Shown here: one piece after another, positions 1 to 64,000 of the stretch
Position numbering within the stretch: position 1 is the first letter of the stretch
Layout: each line of letters begins with the position of its first letter
Assembly: GCF_021596945.1 (NCBI RefSeq)
Contig: NZ_CP063779.1
Coordinates: 1,275,592-1,339,591, forward strand
DNA length: 64,000 nucleotides
Direction of reading: 5' to 3'
Origin: Mongoliitalea daihaiensis
GTDB lineage: Bacteria; Bacteroidota; Bacteroidia; Cytophagales; Cyclobacteriaceae
The notes under the pieces: generated by a model
Seen by the model: the letters and a program-made list of their open reading frames with translations, nothing else
Database searches by the model: none
Told to the model about the DNA's origin: nothing
Position numbers and translations under genes: made by a program

Positions 1-914
1 TCATTGTTGGCTTCATTTTGTTGGCAGCAATTGTAACAGGTATCAAAACTGTGGGCCCTGAAGAGGAAGGAGTAGTCATTCAATTAGGTAAGTACAACAG
101 AACAGTTGATCCTGGATTGAGTTTCATTATTCCTTTTGGAGTGGAAACTATGTACAAGATCCCTGTACAGCGACAATTGAAGCAAGAGTTTGGTTTCCGT
201 ACAACCAATGCAGGGGCACAGACTCAATATTCTAAGAGTTCTTTTGGGGATGAAAGCATGATGCTCACGGGAGATTTGAACCTGTCTGATGTAGAATGGG
301 TAGTTCAATATAGAATTGTAGATTCTTACCGATATCTTTTCCGTGTACGGAATGCGGAAAAAACACTGAGAGATATGTCTGAAGCGGCTATGCGTAAAAT
401 CGTTGGTGACCGCACAGTGAATGAGGTGTTAACTGTTGGGAGACAAGAAGTGGCGAGTTCGGTTGAGGCACTGCTGCAGAAAATGTGTGATGAATATGAA
501 AATGGTATCCGGATTGATCAAGTTGTATTGCAAGATGTCAATCCTCCAGAGCCAGTAAAACCATCTTTCAATGCAGTAAACCAAGCACAACAAGAGCGAG
601 AGACCTTGATCAACCAAGCAGAGGCCGAATATAACAGAGTCATTCCGCGCGCAAGAGGTGAAGCAGAAGAAACTGTTCAGTTAGCCGAAGCGTATGCATT
701 GAATCGTGTAAATAGAGCCAAAGGGGAGGCGGAACGTTTCAATGCTTTATTTGATGCGTATATCAAATCTCCAGAGGTCACCAAGCAACGGATTTATTTA
801 GAGACCATGGAACGTGTATTGCCAAAAATCGGTAACAAAATTATAGTGGATGAAAAGGGTAACAACGTGTTGCCATTATTAAATATTGACAAAGTAAAAT
901 CCAATACACCATGA
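1..914 (+). CDS. hflK: HflK, band-7/SPFH membrane protease modulator. 5' partial: the frame is open to base 3, so the ORF-track start at 18 (TTG) is probably internal.
   Basis: The translation has the SPFH/band-7 core followed by an HflK-type C-terminal A/E-rich coiled coil (..AEAEYNRVIPRARGEAEE..AEAYALNRVNRAKGEAERF). It is immediately followed by an HflC-like gene whose start overlaps its stop by 4 nt (ATGA at 911-914). Confidence 0.8.
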   Translation, partial: IVGFILLAAIVTGIKTVGPEEEGVVIQLGKYNRTVDPGLSFIIPFGVETMYKIPVQRQLKQEFGFRTTNAGAQTQYSKSSFGDESMMLTGDLNLSDVEWVVQYRIVDSYRYLFRVRNAEKTLRDMSEAAMRKIVGDRTVNEVLTVGRQEVASSVEALLQKMCDEYENGIRIDQVVLQDVNPPEPVKPSFNAVNQAQQERETLINQAEAEYNRVIPRARGEAEETVQLAEAYALNRVNRAKGEAERFNALFDAYIKSPEVTKQRIYLETMERVLPKIGNKIIVDEKGNNVLPLLNIDKVKSNTP

Positions 915-1849
915 AAACAAAAAGCACAGTTTTAATTACTATTGGAGTGTTGGCTGCTATTTTATTGTGGAGCAGTGTGTATATACTGGATGAAACCAAG
1001 CAGGCCATTGTAACACAATTTGGAAAGCCTGTTGGGGAACCAAGAACAGAGCCAGGGGTTAATTTTAAAATTCCATTTCTTCACAAGGTTCAATTCTTTG
1101 ATAAGCGATATTTAGAATGGGATGGAGACAGAAATCAAGTTCCTACAAAAGATAAGAAATTTATATTTGTGGATTCTTATGCCCGTTGGGAGATAACCAA
1201 TCCTTTACAGTTTTTCATCCGATTGCGCGATGAGCGTTCGGCACAATCCCGATTGGATGATATTTTGGATGGTGAAACGCGGAATGCAGTAGCCAGTCAT
1301 GACCTACTAGATTTGGTGCGTTCCTCTAACAGAAATCCAGAAATCACAGAAGATTTTATGGAGGAAATAGAAGTTTTAGAAGACATTTCTGTGGGTAAAG
1401 CTGAGATTGAAAAGATTGTATTGGAAAAAGCAAATGAGCGTACCGTAGATTTAGGTGTTCGGATTCTTGATTTTCGATTCAAACGTATGAATTACGTAGA
1501 TGAGGTTAGGGATCGAGTATATGATCGAATGATTTCCGAGAGGGTTCGAATTGCGGATCAGTTTAAATCAGAGGGTCAAGGAGAAGCCAGAAAAATTGAG
1601 GGAAATAAGGAGAGGGATCTTGCACAAATCCAATCTGAAGCGTTTAAATTGGCTGAGGAAATCAAAGGTAGAGCTGATGCAGAGGCGACTAATATTTATG
1701 CTTCGGCTTACAATCGCAATAGACAATCAATTGATCTATATAAATTTGTCCGTTCTATGGAAAGCTTTGAAAAAGCAATGGATGAAAATACCAGCTTGGT
1801 CTTATCCACGGATAGTGAGTTCTTCCGTTATCTGAGAAGATTGAATTAA
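911..1849 (+). CDS. hflC: HflC, band-7/SPFH protein
   Basis: 312 aa with an N-terminal TM helix, then IVTQFGKP..GLNFKIPF..VQFFDKR as in HflC. Its start overlaps the hflK stop (ATGA), the classic hflKC operon arrangement. Confidence 0.8.
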   Translation: MKTKSTVLITIGVLAAILLWSSVYILDETKQAIVTQFGKPVGEPRTEPGVNFKIPFLHKVQFFDKRYLEWDGDRNQVPTKDKKFIFVDSYARWEITNPLQFFIRLRDERSAQSRLDDILDGETRNAVASHDLLDLVRSSNRNPEITEDFMEEIEVLEDISVGKAEIEKIVLEKANERTVDLGVRILDFRFKRMNYVDEVRDRVYDRMISERVRIADQFKSEGQGEARKIEGNKERDLAQIQSEAFKLAEEIKGRADAEATNIYASAYNRNRQSIDLYKFVRSMESFEKAMDENTSLVLSTDSEFFRYLRRLN

Positions 1850-1857
1850 AAAGGAAT

Positions 1858-1890
1858 AAAAAAAGGGGGTCAAAATGACCCCCTTTTTTT
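1858..1890. terminator. Bidirectional Rho-independent terminator between convergent hflC (+) and guaB (-)
   Basis: An A-run, then GGGGGTCA / loop AAA / TGACCCCC (8-bp GC-rich stem), then a T7 run. Flanking A/T tracts on both sides allow termination in either direction. Confidence 0.65.
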
Positions 1891-3367
1891 ATAGTTTCGC
1901 TGAGTAATTTGGAGCTTCTCTGGTAATGCTTACATCGTGAGGATGCGATTCTTTTACACCCGCTGCGGTGATCTTGACAAATTTTCCATCGCGTTGTAGA
2001 TCTTCAATGGTTTTGGTACCACAATAGCCCATGCCTGCTTGCAGTCCACCTACCAATTGGTACAATACTTCAGCTACCTGACCTTTGTAGGCAACTCTAC
2101 CAACAATACCTTCCGGTACTAGTTTTTTGATATTATCTTCCGCATCTTGGAAGTAGCGGTCTTTGGAACCTGATTCCATGGCTTCCAAGGATCCCATTCC
2201 GCGATAGGTTTTGAATTTTCTTCCTTCGTAAATAATCATTTCGCCGGGAGCTTCTTCTGTACCTGCTAGGAGGGAACCTATCATGATCGAACCAGCACCT
2301 GCTGCAATGGCCTTTACCAAGTCACCTGAATAACGGATGCCACCGTCAGCAATTACCGGTACATTTCTGCCTTTTAATACTTCTGCACATTCAAACACAG
2401 CTGAAAGTTGTGGTACACCTACACCTGCGATCACACGGGTGGTACAGATAGAGCCAGGTCCAACACCCACTTTCACCCCATCAGCTCCTGCATCTGCTAA
2501 AGCAGTCGCTGCTTCAGGCGTTGCAATATTGCCCACAATGACATCTAGGTCAGGGAAAGCATCTTTGATTTTTTTGCAGGTTTCAATGACACCTTTGGAA
2601 TGTCCGTGTGCAGTATCGATGGATACTACATCTACACCTGCATTTTTCAAAGCTTCTACACGCTCGACAATATCAGCTGTCACACCTACTGCTGCGCCTA
2701 CCCGTAAGCGGCCATATTCATCTTTGCAGGCATGTGGTTTATCTTTTCTCTTTAGAATATCCTTGTAGGTGATCAATCCTGTCAATCGGTTTTCTTCATC
2801 AACAATCGGCAGTTTTTCGATTTTGTATTCTTGGAGGATTTCCTCTGCTTGCTCTAACGAAACCCCTGCTTTGGCAGTAATCAGGCCATCTATTGTCATG
2901 ATGTCCTTGATGTTTACGTTTGGATCTTTGATGAATCGGAGATCACGATTGGTGATGATTCCTTTCAGTGTTCTGTTTTCATCTACAACAGGGATACCCC
3001 CTATGGAGTATTCACGCATGATGGCTTCTGCATGCTTTACTTTTGCATCAATATCTAAGGTGATGGGATCCAAAATCATTCCAGCCTGAGAACGCTTTAC
3101 CTTTCGCACTTGCGCGGCCTGTTTCTCAATAGACATGTTTTTGTGGATGAATCCAAGTCCTCCTTCCAATGCGATGGCAATGGCCAATTCGGATTCCGTA
3201 ACGGTGTCCATAGCAGCGGATACCAGTGGTATGTTTAACCGAATGTTTTTGGTGAGTTGGGTGGAAGTGTGGGTGTCTCTCGGCAATACTTCTGAGTAAC
3301 CGGGCACCAGAAGCACATCATCGTAAGTAAGTGCTTCGTAGAGGAATTTATCTGAATTTCTGTTCAT
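1889..3367 (-). CDS. guaB: Inosine-5'-monophosphate dehydrogenase
   Basis: 492 aa. N-terminus [32 protein letters not shown], a tandem CBS-domain insert, the catalytic loop [16 protein letters not shown], and C-terminal ..[31 protein letters not shown]. This is a textbook IMPDH. Confidence 0.92.
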
Positions 3368-3508
3368 GGCAAATGTGGTTAGGTAACCCTATTTGCCCGT
3401 CAAAGATACAAACATTTTCCATTGTGGCTCAAGGCCAATTCAAAATAATTTAAAGTTTAGCTAAAAAAACAGGAAAGAATTAAAATAAAATTTGGTTTCA
3501 GGGATCGC

Positions 3509-3988
3509 TTAGGCTATGGTAGATTGTGAAAGCGTCCCAGTTTTTGTAGCTCGGATAATGAAATATAGCATCAGCCCAAAAGGACCGGCCATGAATGTCC
3601 CGAGTAGTGCAGGCAACAACAGCCACCTGCTGATATCTTTTTTCCAAGCATCGTTGGCAATCCACATGCCTACGAAGAGGTCAAATGCCAAGTAATGAAT
3701 CCAACCAGCGAGTAATGCCTCATCTGAACTCATCAGAGCCTTTACCTCGCTCAAACTCCCAAATCCGGCGCCTTCCATATCCCCTGTGCTAATGCCATAG
3801 ATGAGGTAAAACACGTAGGTTCCGCCCAACAACATCAATACTCCAGAAAACAGGGTGGTATATATCCACGGTTGGGAATAAAAGATAAACAAGCCTATCC
3901 AAGCAAAAAACGCTAAGGTGCTCGCCATTCCAAATACAGCTTCTAAGGTCATAGGGGTAGGGTTTATGTCTATGTACCAAGATAGCAA
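3509..3988 (-). CDS. Small polytopic membrane protein (about 4 TM), possibly DUF4281/ABA4-like
   Basis: 159 aa and very hydrophobic, with four predicted helices. The motif WIHYLAFDLFVGMWI resembles the DUF4281 family. No catalytic motif was recognised. Confidence 0.35.
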   Translation of the reverse strand: MLSWYIDINPTPMTLEAVFGMASTLAFFAWIGLFIFYSQPWIYTTLFSGVLMLLGGTYVFYLIYGISTGDMEGAGFGSLSEVKALMSSDEALLAGWIHYLAFDLFVGMWIANDAWKKDISRWLLLPALLGTFMAGPFGLMLYFIIRATKTGTLSQSTIA

Positions 3989-4082
3989 TTATTTTGTCTA
4001 TCCACACATTGCATAGGCAAATCACCTGTGAATACCATCCACTTAACCAATTTTCCGTGAATAGGTAGCCCTGTATTCACCT

Positions 4083-4664
4083 TTACAACTTTTTAAATTC
4101 CAACGTGTTGATTAAGTGGACCAAATCTACCTTGATGTACTCTATGACTGGAGAAAGAGAGTCATTTTTCATAGCGGTGTTGAAATACAATGCTCCGCGG
4201 AGAAAGTTTTCTGTTGAGTCGGTGACAAAAAACTGAAATTGGGTAGGCACTTCGCCAGTTAACTCCGCAACTACTCCTGTGTACCCTTTGGGCGTGAGCA
4301 GGACAGATTCTTCTATGCCATAGGCTTTAATCTGATGTTTGGCCGTGAGGTTGATAGCATCGTTGAGCACTGCTTTGAGGTCTTTTCCTTTGGTATCCAG
4401 GGGCAAGTAGGTTAAATGAACTTTGGCTCCAAGTGTTTTATAATTCAGATTGATCCAAGTTTTTTGAGCTAAATTGAAGGAATCTGACTCAATAAACGCG
4501 TGGGTAGAATGTTGAAAAACATAGGGTTGGGACATGGAAAGCATTTCAAATGCCCGCTCGGGTAGATCGATGCGGTTGTAACCATTGGGTTTGGGTAAAT
4601 AATCCTGTCCGCAGGAGAAAAGGAAGCAAATGGAAACAAGCGTGCAAAATATTCTGTTATGCAT
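4083..4664 (-). CDS. Lipoprotein, possibly gliding-motility lipoprotein GldD-like
   Basis: 193 aa. It has a lipoprotein signal peptide with a lipobox (LFSCGQD), followed by a DYLPKPNGYNRIDLP motif reminiscent of GldD (about 190-aa Bacteroidota lipoprotein). The assignment is from memory of the family only. Confidence 0.4.
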   Translation of the reverse strand: MHNRIFCTLVSICFLFSCGQDYLPKPNGYNRIDLPERAFEMLSMSQPYVFQHSTHAFIESDSFNLAQKTWINLNYKTLGAKVHLTYLPLDTKGKDLKAVLNDAINLTAKHQIKAYGIEESVLLTPKGYTGVVAELTGEVPTQFQFFVTDSTENFLRGALYFNTAMKNDSLSPVIEYIKVDLVHLINTLEFKKL

Positions 4665-4738
4665 AAGTCAAAGGTAGTAGTATCTATTGGTTTTGACAGA
4701 ATAGATTTATCATTTAAACGTACAAAACAATACAAACA

Positions 4739-5266
4739 ATGAAAAAGACCCCAATAATTTTTGCAAGTCTTCTGGGTGCAATGATGCTTTTTTCTGCATT
4801 TTCTGCATCAGCACAAACAACCATTGAAGAATTTGTTGCCAAGTGGGATAATGGCAAGCAGTTTACACTCGATGTTGTAGACAAGATGCCGGATAATCTC
4901 TTGGATTATAAGCCTCATGCTTCTGCGATGAGCTTCAATGAGCAGGTGACACACCTATCGGGTGCGATGGTGATGATTGCTAAGAACTTTCTAAATGGGT
5001 CGGATCCTTCATTTGACCCTAGCGTGAAGCCTACTACAAAAGCAGAATTGAAGGCGTTGGTATCTGCTAGCTACGATTATGTGAAGCTTACTGCCAGTGG
5101 ACTGACTGCCGCTCAGTTCGCGGAGAATGTAGAAATTTTCGGAAGTACAGCTAGTCGCAGACAGGTATTGGCCTTGATCGATGACCATACTACCCACCAC
5201 AGAGGTGCTGCTATTTCCTATATCCGTGCAAACGGCATCGAGCCTCCGAGATTCAGTGGAATGTAA
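4739..5266 (+). CDS. Secreted DinB/YfiT-like (DinB_2) metal-dependent four-helix-bundle protein
   Basis: 175 aa with a signal peptide (..SAFSASAQ). The three-histidine motif typical of DinB_2 proteins is present (H..., DDHTTHHRG). Confidence 0.65.
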   Translation: MKKTPIIFASLLGAMMLFSAFSASAQTTIEEFVAKWDNGKQFTLDVVDKMPDNLLDYKPHASAMSFNEQVTHLSGAMVMIAKNFLNGSDPSFDPSVKPTTKAELKALVSASYDYVKLTASGLTAAQFAENVEIFGSTASRRQVLALIDDHTTHHRGAAISYIRANGIEPPRFSGM

Positions 5267-5446
5267 TATCGGTCAACGGTTGGACGGTCCACTGTCCACG
5301 GTTTGGTTCAAGTCTTCAGAATTGCGAAAAGAGGCAGTTTTTTTTCACGCCACGAGCGCAGCGTTTCTCCGCCACGGTCGCCAAGGGATTGATGGAGTGC
5401 TTGAAGGATTTTTGCTATGTGGACGTTACTTCTACATCGAAAATCC

Positions 5447-5486
5447 AGACCCGGCAGGTTTTAAAAACCTGCCGGGTCTTTCACTA
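5447..5486. other. Very stable perfect inverted repeat (12-16 bp stem) in a convergent intergenic region
   Basis: AGACCCGGCAGGTTTT / AAAACCTGCCGGGTCT form a perfect palindrome around a TTTTAAAAA centre. It lies 180 bp downstream of the DinB-like gene stop and 255 bp from the nitroreductase stop. It is likely a bidirectional terminator or RNA-stability element. Confidence 0.5.
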
Positions 5487-5520
5487 AAAATGTAATAGTT
5501 AGATTTTAAGGGTATCTTTT

Positions 5521-5610
5521 TTTGTCACTGTTCACTGTTCACTGCTCACTTCCCGCTGCTCACTGTCCCCTCTCCACTGGCTTCGACTCCGCTCAACCAC
5601 CGTGGCACTA
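5521..5610. repeat. Degenerate heptanucleotide tandem repeat (TTCACTG-like, about 8 units)
   Basis: GTCACTG TTCACTG TTCACTG CTCACTT CCCGCTG CTCACTG TCCCCTC TCCACTG. CACTG recurs with exact 7-nt periodicity at 5526, 5533 and 5540, then continues degenerately. Confidence 0.5.
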
Positions 5611-5741
5611 GTCTCGTTCTGAAATTGCTTGACGCTTTTTTAAAGAATAATTTCCTTATTTACACGCCACCAATATATCGCCGATCCTGTCTACCAAAGG
5701 TAGGAGGCTTATTTCAACTTATATCGCGCTAGCATATATCA

Positions 5742-6344
5742 TTACCTAACCCAATTCACCTTCTCCTCAATTGGCTTTCTTCTCCCCGTCGGCCATCTGT
5801 CGGTAGCGGGTTTGGCTACGTAGAAAAAGCCCATCAGCATATCTTCTTCACCCAAACCAAACCATTCTTTGGCTTCCGGCCAGAAAGTTGGTCCGCCTGT
5901 TCCCCAATAGGCTGCAAGTCCATGTGCAGATGCCGTTAAGTACATGTTCTGAACAGCCATGGCAACAGCAGCGATTTCTTCCATGACAGGTAAGTTTGCA
6001 CGAAGGTCACGCTTGAGTTGAATGGCAATGATGTGAGAGGCTTTGAGTGGGTTTTCTTTGAGCTTTTGGTAGGTAGCTTCTATGAAATTACCGGCTTTTT
6101 CAGCCCGCTCTTTGTATAGGCCCGATTGAAATTCCGAAAAGCGCTTCAATCCTTCTCCTGAAAACACGGTAAATTCCCAAGGTTCAGTCAATTTATGTGT
6201 TGGTGCCCAAGTGGCATTGGTGAGCATTTCCTCAATGATGGCATCGTCCACAGGATCATTTTCCTTAAACTGTGCCACAAACATGGATCTCCGTCCACGA
6301 ATAATTTTATTTACTTCAGCTATATTGAAATCAGGTCTTTCCAT
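5742..6344 (-). CDS. Nitroreductase-family (NfnB/NfsB-like) flavoprotein
   Basis: 200 aa. Nitroreductase fold signatures are present: N-terminal RRSMFVAQFKENDPV, ..TNATWAPTHKLTEPWEF.., C-terminal ..AAYWGTGG. Confidence 0.75.
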   Translation of the reverse strand: MERPDFNIAEVNKIIRGRRSMFVAQFKENDPVDDAIIEEMLTNATWAPTHKLTEPWEFTVFSGEGLKRFSEFQSGLYKERAEKAGNFIEATYQKLKENPLKASHIIAIQLKRDLRANLPVMEEIAAVAMAVQNMYLTASAHGLAAYWGTGGPTFWPEAKEWFGLGEEDMLMGFFYVAKPATDRWPTGRRKPIEEKVNWVR

Positions 6345-6495
6345 GATCGTTTTGTGAGTTTGATTCGTTTTAAGAATGCAAATCCAGCAAAAAAAGTTTG
6401 TACATGGTTAGATTTCTCCACGGTTAAACACCAACAAATTTTCAGATCTAAGCTGGGTCAGTCTGTGACATCTGTTATTTTATCTGGGTCAAAAA

Positions 6496-8286
6496 TTACT
6501 CAGCAAATTGCAATCGCACAAGATTGGCATAGAACCCTTCTTCTTGGGAGGCCAATGATTCATGAGAACCTTGTTCCACAATTTTGCCCTCTGATAGCAC
6601 ATAGATTTTATCCACCTTACGGATGGTCGCTAGTCGATGGGCGATGATGATGGTGGTTCTGTTTTTCATCAACTCATCTAAAGCTTCCTGTACTAAAGAC
6701 TCTGATTCCGCATCTAATGAAGATGTAGCCTCATCTAAAATTAAGATTGCTGGATCTTTCAAAATTGCCCGTGCAATAGCGACCCGCTGACGCTGACCTC
6801 CTGAGAGTTTGATTCCCCGCTCACCAACTAGGGTGTCTAGGCCTTCTGGAAGTTTGGTGATGAACTGCCAGGCATTGGCTTTTCGGGCAGCTTCGATGAT
6901 TTCCTCCTCTGTAGCATCGGGTTTGGCATAGGCAATGTTTTCCCGGATACTTCCTCCAAATAATAAGACTTCTTGAGGCACAATCCCGATATTGGAGCGC
7001 AATTGCTTCAAATTCCAATCTTGTATAGGCTTGCCATCCACTCGTATTTCTCCTTTGCTGACTTCGTAAAACTTTAGCAATAGCTGAATAATGGTCGATT
7101 TACCAGCTCCGCTGTGTCCTGCCAAAGCGATTTTCTGGCCTGCATCCACTTCAAAGTTGAGTTGTTGTAAGACATCTACTTCAGATCGGGTGGGATATGC
7201 AAAAGATACCTGATCAAAAACGATGTTGCCATAAACGGGCACTTGCTGAAAATCGGCTGTAGATACTTCTGCTTCTTCGTCTAAGATTTCCAATACACGC
7301 TCGGACGAACCAATTGCTTTTTGGATTTGACCATAAATATCTCCCAATCCAGCTATGGAACCACCAATAAAGGTAGTATAGAGTACGAATGACACCAAAT
7401 CCCCTACACTCATCTCTCCAGAAGCTACCAAGGTTGCTCCGTACCACATGACAGCTACAATGCCACCAAATAAAGCAAAGATGATAAAGGAAATAAAGGC
7501 TCCTCGGAAACCAGCAGCTTTCAAGGCCACTTTGACTACCTTATTGAGGCTATTTTCGTAACGTCTTGATTCAAAGTCTTCCCCAACAAAGGACTTAACT
7601 GTCATGATCGACTGCATGGTTTCTTCCACGATTACATTGGCGGCAGCCAATTCATCTTGAGTTTGCTTGGAGAGTTTGCGGATAAATTTTCCAAATACCA
7701 TTGCAAAAATCACTAGTATCGGAAAAGTAGCCACCATAAAGATGGTTAGCTTGGGTGTGGTAAAAAATAGAAATGCAACACCCGCCAAGAGCGTAATGAG
7801 CTGACGGAAGAGTTCTGCCAAGGTAGTAGAAAAGGCTTCTTGCAACATACTCACATCAGATGTGATACGACTGATCAATTCTCCTGTTCTTCGCTTGTCA
7901 AAGAAGGTCATCGGTAGCTGCACCAATTTGGAATACAAGGCTTTGCGGATGTCTCGCATGCTGCGCTCATTGACTTTAGCAAAAAGCCAGACGCGGAAAA
8001 AAGAAAATACACTTTGGATAAGTAAGATGCCTACAAGCATTAAAGCAATCCAATTGACGTCTTCCACAATCCAGGATTCTCCAGAAGCAGTGTCGATAAG
8101 TTTACCAGCGACAAATGGGAATGTCAATAGGGTCAAACTTGAAAAGAGTAAGAAGACCATTCCCATAAAAAAAGAGAACCGATATGGCCATACAAACTTA
8201 AATATCCCCCCTAGCTTACTCAGATTCTGTTTGTTGAGCTGTCGTTTTTCGTGTTCTTCAAGGGCTGTGCCTCTCTTTTTTGCCAT
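6496..8286 (-). CDS. ABC transporter fused permease/ATPase (MsbA/ABCB-type exporter)
   Basis: 596 aa. N-terminal 6-TM domain, Walker A GHSGAGKST, ABC signature LSGGQRQRVAIARAIL, Walker B ILILDEATSSLD and an H-loop. Confidence 0.88.
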   Translation of the reverse strand: MAKKRGTALEEHEKRQLNKQNLSKLGGIFKFVWPYRFSFFMGMVFLLFSSLTLLTFPFVAGKLIDTASGESWIVEDVNWIALMLVGILLIQSVFSFFRVWLFAKVNERSMRDIRKALYSKLVQLPMTFFDKRRTGELISRITSDVSMLQEAFSTTLAELFRQLITLLAGVAFLFFTTPKLTIFMVATFPILVIFAMVFGKFIRKLSKQTQDELAAANVIVEETMQSIMTVKSFVGEDFESRRYENSLNKVVKVALKAAGFRGAFISFIIFALFGGIVAVMWYGATLVASGEMSVGDLVSFVLYTTFIGGSIAGLGDIYGQIQKAIGSSERVLEILDEEAEVSTADFQQVPVYGNIVFDQVSFAYPTRSEVDVLQQLNFEVDAGQKIALAGHSGAGKSTIIQLLLKFYEVSKGEIRVDGKPIQDWNLKQLRSNIGIVPQEVLLFGGSIRENIAYAKPDATEEEIIEAARKANAWQFITKLPEGLDTLVGERGIKLSGGQRQRVAIARAILKDPAILILDEATSSLDAESESLVQEALDELMKNRTTIIIAHRLATIRKVDKIYVLSEGKIVEQGSHESLASQEEGFYANLVRLQFAE

Positions 8287-8392
8287 TGTTTAGCTACCTA
8301 CGTGATAATCAATTTTGCAAATTTAAGGAATACATCGCTAAAGATTCTTAAATTCCAAGCGCTTTTGCATATTAACCCAAAAACTTACACCT

Positions 8393-10516
8393 ATGAACAA
8401 CAAAAGTATCCTGTATGTTGCAGTGATGGGCCTAATTACGATGGCCTGCCAATCTCAAGAAAAATTCCTTACAATCGACGTGACTTATCCAGAATCCCAT
8501 AAATCCGACCAAGTAGACATCTATTGGGGAGCATCCGTAGCGGATCCTTACCGATGGATGGAAGACGATTATGCCGAAGAAACCAAAGCTTGGGTGCAAG
8601 CCCAAAACGAGGTGACTTTTGGCTACCTCTCACAAATCCCATTCAGAGAAGCCATTCGGCAACGCTTGGAAGAAGTCTGGAATTATGAGCGTATTTCTGC
8701 CCCTTCTAAAAATGGAGATTTTGAATATTTCTACAAAAATGATGGGTTACAAAATCAGTCTATCCTTTTCCGAAGACCGTATGGAGGTGGAGGGGAAGAA
8801 CTCTTTTTAGATCCAAATAACCTATCCGAAGATGGTACAAGCTCTTTGGGAGGTGCTGCATTTACTGCTGATGGTTCCTTATTTGCCTATGCGGTTTCTG
8901 TTGCGGGTTCGGATTGGAGAGATATCTATGTGATGGATGCGAAGACCAAGGAGCCTTTGGAAGACAAGGTTTTGGATGCCAAGTTTACGGGGATTGCTTG
9001 GAAGGAAAATGAAGGATTTTTCTATTCGACCTATGATAAACCAGGAGGCTCTAAATTATCAGCGTTCATCAACAACCATAAGCTTTATTATCACAAACTC
9101 GGTACAGACCAAAGTCAGGATGTATTGGTATTTGGTGATGATAACAATCCTCGAAGGTATGTGGGTGCGAGCGTGACAGAGGATGGCAAGTACCTGATCA
9201 TCACAGCAGCAAATAGCACCACGGGTAATGAGCTTTATTTTCAGGATTTGCAGAAGGTAAACGCTCCTATTGTCCCCATCGTTCGTACTATGGACAATAC
9301 CCATTATGTGGTAGACCATGCGGATGGTAATTTGTATATTTTTACCAATTTGGGAGCTCCTAACAATAAACTTGTAAAGGCTTCGGTTAGCCAATTTGAT
9401 CCATCCAGTTGGGTGGATGTCATTCCGGAGACGGAGAATGTCTTAGATATTTCAAAAGCTGGAGGAAAGTTTTTTGCTTCTTATCTAAAAGATGCCATCT
9501 CTGAAGTGCGTCAATTTGATTATCAAGGGAATGAGGAGCGCTTGATTGAATTACCAGGAGTAGGTTCAGCTGGTGGATTTTCAGGAAAAAATGATGCATC
9601 TTACATCTATTATTCCTTCACTTCATACATCAATCCGAGTTCGTCTTACCGTTACGACATTGCTTCCGGTGCTTCCATGTTGTACAATGCCCCAAAAATT
9701 CAGTTTGATCCTACGCAATACGAAAGCAATCAGGTATTTTACACGTCCAAAGATGGCACCCGTGTTCCGATGATTGTCACGCACAAAAAGGGGTTGGAAT
9801 TGAATGGAAAAAACCCAACGATTTTGTATGGCTATGGAGGTTTTGGAGTGAGTTTGACTCCGTATTTTAGCATTGCCAATACTGTGTGGTTGGAAAATGG
9901 GGGTGTGTATGCTGTGCCTAATCTTCGTGGGGGAGGAGAGTATGGAGAAAACTGGCATTTGGCTGGTACTAAAATGAACAAGCAGAATGTCTTTGATGAT
10001 TTCATTGCAGCAGCGGAGTATTTGATCGAAAAAGGCTATACCTCATCCGATTACCTGGCTCTGCGTGGAGGAAGCAATGGAGGCTTATTGGTGGGTGCGG
10101 TGATGACGCAACGACCGGATTTGGCGAAAGTTGCTTTTCCTGCGGTGGGTGTGTTGGATATGTTGCGGTACCATCAGTTTACTGCTGGTGCAGGTTGGGC
10201 GTATGATTATGGGACGGCTGATGATAGTGAAGAAATGTACCAGTATTTGAAAGGCTATTCTCCCTTGCATAATTTGAGACCGGCGGCTTATCCTGCCACC
10301 TTGGTCACTACTGCTGACCATGACGATCGGGTAGTTCCGGCCCATTCCTTCAAATTTGCAGCCACCCTACAAGCTGCCCACCAAGGCAAAAATCCAGTTT
10401 TGATCCGTATCGAAACCAACGCAGGCCATGGTGCTGGTAAACCAACGGCCATGCAAATAGCGGAGATAGCAGATATTTTTGCGTTTGGCTTGTATAATAT
10501 GGGGGTGGGATATTAG
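8393..10516 (+). CDS. Prolyl oligopeptidase (S9A prolyl endopeptidase), secreted or periplasmic
   Basis: 707 aa with a signal peptide. N-terminal DPYRWMEDD. beta-propeller region. Catalytic Ser in GGSNGGLLVGAV, then Asp and His further downstream. Matches the prolyl endopeptidase family end to end. Confidence 0.88.
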   Translation: MNNKSILYVAVMGLITMACQSQEKFLTIDVTYPESHKSDQVDIYWGASVADPYRWMEDDYAEETKAWVQAQNEVTFGYLSQIPFREAIRQRLEEVWNYERISAPSKNGDFEYFYKNDGLQNQSILFRRPYGGGGEELFLDPNNLSEDGTSSLGGAAFTADGSLFAYAVSVAGSDWRDIYVMDAKTKEPLEDKVLDAKFTGIAWKENEGFFYSTYDKPGGSKLSAFINNHKLYYHKLGTDQSQDVLVFGDDNNPRRYVGASVTEDGKYLIITAANSTTGNELYFQDLQKVNAPIVPIVRTMDNTHYVVDHADGNLYIFTNLGAPNNKLVKASVSQFDPSSWVDVIPETENVLDISKAGGKFFASYLKDAISEVRQFDYQGNEERLIELPGVGSAGGFSGKNDASYIYYSFTSYINPSSSYRYDIASGASMLYNAPKIQFDPTQYESNQVFYTSKDGTRVPMIVTHKKGLELNGKNPTILYGYGGFGVSLTPYFSIANTVWLENGGVYAVPNLRGGGEYGENWHLAGTKMNKQNVFDDFIAAAEYLIEKGYTSSDYLALRGGSNGGLLVGAVMTQRPDLAKVAFPAVGVLDMLRYHQFTAGAGWAYDYGTADDSEEMYQYLKGYSPLHNLRPAAYPATLVTTADHDDRVVPAHSFKFAATLQAAHQGKNPVLIRIETNAGHGAGKPTAMQIAEIADIFAFGLYNMGVGY

Positions 10517-10537
10517 GTGATACTGATGGATATTTGT

Positions 10538-10907
10538 GGATATTGATTGATATTGGTTAGTCCTTTGACTGAAATAAGGGTGAAATAATGTAGAAATAAT
10601 TTGAAATAAGGAGGGTAAGGATATTGATTGATATTGGATACTTAGATATTGGGGGGAAAAAAAACCTTTGCGCTCGTGGCGATACTCGTAGCGGACGTGG
10701 CGTGAACTAGTATTTTGAAATAAAGTGGAAATAAAGTAGAAATAAATTGAAATATTGGATGGTGTTCTTCAAGACCAATTTGCGTCAGCAAAGTATCTGT
10801 GATCATCACTTGCTAAAAAAGGATATTGATTGATACTTGGATATTGGTGGCGTATCAAAAAAAACCTTTGCGCTCGTGGCGAAAGTCGTTGCGGCCGTTG
10901 CGTGAAC
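10538..10907. repeat. Composite intergenic repeat array: 3 copies of GGATATTGATTGATA(T/C)T(T)GG, 2 clusters of four helically phased GAAATAA, and 2 copies of a 51-bp GC-rich element that itself contains a triple TCGTNGCG direct repeat
   Basis: GGATATTGATTGATATTGG occurs at 10538, 10619 and 10821. GAAATAA occurs at 10572/10582/10593/10603 and again at 10717/10728/10739/10749, with about 10.5-bp spacing. AAAAAAAACCTTTGCGCTCGTGGCGA..GCGTGAAC occurs at 10657-10707 and 10857-10907 with an exact 200-bp period. Each copy contains TCGTGGCG..TCGT(A/T)GCG..CGT(G/T)GCG. The array ends 28 bp before the ATG at 10936. Confidence 0.7.
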
Positions 10908-10935
10908 CCTTTTCGGACAAGAAAAATAGAAATTT

Positions 10936-11364
10936 ATGAAAAAAATTGGAAGCTTGGTTTTGGTGATGTTCTTGTTTGCTTCGGCTGTAGTTGGGCAAAC
11001 GGAAGCGGAGGAGCGAGAGGCGATTGCGGCGACAGTGCAGTTGTATTTTGATGGAATGGTGCAGCGGGATAGAAATAAACTGGATCAGGCTTTTGATGCC
11101 AATGCTCGATTGATAGGTTTCCGGGGAGAAAACTTTACTGTTACTCCTTATGAACAATGGGCCTCCGGTACTGCCCAAGGAACGCCTCGCAATCCTGCTG
11201 ATTTCGATAATCGCTTGATCAACATTGAATTCAAAGGCTACATGGCCTCAGCCACTACCGAACTCTTTTGGCCGGGGGTGTATTACTACGATTATCTGAC
11301 CTTACTCAAAATCGATGGGCAATGGAAGATTGTGCATAAGTCTTGGATTGAGGAAAAACGATAA
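10936..11364 (+). CDS. Secreted NTF2-like fold protein (putative lumazine-binding / SnoaL-like family)
   Basis: 142 aa with a signal peptide (LFASAVVGQ). It has an IAATVQLYFDGMVQRD.. motif and an overall alpha+beta cone pattern typical of NTF2-like or Lumazine_bd_2 proteins. Confidence 0.5.
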   Translation: MKKIGSLVLVMFLFASAVVGQTEAEEREAIAATVQLYFDGMVQRDRNKLDQAFDANARLIGFRGENFTVTPYEQWASGTAQGTPRNPADFDNRLINIEFKGYMASATTELFWPGVYYYDYLTLLKIDGQWKIVHKSWIEEKR

Positions 11365-11391
11365 AAGGGGCCTTTTAAGCCCCTTTTTTTT
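11363..11391. terminator. Bidirectional Rho-independent terminator
   Basis: AAAAGGGGC / loop CTTTTAA / GCCCCTTTT, followed by a T-run. It sits between the convergent NTF2-like gene (+) and the T9SS cargo gene (-). Confidence 0.65.
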
Positions 11392-13051
11392 AGTTTTTCA
11401 ATACTTTTATATGTTCTATTTTTCGTTCCCATTGGATTTCAACGACGAAAATACCTTTTGGAACGCGGGAAATCTGAAGTGCTAGTTGATTGTTCATTTC
11501 TATTTCTGTATTCACCGTGATGGGGGCTGTTTGAAAGAGTGGATGTACCAATCTAAAGGTAATTGGTTCATCCCCATAATTTGAACGATCCAATAAACCC
11601 ACTTTGAATGTCGATCCATTTGTAGGATTAGGGAATGCTCTCCAGACGCCTTGGGTGGTTTCCATTCTTGGAACCTGACGAACTGATAACACTTCAGAAT
11701 ACTCGGATTTCCCATTGAAATCCACTTGTTTCAAACGGTAAAGCAGATTCCCACCTGTGAGTGGTAGATTTTTATCCTCGAAGTTGTAGTGAGTTAACTC
11801 ATCAGACCATCCTCTAGCATCCACTTCACCAATTTTGTGGAATTTATTCCCCCTATCTGCTCTTTCTATTTCAAAATGTGAAGCCTCCCATTCCTTAGTT
11901 GTAGACCAACGGAAATTTATCGCACGTTGCTCAGGATTAAATGTAAGGGTAAGGTCAGCGTATATTACTGGTAAAATTGTAAAATCAATCAATAACGTAA
12001 AGCATCTAGAAATCCCATTTTCATCAATGATAATCAATTCATAATCTCCTTCACCCAATCCTGAAAAATCTAGTTCTGTAATTGTTGTTGCTGTGTTATC
12101 GGATAAATTAATTAAAATTATTCTGTAATCTTCAACGTCACCCGGTAAATCTTCGATGACGAAACCACCGATAAAAGGATTTTGACTTGTCAGAATTGGT
12201 GTTACTTTAGCGCTAAATGCTTCGGTGTTCCAAATTAGGTTTTCAGGTGGAACCTGCATTACTAAACTTGGGTTATTTCTGTCTATTACACGTAATTGTA
12301 CATCGATAGCATCCCCTGGTTGAAATGGCACCCTAATTGCGAAATCAGTTAGATTTTCAGATCTATTTTCACCATTTACTGTCCAAATGAAGTCAAAATT
12401 CCCGCTTCCTCCTGCTAAATCTGTAAGACTAAAAATGATTTCAGTGTCACCATTTTCATCAAAACAATCAGCAACAGCCCCGAAATCATAAAAAAAGCCA
12501 TCAATTGAAACCCTCCTCACATCAGGGTACCTAATACAAATACCAGTATTACCTTGATAGTTTTCACAAATAGGGGCTAAATTATTCCTGTTTAACCAAA
12601 CTGCGTTTATTTCACGTAGTTCAAGTCTTTGATTTAAACAATTGAAGTTGGCTGGTCTTGGGATTGTTCTTGTTACAGAGACAAGTCCAGATCCATTAGG
12701 GAGTGTTCCCATGTTAAAGAGTACGTCTTGTGCAAATTGTTCCGAACCATCAATTGTAGAAACTAGAAAAAGAGCAGCTCCTATAAATGTGTTATGTTTT
12801 TCACCACCTGACACACTATTGTATTGAAAAGAAATAGTTATGAAATCCTCATTGTTATCACAGTTATCTACAGTTATAGGCGATCCCGATTCATCTTGAA
12901 TTCTAAAATTGAGTAATAAAAGCTGGTCTGCATTTCTATTACCTCCACATATTAGACAATCTCTTGTAACATCCCCAAACCCCTCTACTACCACGCCCAA
13001 AAGCAGAAAAAAAAGAAAAAGCGTTCCGAGTTTTGTACGAAAAGTTGCCAT
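11390..13051 (-). CDS. T9SS-secreted cargo protein A (signal peptide, unknown N-terminal region, conserved pre-CTD module, Por_Secre_tail CTD)
   Basis: 553 aa. Signal peptide MATFRTKLGTLFLFFLLLGVVVEG. The C-terminus has ..WSTTKEWEASHFEIERADRGNKFHKIGEVDARGWSDELTHYNFEDKNLPLTGGNLLYRLKQVDFNGKSEYSEVLSV.., followed by a FPNPTNG..KGIFVVEI..IKVLKN T9SS type-A sorting domain. Confidence 0.7.
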   Translation of the reverse strand: MATFRTKLGTLFLFFLLLGVVVEGFGDVTRDCLICGGNRNADQLLLLNFRIQDESGSPITVDNCDNNEDFITISFQYNSVSGGEKHNTFIGAALFLVSTIDGSEQFAQDVLFNMGTLPNGSGLVSVTRTIPRPANFNCLNQRLELREINAVWLNRNNLAPICENYQGNTGICIRYPDVRRVSIDGFFYDFGAVADCFDENGDTEIIFSLTDLAGGSGNFDFIWTVNGENRSENLTDFAIRVPFQPGDAIDVQLRVIDRNNPSLVMQVPPENLIWNTEAFSAKVTPILTSQNPFIGGFVIEDLPGDVEDYRIILINLSDNTATTITELDFSGLGEGDYELIIIDENGISRCFTLLIDFTILPVIYADLTLTFNPEQRAINFRWSTTKEWEASHFEIERADRGNKFHKIGEVDARGWSDELTHYNFEDKNLPLTGGNLLYRLKQVDFNGKSEYSEVLSVRQVPRMETTQGVWRAFPNPTNGSTFKVGLLDRSNYGDEPITFRLVHPLFQTAPITVNTEIEMNNQLALQISRVPKGIFVVEIQWERKIEHIKVLKN

Positions 13052-13180
13052 GGTTTCTATCTGTTAAAAACTAGTCAATTATTTGCATTACAAATGTACT
13101 TTTTCGCGGTTGATAAAAAAAGTAATGTCTATAAAATTTTGTATTTCATGGCTAAAAATTTGCAGATGATAGTGTTTTGG

Positions 13181-13210
13181 CAAAAAAAAGACAGCCATTT
13201 AGCTGTCCTT
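13181..13210 (-). terminator. Rho-independent terminator of T9SS cargo gene B
   Basis: Read on the minus strand: AAGGACAGC / loop / GCTGTCTTTTTTTTG. It lies immediately downstream of the stop at 13233. Confidence 0.55.
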
Positions 13211-13232
13211 TCTTTATTGAATTTAGTCCCTT

Positions 13233-14501
13233 TTATTGTTTCATCACTTTTATCTGTTCTTTTTGATTGCCCCAAGCAACTTCTACGATGTATAAGCCAT
13301 TGGTTGATTTTTGAAATGCTTGGCTGATGGTATCCGAGAGTTGTCTAACGTCTTTTCCAGAGAACACTTCTTGCTTTCCTACTGGGGATACTAATTTTAC
13401 AATCACCAATTCATCTGCATAAGCTGCACGGTTGGCCAATTCCAAGTTGAAGCGCTCTCCTCCTTTGTTAGGATTAGGGAAGGCTTTCCATACATTACTT
13501 ACATTGGCAGCACCCGGGATTCTTACGGCCACTACTTCGCTGTATGCGTATGTTCCATCAAAATCCACTTGCTTTAATCTGTAGTAAGCCATGCCACCTG
13601 AAAGTGGAAGTTTAGCATCTTCAAATGAATAGGTTACGACCTCATCTGAGAAACCAACACCGTCTACTTCGCCCATGGTTTCGAAAGAATTTACCTGATC
13701 GATAGCACGCTCGATTTCGAAGTGAGAGTTTTCCCATTCTTTGGCTGTTGCCCAAGTAAGCGATACTGAACGGTTTTTAAGATTTAAATTTCCTTTAACG
13801 TATACAAACTCTACTGGAAGACCAATACCCAATCCAAATGCACAAATGCCTGTGGTACTAGAAGTCCATGAAATATTTGTCGTACTGCTTGAAGTTACAG
13901 GGCTATTGTTTACACAGTCTATAGGTCCAGTTGCACCTGTAATGTTTACTTCGCCATTTATCTGGATAGTTGCGTTATCAAAATTTAGTTTCGCATTCGG
14001 TCCATTTAATACGATATCTACACCGTCAAAAATGAATCTATTTCTAGTATTTGAGCCACTAGAATTAAAGTTGACAGTTCCTCCATCCTCAACGCATATT
14101 ATTGTATTGCGGAGATCGGAAATCCAAGCCAAGTTTAGGGTTGCACCATTTCTTACAATTATACGTCCTTTTTGGCTAGCAGTTCCTTCTATTGAAAATG
14201 CTGCTCTGTTTGCATTATTGTTTGCTGTTCCAAGAGCTACGTTTGCACCTGACTCAACGATTATTCCTCTAATTGTTGTGGAGTTAGATGTTTCCCAAAC
14301 GTGAAAACCACTACCGCTTACCTTTACAACAGAGCTTGAAGATATAGCGTTATTTGCAAAACTAATTTGATTTGGCCTTGCCTCAGTACCAGTAGAATTT
14401 GTTACTTGATTTGTGAATGGTACTTCAGAACAGCTGTTCGCTTGAACTTGAAGCGCAACCAAAATTAATGTAAAGGCGAAGAAACTAATTTTACGAAGCA
14501 T
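13233..14501 (-). CDS. T9SS-secreted cargo protein B: Asn/Thr-rich predicted beta-helix region, pre-CTD module and CTD. The start is set at the internal Met that begins the signal peptide.
   Basis: The ORF track extends to 14621, but MLRKISFFAFTLILVALQVQA at 14501 is a canonical signal peptide and the upstream 40 codons lack protein-like composition. NxT/S-rich repeats follow. The C-terminus has LTWATAKEWENSHFEIERAIDQVNSFETMGEVDGVGFSDEVVTYSFEDAKLPLSGGMAYYRLKQVDFDGTYAYSEVVAVR, then FPNPNKG..GLYIVEVAWGNQKEQIKVMKQ. Confidence 0.7.
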   Translation of the reverse strand: MLRKISFFAFTLILVALQVQANSCSEVPFTNQVTNSTGTEARPNQISFANNAISSSSVVKVSGSGFHVWETSNSTTIRGIIVESGANVALGTANNNANRAAFSIEGTASQKGRIIVRNGATLNLAWISDLRNTIICVEDGGTVNFNSSGSNTRNRFIFDGVDIVLNGPNAKLNFDNATIQINGEVNITGATGPIDCVNNSPVTSSSTTNISWTSSTTGICAFGLGIGLPVEFVYVKGNLNLKNRSVSLTWATAKEWENSHFEIERAIDQVNSFETMGEVDGVGFSDEVVTYSFEDAKLPLSGGMAYYRLKQVDFDGTYAYSEVVAVRIPGAANVSNVWKAFPNPNKGGERFNLELANRAAYADELVIVKLVSPVGKQEVFSGKDVRQLSDTISQAFQKSTNGLYIVEVAWGNQKEQIKVMKQ

Positions 14502-14617
14502 ATTTATTAGGGATGTGTCGGGTGTATAAGACAACGACACAAAAATATATACAAAAATGTATTTCACAAAATAAAAAACGAATTTTAAACAAAAAATTTT
14601 GCAGTTGGTAACAAGTG

Positions 14618-16984
14618 TCACATTTTGTAAATTTTGTGTATTTCGATCTTATTTCCCCACCTTACCTCTAAAATATAGACTCCACGCTCTAGTATTTGTA
14701 GGTTTTGACCTATTTCTCTGCTTATTTCAGTTAGATTTCTCCCACTAATGGTAAATTTCTTTCCTGTTGTAGCAATCAAATGAATTTGTAAAGATTCATC
14801 TTGATAGGAATCGGTGTTCAATAAATCCAAGGTAAATGCATGGCCAGTAGTAGGGTTAGGGTAGGTAACCCATACTTTTCCATCTGTTTGTTGTGGGAAG
14901 GTGCGAACTCCCACCACATCGCTGTATGCATAGGTTCCATCAAAATCCACTTGTCTTAAGCGATAATAGGCCATTCCTCCCGCCATGGGCAGACGGTCGT
15001 CTACAAATGTGTAGGAAACTGGAACATCTGAGAAGCCAGCTCCTTCCACTTCTCCGATTGTTTGGAAATCCTGAACCTGATTGATCGCTCGTTCGATTTC
15101 AAAGTGTGAGTTTTCCCATTCTTTGCCCGTAGCCCATTGCAGAGTCACTGCTCGCTGTGAGGAATTAAATGAGCCATTGAAGTAAAGGTATTCTACAGGT
15201 GTGATTACAAATCGCTTTCTAATAATGACTATTCCATCGGTACCGTTTCCACCACCTAATGAGCCAGCCCCGCCTCCTGATCCTGGAGTTCTGCCATTTC
15301 CTCCATTTCCTGAATTATTCCCATTTCCTCCAACTCCGGAGCCACCATCCCCAGGTGTATTTTGCCCAGTTCCACCGCCACCTCCCGAGTAAATAACAAG
15401 TTCACCACTAATACTCTGAGCAGACCCATCTCCTCCGGGTCCTCCAGGGTTGCCATTGCCATTGGCAACATTTGGAGCAGCCCCTCCAGCCCCTCCGCCT
15501 CCAGCTCCAGATCTATTTCCTCCCCCTGAATTATTTGCTTGTCCCCCTCTGTTTCCTTGTCCTGCTTGATTATTTCCTCCGCTACCTCCAGCGTTTGCAC
15601 CTCCGCCCCCAGACCCACCAGGGTTTCCACTTAATACCCCATTACTGTTTGAACCACCTCCACCACCTCCGACAGCTACAAAATTTAAAAAACTAGAATT
15701 GGTTCCATTTCCTCCGCGAGAATTAATAGAAGTAGATCCAAGACCACCTGTTCCAACGATAACGGGTAGTACATCTCCAGGATTTAAATTGACAGAAGAA
15801 TTATAAATCAGTCCTCCCGCACCGCCACCGCCAGCACTTGTTCCTCTACCACCACCACCGCCTCCCGCGACTACAAGGATCTCCGCTTCATCAAAGGGTT
15901 CTTCATCTTCAGATAATGCAGGGACTGTCCAACCTGTGCTACATCTGAAAATGTAAATCCTTTCAAACACCTGTTCGGAACCTGAGGCAATGGCAGGTAA
16001 TTCAATAATTTCCAAGCAACCAGTTCTTTGCCCAATAAAAACTTGCCCATTGCGGCAAATTCCACCTGAAGTTTGAAACTTATTGGTAAAGAGTATACCG
16101 TTATTTCCATTTAAACACCCTGCTCCAGTTATATCCCCACCCACGTTTAGGTAATTGGGCTGATTGTTATCTCCTGCGGAAACATTGGCGCCCCCATTCA
16201 TGGTAAGGTTACCAGCAATATCCAAAAAGCCATGTATAGCGATGTTTCCGTCATTTTGAACATTCCCACCTATATTACCACCACTCACACTGAATGATCC
16301 GCTACCATTATTGGTAAGGTTGCCCCCTATGTTGATGGTGCCAGCGGATGAATTGGTCTGCCCATTGCTTTGATAGTTGCCGCCTACGCCTAATGTGCCT
16401 GAATTAGAAACCTGTGCCCCACCATTGACCGTAAAGTTTCCTGAAACTGATGAGGTACCGGAAAGATTGAGTGAGCCATTGATTGTAAAGTCTCCATTGC
16501 GGATAAAAGTCCCTGTACTGTTGATCGTTCGTCCGGAATTGAGGTTAGCAAAATTGACGGTCAATGTCCCCGAGTTGTTAATGGTCCAGTTACCATTGTA
16601 ATCGTTGCGTGCCGTAAATATTCCAAAATTATTGATGGTAGCTAAGCTGCTTAGACTATTGAAATCAGCATTTACTGTCACTCCTTGTTCGATACAGATA
16701 ATTACATTTTGCGCATTATTGAAATTAATTGCTGTTGTTCTATTGGCAGCAATACATACCCGTATCCCATTGGCATTATTGGGTATAGTAGGTCCTCCTG
16801 TGGAATTGAACGTAAAATCACAGGTGTTGCAAGATTGTGCCTCAGCATTGATGAACATTCCTGGAACTAGGGCCAAGAATAAGGAAATCATCAAATAACT
16901 AAACTCCAATTTTTTTGCACTCTTTTTGTACTTTTTTAATAACAGCTTTTCGATAGGTGACGGCATCTTTGGTGTTATTTGCAT
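14618..16984 (-). CDS. T9SS-secreted cargo protein C: Asn-rich beta-helix-like repeats, a long Gly-rich low-complexity region, pre-CTD module and CTD
   Basis: 788 aa. About 14-residue N-x-(S/T)-G periodic repeats (TINNSGTLTVNF..TINSTGTF..). A 200-aa stretch of GGGGxG/GNGxNS. The C-terminus has VTLQWATGKEWENSHFEIERAINQVQDFQTIGEVEGAGFSDVPVSYTFVDDRLPMAGGMAYYRLRQVDFDGTYAYSDVVGVR, then YPNPTTG..GVYILEVRWGNKIEIHKIYKM. The true start may be Met32 (MISLFLALVPGMFINAEA, at 16891). Confidence 0.7.
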   Translation of the reverse strand: MQITPKMPSPIEKLLLKKYKKSAKKLEFSYLMISLFLALVPGMFINAEAQSCNTCDFTFNSTGGPTIPNNANGIRVCIAANRTTAINFNNAQNVIICIEQGVTVNADFNSLSSLATINNFGIFTARNDYNGNWTINNSGTLTVNFANLNSGRTINSTGTFIRNGDFTINGSLNLSGTSSVSGNFTVNGGAQVSNSGTLGVGGNYQSNGQTNSSAGTINIGGNLTNNGSGSFSVSGGNIGGNVQNDGNIAIHGFLDIAGNLTMNGGANVSAGDNNQPNYLNVGGDITGAGCLNGNNGILFTNKFQTSGGICRNGQVFIGQRTGCLEIIELPAIASGSEQVFERIYIFRCSTGWTVPALSEDEEPFDEAEILVVAGGGGGGRGTSAGGGGAGGLIYNSSVNLNPGDVLPVIVGTGGLGSTSINSRGGNGTNSSFLNFVAVGGGGGGSNSNGVLSGNPGGSGGGGANAGGSGGNNQAGQGNRGGQANNSGGGNRSGAGGGGAGGAAPNVANGNGNPGGPGGDGSAQSISGELVIYSGGGGGTGQNTPGDGGSGVGGNGNNSGNGGNGRTPGSGGGAGSLGGGNGTDGIVIIRKRFVITPVEYLYFNGSFNSSQRAVTLQWATGKEWENSHFEIERAINQVQDFQTIGEVEGAGFSDVPVSYTFVDDRLPMAGGMAYYRLRQVDFDGTYAYSDVVGVRTFPQQTDGKVWVTYPNPTTGHAFTLDLLNTDSYQDESLQIHLIATTGKKFTISGRNLTEISREIGQNLQILERGVYILEVRWGNKIEIHKIYKM

Positions 16985-17393
16985 TTATTAATGTTGATTG
17001 AAGTTGAATCTAAAAATAATGCAAAACAAAAAATTAGGTGATAAAATAACTTTATTGATGTATTCAGTTTTTTTGACTTTACAAAATGCAATTTAAAATG
17101 TTTGAAAAAACGACAAAACTAAAAAAATCGTAGAAAATTTTTGAGATAAGAATAATCATTGACCGATTAAATGCAATAAAACACCAATAATGGAAGTGAT
17201 GGGAGTATGTATTTTCATTTTTGAGGCTGCTTTTTAACTCAGCTCAATTTGAACTTTTTGAAGTGGTTTTTGACCTTTATGAAGTTTTGAAAAATAGATA
17301 GTTACCTGAATAGTGCTTAAGTTTTTGATGAAGTTTAGATACTTCAATGGTATCAATAAATGCTGGGAAAAGAGGATAGGAAAATCAAGCTAA

Positions 17394-17430
17394 CAAAAAA
17401 GCCCCTTAGAATACCAATAGTCTAAGGGGC
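17394..17430 (-). terminator. Rho-independent terminator of T9SS cargo gene D
   Basis: GCCCCTTAGA / 10-nt loop / TCTAAGGGGC (10-bp perfect stem), followed on the minus strand by a T6 run. It lies 60 bp downstream of the stop at 17489. Confidence 0.7.
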
Positions 17431-17488
17431 TGCATAAGATTTGATATTTCCTATTATGGTAGGTATACGTTGGTTTGTTGTGTCTTTC

Positions 17489-20479
17489 TTAGGTACCTTT
17501 TACCAGCTTGCGAACTTTCAAGAATCCTGCACTACTGATGCGAAGAAAGTAAATGCCTTTGGGTAAGTTTTCGGTACCGATTTTGGCGGCATGTTGCTGA
17601 TGGTCGATAAATTGAATGTTCACAGGTTTGCCCATGGCATCGAGTAAACTGATATCATATTGGGCTAAATCAGAGAATTCCACAGTAAAGCTATATGCAT
17701 GAGGATTGGGATACACAGATAAATTATCTTCTGCCGCAAAGTCAACGCGAATTACTTGAGTATAGCTGATCTTGCCATCATAATCCTGCTGTCGGATGCG
17801 GTAGAAGTTTATTCCTCGAAGTGGGTTTTCATCCCATGTTTGGTAAAGAGAAATGTCTTGACTATTTCCAACGGCTTTTATTCTGGAAATTTCTTGCCAG
17901 TCCCGGCCATTAGAAGAGCGCATAATGCCAAAGAATTCATTGTTCTTCTCCTGTACCGTAGCCCACTCCAAGGCTACCCGTTTTTCTTGTGCTCTGCCAT
18001 GGAAGTAAAGCCAAGTCACTGGTAATTGGATGATGGTTTCTTCATCTGCCTCGTTATTATGAGGATTGCTATCGGGTATACCACTGTTACTGTAAGCTTC
18101 TACTACGTTTCTAAATTCCCCAGCTCCAAGCACCTCCACAATGATTCTTAACTCCACAATTTCATTACTTGCCATGGTGCCGATATTCCATAACATAGGC
18201 CAAACTGTCGGATCAAAGCTCCCTTTAGTTGTTGTATGGCTGATGTATCGATAACCACTTGGCATTTCCTCATCTAGGAAAACTTGGTTTATAGGACTTC
18301 TGCCACGGTTTTCGACGACAATCAAAAATTCAATTTCATCACCTACTTCAGGACGATTGTTATCTACTGATTTGAGGGAAATTAGGTCATACTCTATTGG
18401 CCGAATACCAAAGTTGGCATCGGTCAGGGAAGCATTGTTGACGACAATATTTGTAAGTATGCTATTGTGCGTTCCGTCATCGCCGGAGCCTGTACCCAAA
18501 AACTCTTCTGTACTTTCATAAAAGTTTGGCAAGATAACTGGTGGTGCCAACATACCATTAACCGGGATTGTTGTTGTTAGTAATATACTGAACTCTCCAT
18601 TGGGTACATCGATAATCGTGAAAGTTCCGTCTGATTGAACCGTAGCAAAACTGACCACATTGCCAAACTCATCCACTAACACCGCATATAAGCCTGCAAT
18701 ATTTACCCCAACACCTTCTACAACGCCATTCCTAAGCTCGTCTTCAAAGACATTTCCGGATATGGAGAGGAACGTAAATCCACTAATACGTCGTACAATT
18801 GAGAAAGAGGAGGCAGTCCAGGTGTTGATGGTAACATTATTTCCAAAACCATTGTCTCCAGTTGCTGTCCAAATATGTTCAGGGCTCAACAGCCCTGTTA
18901 AATTAATGGAAGTAGATTGTGGGCTTCCTGTAATTCCAGTACCTGTTCTTGGAACTAATGAATCATCCCAAAAAATGAAATCAGCCCCCACTTCTCCTGG
19001 ACGAATATTGTCTACATAAACTCCATTACTAAGTTCTAGATCATAAATTGGGAAATGAACTGGGAAAAAGACAACAGTAGCTATGAAATTTACTTCACCA
19101 CCGCTTGGCAATTCTACACCTTGTGCATCCTCTCCATTCCAATAAATTGAATAGTTTCCAGGTTCGCCATATATTTCTGATATTATTAAATCTGTTGCCG
19201 GATCGTAAAGCCCATTACCATTAATATCAATCAGAATATCTACAATTGCAGGTAAACTAATTGAAATATTTACATTAGCTTCGCCTCCTGTTAATGGGGC
19301 CGATTTCTCCCTGTATACTATATCCAAAGTAGCAGTTGGAGCAATGGTGGTTTGCCAAATTGATGGGTCAGGGTCATTTAAAAATAGCGGATAAAGTATA
19401 TTTGGTGGAGGCGGCCTGTTAGAACCAGATTCATTAGGTAGTGACTTTCTGTTTTCGACAAATCCTAAACCAGATCTTGGACCTTCATCGTTTGCAAAGA
19501 AATTTGTCCATCCTCCTGAAGAGCCGGGAAACGTTATATTTTTTACAAAATAATCATTGGAAGTGGCTGTGTAGGTATTATCAATTGGAACAAAGAATCC
19601 AAAATTTTCATGAAAGCTGAAATTTTCTCCTACACTAAATGTAGGATTACTAGCGTATGCTGCTTTATTACTTCGAGAATTGGAAATACTCCAAAACTTA
19701 CAATATAAACGACCGTTAATGCGAGTATAATTACCAGGTGTACCTGAGGCGACTGTTACATCCCAAAAATCAATATTTGCACCGTCCCAAATGGGCTCAT
19801 TCCATACATCCGTTATTTCTACCCAAAATGCCCGATCTTGGCCGGTGTTATTAGTAAATGAAAATCCTGTATAGCCTGTGTTGGTTACTTGACTTGGACC
19901 ATTGGCTGCAGCTAAAGCATTAGCGGGCCGACCAATTTCTCCTTCAGCGCTTACAGCATCATATTGATTATCAGAAGCGTCTCTTCTTCCATTATCAAAT
20001 GTCCTAGCTGATGGATAAAAACCTGTATCATTGAGATCATAATACCATCTAACTCGGATATTGTTGCTGGTAGTACTTGTGTTAGACCTTCTTCTGGTTG
20101 CAGCTGTCAATCTGAAACCCCAAAATACGGTTTCTCCATTTCTTACATAAACAAATACCCTATGTTGAGGGTCATAGTTAGTGTTATAATTTGGATAATT
20201 TGAAGCGTTAGCCGTCGAAGGTAGCATCATGAATCCTCTATAATTATATCCTGATGTAAACCAACCTTCTCCAATAGGTTCACTGGTTACTCGTCTTCCT
20301 GCACTTGGCACCCACAACATACTCTGTCTATTAGTGGCTGTCCCCCAAGTTCCGGAACCTTCGGCCATCACTTTGGGTGGATGCGAAAGCATCATCATCA
20401 ACAAAAAAAACAAAAAACTCAACCCTCTCAACCAGTTAGTTGAGAGCGCAATAGCCGAGCTATTTAGTTGAGTTTTCAT
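17489..20479 (-). CDS. Large T9SS-secreted cargo protein D (996 aa) with a Cna-B/SdrD-B-like domain, a DUF11-like repeat domain, pre-CTD module and CTD
   Basis: Signal peptide ..LSHPPKVMAEGSG. Mid-region ISGNVFEDELRNGVVEG..GTFTIIDVPNGEFSIL (Cna-B-like). ..NRPEVGDEIEFLIVVENRGRSPINQVFLDEEMPSGYRYISHTTTKGSF.. (DUF11-like). The C-terminus has VALEWATVQEKNNEFFGIMRSSNGRDWQEISRIKAVGNSQDISLYQTWDENPLRGINFYRIRQQDYDGKISYTQVIRV, then YPNPHAYSFTVEF..KGIYFLRI..KLVKGT. Confidence 0.7.
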   Translation of the reverse strand: MKTQLNSSAIALSTNWLRGLSFLFFLLMMMLSHPPKVMAEGSGTWGTATNRQSMLWVPSAGRRVTSEPIGEGWFTSGYNYRGFMMLPSTANASNYPNYNTNYDPQHRVFVYVRNGETVFWGFRLTAATRRRSNTSTTSNNIRVRWYYDLNDTGFYPSARTFDNGRRDASDNQYDAVSAEGEIGRPANALAAANGPSQVTNTGYTGFSFTNNTGQDRAFWVEITDVWNEPIWDGANIDFWDVTVASGTPGNYTRINGRLYCKFWSISNSRSNKAAYASNPTFSVGENFSFHENFGFFVPIDNTYTATSNDYFVKNITFPGSSGGWTNFFANDEGPRSGLGFVENRKSLPNESGSNRPPPPNILYPLFLNDPDPSIWQTTIAPTATLDIVYREKSAPLTGGEANVNISISLPAIVDILIDINGNGLYDPATDLIISEIYGEPGNYSIYWNGEDAQGVELPSGGEVNFIATVVFFPVHFPIYDLELSNGVYVDNIRPGEVGADFIFWDDSLVPRTGTGITGSPQSTSINLTGLLSPEHIWTATGDNGFGNNVTINTWTASSFSIVRRISGFTFLSISGNVFEDELRNGVVEGVGVNIAGLYAVLVDEFGNVVSFATVQSDGTFTIIDVPNGEFSILLTTTIPVNGMLAPPVILPNFYESTEEFLGTGSGDDGTHNSILTNIVVNNASLTDANFGIRPIEYDLISLKSVDNNRPEVGDEIEFLIVVENRGRSPINQVFLDEEMPSGYRYISHTTTKGSFDPTVWPMLWNIGTMASNEIVELRIIVEVLGAGEFRNVVEAYSNSGIPDSNPHNNEADEETIIQLPVTWLYFHGRAQEKRVALEWATVQEKNNEFFGIMRSSNGRDWQEISRIKAVGNSQDISLYQTWDENPLRGINFYRIRQQDYDGKISYTQVIRVDFAAEDNLSVYPNPHAYSFTVEFSDLAQYDISLLDAMGKPVNIQFIDHQQHAAKIGTENLPKGIYFLRISSAGFLKVRKLVKGT

Positions 20480-20585
20480 GCCTATTTACCCCTTAAATGA
20501 GAGTGATATTACAAAAAAATAGGCATTTTACCAAATAAAATTCTGTAAAACAGATAATTACATACCATATGCAAATTTCTGTTTA

Positions 20586-20618
20586 CAAAAAAACTCCAGC
20601 TGTTTGCAACTGGAGTTT
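20586..20618 (-). terminator. Rho-independent terminator downstream of rho
   Basis: AACTCCAG..CTGGAGTT (8-10 bp stem), followed on the minus strand by a T7 run. It lies 22 bp after the rho stop at 20640. Confidence 0.55.
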
Positions 20619-20639
20619 GTCTATTTTGAAGCTTTTTTC

Positions 20640-22454
20640 TTAGCTGTTCATGCTGATCAAGAATTCAATGTTATCCCGCGTGCCTCGCATACGCTGCAAG
20701 AGGAATTCCATGGCTTCCTGAGAGGTCATATCGGACATCAACTTGCGCAAAATCCACACACGTTGCATCTCTTCTTTGTCCATCAACAAATCCTCTCTTC
20801 GTGTACCAGAACTTGGTACATCGATCGCAGGATAGATTCTTCTGTTGGATAGTTTTCTGTCCAAGGCCAATTCCATGTTACCGGTACCTTTGAATTCCTC
20901 AAAGATGACCTCGTCCATTTTGGAACCTGTTTCTACTAAGGCGGTAGCGATGATGGTCAAGGAACCTCCATTTTCCACATTTCTAGCAGCTCCGAAGAAT
21001 CGCTTCGGCTTGTGAAGTGCGTTGGCATCCACACCACCGGAAAGGATTTTTCCTGAGGAAGGGACCACCGTATTGTAAGCTCTTGCCAATCGGGTAATGG
21101 AATCCAATAAGATGACTACATCATGACCACATTCTACCATTCGCTTGGCTTTTTCCAATACGATGGTAGCAACTTTTACGTGTCTTTCTGCCTGCTCATC
21201 GAAGGTAGAAGAGATCACCTCACCTTTTACAGAACGGGCCATATCTGTCACTTCTTCTGGACGCTCATCGATCAACAAGACCATCAAGTGTACTTCTGGG
21301 TGATTTTCAGCAATAGCATTGGCTATCTGCTGCAACAATACAGTCTTACCGGTCTTTGGCTGTGCCACAATCATCCCACGCTGACCTTTCCCGATCGGAG
21401 CAAAAAGATCCAAGATCCGAGTAGAGTAATTGTCATGTTTGGTAGAAAGATTCAACCGCTCCTCAGGGAAGAGTGGCGTCAAATATTCAAAGGGAATACG
21501 ATCTCTGATTTCTTCGGTAGTCTTGCCATTGACAGAAATGACTTTCAGTAATGCAAAGTATTTTTCTCCTTCTTTGGGAGGACGGATGGTGCCCTTGATA
21601 TGGTCACCTGTTTTTAGTCCAAAAAGTTTGATTTGAGAAGGGGAAACATAGATGTCATCCGGGGAAGCGAGGTAATTGTAATCCAACGAGCGTAGAAATC
21701 CATATCCTTCGGACATAATTTCCAAAACACCTTCGTTTTCGATGATTCCTTCGAATTCCCGTGGACTTACATATGGTTTTTTCTTAGTAGAAATTACTTC
21801 TGCTGTTGGAATATGTGCTTCTTCAATATCTCTGAAGTTTTTTCTTCTTGGCAATTCTACCTCAGCTTCTGCTTTTGGTTCAGCTTTTTCAACAGATTTC
21901 TTTTCGACCTGAGGAGCGGCTTTTTCTTCTACAAAATCTGAAGCGGTAAATTGCTCGGGGGATGGCTCGATTTCGACTACTTTTTTTCGAGGTCTGATAA
22001 ACTTAGGTTTTTCTTCCTCAGGAGTAGCTACTGTTGGAGTAGTTGGTTTTGGAGCAGGGGCTTCTTTTTTTTCTTCTTTGCGCTCTTCCTTTCGCTCTTC
22101 CTTCCGTGGTTCTCGGGATTTTTGAGGCGCCTTGCTTTCTACCTTAGCATCTTCTTTAGGAGTTTCGCCGACGTTCTCTCGTTTAAATTTTGGTTTTGCA
22201 GGAGTCTCAGCGGTTTTTTCTTCTTTTTGGGGAGCTTTTTCAGCAGCTGGTTCGGGTGATTTTTTCTCTTCTACTTCTACGATGGAAGGTTTCTTTTTAG
22301 GGAGAGCAGCTTCTGGGGTGATCGCTTGTTGGTCCAAAATGGCGTAGACAAGATCGTCTTTTTTGAGTGTCTTAAAATTTTTGACACCCAACTCCTCAGC
22401 AATCTCCTTTAATTCAGAGAGAAGTCTGATTCTTAGTTCTTCTATGTTATACAT
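20640..22454 (-). CDS. rho: Transcription termination factor Rho with a roughly 200-aa K/E/P-rich low-complexity insertion between the N-terminal helix domain and the CSD-like RNA-binding domain
   Basis: The N-terminus is [24 protein letters not shown] (Rho_N). The OB/CSD domain ([14 protein letters not shown]..), Walker A ([17 protein letters not shown]), Q- and R-loops and the C-terminus are all conserved. The insertion is [37 protein letters not shown]... Confidence 0.92.
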
Positions 22455-22655
22455 AAAAAGCTTACGAAATTAGATAATGATGTAAATGATAATTGAATGT
22501 GTATTGAGTATTACTGAACTGAATGAAAAAGGTATTCAGGCTAGTATAAAATCCACGGGGAGAGGATTTTGGGATACTGTAACGCCACAATAATAAGCCA
22601 AGACTTTTGAAATCGCAAACATTTGACCTAAATCTGAGGCTAAAGTGTAAAAAAA

Positions 22656-23351
22656 CTAGGTTTCTTGCATGATTTGTCGCAATATTTTAATGGATTTCCA
22701 TTCTTTAGACTCTTCTAAGTGGGCTGAGTAATAGCTCAGACAGAGGTCTAGCAGGTTGCGTCGAGCAATGCTTGGTACGTTCTGATCAAAGGCAAAAGAA
22801 TGCTGTAACAGTCCATCCAGATAGGTAGCTTCTACTTGAAAATCCCTAGAGGATGCCCATGCTTGATTGAGTTCTTCAAAGAATTCCTCAGCGGACACCG
22901 GAGCAAATCCTAGGTACTTGGAAGTTTCCATCAAAAACGTGATTGGGAAATGGGTCAGGTTACAATGCGGACTGTCCAACAGGGTAATAGCCTCTTCGAG
23001 GAAATCAAACATAGACTCATTTTGGTATCCATCGTAAAGACAGCGAGACAAAACCTCTGCCATAAACATGGCAATACCGGAGCGCTTAAATTCAAACGGG
23101 ATTCTTTGAAAGGCTTGCAACAACTTTACTTCGCTGACGCGATTAAGATTACTCGTCTCTTTATGATAGACTACCAAATCGAGTAACATCATAGGTTGAT
23201 AAAAGCCCATTTTACTTTTGGCAGTGGAGCTTCTCACTCCGTTGATAATGTAGCTTTTCAGGCCAAGTTCCTTGGTGAAAATCTTGACGATGATCGATGT
23301 ATCCTTGTACCGGATGTAGGATAGAACCAAGCCTGAGGTTTTGACTAACAT
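22656..23351 (-). CDS. recO: DNA repair protein RecO
   Basis: 231 aa. N-terminal OB-fold pattern (..KTSGLVLSYIRYKDTSIIVKIFTKELGLKSYIINGVRS..), with length and architecture matching RecO. Its start overlaps the tdk stop by 1 nt. Confidence 0.7.
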   Translation of the reverse strand: MLVKTSGLVLSYIRYKDTSIIVKIFTKELGLKSYIINGVRSSTAKSKMGFYQPMMLLDLVVYHKETSNLNRVSEVKLLQAFQRIPFEFKRSGIAMFMAEVLSRCLYDGYQNESMFDFLEEAITLLDSPHCNLTHFPITFLMETSKYLGFAPVSAEEFFEELNQAWASSRDFQVEATYLDGLLQHSFAFDQNVPSIARRNLLDLCLSYYSAHLEESKEWKSIKILRQIMQET

Positions 23352-23935
23352 TAGCTTTTACCTTCATTGAAACATTTTCTACAACGTGCTTCGTAGCTTT
23401 CCTTTTCTCCCAACACTACTTTATCTTTCTTTTCAATCAGTCTGTAAGAGTAGGAAGCAAGGTCTCCACATTTCATACAGATGGCGTGTACTTTGGTAAC
23501 ATATTCTGCGATCGCCATCAGATGAGGCATGGGCTCAAAAGGCTTTCCTTCAAAGTCCATATCCAACCCTGCCATAATCACGCGTTTGCCTGCATTGGCA
23601 AGTACGGTGGCCACATGGACAATCCGTGCATCGAAAAATTGCACCTCATCAATGCCTACTACGTCACAGTCTCCAGCCAATAGGAGGATATCCTCTGCAA
23701 AGTTTACAGGAGTGGACCGAATGGCATTTTCATTGTGTGAGACTACATCCACCTCGTGGTATCTCTTATCGATGGAAGGCTTGAAAATCTCTACTTTTTG
23801 CTTGGCGATCAGTGCGCGGTTGAGCCTACGAATCAATTCTTCCGTTTTTCCGGAAAACATAGATCCGCAAATGACCTCAATTTGTCCTTTTTTTTCTTTT
23901 GAGTGGAATTTACCTAAGGAAGGCTCAATAAACAT
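23351..23935 (-). CDS. tdk: Thymidine kinase
   Basis: 194 aa. [20 protein letters not shown]-loop, ..[11 protein letters not shown].., and a C-terminal zinc ribbon (CMKCG..CRKC). It aligns closely with the Bacillus-type Tdk sequence recalled from memory. Confidence 0.88.
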
Positions 23936-23938
23936 AGC

Positions 23939-24265
23939 TTATTCAGAATATGATACGTGTGGAAACTTATTTTCATCGGCCACCCGAATCACCAAAGTTC
24001 CTTGTTTGATTTTAGCTTGGCAAGTTAAGCGTTCGTTGGCTTTTAATCGTCCTTTGGATTTGAAAAATTCTTCCCGGTCGGTGAGTTCCTCTAAGTTTTC
24101 CATTCCTTCGATTACAATCATTTTACAAGTGGTGCATCTTCCCTTTTTTCCACAGGCATGCATCCAATCAATGTAGTTTTCATGAATTAATTCGATAACT
24201 TTACGGTTAGATTCTGTAGAAATGATTGAATGATTATCGATATTTTGTATGATAATTTTCATCAT
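23939..24265 (-). CDS. 2Fe-2S ferredoxin (plant/adrenodoxin-type fold)
   Basis: 108 aa. The cluster ligands are ACGKKGRCTTCK (C-x5-C-x2-C) plus the downstream LTCQ cysteine. Confidence 0.7.
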   Translation of the reverse strand: MMKIIIQNIDNHSIISTESNRKVIELIHENYIDWMHACGKKGRCTTCKMIVIEGMENLEELTDREEFFKSKGRLKANERLTCQAKIKQGTLVIRVADENKFPHVSYSE

Positions 24266-24274
24266 AAAGATTGT

Positions 24275-25447
24275 ATGGTCTCGTTAAATAAATTGTCTTC
24301 AAATAGTATGCACGTGAAAATAAACCAAAAATATATTGAAAGTTATGTGAAAGATTTTGCAGCAAAGGTAAGTAAGCAACACTTTCATGAGAATAAATAC
24401 ATTACTGGTCCTCAAATTGTTCAATTAACACCTGCTGAGCAGGTAAATTTTTTTGTGATTAAAGCCCTTTTTGAAGCCTGGCAGGTGGAATTGGAAAAGT
24501 TAAAATCCAACCCTTATTTTGATTACCGAGATAAAGCGGTGCATGATGCATTGAAGCAATTTATGAATGTATTGTCACGCACCATCAAAATAGATCGGGA
24601 AAACTTTGAACCTTTACTGATCTCCGCATTGACAGACGCCATTTCCTTAGCAGTGGATCCTTTGACATTTTTTATGGAAGAAATTGAAAAAACACCGGAG
24701 CGGCAGTTGAATACATATTTCAAAGAAAATAAGCGCTATTATAAGTGGCATCGGTCATTGATGGAGAACTTGATTGATCGAGCGGCATTGGGTGCATCCC
24801 ATGTAGCCTATGTAGCTGCTTTGCAAGCGAATTACGAACAACAAGCTAGTGAGCTGCGGTCCGGTCAGGAGCTTTTGGAATCACTGTCTGCTGTCTTGGC
24901 CATTGATTTTGGTGCACTCCTAGAGGAACAGTCTCTATCCCCAAACACTGAAAGTGCTCAAGAAGAGCCTTTTCCATCCGATGTTTCGGTCGAGGAAGTG
25001 AAAAGGTCTGCTTTGTTTACTCCTATTTTTGAGTCTAAGCAAGAAGATGTCTCTGATACACGTGTAGTGGTAGAGGTAAAAGAGGTGGCAGCAGCAACAC
25101 CAAGTGCAGCGGCAGTAACGATTGAAAATAAAGAGGGCCAATTGGACCCGCATGCTATTTGGGCTCGTTTTGAATCAGAAGAGTATAGTGTTATGAAGAT
25201 CAGTATTCAGGAATTGAGCGAAAGTATAGGAATCAATCAACGCTTCATGTTTACCAAAGAACTTTTTGAGGGCAATTCGGATCTGTTGAGATATGCATTG
25301 AAATCAATCGATCAATGTCAAAACTTTACGGAAGCAATCAACATGCTGAATTTACGCTACGTAGATGAACTGAAGTGGAATTTACAATCGGAGGCCTTGG
25401 ATGAATTTTTGCAGTTGATTTTCAGGAAATTTGAGCATAGGGGTTAA
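24275..25447 (+). CDS. Hypothetical acidic cytoplasmic protein (about 390 aa), with no recognised domain
   Basis: It has a long ORF with protein-like composition, a central low-complexity acidic linker (..SAQEEPFPSDVSVEEVK..) and a predicted alpha-helical C-terminal domain. The ORF-track start at 24230 would overlap the divergent ferredoxin start by 36 bp, so the ATG at 24275 (or 24308) is preferred. A terminator hairpin follows at 25440-25465 (GGGGTTAAAAACCCCTTTTTTT). Confidence 0.45.
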   Translation: MVSLNKLSSNSMHVKINQKYIESYVKDFAAKVSKQHFHENKYITGPQIVQLTPAEQVNFFVIKALFEAWQVELEKLKSNPYFDYRDKAVHDALKQFMNVLSRTIKIDRENFEPLLISALTDAISLAVDPLTFFMEEIEKTPERQLNTYFKENKRYYKWHRSLMENLIDRAALGASHVAYVAALQANYEQQASELRSGQELLESLSAVLAIDFGALLEEQSLSPNTESAQEEPFPSDVSVEEVKRSALFTPIFESKQEDVSDTRVVVEVKEVAAATPSAAAVTIENKEGQLDPHAIWARFESEEYSVMKISIQELSESIGINQRFMFTKELFEGNSDLLRYALKSIDQCQNFTEAINMLNLRYVDELKWNLQSEALDEFLQLIFRKFEHRG

Positions 25448-25551
25448 AAACCCCTTTTTTTGTGGCAATAAATAAACCGCTTCTGTAATTCTCCCCGATT
25501 TTTTGATAAATTTTGAGTAGCATCGAGTGTTAATTCTTACCCAATCAACTT

Positions 25552-28278
25552 ATGAACAAAATCAAATACGCTGCCACGATAGCTTTGTGCTTAGTGGTTT
25601 TGATGTCATTTGCACAGACAATACCCACACCCCAGTCCCACTTCGGTTTTGGGATGGGAGATAATTACATGTTGAGTAATTATACCCAGACAGAGGCCTA
25701 TTTCAAAAAGCTAGCAGATGCGAGCGATAAAGCTAAACTGGTCTCCATTGGGAAAACAGAGGAAGGCAGAGAGCAATACATGATGATTGTCACTTCCCCT
25801 GAAAATCACAGCCGATTGGATCAATTACGGGAAATTTCCGTGAAGATGGCCCGAGCAGAAGGGATTTCTGATGAACAGGCTAAGGCCTTTGCCAAAGAAG
25901 GCAAAGCAGTGGTCTGGATTGATGGAGGCCTTCACTCCACGGAAACTGTAGGTATCCACCAGTTGACGGAAACCTTGTATCAGGTGCTTACAAGGGAGGA
26001 TGATGAAACCAAGCGTATCCTGGAAAACGTGGTTATCCTATTTGTTCATGCCAATCCAGATGGTCATGAAAAAATCGGGGATTGGTACATGCGGGAGTCG
26101 GAACCAGAAAAGCGTAGCCTTTCCGGACTTCCTGTTCTGTATCAAAAATATATAGGGCATGATAATAACCGGGATTTCTATATCCAAAATATGCAAGAGT
26201 CTACCAATATGGGACATCAGCTGTTTGTGGAATGGATTCCTCAGGTGATGTACAATCATCATCAGCGAGGACCAGCAGGTTCTGTTTTGGCGGGCCCCCC
26301 ATACCGAGACCCTTTCAACCATGTGTTTGACCCCATGATGGTAACAGGAATTGATGCAGTGGGTGCTGCCATGTACAACCGCTTGAATGCGGAAAACAAA
26401 CCAGGATTTACCCGTATGAATGGCTCTGTTTTTTCTACCTGGTACAATGGAGGCTTGCGCACAACGACTCATTTCCACAATATTATCGGTATCTTGACTG
26501 AGATTATCGGTGGACCTAATCCAGAAGAAATACCTTTGGTTCCGGATCGATTATTACCGAATAGCAATACACCATTTCCAGTCACACCTCAGAAAACGTG
26601 GTATTTCCAGCAATCGATCGATTATTCAGTTTCCATGAACTTTGCTGTATTAGATTATGCAGCACGAAATAGCGACCACTTGCTGTACAATATGTATAGC
26701 ATGGGTAAAGGCTCAATAGCAAGGGGTTCTTCTGATTATTGGACACCTTATCCACGTAAGATTGATGCTATCAAAGAGGCCTACGAAAAAAACAAGGATA
26801 AATACCAGCTTTCTTCCAATCCTTTTGCCAGAAGAGGAGGTGCGATTCCTTCAGAATTCTATGAGGAAGTTTATCAAGCCCCTGATCAACGGGATCCTAG
26901 AGGATTTATCATTCCAGCTAATCAGGAAGACATGGCCACGGTCGTTAAATTTATCAACGCGTTGGTAAAAACAGGTATACGAATCGAGCGAACGACAGCA
27001 GCCTTTACCTTAGAGGGTACATCTTATCCCATAGGTTCTTTTGTTGTAAAAACTGATCAGGCATTTAGACCACATGTGCTAGACATGTTTGAGCCACAAG
27101 ATTATCCCAATGATTTTCAGTATCCAGGAGGTCCTCCGATCCGTCCGTACGATGCAGCAGGCTGGACTTTGGCGTATCAAATGGGTATTCAGTTTGACAG
27201 AGTGTTGGATGCTTTTGATGGACCATTTGAAACCTTGCCTTACGGGGAACTAGTCGCAGCACCTTCAAAGTCTTTGGCTTCTTCAAGTAATGGATACTTG
27301 ATCAGCGCTGCGCAAAATGATGCCTTTCCAGTGGTCAATCAATTGCTTAAGCAAGGCGTAAAAGTCTCTCGTATACAGAATGACGAAGGAGCAATTCCTG
27401 CTGGATCATTTTACATTCCATCTAGTGCGGAACGTAGATTGACTCCTTTGGTCCAACAATACGGCATTACGGTTGCTCCAGCACGCAGACAGCCAACCCA
27501 AGCGACGACAATTCAACCTACACGCATTGCATTATTTGACCAGTATGGAGGTTCCATGCCTAGTGGATGGGTTCGATGGATGTTGGAGCAGTATAATTTT
27601 GATTTTCAATTGATATTCCCGAAAGAAATTGATGCAGGAGATCTGAATAAAAAGTATGATGTAATTCTTTTTATATCAGGAGGGATTCCCCCTGCTGGGA
27701 GTAGAGGTGGAGGTTTCGGTATGGATGTAGCATCGATTCCTGCGGAGTATCAGCACATGATTGGGAGCATTTCCGTTGATAAATCAATTCCACAATTGAA
27801 GAAGTTTATGGAGCAAGGTGGGAAGGTGCTGACTGTTGGCTCGGCAACTGCATTGGCCTATCATTTAGATTTACCTGTAAGAAACGCTCTGGCTGAAATT
27901 CAACCGGATGGTTCCGAACGGATGCTTCCAAGTGGAAAATATTTTGTACCAGGTTCGGTTTTGGTAACTAGAGTCGACACTTCTCTGCCGCTCAATTGGG
28001 GATTGAAAACACATGCGGATGTTTTGTTTAATAACAGCCCTGTATTCAAACTGAAGCCAGAGGCTAAGCTGCAAGGGTTCCAAATTTTATCCTGGTTTGA
28101 CACTAAGACCCCCCTAAAGTCAGGTTGGGCTTGGGGACAGTCTTACTTGGAAGATGGCATTACAGCTTTTTCTGCTCCTGTTGGGAAAGGTAGTTTAGTG
28201 GCTTATGGTCCTGAGATTACTTACAGAGCCCAGTCTCATGGGACCTTTAAGATGTTGTTTAATAATTTGTATAAATAA
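25552..28278 (+). CDS. Secreted M14-family zinc carboxypeptidase (large multidomain, 908 aa)
   Basis: Signal peptide. M14 zinc ligands ..GGLHSTE.. (HxxE) and ..HANPDGHE... The long C-terminal extension is typical of Bacteroidota M14 peptidases. Confidence 0.75.
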   Translation: MNKIKYAATIALCLVVLMSFAQTIPTPQSHFGFGMGDNYMLSNYTQTEAYFKKLADASDKAKLVSIGKTEEGREQYMMIVTSPENHSRLDQLREISVKMARAEGISDEQAKAFAKEGKAVVWIDGGLHSTETVGIHQLTETLYQVLTREDDETKRILENVVILFVHANPDGHEKIGDWYMRESEPEKRSLSGLPVLYQKYIGHDNNRDFYIQNMQESTNMGHQLFVEWIPQVMYNHHQRGPAGSVLAGPPYRDPFNHVFDPMMVTGIDAVGAAMYNRLNAENKPGFTRMNGSVFSTWYNGGLRTTTHFHNIIGILTEIIGGPNPEEIPLVPDRLLPNSNTPFPVTPQKTWYFQQSIDYSVSMNFAVLDYAARNSDHLLYNMYSMGKGSIARGSSDYWTPYPRKIDAIKEAYEKNKDKYQLSSNPFARRGGAIPSEFYEEVYQAPDQRDPRGFIIPANQEDMATVVKFINALVKTGIRIERTTAAFTLEGTSYPIGSFVVKTDQAFRPHVLDMFEPQDYPNDFQYPGGPPIRPYDAAGWTLAYQMGIQFDRVLDAFDGPFETLPYGELVAAPSKSLASSSNGYLISAAQNDAFPVVNQLLKQGVKVSRIQNDEGAIPAGSFYIPSSAERRLTPLVQQYGITVAPARRQPTQATTIQPTRIALFDQYGGSMPSGWVRWMLEQYNFDFQLIFPKEIDAGDLNKKYDVILFISGGIPPAGSRGGGFGMDVASIPAEYQHMIGSISVDKSIPQLKKFMEQGGKVLTVGSATALAYHLDLPVRNALAEIQPDGSERMLPSGKYFVPGSVLVTRVDTSLPLNWGLKTHADVLFNNSPVFKLKPEAKLQGFQILSWFDTKTPLKSGWAWGQSYLEDGITAFSAPVGKGSLVAYGPEITYRAQSHGTFKMLFNNLYK

Positions 28279-28304
28279 TAGGAATAGTTAAAAAAAATAA
28301 TTTG

Positions 28305-28341
28305 AATCCGCAGAAAACGCCAGCTTTCTGCGGATTTTTTT
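28305..28341 (+). terminator. Rho-independent terminator after the M14 peptidase gene. It may also serve the convergent XRE gene.
   Basis: ATCCGCAGAAA / loop / TTTCTGCGGAT (11-bp stem), followed by a T7 run. Confidence 0.7.
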
Positions 28342-28367
28342 GTGGCAGGCTAGCTTTGCAATTATTA

Positions 28368-29000
28368 TTAGCTTTTTTGCAAATCTTCTAAATTTTTAAT
28401 TCTTTTTTCCAGATTGGTTATTCGGTCTTCCAAAGGAGAATATTCTTTAAACGGGGAGTATATACCAATCACTTCGTAAATCCCCGCGTTTTCTGAGAGT
28501 GAAATAGTTTGATTATTTAAAATAATTTGTCCCTCTAATACTTTTGTTAATTTACCTATTTGAAATCCCTCTTTTGATATAGTCAAATAAACTTTTCCTA
28601 AAACCGGTACATTTGGGATACCACATACAATTTCATCTTGTTGGATATAAGCGTTTGGTGGGAGCTCATTTCCTGAAATAAATACAGTGTTATTAGGGAA
28701 TATACTTGGAAAATCCTTTGTTTCTGTGAATTGTCTAGTAGCAGATGGAAGTGACTGAGTTAGGGAAGGTAAAGTGAAGCCACTGAGTTGGTTAACAGTG
28801 ATATTGCTGGTAAGAAGTGCATCAATTGTAAGGTTGAATACTTCTGCTGTTTTCATGATTGTTTCGATTTTGGGCTCCGCCCTTCCTTCTTCATAGGAAC
28901 TAATGACGCCCCTGCTTACATCAAGCATATCTGCAAGTTGTGCTTGTGTAAGTCCACGTACATTCCTTATTTTTTTTATGTTTTTACCAAATTTTGACAT
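28368..29000 (-). CDS. XRE-family HTH transcriptional regulator with an uncharacterised roughly 140-aa C-terminal domain, divergent from the PspA/flotillin cluster
   Basis: N-terminal KNIKKIRNVRGLTQAQLADMLDVSRGVISSYEEGRAEPKIETIMKTAEVFNLTIDAL is a classic Cro/C1 HTH. The C-terminal region has no Ser-Lys peptidase motifs and ends in a heptad coiled coil (RITNLEKRIKNLEDLQK). Confidence 0.7.
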   Translation of the reverse strand: MSKFGKNIKKIRNVRGLTQAQLADMLDVSRGVISSYEEGRAEPKIETIMKTAEVFNLTIDALLTSNITVNQLSGFTLPSLTQSLPSATRQFTETKDFPSIFPNNTVFISGNELPPNAYIQQDEIVCGIPNVPVLGKVYLTISKEGFQIGKLTKVLEGQIILNNQTISLSENAGIYEVIGIYSPFKEYSPLEDRITNLEKRIKNLEDLQKS

Positions 29001-29141
29001 AGGTGCAATTTAAATTAGATAAAAGTCAAATAATATTAGCAAAAAATAGCTAATAGTATTTGCAAACTTAGAAATTTTATTTAATATTGTGGAACAGTCA
29101 GTTTAAAAAATTCATTTTTAAAATAAACCTTAAAACAACAG

Positions 29142-29534
29142 ATGATGGACAAGTATTTTAAAATTGTAAAAGATTATATTCTTGAACTTGGTTCTGTAAT
29201 TCAATATGAGAGCGAATTAGATAATTTGCTTGTCATAGAAAATGAAGATTTTGGTGTCAAGAACATGGTGATTGGTGTTGCGACACCGATCATAATTATT
29301 GAGCAATATCTCTTTAACGTCAAAGATGAAGGGGAAATATTCAAGCAGCTTTTAATTAAAAACAGAGATATTGTGCATGGTGCTTTTGTATTGGATGAAA
29401 CTGGCGAGAAGGTCATATTCAGAAATACATTGCAGGCGGAGACTTTGGACTTAAAGGAATTGGAAAGTACCATCAATTCATTAGGCTTATTGCTCTCAGA
29501 ATATTCAAATGAAATACTATCATTCTCTAAATAA
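29142..29534 (+). CDS. Small acidic cytoplasmic protein, YbjN/T3SS-chaperone-like fold candidate. First gene of the PspA-flotillin cluster.
   Basis: 130 aa. The alternating hydrophobic pattern and the motifs ..NMVIGVATPIIIIEQYLFNV.., ..GAFVLDETGEKVIFRNTL.. resemble YbjN/DUF2170-type proteins. It ends 12 bp upstream of the pspA-like gene. Confidence 0.4.
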   Translation: MMDKYFKIVKDYILELGSVIQYESELDNLLVIENEDFGVKNMVIGVATPIIIIEQYLFNVKDEGEIFKQLLIKNRDIVHGAFVLDETGEKVIFRNTLQAETLDLKELESTINSLGLLLSEYSNEILSFSK

Positions 29535-29546
29535 ATCCTTATCGTT

Positions 29547-30269
29547 ATGAACGTTTTAAAAAGATTATTCAAAATTGGACAAGCAGAAACTCATTCGGCT
29601 ATAGACAAATTAGAGGACCCAATCAAAATGATCGAACAGGGTCTGAGAGATATGCGAGAAGATCAGGATCGTGCATTGAAAGCTTTAGCTGAAGTAAAGG
29701 CCATGCATATTAAGCGGATGAGAGAGTTAAAAGATTCCATCAGTCAAGAAGAGGATTTACAGAATAAATCTGTTTTACTTTTGAAAAAAGCCCATTCTGG
29801 AGAAATGGATACAATTGAAGCAGAGGGCTTTGTCAAAGAAAACCTAAGGAGAAAATCAAAATTGAGTCAGGATATTAAGATTCAAACAGAGGATGTCAAC
29901 AATTTGGAAAAGCAGGTGGCGACCTTAGAGCAAAATGTTAACCGGATCAAAGCGGGGATTAAGCAATGGGAAAATGAGCTCGCTACCTTGAAAGCGAGAA
30001 TTAAAGTGAGCAGTGCTACGCAAAAGATAAATAAGCAGATGACCAATATGGACAGTACTAGTGTGGTATCTATGCTTGAGCGCATGAAAGACCGAGTGGT
30101 TCAGGATGAGGCATTGGCACAGGCTTACGGAGAAATGGCAGAAAGTTCTATAAGCCATGATGAGAAAGTCAAAAAAGCATTGGAAGATATATCTGTGGAA
30201 GATGAATTAGCGCGGATGAAAAAGAATTTAGGACTTTCAGGAACAGATGTCTCTGATGATAAAGTTTGA
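29547..30269 (+). CDS. pspA: PspA/IM30/Vipp1-family protein (bacterial ESCRT-III-like)
   Basis: 240 aa. The N-terminus MNVLKRLFKIGQAETHSAIDKLEDPIKMIEQGLRDMREDQ matches the PspA signature (LF.R....I...A.IDK.EDP.KM.EQ..RDM.E). The remainder is an all-alpha coiled coil. Confidence 0.8.
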   Translation: MNVLKRLFKIGQAETHSAIDKLEDPIKMIEQGLRDMREDQDRALKALAEVKAMHIKRMRELKDSISQEEDLQNKSVLLLKKAHSGEMDTIEAEGFVKENLRRKSKLSQDIKIQTEDVNNLEKQVATLEQNVNRIKAGIKQWENELATLKARIKVSSATQKINKQMTNMDSTSVVSMLERMKDRVVQDEALAQAYGEMAESSISHDEKVKKALEDISVEDELARMKKNLGLSGTDVSDDKV

Positions 30270-30337
30270 TAATTTAATTCCGCTGAAATACCTTTTTGCA
30301 ATAGTTTCACGATAGATTTATCTCTTAGATCCCCATT

Positions 30338-30970
30338 ATGGAAAGACTACTGGAAATCTCTTTTGCTCCGGCCAATTTTATTCTGACTGTACTGAGTCTC
30401 TTGGTGCTGCTCTACTGGCTAATTGTCATATTCACAGGATTTGATATTGACGTCGCTGATATGGATGCAGATACCGATGTTAGTAATCCAGAGGTAGGCA
30501 ACGCTGGAAGTCAAGGATTTTGGAATGCCTTTTTGGAATTCTTTTATATTGGTGAGTTGCCAGTTATGTTTATCATATCCATTGTGGTGTTTTCCATGTG
30601 GTTAATCAATGTGAATGTCACTGCAATTTTTGGGATTGCAGATAGTCTACTGGGATTGCTGATCTATATACCTGGCTTGATAGTCAGTATGCTTATAACA
30701 AAAGTAGTGGCTAGGCCATTTATAAAAATTTATGCTCAGTTCAATCATAAAGGAGAAAAGGCTATAGATTTTATAGGAAAAACCGGTAAAGTGATAGCCC
30801 CCATTGGAAAAGATAAAATCGGCCAAATCGAAATTCAACTAGAAGGAGATGTGATAAAGGTTTATGCCAAATCAATAGATGATGAATTGATTAAGTTCAA
30901 TGAGACAGTAATCATTTTGGAAGAATCACTAGACAAAAAATACTATTTAGCTCAAAAATTTCAACTCTAA
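30338..30970 (+). CDS. NfeD-like membrane protein (YqiJ/DUF1449-like): N-terminal TM helices, an Asp-rich loop and a C-terminal OB-fold
   Basis: 210 aa with at least 3 TM helices, the loop GFDIDVADMDADTDVSNPE, and a C-terminal beta-rich segment GKTGKVIAPIGKDKIGQIEIQLEGDVIKVYAKSID..ETVIILEE typical of the NfeD OB-fold. It lies immediately upstream of the flotillin gene, as in the yqiJ-yqiK and nfeD-floT pairs. Confidence 0.55.
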   Translation: MERLLEISFAPANFILTVLSLLVLLYWLIVIFTGFDIDVADMDADTDVSNPEVGNAGSQGFWNAFLEFFYIGELPVMFIISIVVFSMWLINVNVTAIFGIADSLLGLLIYIPGLIVSMLITKVVARPFIKIYAQFNHKGEKAIDFIGKTGKVIAPIGKDKIGQIEIQLEGDVIKVYAKSIDDELIKFNETVIILEESLDKKYYLAQKFQL

Positions 30971-30986
30971 AAAAACCAATAAACTT

Positions 30987-33014
30987 ATGATGGAATCTTT
31001 TTATGTCGTAGCGGGCATGAGTATAGTCGTGCTACTAGGGCTCTTTGTGTGGCTCATTTCAATGTACAAAAAAGTAAGTCAAGGTCGGGTACTCGTACGT
31101 ACCGGTCAGGGCGGTGTAAAGATCTTCTTTAATGCGGGATTAGTAGTTCCAATCCTTCACAAAGAAGAAGTCATGGATATCTCTGTTAAGAAATTGGAAA
31201 TTTCAAGAATGTCGAAAGATGGTTTGATTTGTAAGGATAATATGCGTGCAGATATTAAAGTAGCATTTTTCGTGAGGGTAAACAAGTCTGTACAAGATAT
31301 TATCAACGTTGCTCAGACCATTGGCTGTGCCCGTGCTTCTGATCATGAAACCTTGGAAAGCTTGTTTGAAGCGAAATTCTCTGAGGCCTTAAAAACAGTC
31401 GGAAAGAAGTTTGAATTCATTGAGTTGTATGAGGCACGTAGGGAGTTTAGAGATGAAATCATTGATATTATTGGTACCGATCTTAACGGATATGTTTTGG
31501 ATGACTGTGCCATAGATTATCTGGAACAGACCAAAATGGATAATCTCGATAGAGATAATATTCTTGATGCTGAGGGTATCAAAAAAATTACGGAGCTGAC
31601 CGCCGCCCAAAATATTAAAGCTAACCAAATCCGCAGGGATGAAGAAAAAATCATCAAAAAACAAGATGTAGAAGCACGGGAGGCGATTTTGGAGCTTGAA
31701 AAGCAACTCAAGGAAAAGGAAGAGTCCCAAAGAAGAGAGATAGAAACAATCAAAGCACGTGAACAGGCTGAAATCGATAAAGTAACGTCCCAAGAAAGAC
31801 TCAAATCAGAGGAAGTTCGTATCCGAACGGAGGAACAATTGGAAATCCAGGAGGAAAACAAACTAAGGCAAGTCATCATTGCTGCCAAGAATAAGGAACG
31901 GGCTGAGGCTGTGGAAACCGAACGGGTGAAAAAAGATAGAGATATTGAAGCCACCGAGCGTGAGCGAATCGTGGCATTGGCTCAGATTGAAAAGGAAAAA
32001 GCAGTAGAGATTGAGAAGAAAAATATCCAAGATGCGATCAGAGAAAGAGTAGCCATGGAAAAAACCGTGGTAGAGGAACAGGAGAAAATCAAGGATGTCG
32101 AAGCATTTAAGGGAGCTAATCGGCAAAAAGAGGTTGCTTTGATCATTGCCGCCAAAGAAGCTGAAATCAATTTGATTGAAGAAGTGAAAGCTGCTGAATC
32201 CAAGGAGAAGTCCGCTAAACACGAAGCTGCAAAAATCATTATTGAAGCCAACGCTCGCAAAGATGCTGCTGATAAGGAAGCTGAAGCCAGAAAAATTATT
32301 GCTGAGGCCAAAGCCAAAGAGGAAGCTACCATCGGTATGTCAGAGGCACAGGTGATGCATGCAAAAGCAGATGCACTTGAGCGTCAAGGAATGGTAGATG
32401 CGGTCATCATTGAAAAAGTAGCAGAAGCCAAAAGAAAAGAAGGATTGGCTGAGGCAGAAGTCATTCAGGAAAAAGCTATTGCTGAGGCCAAAGGTATTCA
32501 GGAGAAAGCAGGCGCTATGAAGCAATTGAATGATGCTGGCAAGGAGCATGAGGAGTTCAGATTGAAGCTTCAAAAGGAGAAAGAAGTGGAATTGGCACAG
32601 ATCAGTATACAGAAAGACATCGCTGATGCACAGGCAAAAGTGCTTGCCGAGGCCTTTAAAACAGCTAAAATTGATATCGTTGGCGGAGATAATACATTCT
32701 TCAATAATTTGATTAAGCAAATTTCTACCGCCCGAGGAATAGATAAGTTGGTGGAAAATTCTCAAACTATCTCCCAAGTGAAAGATTCATTAATGGGGGT
32801 TTCCGAAACAGGAGACACTCCTAATGACCTAATTGAAAAAATCAGGGGTATAGCAAATAAATACGGGGTTACTACTGAAGATCTGAAAAACATATCCATC
32901 GCAGCACTGATTACACAAATACAATTGAAAGCAAGCGAAGAAGACAAAGGATTCTTAGCCAATATGTTATCGATTGCCAAAACTATGGGCGTCGAAAACA
33001 GGAGAATATTGTAA
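30987..33014 (+). CDS. Flotillin-like SPFH/band-7 protein (YqiK/FloT-like) with a long E/A/K-rich coiled coil
   Basis: 675 aa. N-terminal TM helix, SPFH core (..VSQGRVLVRTGQGGVKIFFNAGLVVPILHKEEVMDISVKKLEI..), about 300 aa of EA-repeat coiled coil, and a C-terminal flotillin tail. Confidence 0.8.
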   Translation: MMESFYVVAGMSIVVLLGLFVWLISMYKKVSQGRVLVRTGQGGVKIFFNAGLVVPILHKEEVMDISVKKLEISRMSKDGLICKDNMRADIKVAFFVRVNKSVQDIINVAQTIGCARASDHETLESLFEAKFSEALKTVGKKFEFIELYEARREFRDEIIDIIGTDLNGYVLDDCAIDYLEQTKMDNLDRDNILDAEGIKKITELTAAQNIKANQIRRDEEKIIKKQDVEAREAILELEKQLKEKEESQRREIETIKAREQAEIDKVTSQERLKSEEVRIRTEEQLEIQEENKLRQVIIAAKNKERAEAVETERVKKDRDIEATERERIVALAQIEKEKAVEIEKKNIQDAIRERVAMEKTVVEEQEKIKDVEAFKGANRQKEVALIIAAKEAEINLIEEVKAAESKEKSAKHEAAKIIIEANARKDAADKEAEARKIIAEAKAKEEATIGMSEAQVMHAKADALERQGMVDAVIIEKVAEAKRKEGLAEAEVIQEKAIAEAKGIQEKAGAMKQLNDAGKEHEEFRLKLQKEKEVELAQISIQKDIADAQAKVLAEAFKTAKIDIVGGDNTFFNNLIKQISTARGIDKLVENSQTISQVKDSLMGVSETGDTPNDLIEKIRGIANKYGVTTEDLKNISIAALITQIQLKASEEDKGFLANMLSIAKTMGVENRRIL

Positions 33015-33177
33015 GGGTCAATCGGCCTTGCAAACCGTGTATCCTTGAGGTTCTGACATCCAATTTCAGAGCCTCTATGGTATACCTTGGTATTGATGAG
33101 TTCTTCAATTCCCATTTCTGTAAACAGGTTCTTAACCTCATTTTTAAACCAATGCATTCTCAAGGATCCTCTGATAT

Positions 33178-36100
33178 ATGGAAACTAACATAGAAAAAGG
33201 TACATACGACATCATTCAGGCGAGGCTTCAGCAACAGCGGTCTTCCTTGGTTGAAAACCTTCAGAAGCTCAATCAGGAAAGACAGCAGATTTTTGGAGCA
33301 GTCGAATTCAAATTACTTTCCAATGTCCGCATCAATACCCAGCATAATTGCATCGCTAGGGATATCGTGTCCATTGGAGATGCTTGTCTTTTTGGCTATA
33401 ATGTCCGCTTAGGTCTGAAAACCGTCTTGGAAGTCGGAGATGTATTCAGTGTGTATCGCTTTTCAGACCACGAATTTCATCCCATGTCATTGGAGTTGAT
33501 TCAGGATAAAAGCTTTGCTGATGAACTGCAAAACCTTTATAAGTTTTATAGACATACGCAATTTTCAAGATTTTTTGTGCAAGGGAGTTTCCTCTATATG
33601 GTGTTTCAACTATCAGACAGTCCCACTGATATCAAGGCCTTTAAATGGTTGATTGAGGAAAATAAGCTTCAATTTGTGGATTCACGCAGTGCAGCTGAGG
33701 TCAAATTCCCTTTACAGTATGAATTTGAATGGATCAGAGCAACTAGGGATATGCAAAGAACCGGTAAGAATCCACATATCTCGATAGTTGATAAGGTCTT
33801 TGTGGAAACTACCAAAGGTAATCTGACCATCAAAGTTGAAGATAATACAGATGATGGATTAGGCATTTATTCTGAAGATGTCTTGCATTCAGATCAATCT
33901 TTGGATGATGGAGAAATACACTTTTGTGATTTAGGAAATTTAGTCTTGTTAAAAATCAAACCTTATCTGGAAAGCGAACGATACTTTATTTTTAATCATC
34001 GAGTAAAGAATGTTGTGAGAGTTGATACCTTAAAGGATGCTGGTATTCTGCTGCCTGATGATCAAGGAATCCTCCTTTCCAACGGCTATTACTTACAGAC
34101 AGGAGAAAATAAAATTTTTGACAGAAAAATTGAAGGGGTGAAATTTCTGAGGAAAATTCAATCTCCCAATGGAGAGGATTATCTCTTCATTTTTTATGAG
34201 GAAAAGAACCACGATTTTGTAATCCTTTCTTACAATGTCATTGAGCAAACTGTAAAAACACCGATTTTTTGTAATGGGTATACATTGTTTACTGAAGGTG
34301 AACTTTGCTATTTCAATACTGAAAAAGAGCCTGGTAAACATCACAATATTCAAGTTTGGCAAACGCCATACACCAAAGAAATTCTACCGAATGAAGCATT
34401 CAAAAATCATGAATTATACAAAATAGGTAATCGCTCTATTGTAAAAGCGATGGCAGAAGTTCAAGAGCTGATAGTACTTCTTGCCAAAGAAGATAGTTAC
34501 AACGGGTTATACCTGGACATTGAAAAAAGGAGTCAAAGCATTTTAGATGGGTATTTTTGGTTGAGGAGCTCCCAACTTCAAGCGCTTAGCCAAGCTTTAC
34601 AGGAAACTAAAGAAATTGCACTTGCTGCTATCGGTGAGTTTGAAAAGGTATTGCAGATCAAACAGCATACACTTTCAACTTACACAAATGTAAAAGAGAA
34701 AGTTGATAAAGTACTTTTTGAAACGAGGAGTTCCAACTTTGAAAGCTTAGATCAATATGTTTCTCTTCTTTCTCAGATGAGAGGCATTCGTGGTGAAATC
34801 ATTGGTCTTAAAAACCTTCGCTACATAGATTTGGAACAAGTGGAGCTGCTTGAAGTTGGCGTAGCTAAAAGAGCGGAAGAACTTTCACAGGCTTGCGTGC
34901 AGTTTTTGCTGCAGGATAATGCTTTAGACTATTACAAAGTAAAAATGGACTTTCTGACGAATGATGTCAGCAAATTAGAGAAGGTCATTGATGCAAAATC
35001 TTTGGAAAAGTCCTTTGACCAATTGTCCAAGGAATTGGAATTATTGATTGAGATCGTTAATAATCTGAATGTGGAAGATACAGCGCATGCTACTCAAATT
35101 ATTGAGAGTATTTCACTGATTTTCGCCCAATTGAACCAGCAACGAGTAGCGCTCAATAACCGACGGAAACAGATCGGAGAGCGAGAAGCAAGGGCTGATT
35201 TTCAAGCTCAGATGACCTTGTTTGAGCAGTCAATTGTCAATTTTCTGGAATTGGCCAATGACACGGCCAAATGCGATGAATACTTGTCCAAACTTTCAAT
35301 TCAACTGGAGGAACTGGAGGGAAGATTTGTCGACTTCGATGATTTTATTGATAAAATTAGTGAGAAAAGAGAGTCTGTATATGCTGCATTTGAATCAAAA
35401 AAAGGCAACTTAACAGAAGCCAGAAACAAACGGACAAATTCTTTATTTGCATCAGCTACGAGAATTTTGAACAGTATTAAATCCAGAGCAGCAACTTTTG
35501 GAACAGAGGTGGAAATCAACGGATATTTCGCTTCGGATCTTATGATCGATAAAGTAAGGGATGTTGCATCCCAATTACAATCCTTGGGAGATTCAGCCAA
35601 ATCGGAAGATTTGCTTAATCAATTGCAAGTATTGCAGCAGGAAGCTATTCGGGCTCTAAAGGATAAAAATGAACTATTTGAGGATGGCAATCAAGTCATC
35701 AAATTGGGAGAATATCGATTTGCTGTCAATCAGCAAAAGTTAGATCTTACCATGCTTGTAAAAAATAATACATATCATTTTCATCTGACAGGTACTTCTT
35801 ATTATGAGGCTGTACATGCTCCTGAAATGGAAGAGTTAAAGGATGTTTGGGATCAGGAACTGCCTTCAGAAAATAGAACGGTGCACCGTACAGAATACCT
35901 GGCATGGCAGGTTTTTCAGAGCTTGGATAAAAATAAAGTATGGATTGATTCTGATTTAGCTAATCAAATTGCACAATATACGGCCACACATTATGGAGAA
36001 GGTTATGTGAAAGGAGTTCATGACCAAGATGCACTGTTGATTCTTCAGGCATTGCTGGAAAAAGAGCGAGACCTGGGACTTTTAAGATTTGAATCAACCA

Positions 36101-38031
36101 CACGGGCTCTAGCCCAACTTTTTTGGTATTTCCTTCCAGAAGACCAAAAAGTGTTTTTTAAAAAACAGTTTATCTTCATTAACCTAATCAAGCAGGCCTT
36201 TGCCCATACAAAAGAAATTGAGCATCTCCTGCATACCTTAAGTACTGAAATCTCACAATTTAAAAATACCTATCAATTATTTTCAGATGTAAACTCTTAT
36301 CAGGCATCCATTTACCTTTCGGAACAGCAAGCCAATGACAGTTTCATTATGGAAGCTCAAGCCAATGAATTGTTGATTGCATTCAAAAAATCACTGAAGG
36401 AAAAAAACCTTGATATAAGCTTTGCTGAAGCACAACAGGAATTGAAGGCCTTTCCTGCGGCAATTTGGCACCTTTCTAACCATTGGATCAAAACATATAT
36501 TTCCACACTTCAAGTAGAATTTCCTAGGTCTATTGTGGAGGAGGCTACTGCTTTTATTATTACAGGTGCTTATCATGGTCAGGATATTCATCATGTTTCT
36601 GGAAAAGTTAGGCTTGAGGGCTTGAAGACAGCTATCGGGTCTCAAGAAACAGATTCAGTTGTTTACGACTTTGATTATCATGATTTCCATAGACGCTTAC
36701 GGTATTTTTCTGACCAAGTTCGTCCCAGATTTCAGCAGTTACAAGAGTTGAAGCATCACTTGATTTTGGAAAAGAAAAAAGCACTCCGTTTGCATGAGTT
36801 CCAAACACAGGTATTAACGAGTTTCGTTCGAAATAAATTAATCAACCAAGTATATTTTCCATTGATTGGACAAAATTTCTCCAAACAATTAGGGGTTTCT
36901 GGGCAAGATAAACGTACCGATCGCTCTGGAATGCTGTTATTGATTTCTCCTCCTGGGTATGGAAAGACTACCTTGATGGAATATGTCGCTGATCGTTTAG
37001 GTTTGATTTTTATGAAAATCAATGGTCCATCCATAGGTCATGAAATAACATCTGTGGATCCTGCCGAGGCCAAAAATGCTGCAACTAGGCAAGAATTACA
37101 AAAACTCAATTTGGCTTTTGAGATGAGAGATAATGTGATGCTTTATTTGGATGACATTCAGCATTGCAATCCAGAGTTCTTACAGAAATTCATTTCCTTA
37201 GCAGATGGGCAACGAAAGATTGAGGGAGTTTATAACGGGGTTTCCAAAACCTATGATTTCAGAGGGAAGCGCTTCTGTATTGTAATGGCAGGTAATCCTT
37301 ATACTGAAAGTGGAGAAAAATTCCAGATTCCAGATATGTTATCCAACCGAGCGGATATCTACAATTTAGGTGATACGGCATCCAATAGAGTAGATTTGTT
37401 CAAGTTAAGTTTGATTGAAAATGGCCTTACATCCAATATGTACCTAAAGTCTATCACCCAGTATGGCTTGGAAAATTTATACAAACTAGTGGAATTCATT
37501 GAAAATGGAGAGCAGCAATTGCCAGATTTGGAGGGGAATATTACGAGTATGGAAATTCAGGATTGTATCCAAGTATTGCAAAAGACCATGAAGATAAGGG
37601 ATGTTGTCTTAAAAGTAAATGCTGCTTACATAGCATCAGCTGCCATGGCTGATGATTACCGGGAAGAACCACCATTTAAGTTACAAGGTTCTTATCGTGA
37701 TATGAATAAATTGATGGGACAAATTGTGCCTATTTTGAATGAAAAAGAGGTCACACAACTACTGCTTGATCATTATCAAAACGAGTCCCAAACCTTGACA
37801 TCAGATGCTGAGTCCAATTTGTTGAAGTTAGCAGAAATGATGAACATGCTAGATCCAATCAAAAAAGAGCGTTGGGATGCCATCAAAGCCACATTTGTAA
37901 GAAACAATAGAGTCAGAGGATTTGGTGACAATGACCGAATGTCTCAAATTATTGGTCAGATGAATTTATTTGTGGAAGGTCTAGAAGGAATCAAACAAGT
38001 CTTGGATTATCGAAATTCGAAGAAGCAGTAA
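33178..38031 (+). CDS. Giant 1617-aa protein. It has an uncharacterised roughly 1180-aa N-terminal region (mixed beta then coiled-coil/alpha) and a C-terminal MoxR/AAA_5-like AAA+ ATPase domain.
   Basis: Walker A LLLISPPGYGKTTLMEY (about nt 36950). Walker B VMLYLDDIQHCNPEFLQKF. Then ..GKRFCIVMAGNPYTESGEKFQIPDMLSNRADIYNLG, paralleling MoxR ..PFFVLATQNP..LPEAQLDRF... The single uninterrupted ORF has protein-like composition throughout. It starts 164 bp after the flotillin stop and ends before a DUF58 gene, the classic MoxR partner. Confidence 0.6.
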   Translation: METNIEKGTYDIIQARLQQQRSSLVENLQKLNQERQQIFGAVEFKLLSNVRINTQHNCIARDIVSIGDACLFGYNVRLGLKTVLEVGDVFSVYRFSDHEFHPMSLELIQDKSFADELQNLYKFYRHTQFSRFFVQGSFLYMVFQLSDSPTDIKAFKWLIEENKLQFVDSRSAAEVKFPLQYEFEWIRATRDMQRTGKNPHISIVDKVFVETTKGNLTIKVEDNTDDGLGIYSEDVLHSDQSLDDGEIHFCDLGNLVLLKIKPYLESERYFIFNHRVKNVVRVDTLKDAGILLPDDQGILLSNGYYLQTGENKIFDRKIEGVKFLRKIQSPNGEDYLFIFYEEKNHDFVILSYNVIEQTVKTPIFCNGYTLFTEGELCYFNTEKEPGKHHNIQVWQTPYTKEILPNEAFKNHELYKIGNRSIVKAMAEVQELIVLLAKEDSYNGLYLDIEKRSQSILDGYFWLRSSQLQALSQALQETKEIALAAIGEFEKVLQIKQHTLSTYTNVKEKVDKVLFETRSSNFESLDQYVSLLSQMRGIRGEIIGLKNLRYIDLEQVELLEVGVAKRAEELSQACVQFLLQDNALDYYKVKMDFLTNDVSKLEKVIDAKSLEKSFDQLSKELELLIEIVNNLNVEDTAHATQIIESISLIFAQLNQQRVALNNRRKQIGEREARADFQAQMTLFEQSIVNFLELANDTAKCDEYLSKLSIQLEELEGRFVDFDDFIDKISEKRESVYAAFESKKGNLTEARNKRTNSLFASATRILNSIKSRAATFGTEVEINGYFASDLMIDKVRDVASQLQSLGDSAKSEDLLNQLQVLQQEAIRALKDKNELFEDGNQVIKLGEYRFAVNQQKLDLTMLVKNNTYHFHLTGTSYYEAVHAPEMEELKDVWDQELPSENRTVHRTEYLAWQVFQSLDKNKVWIDSDLANQIAQYTATHYGEGYVKGVHDQDALLILQALLEKERDLGLLRFESTTRALAQLFWYFLPEDQKVFFKKQFIFINLIKQAFAHTKEIEHLLHTLSTEISQFKNTYQLFSDVNSYQASIYLSEQQANDSFIMEAQANELLIAFKKSLKEKNLDISFAEAQQELKAFPAAIWHLSNHWIKTYISTLQVEFPRSIVEEATAFIITGAYHGQDIHHVSGKVRLEGLKTAIGSQETDSVVYDFDYHDFHRRLRYFSDQVRPRFQQLQELKHHLILEKKKALRLHEFQTQVLTSFVRNKLINQVYFPLIGQNFSKQLGVSGQDKRTDRSGMLLLISPPGYGKTTLMEYVADRLGLIFMKINGPSIGHEITSVDPAEAKNAATRQELQKLNLAFEMRDNVMLYLDDIQHCNPEFLQKFISLADGQRKIEGVYNGVSKTYDFRGKRFCIVMAGNPYTESGEKFQIPDMLSNRADIYNLGDTASNRVDLFKLSLIENGLTSNMYLKSITQYGLENLYKLVEFIENGEQQLPDLEGNITSMEIQDCIQVLQKTMKIRDVVLKVNAAYIASAAMADDYREEPPFKLQGSYRDMNKLMGQIVPILNEKEVTQLLLDHYQNESQTLTSDAESNLLKLAEMMNMLDPIKKERWDAIKATFVRNNRVRGFGDNDRMSQIIGQMNLFVEGLEGIKQVLDYRNSKKQ

Positions 38032-38090
38032 ATTTAGCTTTGAAGGGCATAATTGTATGCAAAATCTAAATGAAGATTGCAAAGGAATAA

Positions 38091-38468
38091 CTACCCCCTC
38101 TGCCCATAATAATTGTAATCCTTGATGATATGCTCAATAAAAGCTAAGTTTTTTTCCTCAGGGTTTAGCTGCAGCAGGGAGGCAGTTTTCTCGGCTAATT
38201 GTTTGATGAGCAAGAAATCCCCTGATTTTAGGGCTTCACTTTTGATCTGCTTGATTTGTTGATCGCTGAGGTTCATTACCTGTGGGTATTTGGGAACATA
38301 GTCTTCGGGAATTTCTTGTAATAAAGTTTCATGCAGGCCAATCCTGAATTTTTCTGATACTACAGTCGTCCCTGCGGCTACATCACCTACCCGCTGTCCC
38401 TTTCCGGTAATCAAAATAGTGATAATGGCCACCCCACCACTGGTCAATGAAATATCTACAAAGCGCAT
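38091..38468 (-). CDS. Small protein with a single TM helix and an RDD-family C-terminal-like motif at its N-terminus. Possibly a truncated RDD-domain remnant fused to a roughly 85-aa soluble domain.
   Basis: GGVAIITILITGKGQRVGDVAAGTTVV matches the conserved RDD C-terminal segment (G.RLGD..AGT.VV), but only about 10 residues precede it and an in-frame stop lies 14 codons upstream. Its start is 12 bp from the divergent ORF. Confidence 0.35.
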   Translation of the reverse strand: MRFVDISLTSGGVAIITILITGKGQRVGDVAAGTTVVSEKFRIGLHETLLQEIPEDYVPKYPQVMNLSDQQIKQIKSEALKSGDFLLIKQLAEKTASLLQLNPEEKNLAFIEHIIKDYNYYGQRG

Positions 38469-38480
38469 CAGCTGACTCCC

Positions 38481-39426
38481 TTGGAGAGAGGGGAGTATTA
38501 TTTTGGGGATTTACATGTATTTGTTCAAAGTAAGCTTGGTTTAGCCAAGCGAAGGTTGAGTTTCCAGCGGGGGCAATTGGTCAAGGTGTATCCTTCCTTT
38601 ATTCAAATGCAGCAGTATGATTTTTTGGCAACCAATACTCGAAGGATGGCACAAGAGCTAAAAAAAAATCAGGAGAATTGGCCACACCTTGGAGTTTGAG
38701 CAAATTAAGGAGTATACGGTGGGGGACGATGTGCGATCGATTAATTGGAAAGCCACTGCCAAAGCTGCTGATTTGATGGTCAATCAATTTCAAGATGAAA
38801 AGTCCCAGCACATCTATTCCATTTTGGACATGGGTAGGGTCATGCAGATGCCATTTGAAGGTTTGAGTCTCTTGGATTATGCAATCAATAGTTGTCTAGC
38901 ATTTTCCAATATTGCCATCAAAAAGGGAGATAAAGCTGGAGTAGTCACTTTTTCTCATGTTATCCATAAATCGCCAGCAGCGAGTAATCGGAAAACCCAT
39001 TTGTTGGGTATTTTGGAAATGCTCTATGGTCTAAAGACGGATTATTTGGATACGGATTTTGGGCTATTGTATACTTGGTTGAAGCGAAAAGTTAATCAGA
39101 GAAGTATGGTCATGCTTTTTACCAATTTCGAATATCATTCGGCATTGGAGCGTCAATTACCTTATTTACAGGCTATTGCCAAGCAACACTTACTAGTCGT
39201 TGTAATGTTTGAGAACACGCTGCTTGAATCTGTCGCTGAAAGCCAATCGGAGCGTCTTTCGGATGTGTTCAACCAAACCATTGCGGGGAAATTTATTTAT
39301 GATAAAAGATGGATGGCCAAGGAGCTCAACCGTCATGGAATCCAAACTATCCTTACCAAACCGAAGAAATTGAGCATTCATACCATCAACAAATACTTGG
39401 AGTTAAAGGCTAGGGGCTTGATTTAG
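38481..39426 (+). pseudogene. DUF58-family (vWA-like, MoxR-associated) gene split into two ORFs (38481-38699 and 38689-39426) by a frameshift in an A9 homopolymer. This is either a genuine pseudogene or phase-variable gene, or a sequencing error.
   Basis: The downstream ORF begins exactly at the DUF58 signature EFEQIKEYTVGDDVRSINWKATAK (consensus EF..REY.PGDDLRRIDWKA.AR) with no room for the usual roughly 60-aa N-terminus. Removing one A from the A9 run (38660-38668) fuses the upstream ORF in frame, giving ..ELKKIRRIGHTLEFEQIKEY.., which matches the ..HRSRRRG.SLEF.. consensus. The fused product is about 310 aa, typical for DUF58. Confidence 0.55.
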
Positions 39427-39469
39427 TGCTTGGATAGACACATAAATAGCCCGAATTTATCTCATTATA

Positions 39470-40765
39470 TCAATTCATCCTTCCCAACAACTGAATTCTG
39501 TGAGAGTCTAGTTTGATGAAAATAAACAGTAAAATCGTAAAGGACCACAGAGAAGACCCTCCATAGCTAAAGAATGGCAAAGGAATTCCAACTACGGGGA
39601 ATAAACCAATCGTCATTGAGATATTGATCATCACATGAAAAAGCAAGATGGAAACCACACAATATCCATAGATTCTGGAGAATCTATTTTTCTGGCGTTC
39701 GGCTAGGTATATTAATCGAATAAGTAAAGTACAGAAAAGAATGATGACCACTGTACTTCCAACCCATCCAAACTCCTCGCCCAAGGTGCAAAAGATAAAG
39801 TCAGTATGCTGTTCGGGCACGAAGTCAAACTTGGTTTGGGTTCCCTCCAGGTAGCCTTTGCCCCAAAATCCACCAGAACCGATGGCAATTTTCGATTGAG
39901 TAACATTCCAACCAACTCCCAAAGGGTCCAAATCGGGGTTGAATAGGACCATGATTCGGTTTTGCTGATGTTCTGGCAATTTGGAGACCACATAGTCTAA
40001 GCTGTATATGTAAACTACCGCGAGTACGCCGATACCAAGCAGTGTTAAAATTCTTCCAAGCCTTTTTTTACCCATCAAGATCAGAAGCCCAATTACAGCG
40101 AAAACTCCAATTACCAAATACAAATTATTTTCTATCCCTAAAGCCAGCAAAGAAACCGCAACAAGGGCCAATCCTAAAGCATAATAATATTGAGGCATGC
40201 CCTCTCTATAAAGCATGATAAAAAATGCAAAATACACCATGGCAGTTCCCGTATCGGGCTGAAGCATGATCAAAATCACAGGTATCATGATGATGATTAC
40301 TGCCTGAAATTGGTGTTTGATCTGAGAGAGATCAAAACTTGGCCTTTCCATGTACTTAGCAAGAGCCAAAGCTGTAGTAAATTTTGCAAACTCAGAGGGT
40401 TGGATCCTAAAAGAGCCAACACCAATGGAAAGAATTTGCCCATTGACTTCTTTTCCAATAAATGGAGTAATGATCAATAAAACCAAAAATACAATGTATA
40501 GAATCCATGCAAGGTTATCAAAGACTCTGTAATCTGCCACCATGATCAGAAGAATAATGATAAATGCGGCTCCAATACGAATAAGCTGTTGTCCAGAATT
40601 GATAGATAAGTCAAAAATACTCTTAGGAAATTGCTCATCATAGACCGCTGCATAGATATTGAACCAGCCAAAAATAACAAGGCACACGTATATGCCAACT
40701 GTTAGCCAATCGATCTTATTTAAATATAATTCATCCTTATTTCTCACCTTACATAAATTTTCCAA
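39470..40765 (-). CDS. rodA: Rod-shape-determining protein RodA (SEDS-family peptidoglycan polymerase)
   Basis: 431 aa with 10 TM helices. FtsW/RodA/SpoVE family motifs are present (..LGEEFGWVGS.., ..GGSSLWS..). It is the last gene of the mreBCD-mrdA-rodA operon, and its start overlaps the mrdA stop by 17 nt. Confidence 0.82.
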   Translation of the reverse strand: MENLCKVRNKDELYLNKIDWLTVGIYVCLVIFGWFNIYAAVYDEQFPKSIFDLSINSGQQLIRIGAAFIIILLIMVADYRVFDNLAWILYIVFLVLLIITPFIGKEVNGQILSIGVGSFRIQPSEFAKFTTALALAKYMERPSFDLSQIKHQFQAVIIIMIPVILIMLQPDTGTAMVYFAFFIMLYREGMPQYYYALGLALVAVSLLALGIENNLYLVIGVFAVIGLLILMGKKRLGRILTLLGIGVLAVVYIYSLDYVVSKLPEHQQNRIMVLFNPDLDPLGVGWNVTQSKIAIGSGGFWGKGYLEGTQTKFDFVPEQHTDFIFCTLGEEFGWVGSTVVIILFCTLLIRLIYLAERQKNRFSRIYGYCVVSILLFHVMINISMTIGLFPVVGIPLPFFSYGGSSLWSFTILLFIFIKLDSHRIQLLGRMN

Positions 40766-42548
40766 TCAGCACATATTCTTCCAATGCTTCTCGGGTAATA
40801 TAGCCGCGGATGTATTTTTCAATCATCAAACTTGCTGTACTTGCAGCTGCACGACCACCCCAACCAGCATTTTCTACATATACTGCAATCGCTATTTTCG
40901 GATCTTCTTTGGGGGCAAATGCCACGAAAACAGAGTGATCCTCTCCTTGTGGATTTTGGGCAGTTCCTGTTTTACCAGCTACTGCAATATCTTTGATGGC
41001 GGCTCTGGCTGCTGTCCCATAGATAGCCTCTGCCATCGCATCTTGGACCATATCAAAATGATGGGCGTCCACGCCCACATCGATTTTTGTGCGGTACTTG
41101 ATGTCGATTTTTTTCGGATCTCCATCGATCGCTTTGATCAAGTGAGGAGTGTAATAGTATCCCTTATTTGCAAAAACCGCCGCTAAGTTTGCCATCTGAA
41201 GTGGTGTGACAAGCATTTCTCCCTGACCTATGGAAAGGGAATAAATGGTAGAGTACTTCCAACGGTTGGGTCCATACACTCGGTCGTATAGTTTACTGGA
41301 AGGAATATCTCCACCTTTTTCATTGTATAAATCAATACCCAGTGGACCACCAAGACCAAATTTCAATACTTTTTCTCTCCATTCATTCAAGCCAATTTCT
41401 GTGTCCTTAAAGGTGTTTTTAGAAACTTCCCGGTTGATCATCATGCGGTAGGCTTGATGATAATATGGATTACAGGAATATTTGATAGCCCCAAATAGAT
41501 TGACTGGGTTGGGATGATTATGACATGCCACTAAGGATCTGTTACAGGAAAGCGTAGTATTTGGAGTCAATACTCCCATTTGTAAACCTATCAGTGATTG
41601 TACAACTTTGAAGATGGATCCCGGAGGATACATAGCCATGATGGGTCTGTTAAACAACGGCTTACTTTCATCCCGGTTGAGCAACATATAATTTGCACCA
41701 AATTTGGCACCTGTCAAGACATTGGGATCATAAGTAGGAGCTGATATCATAGCAAGGATTTCTCCTGTCTTTGGCTCAATAGCCACCACCGAGCCTCTTT
41801 TGCCGGCCATGAGTAGTTCTCCATATTCTTGAAGAGCAAGATCAATTGTCGAGGTAATGTTATTGCCTGCTACTGAAGCCGTGTCATATTCTCCAGACTT
41901 GAAAGGACCCTTATCCACCCCGCGGACGTTAACCATTTTATATTTGACACCTTTGACACCTCGAAGGGTTTTTTCATAAAACCCTTCAATTCCACTGAGG
42001 CCCACATAATCACCTTGTCTGTAATAGCGCACGGTGTCACGCTCAAGCTGTGTGGCAGAGATTTCACCTATGTACCCCAAAGCGTTGGCAGCAGATGGCT
42101 GAGGGTAGGATCTCACCGATCGAGTCATTACAAATAGGCCCGGATAATCAATCAAGTAATCCTGAATTCGTGCAAAATCCGTCGTTGAAATCTGCTTGAC
42201 AAGGGGAGAGGGCTTGACAGAGGAGTATTTTCTTGCTGCAGTATAGTTTTCGATCAGTTGCTCTTTGCTGATTTGAAAAATCTCACAGAAGCGTGTAGTA
42301 TCTTTTACATTAAATTCCCGAGGAATTACCATCAGATCAAAAATGGGATTATTATATACCATAATTTTCCCTGTTCGATCATACACCAACCCCCTGTACG
42401 GATGGTCTACCACTCGTTGAATAGCATTCCGTTCAGCTCTTTTCAAAAAGCTGTCATCCATGACTTGTATTGAAAACAGTCTTATTACGATTATCAACCC
42501 CACCAATACGACGACGATGCTGAGGATGATAGGTCTCTGATCATTCAT
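40749..42548 (-). CDS. mrdA: Penicillin-binding protein 2 (elongasome class B transpeptidase)
   Basis: 599 aa. N-terminal TM anchor and dimerisation domain. Transpeptidase motifs SxxK (..PGSIFKVV..), SxN and KTG (..AGKTGTAQ..). Confidence 0.88.
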   Translation of the reverse strand: MNDQRPIILSIVVVLVGLIIVIRLFSIQVMDDSFLKRAERNAIQRVVDHPYRGLVYDRTGKIMVYNNPIFDLMVIPREFNVKDTTRFCEIFQISKEQLIENYTAARKYSSVKPSPLVKQISTTDFARIQDYLIDYPGLFVMTRSVRSYPQPSAANALGYIGEISATQLERDTVRYYRQGDYVGLSGIEGFYEKTLRGVKGVKYKMVNVRGVDKGPFKSGEYDTASVAGNNITSTIDLALQEYGELLMAGKRGSVVAIEPKTGEILAMISAPTYDPNVLTGAKFGANYMLLNRDESKPLFNRPIMAMYPPGSIFKVVQSLIGLQMGVLTPNTTLSCNRSLVACHNHPNPVNLFGAIKYSCNPYYHQAYRMMINREVSKNTFKDTEIGLNEWREKVLKFGLGGPLGIDLYNEKGGDIPSSKLYDRVYGPNRWKYSTIYSLSIGQGEMLVTPLQMANLAAVFANKGYYYTPHLIKAIDGDPKKIDIKYRTKIDVGVDAHHFDMVQDAMAEAIYGTAARAAIKDIAVAGKTGTAQNPQGEDHSVFVAFAPKEDPKIAIAVYVENAGWGGRAAASTASLMIEKYIRGYITREALEEYVLIGKFM

Positions 42549-43069
42549 TAAACACCCCTTCTTCTCCTGTAGAATAACAGTTGAACAATTATACTGATTA
42601 TAAATACAAAAATAGCACTAGAAGCTGTTTTTTGAATAACTGGGATAAACAAATCTGTGCCCCAGCTTTCAATTGAAAAGAAAATGAAATGATGAATAAA
42701 AAACAGGGGTAGACTATATGTTAAAAACCAGCCAAAACCCATGTTTAAGAAGGTAGGTTGTAAGTCTTCATCATAACCTCCAGTAGGTGTAAGTAATTTG
42801 ATCCACTGCTCTCGTATAAATCCGATTACCAACAAGCTTGCTGTGTGAATACCCATGGTATCGTAAAAAATGTCCACGCTGATACCCAATACAAAGGAAA
42901 TGAGTAACATGGTGACAATCTTCATTTCTAAGGGCAATAAAAGCAGGTAAAGAACATATAAAAAACAAAAAATCATTCCAAAGATGACCATGTTTTTTAA
43001 AAGTAGTACCTGTACTATTAAGTAGATAAAGAAACCCAAGATTAGGTAAAAAATTTTTTGACTATTCAT
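42548..43069 (-). CDS. mreD: Rod-shape-determining protein MreD
   Basis: 173 aa polytopic membrane protein between mreC and mrdA. The stop/start overlaps (42548 and 43062-43069) indicate translational coupling. Confidence 0.6.
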   Translation of the reverse strand: MNSQKIFYLILGFFIYLIVQVLLLKNMVIFGMIFCFLYVLYLLLLPLEMKIVTMLLISFVLGISVDIFYDTMGIHTASLLVIGFIREQWIKLLTPTGGYDEDLQPTFLNMGFGWFLTYSLPLFFIHHFIFFSIESWGTDLFIPVIQKTASSAIFVFIISIIVQLLFYRRRRGV

Positions 43070-43895
43070 CTAGGATATCGCTTGATTTATACAACTCTTC
43101 CAATTCTTCTTCTCGATTGTTTTCTACTAGATACACATAGGATACCCTAGTAAAATCAGTAGAAAGTTCGAGGGTGATATCCAAATAATTAGTCTCTTTG
43201 CCAGGACTTACATCGATGACTTTCCCAATAGAAATGCCCTCTGGGAAAACGGCATTATATCCTGAAGTAACAATTTCATCACCAACAGCAATGTTGACAT
43301 GTCTCGGTACATAAAGCATTTTGGCACGCTTAGGGTCTTTGGCGTCCCATTTGGTCGAACCAAATACTTCGGAAGACTTTACTTTGGATGAAACCAACAA
43401 CTCTGTGTGTAGCAATGAAATAACTGAAGCAAAATTTTTGGTTACCGCCCTCACTCTTCCTACGACGCCTTCTTCATTAAACACCCCCATGCCTTCTTTG
43501 ATTCCATGGTTTGATCCACGGTTAATAGTGAGGTAGTTTTGACTGTGATGAATTGAATTGTTAATGATTTTGGCACCTTTAAATTGGAAGCTAGCACTGA
43601 GTACGCTATCTAATTCGATGTATACAGAATCAGCAGGTTTTTTAAACTTTTCTAATTCTGCGAGCAAATTTGCATTCTTGTCTACGAGGGCTTTGTTAAC
43701 CGAAGCCAATGAGAAGTAATCCAACACATTTGCCTGCGTATTCAGTATATTTCCTGTAATTTGATTGGCACTGTTGAACACAGCGGAGCCTTGCTGAGAG
43801 TTATTGGAAACAATCAGAAAAACAGCAATAGCCTCCAATGCTATAAATAGCAAGAAGGCTCGGATTCGATATAGAAATAAGAATATCCGCTGCAT
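43062..43895 (-). CDS. mreC: Rod-shape-determining protein MreC
   Basis: 277 aa. N-terminal TM helix, coiled coil (..LVDKNANLLAELEKFKK..) and tandem beta-domains (..GVVGRVRAVTKNFASVISL.., ..GDEIVTSGYNAVFPEGISIGKV..). Confidence 0.78.
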   Translation of the reverse strand: MQRIFLFLYRIRAFLLFIALEAIAVFLIVSNNSQQGSAVFNSANQITGNILNTQANVLDYFSLASVNKALVDKNANLLAELEKFKKPADSVYIELDSVLSASFQFKGAKIINNSIHHSQNYLTINRGSNHGIKEGMGVFNEEGVVGRVRAVTKNFASVISLLHTELLVSSKVKSSEVFGSTKWDAKDPKRAKMLYVPRHVNIAVGDEIVTSGYNAVFPEGISIGKVIDVSPGKETNYLDITLELSTDFTRVSYVYLVENNREEELEELYKSSDILDE

Positions 43896-43901
43896 TCTTC
43901 A

Positions 43902-44930
43902 TCAAGTCATCAAAACTGTTTTAAAGTTATAGATATTTTTTAAGGCAGTTCCTGTGCCCCTCACCACTGCTCTCAGTGGATCTTCAGCGATATGGATCGG
44001 CAATTTTGTTTTTTGATGTAATCGTTTGTCTAGACCCTTCAAAAGTGCGCCACCACCAGTCAGGTGGATTCCATTATCATAAATATCAGCTGATAACTCT
44101 GGAGGTGCAATTTCTAGAGCTTTCAATACAGCTTCTTCTATTTTGGACACAGACTTATCGAGTGCAAAGGCGATTTCGGAGTATGATACCTTAATTACTT
44201 TAGGGATACCTGTCATCAAATCACGTCCCCTGATTTCATAGTCTTCAGGGGCATCGTCCAATTCCGTTAGTGCAGAACCGATAGCGATTTTGACTTTTTC
44301 GGCAGAGCGCTCTCCAATTAAGAGGTTGTGTTGTCTACGCATGTAATCTAATATGTCCTTGGTGAAGGTATCTCCAGCTACTCGTATGGATTGATCAGCG
44401 ACGATACCTGAAAGTGCAATCAAGGCAATTTCAGTCGTACCCCCACCAATATCAACGATCATGGATCCCATCGGCTTCTCAATATCGATACCAATACCTA
44501 TTGCCGCAGCAATCGGTTCATAGATCATGTACACTTCTTTTGCACCGGCATGCTCGGCAGAATCCCGAACAGCTCTCTTTTCAACTTCTGTAATTCCTGA
44601 AGGTATACAGATAACCATGCGATGAGATTTTGGAAACATGCCTTTGTTATGACCAGGAATCATTTTGATCATTCCTCTGATCATTTGTTCGGCAGCGTAG
44701 AAGTCAGCAATCACTCCATCTTTCAATGGACGGATAGTTTTGATGTTTTCATGCGTTTTCTCGTGCATGTTCATCGCATCTCTTCCAACAGCCAGAACCC
44801 GATTGGTGGATCGGTCGATGGCAATGATGGAAGGCTCGTCTACAACTATTTTGTCTTTATGTATAATCAACGTATTGGCTGTACCTAAATCTATGGCTAT
44901 GTCGCTTGAAAAAAAGTCAAATAAACCCAT
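43902..44930 (-). CDS. mreB: Actin-like rod-shape protein MreB
   Basis: 342 aa. Actin-fold motifs: N-terminal ..IAIDLGTANTLI.., then ..MIVDIGGGTTEIALI.. and ..GIHLTGGGALLKGLDKRL... Confidence 0.93.
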   Translation of the reverse strand: MGLFDFFSSDIAIDLGTANTLIIHKDKIVVDEPSIIAIDRSTNRVLAVGRDAMNMHEKTHENIKTIRPLKDGVIADFYAAEQMIRGMIKMIPGHNKGMFPKSHRMVICIPSGITEVEKRAVRDSAEHAGAKEVYMIYEPIAAAIGIGIDIEKPMGSMIVDIGGGTTEIALIALSGIVADQSIRVAGDTFTKDILDYMRRQHNLLIGERSAEKVKIAIGSALTELDDAPEDYEIRGRDLMTGIPKVIKVSYSEIAFALDKSVSKIEEAVLKALEIAPPELSADIYDNGIHLTGGGALLKGLDKRLHQKTKLPIHIAEDPLRAVVRGTGTALKNIYNFKTVLMT

Positions 44931-45049
44931 TATGTTTCTAAATTTTGAATTGTTGTCGGCACTAATTTAGCACTTAAAATACCAAATATTCCCTGTGGGT
45001 CGGCAAAATTATTATCTAATTCCCAATTTCTTACAAGAATGCTGTTTTT

Positions 45050-45118
45050 TTTTGTGGGAATATTTTTCTTACCTTTGTGGAGTAATATCCGAATGCGTGA
45101 GGGGACAAGAGTCCCCTC
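45050..45118 (+). promoter_or_regulatory. Candidate Bacteroidota sigma-A promoter (TTG..TAnnTTTG) and leader hairpin upstream of rimP-nusA-infB
   Basis: TACCTTTG at 45070-45077 matches the -7 TAnnTTTG box, with a TTG about 20 bp upstream. A GC-rich hairpin GAGGGGAC/AAGA/GTCCCCTC at 45099-45118 is followed by TTTCATTTG, about 25 nt before the rimP ATG. Confidence 0.35.
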
Positions 45119-45144
45119 TTTCATTTGATAGGATTATAGCAAGT

Positions 45145-45615
45145 ATGAATGTTAAGCAAAGTATAGAAGAAATCGTATTGAAGCATCTACCCGATGACAC
45201 ACACTTTATTGTAGATGTGCAAGTTGTAGAAAAATCTTCTAAAACGGCCGTTAAAATCTTGATTGATGCTGATCAGGGATTGAATATAGATACCTGTGCG
45301 ATTGTCAGTAGGGCTGTGGGTGAGGAGATAGAAGCTAAAGAGTTGCTAAGCGACGCTTACATATTGGAAGTTTCCTCTCCGGGATTGGATTTCCCTTTGA
45401 ACTCCAAACGTCAGTATGTGAAGAATGTCGGACGGTCACTCAAGATAACCTTACAGGACGACAAAGAAATCCAAGGCGAATTGCTGTCTGTTGATTCATA
45501 TGGCCTCCAGTTGATGGTCAAACAAAAAGAGAAAGGCAAAAAAGCAGTGGAAGAGGAAAAGAATCTTCCATTTGAGCAAATAAAAAAATCAATTGTATTA
45601 GTCTCATTTAAATAA
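45145..45615 (+). CDS. rimP: Ribosome maturation factor RimP
   Basis: 157 aa from the internal Met (MNVKQSIEEIVLKHL..). The ORF-track start at 44995 adds 50 non-protein-like residues. ..ILEVSSPGLDFPL.. is the RimP/DUF150 signature. It lies directly upstream of nusA. Confidence 0.72.
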   Translation: MNVKQSIEEIVLKHLPDDTHFIVDVQVVEKSSKTAVKILIDADQGLNIDTCAIVSRAVGEEIEAKELLSDAYILEVSSPGLDFPLNSKRQYVKNVGRSLKITLQDDKEIQGELLSVDSYGLQLMVKQKEKGKKAVEEEKNLPFEQIKKSIVLVSFK

Positions 45616-45620
45616 GAAAG

Positions 45621-46865
45621 ATGGATGCTAAAGTTCTAATAGATTCCTTTGCAGAGTTTGCAAGATCTAAAAATGTGGATCGACCTACCATGATCCGTAT
45701 TCTGGAAGATGTCTTCAGAGCGATGATTCGCAAGAAGTATGAGAACGATGAAAACTTTGATGTTACCATCAATGCTGACAAAGGAGACTTGGAAATTCTA
45801 AGGATTCGTGAAATAGTCGATGATAACTCGGAAGATATCTGGGATTTGGATAAAATTTCACTCACGGAGGCTAGACAAATTGAGCCTGATTTTGAAGTAG
45901 GTGAAGAAGTTTACGAAAAAATTGAGCTGGAAGCTTTCGGAAGAAGAGCTGTTCAGATGGCTAGACAGACCCTGATTCAAAGAATCAAAGACTTAGAGAA
46001 GGATTTGTTGTTCAATCAATATGAAGAATTGGTAGGAGAAATCATTTCTGCCGAGGTTTATCAAGTATTAGGCCGTGAGGTCTTATTGATCGATGGCGAA
46101 GGGAATGAATTAATTCTCCCAAAATCAGAGCAAATATCCAAAGACAGATTTAGAAAAGGAGATAGTGCCCGTGCCATTGTACACAAAGTGGAGATGGTCA
46201 ACGGTAATCCTAAGATTATTCTTTCCAGAACTTCTCCGATTTTCTTAGAGCGTTTGTTTGAAAACGAAGTCCCAGAAGTGTTTGACGGGTTGATTACCAT
46301 CAAAAAGATTGTACGGGAGCCTGGCGAAAGAGCCAAGGTAGCTGTAGAGTCTTATGATGATAGAATTGATCCGGTAGGTGCTTGCGTGGGTATGAAAGGA
46401 AGCAGAATTCACGCAATTGTCCGTGAACTGCAGAATGAAAATATCGATGTAATCAACTATACTGAAAACCTGGATTTGTATGTGCAACGTGCATTGAGTC
46501 CAGCTAAAGTCACTTCAATTACAGTTGACAAGGACAAGCAACGAATCTCTGTTTACTTGAAACCAGATCAAGTATCCATGGCTATTGGCAAGGGAGGATT
46601 CAATATTCGACTAGCTTCAAGGTTGGTGGGTTATGAAATTGATGTCTTCAGAGAATTAAACGAGCAAGAAGACGAGGATGTAGATTTGGAAGAATTTGCA
46701 GATGAAATTGAGCACTGGATCATTGACGAATTTAAGAAAACAGGTTTAGACACTGCAAAGAGTGTATTGACCTTGACAAAAGAAGATTTGTTGAGAAGAA
46801 CTGAGCTTGAAGAGGAGACTATTGAGGAGGTCTTTAGAATCCTCAGACAGGAATTTGAACAGTAA
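45621..46865 (+). CDS. nusA: Transcription termination/antitermination factor NusA
   Basis: 414 aa. N-terminal domain, S1 domain (..GEIISAEVYQVLGREVLLIDGEGNELILP..) and two KH domains (..GACVGMKGSRIHAIVREL.., ..AIGKGGFNIRLASRLVG..). Confidence 0.92.
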   Translation: MDAKVLIDSFAEFARSKNVDRPTMIRILEDVFRAMIRKKYENDENFDVTINADKGDLEILRIREIVDDNSEDIWDLDKISLTEARQIEPDFEVGEEVYEKIELEAFGRRAVQMARQTLIQRIKDLEKDLLFNQYEELVGEIISAEVYQVLGREVLLIDGEGNELILPKSEQISKDRFRKGDSARAIVHKVEMVNGNPKIILSRTSPIFLERLFENEVPEVFDGLITIKKIVREPGERAKVAVESYDDRIDPVGACVGMKGSRIHAIVRELQNENIDVINYTENLDLYVQRALSPAKVTSITVDKDKQRISVYLKPDQVSMAIGKGGFNIRLASRLVGYEIDVFRELNEQEDEDVDLEEFADEIEHWIIDEFKKTGLDTAKSVLTLTKEDLLRRTELEEETIEEVFRILRQEFEQ

Positions 46866-46930
46866 TAAAAAAATATTACCCAATTATTGGGTTATATTTG
46901 TCAAAAATTAAGAGAGAGAGTTTTTAGCGT

Positions 46931-49900
46931 ATGTCAGAAGATAAAACTATGCGATTGGGCCAAGTAGCCAGAAAACTCAATGTGGGAATATCCACATTGG
47001 TAGATTCTTTGGCTAAAAAGGGCTTCGATGTAGAAAACAACCCGAATTCTAAAATCAACGTGGAGCAGTTTAGCATGTTGGCCAAGGAATTCAAATCTTC
47101 CGCGATGGAGAAGGAAGAAGCTTCTCATTTACACATTGGTAAGCGTCATCACGAGAATTTTACCATTGAAGCGGAATCAGAGGCTAAGGAAGAGAAAAAA
47201 CCTGATCCCATCCCTGAACCAAAACCAGCGTCTCAGCCGGTTCCTGTTGCCAGTGCGCCAAAAGAGGCAAAAGCCGAAGAGCCTGAAAAGGAAAAAGTGA
47301 GCGCTGAAGCGCCCAAACTTCAAGGCATTAAGGTATTGGGCAAAATTGATTTGAATCCAAAAAAAGAGCCAGCTCCTGCGCCAAAAGCAGAGAAGCCTCA
47401 GGAAAAAAAGCCAGAACCGCCAAAACCGGTTCCTGCACCTGAAGCGGTAAAGCCGGCACCTGCTCCTGTACAACAACCAAAACCAAGCCCAGCTCCTGAA
47501 GAAAAAACTGCTCCTTCAGAAGCGAAATCGGCACCTCAACCTCAGGCTGTGAAGCCTCAGACCCCTGACACACACGCAAAAGAAACTCCTTCGAAACCTG
47601 CTGCTGTTCCCCCTAAAAGCCCGACCCCTGCCAAGGCAGAGCAAGCTGCTCCAAAGGGACCAGTAAAACCGGTTATTGAACAGAAAACAGCTCCCGAGGC
47701 ACCTGCAGCGGAAGAAGTTGTGCCGACTGAGCTCATTTCAGCAAAAGCAGATGCTTTGAAAGGTCTGACCGTTTTAGGTAAAATTCAATTACCTGACGAT
47801 CGTTCCAAGAAAAAAGGTGGGAAACCTGTAGCGTCTTCTGATGAGAGGAACAAAGACAATAAGAAAAAAAGACCTCGTAAGAGAATAGATAATAAAAAAC
47901 CAGGACAAGGAGACCGTCCGGCTACTGCTGGAGGAGATGCTACTAAGCCTGCTCAAGGTCCTGGACAAAGACCAGCTCAAGGATCAGGCCCAAGACCTGG
48001 CCAAGGCGGTGGAGGCTCAAGACCTGGGGACCGTAGACCTGCCCAAGGAGGTAGAGGGGGGCAAAGACCTGCGCAAAATACTAACCGTGTTCAAAAAGCA
48101 GAGCCTACCCAAAAAGAAATCCAAGATCAGATCAAGCAAACCCTTGCAAGATTGCAAGGTGGAGGTAAATCTGGAGGTAAATCCAAGAGAAGAGATAAGC
48201 GTGCCGAGCGTCAACGCGAGGAGATGGAGGGAGAAGAGGAAAGTAAAATCTTAAGAGTAACCGAATTTATCTCTGCCAATGACTTAGCATCTTTTATGGA
48301 TGTCTCTGTTAATGAGGTGATTTCTACTTGTTTATCTCTTGGAATGTTTATTTCTATTAATCAACGTTTGGATGCGGAAGCAATCACTATCATCTCTGAT
48401 GAATTTGGATATGAAGTCGAGTTTGCCAAGCCTGACGAAGAGAATGACGAAGTTGAGCATATCGATACAGAAGACCAACTGGTTCACAGAGCCCCTATCG
48501 TTACGATCATGGGTCACGTGGATCATGGTAAAACTTCCTTGCTTGATTATATCAGACGATCAAAAGTTACAGCTGATGAAGCAGGGGGAATTACCCAGCA
48601 TATCGGTGCTTACGATGTAACAACTACCAATGGTGATAAAATCGCCTTCTTGGATACGCCTGGTCACGAAGCCTTTACGGCGATGCGTGCCCGTGGTGCT
48701 AAAATCACAGACGTTGCAATTATTGTAATTGCCGCAGATGATAGCATCATGCCTCAAACCAAGGAAGCCATCAACCACGCGCAAGTAGCGGGTGTTCCGA
48801 TGATCTTCGCCATCAATAAAGTAGATAAGCCAAATGCCAATCCTGAAAAAATTAAGGAAGAGTTAGCCAACATGAACTTGTTGGTGGAAGATTGGGGTGG
48901 TAAATACCAGTCTCAAGATATCTCCGCCAAAACGGGATTGGGTGTAGATGAATTACTAGAAAAAGTATTATTGGAAGCAGAAATTCTTGAATTGACTGCA
49001 AATCCTGATAAAAATGCATCCGGTACAGTGATTGAAGCCTCTCTAGATAAAGGTAGAGGATATGTGGCCACTGTAATGGTTCAAGCCGGTACACTCAAAA
49101 TCGGAGATGTATTATTGGCAGGTCCTCACTATGGTAAAGTAAAGGCCATGTTTGATCACAAAGGTAAACGCATGAAGGAAGCTGGCCCATCTACACCTGT
49201 CCAGGTGCTTGGATTGGGTGGTGCACCTCAGGCGGGTGATACTTTCAAGGTTTATGATAATGAACGTGAAGCAAGAGATATCGCCAACTCGAGAGAACAA
49301 ATCTTAAGAGAACAGTCTCTACGTACCAAGAAACACATTACGTTGGATGAAATTGGTCGTCGTTTGGCTATCGGATCGTTCAAAGAATTGAATATTATCA
49401 TCAAAGGTGATGTGGATGGTTCTGTTGAAGCACTTTCAGACTCCTTGCTTAAGCTTTCCAAAGCAGAAGTTTCTGTAAATATCATCCATAAAGCAGTGGG
49501 TCAAATTTCAGAATCTGACGTCTTGTTGGCTTCCGCATCGGATGCGATCATCATTGGTTTCAACGTTCGTCCTTCTTCTAATGCGAAGAAACTAGCCGAA
49601 AATGAGGAAATTGAAATCAGACACTACTCTATCATCTATGATGCTATCAACCAAATTAAGGATGCTATCGAAGGTATGTTAGAGCCTGAATTTGAGGAAA
49701 TCATCACAGGTAACGTACAAGTTAGAGAGGTATTCAAAATATCAAAGATTGGTACAGTAGCTGGTTCCTACGTGACGGATGGATATGTAACTCGTAAAAA
49801 TAAAATCAGAATCATTCGTGATGGTATTGTAATTCATGATGGTGAGATTGATCAGCTAAAACGATTCAAAGACGATGTCTCCGAAGTGAAAGCTGGCTAC

Positions 49901-49993
49901 GAATGCGGTATCTCTATTAAAAACTTCAACAATATTCAGATTGATGATATCATTGAAGGCTACATGATGCAGGAAATCAAAAAGAAAAAATAA
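46931..49993 (+). CDS. infB: Translation initiation factor IF-2
   Basis: 1020 aa. Low-complexity P/A/K-rich N-terminal region. G-domain motifs: ..[14 protein letters not shown].., ..DTPGHEAF.. and NKVD. The C-terminal beta-barrels are conserved. Confidence 0.93.
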
Positions 49994-50003
49994 AGATTAG
50001 TAT

Positions 50004-50031
50004 AAAAGGAGCCTTGGGGCTCCTTTTTTTA
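50004..50031 (+). terminator. Rho-independent terminator of the rimP-nusA-infB operon
   Basis: AAAAGGAGCC / loop TTGG / GGCTCCTTTTTTT. Confidence 0.72.
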
Positions 50032-50243
50032 TGTTCTTTTTTACTTCAGTAATGGCAGAAGCAATCAGATGGTTTTGTTTGTTAATTGTTGGATGGAGTC
50101 TAGCATCCATTATTGCAGGACTATATAAGCCTGTTTTGGTACTCTGGTTTTTGGATCGGATGAATAGGCTCAAGGTTCTCAAAGTCTATGGCACCGTTTC
50201 TTTGTTGGCTTTGATAGCTTGGCTTTTGTTTGGATTGCTATAA
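50031..50243 (+). CDS. Possible small two-TM membrane protein (70 aa)
   Basis: The ORF has two clear hydrophobic helices (..WFCLLIVGWSLASIIAGL.., ..VSLLALIAWLLFGLL). Its ATG overlaps the infB terminator T-run and no RBS was seen, so support is weak. Confidence 0.25.
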   Translation: MFFFTSVMAEAIRWFCLLIVGWSLASIIAGLYKPVLVLWFLDRMNRLKVLKVYGTVSLLALIAWLLFGLL

Positions 50244-50412
50244 CCGATGAAATCTTGCTAACCGAAGCCCTCACAGTTTAGCGGTATAGTATATAGGCTC
50301 CGAAATGCAGACAAGGTAAGGGGTAGTCAAATGGTGGACGTGAAAAAACGGTGTGGTTCATTTCTAAAACACACCGGAGTATTAGAGAAGTCTTTTTTGG
50401 AGAAGACTTGAT

Positions 50413-51486
50413 TTAACTGCCCATTTTTTTCAAAAAGCCTGCATGTGATTTCAATGCAGAAGCAAAAGATTTATTTTCAATGTAAGGTACATTGAATTCT
50501 TCAGCGGTCTCTTTGACTATAGACGAAATTGCAGGATAATGTACGTGGCAGATATTTGGGAACAGGTGGTGTTCGATCTGAAAATTTAAGCCACCGAATA
50601 AAAATCCTGCAAGCCAGCTTTCCCTTGCAAAATTTGCGGTAGTACGCATTTGGTGTACTGCCCAAGAGTCGTGAATCTCCGTTTCATTTTCTGGTTTAGG
50701 CATATCAGTTTCATTCACCAAATGAGCTAATTGAAATACATTTCCAATCAAGGTGCCTTCGGCCAAGTGCATGACCAATAGCAATAATAATACTAGGTAC
50801 CATGGAAGATTAATTACTACTAGTGGAATAACTAGGAAAAAAATATAGTAAATCGCCTTGTATGCAAATAGCTCAATGTACTCAGCTCGAGATGGTTTTT
50901 CGTCTTCTCTTCTGAGAGATGCATCAAAAAACTTCATATAATCTTTCCTGTAAAACCAAGAAACAGAAGCTAAGGAATAGAGAAAAAAAGCATAGATATG
51001 CTGGTACTTGTGGATCCGCTTTTTAGGTTCATCTTCGTGTATTCGGATTATTCCAGGAGCTACTTGAAGATCGGCGTCGTGACCGATAATGTTGGTATAG
51101 GTATGGTGGATTTTGTTGTGGGTCATTTTCCACACATATACATTTGCTCCTATCAAATTAAAGAGAATACCCAGTGCTTTATTCGTTTCGGAAGATTTGG
51201 AATAAGCTCCATGTAGAGCGTCATGGCAGATATTGAAGCCAATCAGTCCCATGGTTAATCCCAAGCCTATCGCGATCATCATGTGATATATCAGAGATAC
51301 TTCGGCAAATAATAATGCAACATAAAGACCAACCCAAAGAGTCAAAATTCCTATTGTTTTGGCTATCATACGCCAATCAGCTTTCTTGGAAATTTTGTTT
51401 TGTTCGAAGTATACGTTTGTTCTTACTCGCACTGTCTCGAGAAACTTTGAATTGTCATGATCCTCAAATTTTATTGCTTTGCTCAT
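50413..51486 (-). CDS. Membrane fatty-acid desaturase (three His-box di-iron desaturase, DesA-like)
   Basis: 357 aa. His boxes HDALHGAY (HxxxH), HNKIHHTYTN (HxxHH) and IEHHLFPN. Multiple TM helices. Confidence 0.8.
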   Translation of the reverse strand: MSKAIKFEDHDNSKFLETVRVRTNVYFEQNKISKKADWRMIAKTIGILTLWVGLYVALLFAEVSLIYHMMIAIGLGLTMGLIGFNICHDALHGAYSKSSETNKALGILFNLIGANVYVWKMTHNKIHHTYTNIIGHDADLQVAPGIIRIHEDEPKKRIHKYQHIYAFFLYSLASVSWFYRKDYMKFFDASLRREDEKPSRAEYIELFAYKAIYYIFFLVIPLVVINLPWYLVLLLLLVMHLAEGTLIGNVFQLAHLVNETDMPKPENETEIHDSWAVHQMRTTANFARESWLAGFLFGGLNFQIEHHLFPNICHVHYPAISSIVKETAEEFNVPYIENKSFASALKSHAGFLKKMGS

Positions 51487-51637
51487 AATGACTTTTTGCC
51501 TTAAATGCAGGCTTTAATGATTAACACTAAAAAAATTATCAAATTACAGATCCTAATTCCGTACGTATTTAGCAACCGCAAATAACAATATCCCCCATAA
51601 TGTAGGTTGGCGTATTTATAAAGGGGAGAAGTTTTAT

Positions 51638-51823
51638 TTAATATAATTGGAGTTCAGCCAATAAGGAGTCCATTGCTTGCCTATTGATATTCAATTTGGT
51701 AGCAAGTTTTTGGAACATAGTTTCTTTTTCTCCCTCCTCGAATACAAAATCAGCATCATTTAAAACAGGAAATCTCCACTTTAACATGATTTTTTGCTCT
51801 CTCCAACTTCTGACAATATTCAT
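51638..51823 (-). CDS. CsbD-like general stress protein
   Basis: 61 aa. W..K..LKWRFPVLNDADFVFEEGEKETMFQKLATKLNINRQAM fits the CsbD pattern (W...KG..KEKWGKLTDDDL...GK.DQL.GKLQE.YG). Confidence 0.45.
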   Translation of the reverse strand: MNIVRSWREQKIMLKWRFPVLNDADFVFEEGEKETMFQKLATKLNINRQAMDSLLAELQLY

Positions 51824-51983
51824 AGACTAGTTATTTGTTTGTTGTAAACTGAGATTTTTATTTATCTCAGGACACCAGTTTGAAAATGTCATGGATATGT
51901 TAAAAAGTGTAAATTCAGGCCCAAAATCATCCTTGTGAAAAGCTTTGGAGATCCTACATACTATAAACGTGGAAAGGTTCTTT

Positions 51984-53189
51984 TTAATTCATTTTGAGCG
52001 ATTTAAATCCAGAGCTTGAAAATAATGGCCCATAGTTAATTCGGATAAAGCCTAGATCATCTTCTAGATTTATATACATCCAAAGCATACCATCTCTAGT
52101 AAAATGCTTGGGTATGCCTGTTTTCGAGAGTTCTGGGATTTCCTGATCCAGTAAATGGTTGAAATCTTTATCAAAAATTGAAATGTACACTATACTTGTC
52201 TCGATCTCTGGTAATAAATACCTTTCCCGCTCTTTTTCTCCATACTGAATAGATGCAGCTAATCGTATGTAGTGCTTATTCTTTGAATCAAAAATGAGCG
52301 GGCCATAAGTCATCTGATTCCGATAATTTTTCAATGCTTTTTTCCGGTCTTCTATAGAATTTATCAAATCTCCCGCTGTCGTAGGAGTGACTTTTGAAGG
52401 TAAGAGAGGAGAGTCATAATAAATGGATACCAATGAATCGTTTGCAGGATATAGCACATGAAATTCATTAGCATATTCATGGGAAACGATGATGTGGTCC
52501 TCGGTACTGTTGATGTGAACTCTCGGGTCCCATTTGTTATAGTTTGTTAAGTCACCTAGCGTATAAGTTTTGTAATTTTCTTGAGGGTCTATGTTGTAGG
52601 ATTTGATGGTTTTACTAGCGCTATCAAGCTGCCGTAAGGTGACTGAATTGGCAAAATCATGGACGACGATAGCAAAAACTTGTTGAGGGAAGTTGGGGTT
52701 GACTACTTGATAAAACACACGTTCTTCTGGAAGAATCTTGCCATTTTCTATGGTGCTAGCGTTCCAATCGAATCTATGCTGCAATTTGCCATGCAGATTG
52801 TAGATTCCAGCACGTTCACCACCTAGGAAGAGCGCTTGATTGGAAGCAACTTTGATATCGGAAGTCCAAAATCCTGTGCCATCGGGGCCTTCCACTTCAA
52901 AAGGGATGATGTTTTCAAGTGTTAAGTTGCTGAGGTTGATTCTTTCGACTTGATTGGTTCTATCGTTGAAGTTATACAACATCCCGTCGTATTCAGAGTA
53001 ATCCGAGACATATAAATCCCGCTGTAAAAATAAAATTTTATCCTTGGAGTCAATTAGTACGGTGTCTATGGTATAGGAAAGGCTTTTTTCTAGAACAGCA
53101 TCTGAATTATTGGTGCAAGAAATAAGCAGTAAAATTCCCGTGAAGCAGGCCATGATACAACGTTTGACGACTTGTGGTTGTAGTTGCAT
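51984..53189 (-). CDS. Hypothetical lipoprotein (beta-rich, DUF4221-like?)
   Basis: Lipoprotein signal peptide and lipobox (..RCIMACFTGILLLISCTNNS). The start is chosen at Met11 (MQLQPQVVKRC..), and the ORF-track start at 53219 is also possible. No catalytic motifs were recognised. Confidence 0.45.
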   Translation of the reverse strand: MQLQPQVVKRCIMACFTGILLLISCTNNSDAVLEKSLSYTIDTVLIDSKDKILFLQRDLYVSDYSEYDGMLYNFNDRTNQVERINLSNLTLENIIPFEVEGPDGTGFWTSDIKVASNQALFLGGERAGIYNLHGKLQHRFDWNASTIENGKILPEERVFYQVVNPNFPQQVFAIVVHDFANSVTLRQLDSASKTIKSYNIDPQENYKTYTLGDLTNYNKWDPRVHINSTEDHIIVSHEYANEFHVLYPANDSLVSIYYDSPLLPSKVTPTTAGDLINSIEDRKKALKNYRNQMTYGPLIFDSKNKHYIRLAASIQYGEKERERYLLPEIETSIVYISIFDKDFNHLLDQEIPELSKTGIPKHFTRDGMLWMYINLEDDLGFIRINYGPLFSSSGFKSLKMN

Positions 53190-53492
53190 TCGTGTAAGAT
53201 ACGGAAAAGGTCGAGGCAATGGTCTGGTTTAACTAATGTTAACGAGGGATAAGGTTGGTTTTAAATGATTACCCAAGATTTTTAATCCTTTGAGACACGA
53301 AGGGTTGAAAGTTATTCATTTCCAATAGGACTCCTCTTACTTGGGCAATGAATAATCTCAAGGCTACTTAACTATATACCTGCATTTGTTAGCCATTCAA
53401 GTTCTTGATGCTAATTGTTTGTTTGTTAAAATCCATGGCGAAATTGTGGTTTTACAAAATTTTTCCTACTTTTCATATCTACGTTCAAAATT

Positions 53493-54038
53493 TTGAAAAA
53501 ACTCAGCGCCATATTGCTTCTTTGTTGTTTTGCATTGTATCATTTTGGGTACTATGTGGCGTATTATTCTTTCAATATTCAGATTGAAAAAAATTGGGTA
53601 GAGACCATCTATGGTGAGCAGCAGGGATATTTGCAGGAGCAAATGATGGAAATCCCTCTTTCTTTGCCTTACATGGCGGATGAGGAGCAGTTTAGATCAA
53701 CCAATACCGTATTTGAAAAAGATGGGCAACTCTATCGAGCGATCAAACAACGGTATACCAAAGATACCCTTCAGGTAATCTATGTGCCCGATACAGCTAA
53801 ATCTAATCTGCAATCCACCATCAAACAGTGGGTAAATTCATTGGTTCAGGATGATTTGCCGGATGGAAGTTCAAATTCGCTGCTTTCCAAATCCTTTGTG
53901 AAAGACTATCAGCCAACTGAAATATATAAGTTGACAGCACCTGTTCAACTGAAAGAGTTAATATCAACAATAGGGTTCATTTTTTCGACTTACGACGTTC
54001 AATTTCTCAATATCCATACGCCACCTCCGGAAGAATAA
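53493..54038 (+). CDS. Hypothetical membrane-anchored protein (N-terminal TM helix plus a soluble domain)
   Basis: 181 aa. MKKLSAILLLCCFALYHFGYYVAYYSF is a signal-anchor. It has protein-like composition but no recognised domain. Confidence 0.4.
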   Translation: MKKLSAILLLCCFALYHFGYYVAYYSFNIQIEKNWVETIYGEQQGYLQEQMMEIPLSLPYMADEEQFRSTNTVFEKDGQLYRAIKQRYTKDTLQVIYVPDTAKSNLQSTIKQWVNSLVQDDLPDGSSNSLLSKSFVKDYQPTEIYKLTAPVQLKELISTIGFIFSTYDVQFLNIHTPPPEE

Positions 54039-54315
54039 TTTTTTGTTCCGACGCTTTGATAATTTTATACATGGCCAGTAGGCCTATGTCTATCCTCGTA
54101 TGCGGGTATTTAGACGATGATTTCAAAGCAAGCATTTTCTTTTAGAGGTATTTCAAACCAACAGATTTTCGAAAAGACTAATCAGAGGCTTTCGCCAGAT
54201 GTTCTTGCAATTTCCTAATTGCTCATGAATTCATCTATCACTGAGACCTCATAGCTGCTTTGTTGGAAAAGGTTTTGATCATTCTCTAGCATCTTATTAA
54301 CTAAACCTATGTATC

Positions 54316-55239
54316 ATGAATCAATTTTACCGGTCGGTCTTCATACTGACATGTTTATATATGAGTTGTATTTCCCCTTCATTTGCTCAAATGCCCTTCG
54401 ACGAAATCATGATGCCCAAAGGGGAATTATGTGTAGCGGTAGTGGGTGAACACAGTACCTGGAACCGCTATTGGGAAGGAGATTATTTCCGTGGAAATGC
54501 TAATATCGGCACATTTACCAGAAAAATGTTGATGCCTATGGTCGCCATGGGCATTTCAAAAAAGGTGAACATCATTGCCAGTCTTCCCTACATTCACACG
54601 GAAGCATCCGGTGGTACTCAAGTAGGACAAAATGGGCTGCAAGACTTGAGTGTGTCCATCAAAGTGGACTGGCTGCAACATCAATTGGGATCTGGAAGAA
54701 TACTTTTTCTTAGCAATACCCATGTGAGCACGCCTGTAGGTTCATATTTGTCAGATTATATGCCTTTTAGCATCGGTGCAGGAGCCCCTGAAATAGGAAT
54801 GCGTGCGATCACAGGCTATAAAATGGACAATGGACTGGTGGTTCGCTTGGCTGCTGCCTATCTCTGGAGAGGTCAAACCGAAATCGAACGGAATTTTTAC
54901 TACCAAGATGGAGCAGTGTATTCCTCATTTATGAAGGTGCCCAATGCTGTGAATATTCATGCAGCCATTGGGTACTGGACCCTTGATAACCGATTGCGGT
55001 TGGAAGCCACTTTTATGAGTATGGATTGTCTGACAGGTGATGATATTCGGTCTTACAACCGTCCACAGCCCACCAATAAAATGGAAGTTAGTCAGGTGGG
55101 TTTTTGGGCTCAATATTACATCAAAGCTGATCGCGGTTTTGGGGCAATTGCTTATGTCAACCAGACTATTTCTGGAAGAAATGTGGGAAAAGCCGGCACC
55201 ATAGGATTGGGACTAACCTATCAATTTAAAGCATTTTAA
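54316..55239 (+). CDS. Outer-membrane beta-barrel protein (MetA-pathway/transporter-like family)
   Basis: 307 aa with a signal peptide (..SPSFAQ). It has alternating-hydrophobic amphipathic beta-strands throughout and a C-terminus ..GLGLTYQFKAF with a terminal Phe, typical of OMP barrels. Confidence 0.5.
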   Translation: MNQFYRSVFILTCLYMSCISPSFAQMPFDEIMMPKGELCVAVVGEHSTWNRYWEGDYFRGNANIGTFTRKMLMPMVAMGISKKVNIIASLPYIHTEASGGTQVGQNGLQDLSVSIKVDWLQHQLGSGRILFLSNTHVSTPVGSYLSDYMPFSIGAGAPEIGMRAITGYKMDNGLVVRLAAAYLWRGQTEIERNFYYQDGAVYSSFMKVPNAVNIHAAIGYWTLDNRLRLEATFMSMDCLTGDDIRSYNRPQPTNKMEVSQVGFWAQYYIKADRGFGAIAYVNQTISGRNVGKAGTIGLGLTYQFKAF

Positions 55240-55251
55240 TTTTGCATCTCC

Positions 55252-56793
55252 ATGAAAAAATCTATAAAAAAATGTACCCTATTATTGATGGTTGTAGGGT
55301 GTCTTTCATCATGCCTTGAAGAAACTCCCCGTCACTTGGATTTTGAGTCCTATGAATTTAGCAGCATCGATGAAGATGGAGGCACATGGTCAACTATTTT
55401 GGTAACCGATCCTTCTCAAATCCAACTGGAGGCTCCTGAACCCACGAGTGCTACTTCTTATCAGCGGGAACTAATTGAAGTGAAAAATCTTATAAGCAGC
55501 TTATCGAGTGCTGATAGGCGAGCTATTTCGTATTGGACGAGCAATCCTGTTATTCGTTGGAATGAGATCGCCTTGGAGATGGCTGCTAAATATAACCTCA
55601 TACCTGGCCCTAATGCAGATGGTACCTACACCTTGCCAACTCCAGCGAATCCGGTTGGTCCCCCTGCCTTTCCCTTTGCGCATCCCCCTTACACCAGTAG
55701 GATGCTGGCATACTTAAGTGCAGCTCAATACGATGGGTTGATTCTCGCATGGAAATACAAGTTTCAGTACAATCGCATGGGCCCATCTCATCAAGATGTA
55801 TCCATTAGACTAGCTTATCCTGAAAATGGCTTGCCAGCATACCCTTCGCATGGAGCAGTTGTGGCTAAGGTTTCTAAAGAGATTTTAACCCTTATGTTTC
55901 CTTTAGAGGCTCAGGTCTTGGAAAATCACTTTCAGGAGCATATGCAGAGTATGCTTCAGGCAGGAATTAATGTCGCAAGTGATCTGGAAGCTGGAGTGTA
56001 TTTGGGTGATGAAGTAGTCAAATTAGCGAAAATGCGGGCTTCAACAGATGGCATGGCACGCGCTCAAGCACCCAAGCCAGTATCTGATTCAATCGCCAAT
56101 GCCGCTTTTGAGCGTTTTGGATGGAATTGGCAAAACACCGAAGTGCCTCAGCGCCCTGTTGGTCTTACGCCATTGTTTGGCCAAGTAAAGATGTGGCATA
56201 TTCCAACGGTGGAAGAAGTAAGGTCTCCGCCACCTCCAGCGATTGGCTCACCTGAGTTTGAAGCAGATGCCCGCGAGTTGGAGCGATTTGCCAGACACAT
56301 GACCTTAGATCAACGAAGAATTGCCAACTGGTGGGAAGATGGCCTTGGCTCCTATACTCCACCGGGCCACTGGAATAAATTTGCCAAGCTTTCCATAGTC
56401 CAAGAAAAATTGAATCCACTTCGAGCGGCTCGTGTTTTTGCTTACATGAATACAGCCATCATGGATGCAGGGGTTGCTTGTTGGGATACCAAGTATTATT
56501 ATCACTACCCAAGACCTGTAGAAACGATCAAAAACTTTCGAACTATTCTGGGAACGCCTAATTTTCCTGCATATACCTCTGGTCATAGTACATTTTCAGC
56601 TGCTGGGGCTGAGGTCTTAGCTTATTTTTTCCCAACGCAAGCTAACCAATTTAGGGTTTGGGCGGAAGAAGCTGCCATGTCACGCTTGTACGGTGGGATT
56701 CATTACAGATTTGATGCCGTAGAAGGGACTATTCAAGGAAAGAATGTAGGAAAATATGCCGTCAACAGGGCGAAATCAGATGGAGTGGACTAA
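55252..56793 (+). CDS. Vanadium-dependent haloperoxidase-like / PAP2-superfamily lipoprotein
   Basis: 513 aa with a lipoprotein signal (..VVGCLSSC). PAP2/V-haloperoxidase motifs: K..YYYHYPRP (KX6RP-like), ..AYTSGHSTFS.. (PSGH) and ..SRLYGGIHYRFD.. (SRX5HX3D). Confidence 0.65.
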   Translation: MKKSIKKCTLLLMVVGCLSSCLEETPRHLDFESYEFSSIDEDGGTWSTILVTDPSQIQLEAPEPTSATSYQRELIEVKNLISSLSSADRRAISYWTSNPVIRWNEIALEMAAKYNLIPGPNADGTYTLPTPANPVGPPAFPFAHPPYTSRMLAYLSAAQYDGLILAWKYKFQYNRMGPSHQDVSIRLAYPENGLPAYPSHGAVVAKVSKEILTLMFPLEAQVLENHFQEHMQSMLQAGINVASDLEAGVYLGDEVVKLAKMRASTDGMARAQAPKPVSDSIANAAFERFGWNWQNTEVPQRPVGLTPLFGQVKMWHIPTVEEVRSPPPPAIGSPEFEADARELERFARHMTLDQRRIANWWEDGLGSYTPPGHWNKFAKLSIVQEKLNPLRAARVFAYMNTAIMDAGVACWDTKYYYHYPRPVETIKNFRTILGTPNFPAYTSGHSTFSAAGAEVLAYFFPTQANQFRVWAEEAAMSRLYGGIHYRFDAVEGTIQGKNVGKYAVNRAKSDGVD

Positions 56794-56823
56794 CTATTTT
56801 ATCAATTATAGGGATTTTTGGTA

Positions 56824-56851
56824 GCCTGAGAGTATTCTCAGGCTTTTTTTA
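56824..56851. terminator. Bidirectional Rho-independent terminator between the PAP2-like gene (+) and cstA (-)
   Basis: GCCTGAGA / loop GTAT / TCTCAGGC, followed by a T8 run. The cstA stop codon overlaps the T-run. Confidence 0.7.
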
Positions 56852-58492
56852 CTTTACCAATTCCGTTGTTTTCAACTCTTTTCTTAGACTCCTCGACGCC
56901 AAGGTAATCAGGGCAATGGAGAGCAAAAAAAGCAAACTCGCAATGATAGCCAAGACATACACCTCTGCCTGAAAATTCTTCCACGCAAATAATCCTAAGG
57001 AAGTCAGTGTGACCGTAAACATAAAAAACATGGGAATGGTCACAAAGGTAGCGTTTACTTTTTGGCGGATTAGCCATACTGCGATGGTTAATAAGGCAAG
57101 TGCCGCCAATAACTGATTGGCAGAACCAAAGATCGGCCATAAAGTGCTGAAACTGCCCGATGCCAAGAGCATGATCGACAAAATCACCACAATGGAGGTA
57201 GATAGGTACCTATTTTGAGAAATTTTTAGTGCCGTGGGGCTTTTGATATCATCAAAATACTCTTGTAAGGTAAACCGTGCCAATCGGGTACAGGTATCCA
57301 AGGTAGTTAAAGCGAAGGCAGAAACCGTTAAGGCTACAAAGCCTACTGCAAAACTTTCAGGAATCCCCATAGAGGCAATCATAGCCCCTAACCCACTCGC
57401 AAACAGAGGGACTGGGCCTTCCTGACCCAAGCGCTCCAAGTATTCTGAGCGACTCAATACAATTACCGCACCTACCGAAATAATGGCTAGGAAGGATTCA
57501 ATCAGCATTCCACCAAACCCTACCACTTTTGCATCACTTTCCTTATCCAATTGCTTGGAGGTAGTACCTGAGGCTACTAGGGAATGAAAGCCCGAAATGG
57601 CTCCGCAGGCGATCGTCACAAATAACACTGGAAAAAGATACCCAAGGTTGTCCGCAGTGACATACACTTCGGTACTCATAGTGATTGTTGGATTGGCGAT
57701 GAACACACCCACCACAGCTGCTAGAATCAATCCATACAACAAAAAGCTGTTCAAATAATCTCTGGGTTGGAGTAGCATAGATACCGGCGTGACAGAAGCG
57801 ATGAATGCATAGCCTAAAAGAATATACACCCAAGTTTGATAGCTCAATTCAAAGGGTAGCTGCATCCCTAGATACACAAAATAATACATCAAGATGACTC
57901 CAATTACGGAAATTACAACAAAGGCCTGTTTGCTGTTGCCGAAAAGTCGGTTGACAAAACCAAAACTGACGGCTAATACGATAAACAAGATGGAAGCTGA
58001 AGCCACCCCAGCATTGCTGACGAAGGTCTTGGCTATGATATCTGCAAATACTCCGATGATCAGAATCAGTGTAGAAAAGCTAAAAAGAATAAAGAGTTGT
58101 TTCCCTTTTTTCCCGATGTTATTTTGAATGATGACTCCAATTGATTTCCCTTGATTGCGTAAGGAGGCTGCCAAACTACCCAAATCATGTACTGCCCCAA
58201 AGAAAATTCCACCGACTAATATCCAGATAACTGCAGGTACCCAGCCAAACGTAACTGCAATGATTGGACCTACGATAGGGCCAGCACCAGCAATTGACGC
58301 AAAATGATGTCCAAGGACTACAATGGGTTTACTTGGCACATAGTCAATCCCATCTTCGTAAGTATGTGCTGGAGAGGGTCTATCATCGTTGAGTTTAAAT
58401 TTTTTATAGACATATTTCCCGTAGGTAAAATAAGCAATGAGTAAGATGATTCCAGAAATCACTAGTAAGGTGCTGAGAGCCATATGGATCAA
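56849..58492 (-). CDS. cstA: Carbon starvation protein CstA (peptide/pyruvate transporter family)
   Basis: 547 aa. The N-terminal region ..PVVLGHHFASIAGAGPIVGPIIAVTFGWVPAVIWILVGGIFFGAVHD matches CstA closely. At least 14 TM helices. Confidence 0.88.
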   Translation of the reverse strand: MIHMALSTLLVISGIILLIAYFTYGKYVYKKFKLNDDRPSPAHTYEDGIDYVPSKPIVVLGHHFASIAGAGPIVGPIIAVTFGWVPAVIWILVGGIFFGAVHDLGSLAASLRNQGKSIGVIIQNNIGKKGKQLFILFSFSTLILIIGVFADIIAKTFVSNAGVASASILFIVLAVSFGFVNRLFGNSKQAFVVISVIGVILMYYFVYLGMQLPFELSYQTWVYILLGYAFIASVTPVSMLLQPRDYLNSFLLYGLILAAVVGVFIANPTITMSTEVYVTADNLGYLFPVLFVTIACGAISGFHSLVASGTTSKQLDKESDAKVVGFGGMLIESFLAIISVGAVIVLSRSEYLERLGQEGPVPLFASGLGAMIASMGIPESFAVGFVALTVSAFALTTLDTCTRLARFTLQEYFDDIKSPTALKISQNRYLSTSIVVILSIMLLASGSFSTLWPIFGSANQLLAALALLTIAVWLIRQKVNATFVTIPMFFMFTVTLTSLGLFAWKNFQAEVYVLAIIASLLFLLSIALITLASRSLRKELKTTELVK

Positions 58493-58797
58493 AGGGGTTG
58501 ATTTTCAGCTAAAATTGTGAAAATAATAATCAAAATCCCTCACAAATCCAGAATTTTTTTCGTGAGTAGATCAAAGGAAGATGTTCAATTTATTTCATGA
58601 AATAATTCATTCACGATCAAAGTCAGGACTGTGAATGTCTGGATTTTGATTTCTCTTTTTTTGAAGAAAAGAGGACATTTTTTAAAGCGACCTGAGGAAT
58701 GAATTGCCTCCATATTCTGGCAGTAATTTTATTTAATGGAATATACCTTTAAATTTGTAGTCCCTGAAGTTAAAATTTCAGTTCAAAAAGACAAATT

Positions 58798-59640
58798 ATG
58801 GCTTGGTTTAAAAGAACAGATAAAGGCATCAAAACTTCCACGGAAGATAAAAAAGATGCTCCTGATGGACTTTGGTTCAAAACACCACAAGGAAATATTA
58901 TCCATACCCGGGAATTAAAGAATAACTCCTATGTGTGTCCAGATGATGATTTCCATGTGAAAATTGGATCCAAAGAGTACTTTGAAATAATTTTTGATGG
59001 CAATAAGTTTAAGGAGTTAGACACCCATATGAAGTCTGGTGATCCTCTGAAGTTTGTCGATACCAAACCTTACAGTGCTAGAGTAGAGGCTAGCATTAAA
59101 AAGTCTGAATTGAACGATGCCGTCCGTTCTGCTCATGGGAAAATGAATGGCTTGGATCTCGTAGTTGCCTGTATGGATTTTGGCTTCATTGGAGGGTCTA
59201 TGGGTTCAGTAGTTGGAGAGAAGATTGCTAGAGCGATTGATTATTCACTTAAAAATAAAATTCCTTTTTTGATGATCTCCAAGTCAGGTGGTGCCCGTAT
59301 GATGGAGGCAGGCTTTAGTTTGATGCAGATGGCCAAGACTTCAGCCAAATTAGCATTGCTTGATAAGGCGGGTATTCCTTACATTTCTTTACTAACAGAT
59401 CCTACTACTGGAGGTGTCACGGCATCGTATGCAATGTTGGGTGATTTCAATATTGCGGAGCCGGAGGCATTGATTGGATTTGCTGGCCCTAGAGTTATTA
59501 GAGAGACAATCGGGAAAGATTTACCAAAAGGCTTTCAAAGTTCTGAGTTTGTATTAGAACATGGGTTCTTAGATTTCATCATCGATAGAAGGCAGTTGAA
59601 AAACAGATTGACAACTTTGCTCAATTTACTCAACAATTAA
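58798..59640 (+). CDS. accD: Acetyl-CoA carboxylase carboxyltransferase beta subunit
   Basis: 280 aa. ..[15 protein letters not shown].., ..[22 protein letters not shown].., ..[13 protein letters not shown]... An N-terminal Zn-ribbon is largely absent (single Cys). Confidence 0.88.
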
Positions 59641-59780
59641 TCGATATATTCGTTAAGACTGTAAAATCTATAAAATCACAAAATTAACCTTGAAAAGGTC
59701 GATTAAATGGATTTAGTAAATATATTTGTGTTCCCAAAGTTGGGTATGTACTGAAAATAAAAAAGTTAAATTAACATTAA

Positions 59781-61076
59781 ATGGGTTCAGTAATTATTAC
59801 TTCGATTGTAGCGTTTACGATTATTATCCTGCTACTCGTTTTCCTTTTGTTGTTTGCGCAGTCCAAGCTGGTTGCTTCTGGTGATGTTAAAATTCTTATC
59901 AATGGTGAGAGAGAAATTGTAACAGCTGCTGGATCCACTTTGCTAAACACGTTGAGTAACAATAAGGTATTTCTTCCTTCTGCTTGTGGAGGGGGTGGTA
60001 CATGTGCCATGTGTAAGTGTGTAATTGAAGAAGGTGGAGGAGAAGTACTTCCGACCGAAGAAGGGCACTTAAGTAGAGCTGAGAAGCAAGAAAAAGTGAG
60101 ACTTACCTGTCAGGTAAAAGTGAAGCAGGATATGAAAATTCGTATTCCTGATGAAATCTTTGGTATCAAGAAGTGGGAGTGTGAGGTTGTTTCCAATTAC
60201 AACGTTTCTACCTTCATTAAAGAATTTGTGGTTAAGTTACCAGAAGGTGAAGTGTTGGATTTTGAGTCAGGAGGTTACATCCAAGTAGATGTTCCCCCTG
60301 TAGTAGTAAACTTTAAGGATATGGATATTGCGCCGCATCCTGATTTGGGTCACCCGGCGGACGTTTATAAATCTGATTGGGATAAATTCCAAATGTGGGA
60401 TTTAGTGATGAAAAATGATGAGGAGCTATTCAGAGCATACTCCATGGCCAATCACCCAGCAGAAGGTAATATTGTGATGTTGACGATTCGTATTGCGACG
60501 CCACCATGGGATAGAGCTAATAACAAGTGGATGGATGTGAATCCTGGTGTTTGTTCCTCCTATGTGTTTGCTCAGAAGCCTGGTGATAAAGTTACGATAT
60601 CAGGTCCTTATGGTGAATTCCATATCAATCCTACTCAAAGAGAAATGATTTATATCGGAGGTGGTGCTGGTATGGCTCCACTCAGATCACATATCTTCCA
60701 TTTATTCCACACAGAAAAAACAGATAGAAAGGTTTCTTACTGGTATGGTGGTAGATCCAAAAAAGAGTTGTTCTACGTCCCTCAATTTAGAGAGATTGAG
60801 AAGGATTTCCCGAATTTCCAATTCCATATCGGTTTGTCAGAACCACTACCGGAAGATAATTGGAAAGTAAAAACATCTTTAGAGGGAGAAGGTGATGGTT
60901 ATGTTGGATTTATCCACCAAGTATTGTGGGATAATTACTTAAAGAACCATTCTGATCCAGATGAGATTGAATTTTACCTTTGTGGACCTCCTTTGATGAA
61001 CGCTGCAGTATTAAAGCTGTTGGATGACTTAGGAATTCCGCAAGAAAATATTCGATTTGACGACTTCGGTGGTTGA
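59781..61076 (+). CDS. nqrF: Na+-translocating NADH:quinone oxidoreductase subunit F
   Basis: 431 aa. It aligns residue-by-residue with Vibrio NqrF recalled from memory: TM helix; 2Fe-2S motif [14 protein letters not shown]; ..[13 protein letters not shown]..; FAD site ..RAYSMANHP..; NADH site ..[14 protein letters not shown]..; C-terminus ..[31 protein letters not shown]. It has its own terminator (61084-61111: AAGTCCCG/TTTCGA/CGGGACTTTTTT). Confidence 0.9.
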
Positions 61077-61157
61077 TCAAACAAAAAGTCCCGTTTCGAC
61101 GGGACTTTTTTATTTCACTACATTTTTTACTTATTTTGGGATTACGTTTATTTACCT

Positions 61158-62309
61158 ATGAACCTATCCGAATATTTCGATCCCATATCCGAATCTTTTT
61201 TTAACACTCGTTATCCAAATAATGCATTTGTAACATCTATACAAGTACACACAGAAAACTTTCCAGATCTTCGAGGATTGCAAATTGCACTTATTGGACT
61301 CACAGAAAAAAGAGGTATTCCCTCCAATGAAAGCGTGGAGCGTGCCGTTTTAGAAATCAGAGAAAAACTGTACAATCTTAAGAAGGGTGATGGGATTTAT
61401 AAAGTTGCAGATTTAGGTAATTTGAAGAATGGGGAAGCGTATGAAGACACCATTCGTGCTATCAAGGAGGTTGGTCATTATTTAATGAGCCAACAGATAC
61501 TTCCTGTGTTTTTTGGAGGTTCACATGATTTGGATCTTGGTCAGTACCTTGCTTATGAAAATTTGGAAAAGCTGGTAAGTGTAGTGACAATCGATGCTAA
61601 AATAGACATGGAGGATGAAGGCCCAAAGGCTGATTCACATTCACAGAGTATCATTTTGCATCACCCTAATTATTTATTCAATTACAGTCATTTGGCTTAT
61701 CAAAGTTTTTTAGTAGACAAAGATTTGACCAATGCCTTGGAGAAATTAAATTTTGAACACATCCGTCTTGGCCTTTTGAAAGGAAGTTTGAGAGAAGTAG
61801 AACCTGTTGTTAGAAATGCTGATTTGGTTAGTTTTGACATCTGCGCCATCCAATCTTCAGATGCTCCTGGAGCGTATGAGGCCCAACCTTTTGGTTTATC
61901 AGGAGAAGAAGCATGTCAACTCTGTAGATTTGCAGGGCTGAATGAAAAGCTCTCTTCTTTTGGGATTTATGGCTATCAGCCGTATTATGATGATGCTCGG
62001 AATAAGACAGCTGCCATTGTAGCGACTATGATCTGGTATTTTATCGATGGATTTTATGAACGTAGAGATTCCCTTTCTTTTACTGGGAACGATTACTTTA
62101 AATACACAGTTTCCTTTGATCAAAGTCCTTCATTCATTGTTTTTTACAAAAGCAAACGAAGTGAAAAATGGTGGATGGAAGTGCCTTATCATACCGAAAA
62201 TAAATTTGATCGAAATCATATTGTGCCTTGTAGTTACTTAGATTACCAAACAGCCCAGAAAGGAGAAATTCCTGAACGATGGGTCAATGCTCAGTTGAAA
62301 TTATATTAA
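61158..62309 (+). CDS. Arginase/agmatinase/formiminoglutamase-family (ureohydrolase) protein
   Basis: 383 aa. Metal-binding motifs of the arginase fold: ..PVFFGGSHDLDLG.. (GG.HS-like) and ..LVSFDICAIQSSDAPG.. (S.D.D..DP-like). Confidence 0.5.
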   Translation: MNLSEYFDPISESFFNTRYPNNAFVTSIQVHTENFPDLRGLQIALIGLTEKRGIPSNESVERAVLEIREKLYNLKKGDGIYKVADLGNLKNGEAYEDTIRAIKEVGHYLMSQQILPVFFGGSHDLDLGQYLAYENLEKLVSVVTIDAKIDMEDEGPKADSHSQSIILHHPNYLFNYSHLAYQSFLVDKDLTNALEKLNFEHIRLGLLKGSLREVEPVVRNADLVSFDICAIQSSDAPGAYEAQPFGLSGEEACQLCRFAGLNEKLSSFGIYGYQPYYDDARNKTAAIVATMIWYFIDGFYERRDSLSFTGNDYFKYTVSFDQSPSFIVFYKSKRSEKWWMEVPYHTENKFDRNHIVPCSYLDYQTAQKGEIPERWVNAQLKLY

Positions 62310-62536
62310 TGAAGGCATATACAAAACAACAACTTGCCTTAAGAAATGGGCAAGATAAACCTGAGATTTGGGTTGCATACAAGGGAGTGATCTACGATGT
62401 GAGTGCTTCTAGGTTGTGGAAAAATGGCAAGCATTATGAGCATTGGGCTGGTCAGGATTTAACGGATGAATTGGCAAGTGCACCACATACTGAAAATGTT
62501 TTTCTTAAATTTGAACCTATTGGACAGTTGATATGA
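62309..62536 (+). CDS. Cytochrome b5-like heme/steroid-binding domain protein (75 aa)
   Basis: ..WVAYKGVIYDVSASRLWKNGKHYEHWAGQDLTDEL.. fits the cyt-b5-like fold family. The start ATG overlaps the upstream stop (TAATG) and the stop overlaps the next start (ATGA), indicating translational coupling. Confidence 0.5.
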   Translation: MKAYTKQQLALRNGQDKPEIWVAYKGVIYDVSASRLWKNGKHYEHWAGQDLTDELASAPHTENVFLKFEPIGQLI

Positions 62537-63375
62537 TATTAATCGCAGATAGTGGTGCTAGTAAAACTGATTGGAGGTTGATAACCAAGGATAAGGAGAT
62601 CGCTCAATTTCGGGGCATAGGATTTAATCCCAATTACCAAACCTCTGAGGAAATGGCTCAGGAGCTTAGAGTTGATTTTTTAATTAATTTGAATGAATCA
62701 GTTGAGTTGATTTTTTATTACGGCGCTGGGTGTACATCCCATAAAAATAGGATGCATGTGGAGTCAGCTTTGAGGAGCATTTTCAAAAAAGCAGAAATAT
62801 TTGTGGATCACGATTTGATGGCTGCAGCACGGGCGACCTGTGGTAGTAGACCAGGCATTGCTTGCATCTTGGGTACTGGATCCAACTCTTGTGATTATGA
62901 TGGTGAATTGATCGTAGCTAAGAGACCTGCACCCGGGTATATTCTTGGGGATGAAGGAGGAGGTGCTTATATTGGGAAAAAGTTTTTGGCTGATTTCATT
63001 CATGAAGAAATGCCAAAGAAGATACGGGATATGGTCATAGATAAATTTCAACTGGATAATATGCAAATCATTGAACAGGTATATCAGCGTCCTTTCCCGG
63101 GTCGGTATATGGCAAGCTTTTGTAGATTTATATCTGAGCACAAAAGTGAACCCTATTGCTACATGTTATACTATCAATCATTTGTCGAATTCTTCCAAAA
63201 GCATATTATGAAGTATGATGACTATAAAAAAAAGCCGGTAAATTTTGTCGGTTCTATAGCATTTTACAACAGTGATATCCTTCGAAGTGCTGCATATGAC
63301 CATGATATTCACGTAAATTTGATATTGGAAGGCCCTATCTCTGGTCTTGCCTTGTACCATCAACAAATACTATGA
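62533..63375 (+). CDS. BadF/BadG/BcrA/BcrD-type ATPase: N-acetylglucosamine / N-acetylmuramic acid kinase (MurK-like)
   Basis: 280 aa. N-terminal MILIADSGASKTDWRL (ASKHA phosphate-1 motif), ..ACILGTGSNSC.., ..GDEGGGAYIG... It is directly coupled (ATGA) to murQ. Confidence 0.65.
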   Translation: MILIADSGASKTDWRLITKDKEIAQFRGIGFNPNYQTSEEMAQELRVDFLINLNESVELIFYYGAGCTSHKNRMHVESALRSIFKKAEIFVDHDLMAAARATCGSRPGIACILGTGSNSCDYDGELIVAKRPAPGYILGDEGGGAYIGKKFLADFIHEEMPKKIRDMVIDKFQLDNMQIIEQVYQRPFPGRYMASFCRFISEHKSEPYCYMLYYQSFVEFFQKHIMKYDDYKKKPVNFVGSIAFYNSDILRSAAYDHDIHVNLILEGPISGLALYHQQIL

Positions 63376-64000
63376 CTACAACAGAAAGTGCATCCTATTA
63401 CGATAATTTAGAGCAAATGGAGATTTCCGAACTGCTCAAAAATATTAATCAGGAGGACCATAAAGTCCCTACTGCTATAGCCAAAACTATCCCCACATTA
63501 GAGAAATTGGTGGCAGCTATAGTGCCAAGAATGGAAAAGGGAGGTCGATTGTTCTATATTGGGGCAGGTACGAGCGGCCGCTTGGGGATCTTAGATGCCT
63601 CCGAATGCCCTCCAACCTACGGTGTCCCTCATGATTGGGTAGTGGGGATTATTGCAGGTGGAGATACTGCCATTCGAAAAGCCGTAGAGCATGCGGAGGA
63701 TGATCCCAAACAAGCTTGGCTAGATATTCAAGCTTTTGGTTTCAACCCGCATGATACCATTGTAGGGATAGCAGCTTCTGGGACGACTCCTTATGTGATC
63801 GGTGGAGTCCAAGAAGCGAGGAATGCAGGCTTACTTACAGCTTGTATCACATGTAATTATCATACACCCTTAGCAGAAGCCGTCCATGTTCCTATCGAGG
63901 TAGTAGTAGGCCCTGAGTTTGTCACAGGTAGTACACGGATGAAGGCAGGTACCGCTCAAAAATTGGTATTAAACATGATTTCTACTACTGTGATGATCAA
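63372..64000 (+). CDS. murQ: N-acetylmuramic acid 6-phosphate etherase (3' partial, runs off the window)
   Basis: ATG at 63372. The translation ..GGRLFYIGAGTSGRLGILDASECPPTYGV..VGIAASGTTPYVIGGV..TGSTRMKAGTAQKLVLNMIST.. gives SIS-domain MurQ signatures. No stop is found before the window end. Confidence 0.82.
   Translation, partial: MTTTESASYYDNLEQMEISELLKNINQEDHKVPTAIAKTIPTLEKLVAAIVPRMEKGGRLFYIGAGTSGRLGILDASECPPTYGVPHDWVVGIIAGGDTAIRKAVEHAEDDPKQAWLDIQAFGFNPHDTIVGIAASGTTPYVIGGVQEARNAGLLTACITCNYHTPLAEAVHVPIEVVVGPEFVTGSTRMKAGTAQKLVLNMISTTVMI

Follow-up and report, generated by a model that had tools for sequence, protein, structure and literature searches.

A membrane-stress gene module joining PspA, a flotillin and a giant MoxR-type ATPase in Mongoliitalea daihaiensis

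Layout of the Locus

The locus lies in a window of 64,000 nucleotides from M. daihaiensis (contig NZ_CP063779.1) and consists of an XRE regulator gene that diverges from a co-oriented run in the order CesT-like, PspA, YqiJ/NfeD-like, YqiK flotillin and giant MoxR-class AAA+. An earlier note, made from the sequence alone, had proposed these genes as a membrane-remodeling module, and our ORF calls place every ORF where that note had put it. The features are as follows.

28368..29000, minus strand: XRE/Cro-C1-type HTH regulator, 210 aa (HTH_3, E 1e-14; HTH at residues 5-64)
29001..29141, no strand: predicted divergent promoter/operator region, which holds TTAGCAAAAAATAGCTAA and the palindrome TTTGCAAA
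29142..29534, plus strand: CesT/Tir-like chaperone-fold protein, 130 aa (PF22550 CesT_Tir_1, E 2e-51, residues 2-130)
29547..30269, plus strand: PspA/IM30 (ESCRT-III superfamily) protein, 240 aa (PspA_IM30, E 6.7e-40)
30338..30970, plus strand: YqiJ/YuaF-type NfeD-like membrane protein, 210 aa (family profile against E. coli YqiJ)
30987..33014, plus strand: YqiK-type flotillin, 675 aa (family profile against E. coli YqiK)
33178..38031, plus strand: giant ATPase, 1617 aa, with DUF3686, DUF7902 and AAA+ (domain matches, MoxR-class fold)

The gaps within the CesT-to-giant run measure 12, 68, 16 and 163 nt, and such short spacing is compatible with a single predicted transcript over 29142-38031. 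No predicted terminator and no TAnnTTTG box was found in these gaps, although terminator and sigma-70 scans are uninformative for a Bacteroidota genome. The six genes, encoding a regulator, a chaperone, PspA, an NfeD-like protein, a flotillin and a 1617-residue MoxR-type ATPase, are a genuine and strongly conserved membrane-stress module.

The Chaperone-Fold, PspA, NfeD-like and Flotillin Proteins

The first gene of the run had been labeled YbjN-like; its position stands, and the label gives way to the full-length match to Pfam CesT_Tir_1. The PspA call is confirmed by a PspA_IM30 score of 137.5 bits, far above the Pfam gathering cutoff of 33.9, and NCBI also names the product a PspA/IM30 family protein. 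In an alignment of homologues, both the N-terminal amphipathic segment and the C-terminal D.L..LK.KLG motif are conserved.

The NfeD-like protein, an "OB-fold-containing protein" in the NCBI annotation, is predicted to have a transmembrane region at its N terminus and an OB-like domain at its C terminus. Searched on its own against Pfam, it gives nothing significant (YqiJ_N, E 0.024; NfeD, E 0.2), but a profile of its family aligns with E. coli YqiJ (hhalign 95%, E 3e-8), and 9 of 17 relatives match YqiJ_N. The flotillin is built of a transmembrane segment, an SPFH domain, a long E/A/K-rich coiled coil and a flotillin C-terminal region. As a single sequence it has no Pfam or NCBIfam match even at E 10 and none among PDB sequences, where its family profile is also without a match. 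The same profile aligns to E. coli YqiK with a probability of 100% (E 8.9e-40, 32% identity over 417 columns), and Band_7 is matched by 3 of 17 relatives, at 5e-14. It is these family profiles, not the single-sequence searches, that support the original "NfeD-like" and "flotillin" calls.

The Giant ATPase

From structure prediction, for which the alignment rows were taken from database proteins, and from domain matches, the giant is divided as follows. In its N-terminal part the AF2 model has one helix, a beta domain and bundles of helices.

Residues 4-39: N-terminal helix
Residues 45-395 (nt 33310-34362): divergent beta-propeller-like domain
Residues 412-832: three-helix-bundle/coiled-coil region, including DUF7902
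Residues 840-1237: small beta plus helical middle region
Residues 1253-1489 (nt 36934-37644): MoxR-class AAA+ module
C-terminal, after the AAA+ module: helical tail

The AAA+ motifs are Walker A K1263, Walker B D1325-D1326 (DD, not DE), sensor-1 N1373 and R1391, and the sequences GPPGYGKTT, DDIQH, AGNP and NRAD are each at least 90% conserved across 72 giant sequences. The structures nearest to this fold are the MoxR-family maturation ATPases CbbQ and NorQ, which upholds the assignment of a MoxR/AAA_5-type domain to the C-terminal part of the protein. Domain searches of the giant found no protease, nuclease or DNA-binding domain, and an MIT domain was not detected. At least 595 species-representative genomes encode the giant, and a search with its N-terminal region brings up 857 clusters at 50% identity. 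In agreement with the earlier note, the literature searched holds no biochemical characterization of this ATPase.

The Regulator and the Divergent Intergenic Region

The HTH_3 match supports the XRE assignment of the divergent gene, and 48 of the 67 related loci have a homologue of it in divergent orientation ahead of CesT. The C-terminal domain of the regulator is short and poorly conserved. Ravi et al. 2024 (Table S3, PMC11237479) enter the regulator as "cHTH+Protease"; at the position of the S24-like "GDSM", relatives read DNAM or NLEM in our alignment, and the protein studied here has mostly lost it.

The XRE/CesT intergenic region carries TTAGCAAAAAATAGCTAA at 29036-29053 and the palindrome TTTGCAAA at 29059-29066. 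Across 51 XRE|CesT intergenic regions, TTGC[TA]A-N5-12-TTGCA occurs in 29 (0.1 expected) and TTTGCAA in 35 (2.7 expected). A TAnnTTTG promoter-like box on the minus strand, at 29063-29070, overlaps the conserved motif, so that an operator and a promoter reading cannot be told apart.

Conservation of the Gene Neighborhood

Linkage was counted in 67 related genomes with sufficient flank around the giant. In 65 of these the flotillin gene directly precedes the giant, in 64 YqiJ is there as well, and 48 have every gene of the set, the divergent XRE gene among them; PspA shares the operon of the giant in 50 of the 67 Bacteroidota loci. Where giants share only 25–41% identity, the flotillin is still kept upstream in 10 of 11 loci. 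The neighborhood check that the earlier note had suggested thus finds the giant beside a flotillin and not scattered in unrelated contexts, a grouping well beyond what chance would give. No conserved gene lies between the flotillin and the giant, where inserts are heterogeneous across the related loci, or downstream of the giant, where the commonest family appears in only 4 of 67 loci. The cassette is kept across Bacteroidota with variable flanks, as in Pararhodonellum, where the same cassette has different flanks, and it recurs in Proteobacteria, with DUF2170 in place of CesT_Tir_1, and in other lineages.

YqiJ, flotillin and giant are the invariant core, to which CesT, PspA and the regulator are an add-on; the obligate partner of the giant is flotillin/YqiJ, not PspA. 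In the Proteobacteria, a DUF2170/YjfI protein fills the CesT slot before PspA (L092, L097). PspA itself is linked in three arrangements, upstream (this locus and L097), downstream after DUF2170 (L092) and convergent (L001), and this repeated relinking speaks for the linkage being selected, not for a single inherited gene order. These loci sustain the view that co-oriented genes under a divergent XRE regulator form a conserved module, and domains, linkage and fold together sustain its composition: a PspA of the ESCRT-III superfamily, an SPFH protein with its NfeD partner, and a giant, dedicated AAA+ ATPase of the MoxR/AAA_5 type.

Relation to Known Systems

The locus does not count as a new discovery. 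Ravi et al. 2024 (mSystems, PMC11237479, text section 19 and Table S3) described by comparative genomics an operon class CesT/Tir–PspA–YqiJ/YuaF–Band-7/flotillin–(beta-propeller+coiled-coil+AAA+), with Dokdonia donghaensis ANH61663.1 and its divergent cHTH regulator as an example. The five structural genes, their order, the divergent cHTH regulator and the phylum are alike, there is no architectural difference apart from the shortened C-terminal domain of the regulator here, and the pairing that marks the class, CesT/Tir with a yjfJ-type pspA, is found here as a CesT/Tir-fold gene followed 12 nt on by pspA. The earlier claim of a novel system therefore fails on the exact architecture. The published work is without experiments, does not class the AAA+ as MoxR-type and does not quantify the obligate links.

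The claim is weakened further by bacABCDEF (PA3732–PA3727) of Pseudomonas aeruginosa, a "biofilm-associated cluster" (PMC10948618; PMC13086221) that already has genetic and expression data and appears to be the proteobacterial version of the same operon type. Its genes are cotranscribed, and deletion of bacA, which encodes a negative regulator of the operon, raises BacB-F 6- to 13-fold (PMC10948618); PA3728-PA3732 are induced on phage infection (PMC12041424), and the operon is stress-induced as well. As in the present module, the order is chaperone-fold protein, PspA, short NfeD, SPFH protein (PaFlo3) and "ATPase" (PA3728), and it is identical to that of the Moraxellaceae locus L097, which carries a bona fide DUF3686 giant. 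The published bac junction primers encode the giant-family motifs EGDFFN, PKNNCIA and IKVMDR, spaced consistently with the published amplicon sizes. BacE (PA3728) is probably the giant homologue, as judged indirectly from its "ATPase" annotation, these primer-encoded motifs with their amplicon spacing, and the architecture of L097. A scan of metagenomes with the bac primers found nothing, and the homologues found with P0177 as seed came from Betaproteobacteria and Moraxellaceae, none of them from P. aeruginosa. The bac operon differs from the present module in its first gene (DUF2170/YjfI instead of CesT_Tir_1), in a proposed sigma-54 promoter instead of a divergent XRE gene, and in an extra sixth gene, bacF.

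The yqiJ–yqiK pair of E. coli and the yuaF–floT pair of B. subtilis have, by profile comparison, a homologous flotillin (100%) and NfeD-like partner (95%) in the same order, whereas the E. coli locus lacks an adjacent PspA, CesT-like gene or AAA+ giant. MoxR ATPases usually act with a VWA partner. Relative to the MoxR class (CbbQ, NorQ, RavA), the giant adds an N-terminal extension of ∼1250 residues with propeller and coiled coils, has Walker B DD and is accompanied by no conserved VWA or DUF58 partner gene; in sequence it resembles RavA only marginally (hhalign 17%).

[quoted passage not shown] The analogy to Vps4 drawn in the earlier note is not borne out: the giant is linked foremost to flotillin/YqiJ (65/67, 10/11) with PspA facultative (50/67), it belongs to the MoxR class and not to the classical clade of Vps4, and the MIT domain is missing from the domains detected. 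HflK/C–FtsH offers a further likeness, for there too an SPFH scaffold at the inner membrane has an AAA+ ATPase as its partner. FtsH, which carries transmembrane helices, is an AAA protease of the classical clade; no protease domain is present in the giant.

Proposed Mechanism and Alternatives

On balance, we lean toward reading the locus as an orthologue of the published Psp-type envelope-stress operon class that works as follows. The flotillin and its NfeD partner would form a cage or microdomain of SPFH type on the inner membrane, on the side facing the cytoplasm, where the giant may dock by way of its propeller and coiled-coil arm. Acting as an oligomeric motor of the MoxR type, the giant would spend ATP on assembling, remodeling or recycling the flotillin scaffold together with a recruited PspA polymer. 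The CesT-like protein may hold or deliver PspA and dampen expression, as BacA does in Pseudomonas, and the XRE repressor would set operon expression through the conserved intergenic motif. Work cited in PMC7619361 indicates that a B. subtilis SPFH protein is required for placing PspA at the membrane. Counting against the mechanism are the Walker B DD, the lack of a conserved VWA partner, the indirect nature of the link between BacE and the giant, and the 14 of 67 loci with no PspA next to the giant, which leave it possible that PspA is no direct substrate. That the giant is a dedicated ATP-driven remodeler of flotillin cages and/or PspA polymers, Vps4-like in function but of independent origin in a different AAA+ clade, is a tentative proposal that we hold to be possible but not probable.

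Of the alternatives, the one that fares best, though unlikely, is that the flotillin cage holds a MoxR-type chaperone for another membrane client, PspA being merely a co-induced membrane patch. By analogy, HflK/C surrounds FtsH, and CbbQ or NorQ acts on Rubisco or NOR; SPFH with AAA+ is an established pairing (HflKC-FtsH, PMC13220708), maturation ATPases are the nearest structures, and the core is conserved without PspA. However, the neighborhood offers neither a conserved client gene nor a VWA adaptor, and no protease domain accompanies the AAA+. Quite unlikely, too, is that the giant is a functional counterpart of Vps4 in bacteria with the ESCRT-III-like PspA polymer as its specific substrate, and with flotillin and NfeD as accessories. 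The operon shared with PspA in most Bacteroidota loci, its relinking in differing orders (L001, L092, L097) and a possible docking site in the conserved C-terminal motif of PspA homologues would fit, and Ravi et al. (PMC11237479) likewise propose ATP-dependent remodeling. The variable flanks and the XRE regulator could point to an anti-phage or abortive-infection module sensing membrane perturbation by phage, which is highly improbable: the five structural proteins have no PADLOC match beyond generic HTH and coiled-coil hits, there is no nuclease or toxin effector domain, the cassette is single-copy, chromosomal and conserved over whole families, unlike patchy defense islands, and phage induction is common to any Psp response. 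The notion that the giant acts in DNA repair and stands here incidentally comes from the database name "DNA repair ATPase" (NCBI, Pfam) and is rejected as having almost no chance of being right, for the giant has no detected DNA-binding or nuclease domain, its conserved neighbors are all membrane-associated proteins, and DUF3686 goes unmentioned in the literature searched.

If our tentative proposal of an ATP-driven remodeler is true, the giant would be the energy-consuming partner that the ESCRT-III/SPFH membrane scaffolds of bacteria have been missing. Reviews of bacterial ESCRT-III leave the roles of the Band-7 partners of PspA unsettled and state that bacteria have no Vps4-like ATPase, which a 2025 review still regards as absent. 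A widespread operon that hard-wires a giant MoxR-type motor to flotillin/NfeD, and in most cases to PspA, is therefore an obvious test case for active remodeling of bacterial membrane scaffolds. To the published class this analysis adds flotillin/YqiJ, not PspA, as the obligate partner, a motor of MoxR class without a VWA adaptor, and a genetically tractable homologue, P. aeruginosa bacE/PA3728, that probably exists and comes with expression and phenotype data.

Other Genes in the Window

Downstream of the giant lie the remains of a DUF58 gene.

38481-38699 and 38689-39426: DUF58 pieces, frameshifted and truncated

The description of this gene as degraded was accurate: the frameshift falls in an A9 run at 38660-38668, and the N-terminal part is missing. 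Its proposed place in the locus, as the usual MoxR partner of the giant, is rejected, given that DUF58 adjoins the giant in none of the 80 + 12 related loci (80 searched at E 1e-5; L093 and L097 included); the fragment is a relic unrelated to the module. Near the start of the window, at 18-1849, an HflK/C-like SPFH pair is present as the earlier note had said, in the form of two Band_7 proteins.

Gene Content of the Cassette

The cassette comprises a minus-strand XRE regulator gene and five plus-strand genes, the last of which encodes a MoxR-class AAA+ ATPase that we call the giant. The reading-frame positions in the earlier note agree exactly with those found here for every gene. The window matches Mongoliitalea daihaiensis (Cyclobacteriaceae, Bacteroidota), and besides the giant four neighboring proteins have accessions in that genome.

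Genes of the cassette, in window coordinates
28368-29000 (-): XRE regulator (HTH_3, E 1e-14)
29142-29534 (+): gene 1, CesT/Tir-like (Pfam CesT_Tir_1, E 2e-51, whole length)
29547-30269 (+): gene 2, PspA (PspA_IM30, E 6.7e-40)
30338-30970 (+): gene 3, YqiJ-type (family profile against E. coli YqiJ)
30987-33014 (+): gene 4, YqiK-type flotillin (family profile against E. coli YqiK)
33178-38031 (+): gene 5, giant, 1617 aa (DUF3686, DUF7902, AAA/AAA_5)

Gene 1 had been described as YbjN-like, a label that indicates a chaperone-type fold; its specific family is CesT_Tir_1. The gene 3 protein alone gave no significant match, and a profile of 17 orthologues aligned with E. coli YqiJ (hhalign 95%, E 3e-8), with 9 of the 17 matching Pfam YqiJ_N. 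The gene 4 protein alone had no match in Pfam, NCBIfam, or PDB sequences. At the level of the family profile, 417 columns align with E. coli YqiK at 32% identity (probability 100%, E 8.9e-40), and Band_7 is matched by 3 of 17 relatives. The five plus-strand genes are separated by gaps of 12, 68, 16, and 163 nt, in which a scan found neither a terminator-like hairpin nor a Bacteroidota-type TAnnTTTG box. A single transcript across the five genes is thus compatible with the sequence, which is no proof of one.

Conservation and Invariant Core

The giant family, defined by the N-terminal 700 residues, contains 857 clusters at 50% identity (E <=1e-3), 247 of which attain E 1e-30, and when each species was represented by a single genome, the giant was located in at least 595 genomes. 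Homologues of every window gene were mapped on the best 80 loci, from Bacteroidota plus three Pirellulaceae, and neighbors were counted in the 67 of them that retain 6.5 kb or more of upstream sequence. The complete set, XRE(-) followed by CesT-PspA-YqiJ-flotillin-giant, is present in 48/67; YqiJ-flotillin-giant only is found in 14, PspA-YqiJ-flotillin-giant in 2, flotillin-giant in 1, and none of these neighbors in the remaining 2. Among eleven distant loci, whose giants are 25-41% identical, flotillin lies directly upstream of the giant in 10 (the exception is L090), and YqiJ is also there wherever the contig extends far enough. The earlier note was largely correct: the module that it perceived around the giant is real and strongly conserved across Bacteroidota. 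DUF58, counted there as a member, does not belong to it.

The position of PspA is more variable. In one distant locus (L001) it is downstream of the giant and convergent; another (L092) has the order YqiJ-flotillin-giant-DUF2170-PspA, and a Moraxellaceae locus (L097) the order DUF2170-PspA-x-YqiJ-flotillin-giant. These three arrangements, taken with the neighbor counts, define YqiJ-flotillin-giant as the invariant core, to which a dyad of PspA and a chaperone-fold protein (CesT_Tir_1 or DUF2170) is a frequent, repeatedly re-linked addition.

The close relative Pararhodonellum (L093, giant 74% identical) retains the cassette among entirely different flanking genes, and G+C at the regulator/CesT/PspA end (window 28001-30000) is 0.35 versus 0.40-0.44 in the flanks; together, these are compatible with movement of the cassette as a unit. 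The flotillin/giant junction tolerates insertions: inserts of 0.5-3.9 kb, made up of heterogeneous, unrelated genes, occur there in many genomes (L007, L008, L022, L036, L039, L076, L080). Among them are genes for small transmembrane proteins, one that is beta-lactamase-like, and putative DUF559-endonuclease-like genes. The giant may have a promoter of its own at this junction. Four additional genes directly follow the giant in L018 (6277-10196) and three other loci, encoding a small soluble protein, a lipoprotein, and two multi-pass membrane proteins (292 and 521 aa). We take this run to resemble the YjfK/YjfL/spermidine-synthase-like module of other CesT-PspA operons in Ravi et al.; if that identity is true, two PspA-linked modules are united in one locus.

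Regulator and Candidate Operator

The divergent position of the XRE gene is kept in 48/67 loci. The XRE|CesT intergenic regions (L004-L082) are unalignable apart from two motifs. Of 51 regions, 29 contain TTGC[TA]A-N5-12-TTGCA, for which the expectation is 0.1, and 35 contain TTTGCAA, for which it is 2.7. They make up a conserved AT-rich dyad or repeat (TTGCTAA…TTTGCAA), whose counterpart in the window, at 29036-29066, is TTAGCAAAAAATAGCTAA and the palindrome TTTGCAAA. We regard this motif as a candidate XRE operator; it overlaps a promoter-like TAnnTTTG box on the minus strand, so that operator and promoter element are inseparable here.

In relatives, the C-terminal domain of the regulator (residues 70-210; window 28368-28790, -) resembles an S24 domain of LexA/CI type, except that the catalytic Ser position is replaced (DNAM or NLEM). 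The window protein is missing ∼30-40 residues of this domain. It is probably a non-cleaving dimerization or sensor domain; Ravi et al. labeled it "Protease" (PMC11237479).

Relation to Described Operons

The earlier note considered the system uncharacterized. Exactly this operon is described in the comparative genomics of Ravi et al. (mSystems 2024; preprint 2020; PMC11237479), as is the abbreviated flotillin-YqiJ-ATPase form, and Table S3 of that paper includes the divergent "cHTH+Protease" regulator for Dokdonia donghaensis. The locus is a further member of a published operon class, experimentally almost untouched, rather than a new system.

An experimental counterpart may be found in the bac operon of Pseudomonas aeruginosa, which encodes a DUF2170 protein of known crystal structure (BacA), PspA (BacB), a short NfeD (BacC), the SPFH protein PaFlo3 (BacD), and a protein annotated "ATPase" (BacE, PA3728). 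RT-PCR showed co-transcription of all six genes, and a bacA mutant shows BacB-F up 6- to 13-fold (PMC10948618). The published bac junction primers encode EGDFFN, PKNNCIA, and IKVMDR, which fall on the family motifs GGDNTFFNN (flotillin, residue 566), T.HNCIA (giant, residues 54-60), and LKVNAA (giant, residue 1478), with a spacing that agrees with the reported 557-bp and 501-bp amplicons. The gene order of the Moraxellaceae locus is the same as that of bac. Judged indirectly, from these correspondences, bac is probably the proteobacterial form of the module, with BacE the counterpart of the giant. Two further genes are present in the Moraxellaceae locus, an extra one of 139 aa that separates pspA from yqiJ (4670-5089) and one of 83 aa that overlaps the giant at its end (13300-13551), both without a Pfam match; bacF may correspond to an extra gene of this kind.

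Giant ATPase and Proposed Mechanism

The giant contains DUF3686 (residues 24-460, E 1.8e-181), DUF7902 (residues 581-665), and an AAA/AAA_5 module from residue 1253. Two AlphaFold2 runs on a 72-sequence alignment gave confident models of residues 1-700 (pLDDT 88.3, pTM 0.71) and 660-1617 (pLDDT 89.3, pTM 0.75), in which an N-terminal helix precedes a ∼28-strand domain (residues 45-395), followed by long helices spanning ∼420 residues, a small beta element with a helical domain, an AAA+ core with lid, and a helical tail. Walker A is SPPGYGKTT (K1263), Walker B DDIQH (D1325-D1326), and sensor-1 AGNP (N1373); NRAD (R1391) and, further on, R.EP.F.LQGSYR follow. All are at least 90% conserved among the 72 sequences (identity 25-83%), which argues for an active enzyme, the caveat being a Walker B of DD, not DE.

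Gene content, linkage hierarchy, MoxR-class fold, and conserved catalytic residues are established here. For the mechanism, we propose that the flotillin/NfeD pair would form a cage or microdomain of SPFH type at the inner membrane, a step that draws on what is established for HflK/C, QmcA-YbbJ, and flotillin cages. The giant would dock via a propeller and coiled-coil arm and spend ATP to assemble, remodel, or recycle the SPFH scaffold and the PspA recruited there. The chaperone-fold protein may hold or deliver PspA and, like BacA, feed back on expression, and the XRE protein would repress the operon until stress.

The earlier note instead pictured a Vps4-style ATPase. That the giant is a PspA-specific Vps4 analogue is a less probable reading than the one proposed above, and the Vps4-style interpretation has to be re-centered on flotillin. 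According to a 2025 review, a Vps4-like ATPase "appears absent in bacteria" and the roles of Band-7 partners are undetermined (PMC7619361), and the locus lends itself well to experiments on that open question without being a discovery. The giant could also be a scaffolded MoxR chaperone with some other client. "MoxR-like ATPase", the JGI name for several proteobacterial members, is a better fit to the fold than "DNA repair ATPase", the NCBI/UniRef name. The latter is carried by the M. daihaiensis NCBI entry 100% identical to the giant, and Pfam likewise describes DUF3686 as "ATPase involved in DNA repair"; neither domain content nor gene context supports it, and the literature searched contained no mention of DUF3686. 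Readings of the module as anti-phage defense, or of the giant as an enzyme of DNA repair, have essentially no support.

Downstream Flank

The DUF58 gene that the earlier note assigned to the giant as its partner is broken in an A9 run (38660-38668). Once the two frames are joined, DUF58/VWA_2 is matched again, with the usual N-terminal portion still absent; in the NCBI annotation the 245-aa tail stands as an intact DUF58 protein. No DUF58 homologue is near the giant in the 80 loci, and no downstream family next to it is common to more than 4/67, so the fragment is an unrelated relic rather than the partner of the ATPase. It is abutted by a 125-aa ORF on the opposite strand (38091-38468) that looks like the C-terminal fragment of another protein, reads like the terminal part of some larger membrane protein (…GQRVGDVAAGTTVV…), and may be RDD-like. 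The two fragments (38091-39426), between the giant and rodA and facing away from each other, look like a deletion scar, the lost part possibly being a MoxR–DUF58-type cluster. Directly downstream is the cell-shape operon mreB–mreC–(173-aa ORF in mreD-like position)–PBP2–rodA (39470-44930, -), a neighborhood absent from related genomes. At the other end of the window (18-1849), two adjoining Band_7 proteins of 298 and 312 aa form an HflK/HflC-like pair, so that, with the cassette flotillin, at least two separate SPFH systems are encoded within 33 kb.

Follow-up and report, generated by a model that had tools for sequence, protein, structure and literature searches.

A flotillin-linked DUF3686-DUF7902-AAA+ ATPase with a D-D Walker B in the PspA membrane-stress operon of Mongoliitalea daihaiensis

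The window analysed here, 64,000 nucleotides of the Mongoliitalea daihaiensis contig NZ_CP063779.1 (assembly GCF_021596945.1, positions 1,275,592 to 1,339,591), contains an ATG-start ORF, delimited identically in an earlier sequence-only reading, whose 1617-aa product is 100% identical to the NCBI entry of this species named "DNA repair ATPase". It lies among the following genes (window coordinates):

28368..29000, minus strand: divergent HTH_3 (XRE/Cro-type) regulator (HTH_3 E=1e-14)
29142..29534, plus strand: CesT/Tir-like chaperone (CesT_Tir_1 E=2e-51)
29547..30269, plus strand: PspA/IM30 protein of the ESCRT-III superfamily (PspA_IM30 E=6.7e-40)
30338..30970, plus strand: YqiJ/YuaF (NfeD-like) multi-TM protein of 210 aa, with weak Pfam matches (YqiJ_N E=0.024, NfeD E=0.2)
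30987..33014, plus strand: flotillin-type SPFH protein of 675 aa, with N-terminal TM, Band_7 and long coiled coil (Band_7 E=2.2e-12, obtained with aa 1-250 scanned alone)
33178..38031, plus strand: DUF3686-DUF7902-AAA+ gene, the 'DNA repair ATPase' of NCBI
38091..38468: unrelated 125-aa ORF with a weak Csm4 match only (E=8e-4, PADLOC)
38689..39426: DUF58 gene, ~650 bp downstream of the ATPase gene

The ATPase gene is part of a PspA membrane-stress operon that is already described. In their account of it, Ravi et al. (mSystems 2024; PMC11237479) give the order <-cHTH, CesT_Tir->, PspA->, YqiJ-YuaF->, Band-7+coiled-coil+flotillin->, propeller+coiled-coil+AAA->, with the divergent gene written as '<-cHTH+Protease', the last product as 'Betapropeller+Coiled-coil+AAA-ATPase', and Dokdonia donghaensis ANH61663.1 as an example context; the same account calls a shortened YqiJ-flotillin-AAA+ version more widespread and suggests ESCRT-like roles. 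The window matches this operon in gene order and orientation, divergent cHTH included, and no difference from it was found; the ~140-aa C-terminal domain of the HTH_3 regulator has no Pfam match.

How constant is this arrangement across the family? Neighbourhoods were counted in 80 related loci, retrieved by a genome scan from among at least 564 species genomes with relatives. Of the 65 informative loci, 62 have a flotillin gene as the immediate upstream neighbour of the ATPase gene, in the same orientation and at a median distance of ~125 nt, and 60 have a co-directional YqiJ/NfeD-like gene upstream; the YqiJ-like homologue in one of these loci (L058) matches YqiJ_N at E=1.2e-4. Flotillin was not detectable in three loci (L046, L059 and L060), each with at least 7.6 kb of upstream sequence. 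Of 64 informative loci, 32 encode PspA upstream, every one of these from Bacteroidota, and because its linkage is confined to that phylum it is not a universal partner. Homologues of the CesT/Tir-like protein occur in 31 related loci, and 33 have a homologue of the HTH regulator that is placed and oriented as in the window; like PspA, both genes belong to the cluster as it is found in Bacteroidota. The 80 loci revealed no further neighbour family that is conserved, upstream or downstream. The wider spread of the shortened version is reproduced both by these loci and by plasmid annotations, in which the flotillin/YqiJ-like/ATPase triad appears for Pseudomonas pQBR103 and for a plasmid from Streptomyces.

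The sequence-only reading had called the protein an orphan, a label that does not survive database searches, which returned at least 3597 homologues with one query and at least 4369 with another. It is an ordinary member of a DUF3686-DUF7902-AAA+ family that is widespread and already catalogued, with relatives in about ten phyla that are full-length proteins of 1600-2000 aa. The best 120 of the at least 3597 homologues measure 1598-1625 aa at 99-100% coverage, those of Planctomycetota measure 1669-1899 aa, and Gammaproteobacteria, Actinomycetota and Deinococcota likewise have full-length members. In the 80 loci the matches span nearly the whole protein, mostly aa ~5-1609, with a few cut by contig ends, and full-length identity across phyla amounts to 43-54%. 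Because the family has many members, all of much the same length, the earlier description of the protein as a MoxR ATPase with a five-fold N-terminal extension is misleading. Some copies reside on megaplasmids, and C-terminal extensions are lineage-specific, one lineage carrying ankyrin repeats. With the protein known from NCBI, its domains from Pfam and the operon from the 2024 report, the locus itself is ordinary; searches for literature on DUF3686, PF12458 or 'DNA repair ATPase' together with flotillin found no papers.

The build of the protein as a large ATPase with a propeller, the ankyrin repeats just mentioned, the megaplasmid copies and the AbiEii and DUF559 genes that sit between flotillin and ATPase in some loci could all be taken as signs of a phage-defence or conflict system, in which the propeller would sense infection and provoke a membrane-level response via flotillin or PspA. 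However, the inserted genes are heterogeneous and not conserved, and the ATPase, flotillin, YqiJ-like and CesT proteins have no match in PADLOC-DB 2.0, where PspA and the regulator match only as a generic coiled coil and a generic HTH, respectively. Moreover, Pfam shows no effector domain in the ATPase, the genes around the locus are core housekeeping ones (mreBCD-PBP2-rodA, rho, recO, tdk), no relative turned up among 2.9 million viral contigs, and conservation across phyla is unusually high over the full length, unlike that of fast-evolving defence genes. We therefore give a defence role very little credence.

The protein divides into the following regions, most of them delimited with the help of an AF2 model of mean pLDDT 74.7:

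33247..34557, plus strand: DUF3686 region (aa 24-460), an N-terminal helix and a beta-rich propeller-like domain (strands within aa 45-395)
34411..35670, plus strand: long-helix region (aa 412-831), with helices of up to 58 residues, holding DUF7902
34918..35172, plus strand: DUF7902 (aa 581-665)
35695..36567, plus strand: small beta unit (aa 840-878), then a second helical domain (aa 904-1130), in the AF2 model
36790..37377, plus strand: AAA+ core (aa 1205-1400)
37378..38028, plus strand: lid and C-terminal helical domain (aa 1401-1617), helices from AF2

The predicted order from N to C terminus (helix 7-39, beta-rich 45-395, long helices 412-831, small beta unit, helical domain, AAA+) reproduces what had been read from the sequence alone, namely a beta-rich N-terminus, long helices and a single C-terminal AAA+ module. 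The accompanying statement that no recognisable domain precedes the ATPase proved wrong: DUF3686 (PF12458) matches with 604 bits (E=1.8e-181; profile positions 2-448 of 448; gathering score 25 bits), and DUF7902 (PF25472) matches within the helical middle region with 81.5 bits (cut-off 26). The N-terminal ~1200 residues are family-specific, conserved and not a chimera of common domains, in keeping with the bespoke recognition or scaffold region that had been proposed. The 'propeller' is irregular, no convincing structural neighbour of this beta domain was found, and Foldseek shows a distant likeness of the arm to the propeller/solenoid arrangement seen in membrane-coat proteins of eukaryotes, e.g. 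IFT-A, Vps18 and nucleoporins. Conservation drops to 0.21-0.36 across aa 1001-1200, which makes this stretch a variable linker. No TM segment is present (maximal KD19 = 1.08), and the ATPase is soluble and cytoplasmic.

As had been claimed, the C-terminus holds a true AAA+ domain, and the roles of its motifs were set by their position in the AF2 model and by standard AAA+ motif order:

36943..36972, plus strand: Walker A, ISPPGYGKTT (aa 1256-1265)
37024..37062, plus strand: beta2-alpha2 loop, GPSIGHEITSVDP, without an aromatic residue
37135..37164, plus strand: Walker B, VMLYLDDIQH (aa 1320-1329)
37216..37257, plus strand: predicted pre-sensor-1 beta-hairpin (aa 1347-1360, AF2)
37288..37308, plus strand: sensor-1, AGNPYTE (aa 1371-1377), on strand beta4 with the sensor-1 Asn
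37330..37353, plus strand: presumed Arg-finger segment, PDMLSNRA (aa 1385-1392)
37681..37698, plus strand: candidate sensor 2, LQGSYR (aa 1502-1507)

All five of PPGYGKTT, the D-D Walker B, AGNPYTE, PDMLxNR and LQGSYR are present in the 1617-aa protein and near-universal among 458 family sequences. The non-canonical Walker B noted earlier turned out to be the rule: every one of the 437 family sequences with a detectable motif reads Y(L/V/I)DD(I/V)QH, and no D-E variant occurs among them. By analogy with GxxR motifs, LQGSYR, kept in 436 of 458 sequences, may serve as sensor 2; in the model it lies ~110 residues past beta5, leaving space for a possible pre-sensor-2 insert of the kind that repositions the lid. 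Neither Trp nor Phe occurs in the beta2-alpha2 loop, be it GPSIGHEITSVDP or its family variants, whereas Tyr is found in one common variant, PSLGYDIVSTDP. The near-universal motifs, and the fact that the AAA+ core is the best-conserved part of the protein (0.66-0.85 identity), support ATPase competence.

To which AAA+ clade does this module belong? It had been assigned to the MoxR/dynein type, which would make the protein a clade 7 chaperone with an acquired, bespoke N-terminal recognition region, maturing a client or inserting cofactors, typically together with VWA/DUF58 proteins. AAA_5 indeed matches with 29-30 bits over profile positions 2-127 of 139, but FtsH, a bona fide classical AAA used as control, gives a comparable AAA_5 cross-hit of 23 bits, so that this match is not diagnostic. 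AAA_3 (PF07726), the MoxR-specific profile, does not match aa 1151-1617 even at E<=5, and it is absent from the precomputed Pfam lists of the 240 homologues listed. A pre-sensor-1 hairpin is predicted between alpha3 and beta4 (strands aa 1347-1352 and 1355-1360), a feature that is not specific to MoxR because it is common to clades 4-7. The 'helix-2-insert/sensor region' of the earlier reading (IVMAGNPY..IPDMLSNRADIY) contains no helix-2 insert: motif order and model assign to it strand beta4 with the sensor-1 Asn and the presumed Arg-finger segment; at beta2-alpha2 (aa 1283-1300, pLDDT 81-86) no helix-2 insert hairpin is predicted, a loop and a short helix taking its place. JGI labels several homologues 'MoxR-like ATPase' and a DUF58 gene lies downstream in the window, but none of the 80 related loci has a DUF58 homologue, the conserved partner genes are flotillin and YqiJ-like rather than VWA, and sequence and profile matches in the PDB go to p97, Rix7, VAT and RuvB only. 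MoxR membership fails or is at best doubtful, and a chaperone of this type is in our judgement distinctly unlikely.

Nor is the module a member of the classical AAA clade. PF00004 is matched with 29.5-31.7 bits over profile positions 1-73 of 131 only (159 bits and positions 2-130 for the FtsH control), short of a full-length match with the second region of homology; its pore loop is not aromatic, and members of that clade lack the pre-sensor-1 hairpin that is predicted here. These features bear directly on the idea that the ATPase takes PspA (ESCRT-III) polymers, and these specifically, apart by threading its substrate in the manner of Vps4, an idea that draws on the shared operon here and in half of the informative loci, on the N-terminal part of the AAA+ domain aligning best with classical proteins such as Rix7, p97 and VAT, and on the ESCRT-like roles suggested in the account of Ravi et al. 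The hairpin, the pore-loop segment and a Walker B that is D-D instead of D-E all speak against it, and Pfam reveals no MIT-like domain; furthermore, PspA is missing outside Bacteroidota in the 80 loci while flotillin is near-universal. We consider such a PspA-specific threading machine unlikely.

The databases suggest a further function. NCBI, UniRef and Pfam names, the long helices, weak RuvB_N matches around Walker A and the location of recO ~10 kb upstream of the ATPase gene might be combined into an SMC/Rad50-like DNA repair ATPase whose coiled coils act on DNA. The ATPase, however, is an AAA+ module and not an ABC/SMC head, its RuvB NCBIfam scores (17-19 bits) fall far below the cut-offs of 282-299, and neither a DNA-binding nor a nuclease domain was found in the protein with Pfam. 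No nuclease or repair partner is conserved nearby, the conserved neighbours being membrane-stress proteins only, and no paper was found in support of the name. The 'DNA repair' designation has no support and is contradicted by the genomic context, and a function of this kind is extremely improbable.

What, then, might such an ATPase do beside flotillin? We favour, with moderate confidence, a soluble AAA+ protein that remodels flotillin/PspA membrane scaffolds slowly or under regulation and without threading, and that belongs to a family accompanied by flotillin and YqiJ/NfeD-like partner genes. Docking on a cytoplasmic flotillin/NfeD assembly, and possibly also on PspA polymers, would be the task of the propeller-like domain together with the long helical arm; the C-terminal AAA+ module would oligomerise, and slow or partner-stimulated ATP turnover would then lead to the scaffold being assembled, repositioned or dismantled in envelope stress. 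Three features favour a remodeller that works like a switch or clamp and speak against a substrate-threading unfoldase: a Walker B that is D-D throughout the family, a beta2-alpha2 segment free of aromatic residues, and the pre-sensor-1 hairpin of the model. The hexameric state and the non-threading mode would follow from motifs and a model of the confidence given above; likewise, we infer binding partners, oligomeric state and remodelling activity in the knowledge that gene linkage does not amount to proof of physical interaction. More tentatively, it is conceivable that the family is the missing energy source for the dynamics of bacterial flotillin and ESCRT-III (PspA) scaffolds, i.e. a functional analogue of Vps4/NSF built as a switch-like, non-classical AAA+ on a propeller and a helical arm.

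A protein of ~1600 aa whose entire length is conserved across about ten phyla of bacteria, and which is almost always encoded right after flotillin, deserves attention. Its family is the obvious candidate to test both as a Vps4-like ATPase, which bacteria seem to lack, and in the build-up and turnover of flotillin assemblies. The earlier observation is partly confirmed and its interpretation partly supported. To the account of Ravi et al., the present analysis adds the invariant D-D Walker B, which offers a clean mutational handle, a pre-sensor-1 hairpin without helix-2 insert (both as predicted by the model), the non-aromatic pore loop, the C-terminal extensions and the irregularity of the 'propeller'.

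Among known systems, DnaA is a switch-type AAA+ protein, a nucleotide switch whose hydrolysis is slow and partner-stimulated. Its Walker B, LLIDDIQF (confirmed in PDB chains 8bv3, 8btg, 2hcb, 1l8q and 2z4r), shares the D-D-I-Q with the 1617-aa protein. With this precedent and the conservation of the D-D pair, the suggestion of slow or regulated hydrolysis made in the sequence-only reading fits. MoxR proteins carry the Walker B motif DEINR, i.e. a D-E pair as opposed to the D-D found here. The MoxR-family ATPases NorQ (9qh4) and CbbQ (6l1q) differ further from the 1617-aa protein, which lacks an AAA_3 match and a predicted helix-2 insert; proteins of that family are ~300 aa long, and their partners are VWA/DUF58 proteins instead of products of flotillin and YqiJ-like genes. 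Identity to Hsp100/ClpB NBD2 and other HCLR-clade AAA+ proteins (6e10, 7xbk, 4lj4, 1ksf) is only 12-16%, and in contrast to these, the 1617-aa protein has a pore loop that is not aromatic and a Walker B that reads D-D; it also differs from Hsp100/ClpB in having a single ATPase ring module and neither a Clp N-domain nor an M-domain.

A parallel in organisation is provided by HflK/C-FtsH, described as an SPFH cage functionally coupled to an AAA+ machine (PMC13220708), and an SPFH gene usually comes with an NfeD partner gene (PMC13086221). The likeness lies in the pairing of an SPFH-family scaffold with an AAA+ protein, which here is a linkage of genes. FtsH, however, is a membrane-anchored classical AAA protease, whereas the 1617-aa protein is a soluble one that lacks a protease domain and reaches only ~30 bits against PF00004. 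Vps4-ESCRT-III resembles the present case in that an AAA+ ATPase is encoded beside an ESCRT-III-superfamily protein, PspA; yet unlike Vps4, the 1617-aa protein is not a classical-clade AAA, has no MIT domain and is linked chiefly to flotillin rather than to PspA. Since bacteria appear to lack a Vps4-like partner for PspA/ESCRT-III (reviewed in PMC7619361), the family is a candidate for such a Vps4 analogue.

The ATPase gene (33178..38031, forward strand) opens with an ATG and codes for 1617 aa, as the sequence-only reading had it, and the outline of the protein had likewise been read correctly: the domain layout guessed there reappears in both AlphaFold2 models, one of aa 1-1190 (mean pLDDT 81.5) and one of aa 1090-1617 (mean pLDDT 74.7), the two drawing on a 46-sequence alignment. 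The protein is soluble and has no transmembrane segment, its 19-residue Kyte-Doolittle mean peaking at 1.08.

Domain layout of the giant ATPase (AlphaFold2 models, with the Walker motifs)
aa 7-39, N-terminal helix
aa 45-395, beta-rich domain of ~28 strands
aa 412-831, long helices, the longest of 58 residues
aa 840-878, small beta unit
aa 904-1130, second helical domain
between the second helical domain and the AAA+ core, weakly conserved linker
aa ~1205-1400, single AAA+ core, followed by lid and C-terminal helical domain
aa 1256-1265, Walker A, ISPPGYGKTT
aa 1320-1329, Walker B, VMLYLDDIQH

The same reading had regarded the protein as an orphan with no recognisable domain ahead of the ATPase, a view that database searches overturn. 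Pfam places DUF3686 (PF12458) at aa 24-460 (E=1.8e-181) and DUF7902 (PF25472) at aa 581-665 (E=5e-23), with weak AAA, AAA_5, AAA_22 and RuvB_N matches in the vicinity of aa 1239-1378, and at least 3597 homologues are found at E<=1e-5, the best 120 of which all measure 1598-1625 aa and carry the identical Pfam set. A Planctomycetota relative used as query returns at least 4369 matches (1669-1899 aa among the matches listed), and a 50%-identity representative library contains 348 clusters that match the C-terminal module at E<=1e-30; the homologue length distribution shows relatives to be likewise giant, with full-length clusters of 1504-2036 aa. With each species represented by a single genome, relatives turn up in at least 564 species genomes. 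The best 80 of these loci show near-full coverage and mostly 43-54% identity (closest 67%), and belong to Bacteroidota, Planctomycetota, Verrucomicrobiota, Kiritimatiellota, Desulfobacterota, Omnitrophota and one Clostridiaceae genome. Plasmid records searched by tblastn add Proteus, Pseudomonas, Halomonas, Vibrio, Photobacterium, Streptomyces, Nonomuraea and Deinococcus, with 97-100% query coverage in 12 of 13 matches.

Some homologues are extended at the C-terminus, by ankyrin repeats (aa ~1792-1887) in a 1906-aa protein of Desulfobacterales (locus L058, 7962..13682) and by ~200-280 additional residues without a Pfam match in Planctomycetota (e.g. locus L033, 7905..13544). Two database homologues look like contamination: a 'eukaryotic' entry (P0354, eukprot g33011.t1) with 65% identity to a Planctomycetota homologue, and a Ralstonia mannitolilytica entry (P0088) flagged UNVERIFIED_CONTAM by its source, whose 53% identity to the query is that of the Chryseobacterium homologues listed around it.

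An NCBI entry from Mongoliitalea daihaiensis (Bacteroidota), 100% identical to the giant ATPase, is named 'DNA repair ATPase'. Does the protein then act in DNA repair? This inherited name is the sole footing for such a role, and NCBIfam RuvB models score 17-19 bits against cut-offs near 290; we consider a literal DNA-repair ATPase highly improbable. Our literature search found no paper naming DUF3686 or PF12458, none tying 'DNA repair ATPase' to flotillin, and no experimental work on the family.

Five genes lie upstream, the first divergent and the other four on the strand of the ATPase gene:

28368..29000, reverse strand, divergent HTH_3 regulator (E=1e-14)
29142..29534, forward strand, CesT_Tir_1 (E=2e-51)
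29547..30269, forward strand, PspA/IM30 (E=6.7e-40)
30338..30970, forward strand, multi-TM protein (YqiJ_N E=0.024, NfeD E=0.2)
30987..33014, forward strand, flotillin-type protein of 675 aa (Band_7 E=2.2e-12)

The Band_7 match was seen only when the N-terminal 250 aa were scanned alone; all 675 aa in one Pfam scan gave no match, probably because the long charged coiled coil triggers HMMER's bias filter, and the same caution may be needed for other coiled-coil-rich proteins in automated annotation. When six-frame ORFs of the 80 related loci were compared with iterated profiles of these neighbours, a flotillin gene lay upstream on the same strand in 62, and a YqiJ-like gene in 60, of the 65 whose upstream sequence reached 3.2 kb or more. 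Each of the genes for PspA, CesT and the divergent HTH regulator was found in 31-33 loci, in Bacteroidota only, and all-against-all clustering across the 80 revealed no further conserved neighbour family. The ATPase gene is near-obligately linked to flotillin and a YqiJ/NfeD-like gene, PspA and CesT being added in Bacteroidota. A Streptomyces plasmid is annotated in the order hypothetical protein, flotillin, ATPase, and on the Pseudomonas fluorescens SBW25 plasmid pQBR103 (record 85112..97641) the triad comes at the end of a PspA and polyamine module.

This arrangement has been described before. Ravi et al. (mSystems 2024, PMC11237479) give the operon as CesT/Tir-PspA plus three further genes, a YqiJ/YuaF-type TM protein among them, and assign a wider distribution to a shortened flotillin/YqiJ/AAA+ version; the Dokdonia donghaensis context in their supplementary table has the matching order and a divergent cHTH gene. 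The giant ATPase is a standard representative of its family, which was catalogued before, and its operon, too, was already on record, so that its novelty is low; the remaining interest lies in the size and conservation of the family, the complete absence of experimental data and the misleading database name.

Several details of the locus deserve mention. On pQBR103, the YqiJ-like, SPFH and ATPase genes end a longer same-strand run (PspA, rhomboid, DUF2491, DUF350, DUF1190, glutathionylspermidine synthase), joining two PspA operon types kept separate in the list of Ravi et al. The short flotillin-ATPase spacer looks like a hot spot for insertions, with occasional single genes at ten related loci (L005, L007, L016, L022, L031, L038, L044, L047, L063 and L071) that are mutually unrelated (DUF559 endonuclease-like, AbiEii toxin, beta-lactamase, esterase, DMP19, M54 peptidase). 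Ravi et al. name the divergent regulator 'cHTH+Protease' (PMC11237479); in the window's regulator Pfam matches the HTH only (aa 7-60), and inspection by eye of the ~140-aa C-terminal part found no LexA/S24-type Ser-Lys motif. A strong bidirectional terminator-like hairpin (28304..28337; 13-14 bp stem, T-runs on both strands) separates the regulator gene from the gene for a 908-aa M14 carboxypeptidase (25552..28278) and forms the upstream limit of the PspA/flotillin locus. A 125-aa ORF (38091..38468, reverse strand) that converges on the ATPase gene is not conserved in related loci, with no Pfam match and only a weak, probably spurious PADLOC Csm4 match (E=8e-4). A probable cargo of type IX secretion is encoded farther upstream (17489..20479, reverse strand), a 995-aa protein with both a Por_Secre_tail sorting domain and a DUF11 repeat.

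The window's flanks hold core housekeeping genes (mreB-mreC-PBP2-rodA, rho, recO, tdk), the cell-shape cluster (39470..44930) standing directly downstream on the opposite strand:

43902..44930, reverse strand, mreB
43062..43895, reverse strand, mreC
42548..43069, reverse strand, 173-aa ORF in the mreD position
40749..42548, reverse strand, PBP2
39470..40765, reverse strand, rodA

That the locus is a defence system is improbable given this core-genome setting, the high conservation across phyla, and the lack of both a PADLOC defence match and an effector domain; no relatives were found in 2.9 million viral contigs.

To which kind of AAA+ protein does the module belong? Evidence from the sequence is sparse and points in more than one direction. 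PF00004 and AAA_5 each give ~30 bits, the former over profile positions 1-73 of 131 only and the latter over positions 2-127 of 139, and AAA_3, the MoxR model, finds no match even at E<=5. A genuine classical AAA protein, the FtsH of related locus L007, scores 159 bits with PF00004 and cross-matches AAA_5 at 23 bits (positions 3-125), so that the AAA_5 match is not diagnostic. Searches of the PDB by sequence and by profile align nothing but the segment NKLINQVYFPLIG...PPGYGKTT...INGP, and this exclusively with classical AAA proteins and RuvB (E ~1e-3 to 1e-4); the Walker-B-to-Arg-finger segment alone found nothing. In the AlphaFold2 model alpha3 and beta4 are separated by a beta-hairpin (aa 1347-1352 and 1355-1360), the predicted pre-sensor-1 hairpin, and the beta2-alpha2 segment has none; a helix-2 insert is therefore not predicted, contrary to the sequence-only reading.

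Scores of the AAA+ module against other proteins
Hsp101, CLPB, ClpB NBD2, ClpA: 10.5-9.8
NorQ: 9.5
RFC5: 9.3
CbbQ: 9.2
McrB: 8.8
p97: 8.7
Lon, Vps4: 8.6

On our reading, the module would be a divergent one within the pre-sensor-1-hairpin superclade, its topology nearer the HCLR type than MoxR. MoxR partners typically include DUF58 proteins, and a 245-aa ORF with DUF58 (E=3.5e-18) and weak VWA_2 matches does follow the ATPase gene (38689..39426, forward strand; TTG start, N-terminus apparently short). It has no MoxR gene beside it, and its position appears coincidental, since none of the 80 related loci has an equivalent ORF. The earlier 'MoxR/dynein-like AAA+' label holds for AAA+ and probably fails for MoxR, and a MoxR-type chaperone, which neither AAA_3, the helix-2 insert nor the partner genes bear out, is decidedly unlikely.

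The ATPase motifs are intact and conserved among 458 family sequences with PPGxGKT, their roles being given by model position and standard AAA+ order:

Y(L/V/I)DD(I/V)QH, Walker B, detected in 437
AGNPYTE, sensor-1, 414/458
PDMLxNR(A/S), presumed Arg finger, ~450/458
LQGSYR, candidate sensor 2, 436/458

The D-D Walker B noticed from the sequence recurs in all 437 detected motifs, with no D-E variant among them. Conservation peaks in the AAA+ core relative to the rest of the protein, which speaks against a dead nucleotide site and for a working one. Where classical AAA proteins have their aromatic pore residue, the loop (GPSIGHEITSVDP) contains no aromatic residue, and its family variants lack Trp and Phe, with Tyr in one common variant (PSLGYDIVSTDP).

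With the N-terminal region as query, Foldseek finds beta-propeller proteins (E 1e-5 to 1e-3), including the Vps18 propeller, CyRPA, Ski8, YncE, PON1 and prolyl oligopeptidase. 'Propeller-like' is thereby loosely supported; a canonical propeller is not borne out (TM ~0.3, large rmsd). A lead towards a possible echo of coat-protein architecture comes from propeller-plus-solenoid proteins (IFT-A, Elp1, nucleoporins) that align over long stretches.

What might such a protein do? We think it fairly probable that the family acts, in a general sense, as a flotillin/PspA-scaffold ATPase, each specific step of the mechanism being less so. What the N-terminal propeller and helical arm recognise would be the flotillin/NfeD assembly on its cytoplasmic side, or else polymers of PspA; the AAA+ module would oligomerise, and slow or partner-gated ATP turnover would drive scaffold assembly, repositioning or disassembly under envelope stress, without substrate threading. 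A PspA-specific, Vps4-like threading disassemblase would fit the Bacteroidota operon, but the pore loop, the D-D motif and the wider distribution of the family speak against it, and it is unlikely. The scaffold-ATPase mechanism is plausible in the light of two precedents, one being that ESCRT-III is worked on by Vps4. The other is the AAA+ protease FtsH, which works with SPFH cages (PMC13220708). Bacteria seem to be without a Vps4-like partner for PspA (recent review, PMC7619361). The Walker B, too, has a counterpart: DnaA likewise has a D-D-I-Q-type motif, LLIDDIQF or LLLDDVQF in its PDB chains. DnaA is a nucleotide switch with slow, partner-stimulated hydrolysis, and this precedent makes the slow or regulated hydrolysis proposed from the sequence a reasonable suggestion for the giant ATPase.
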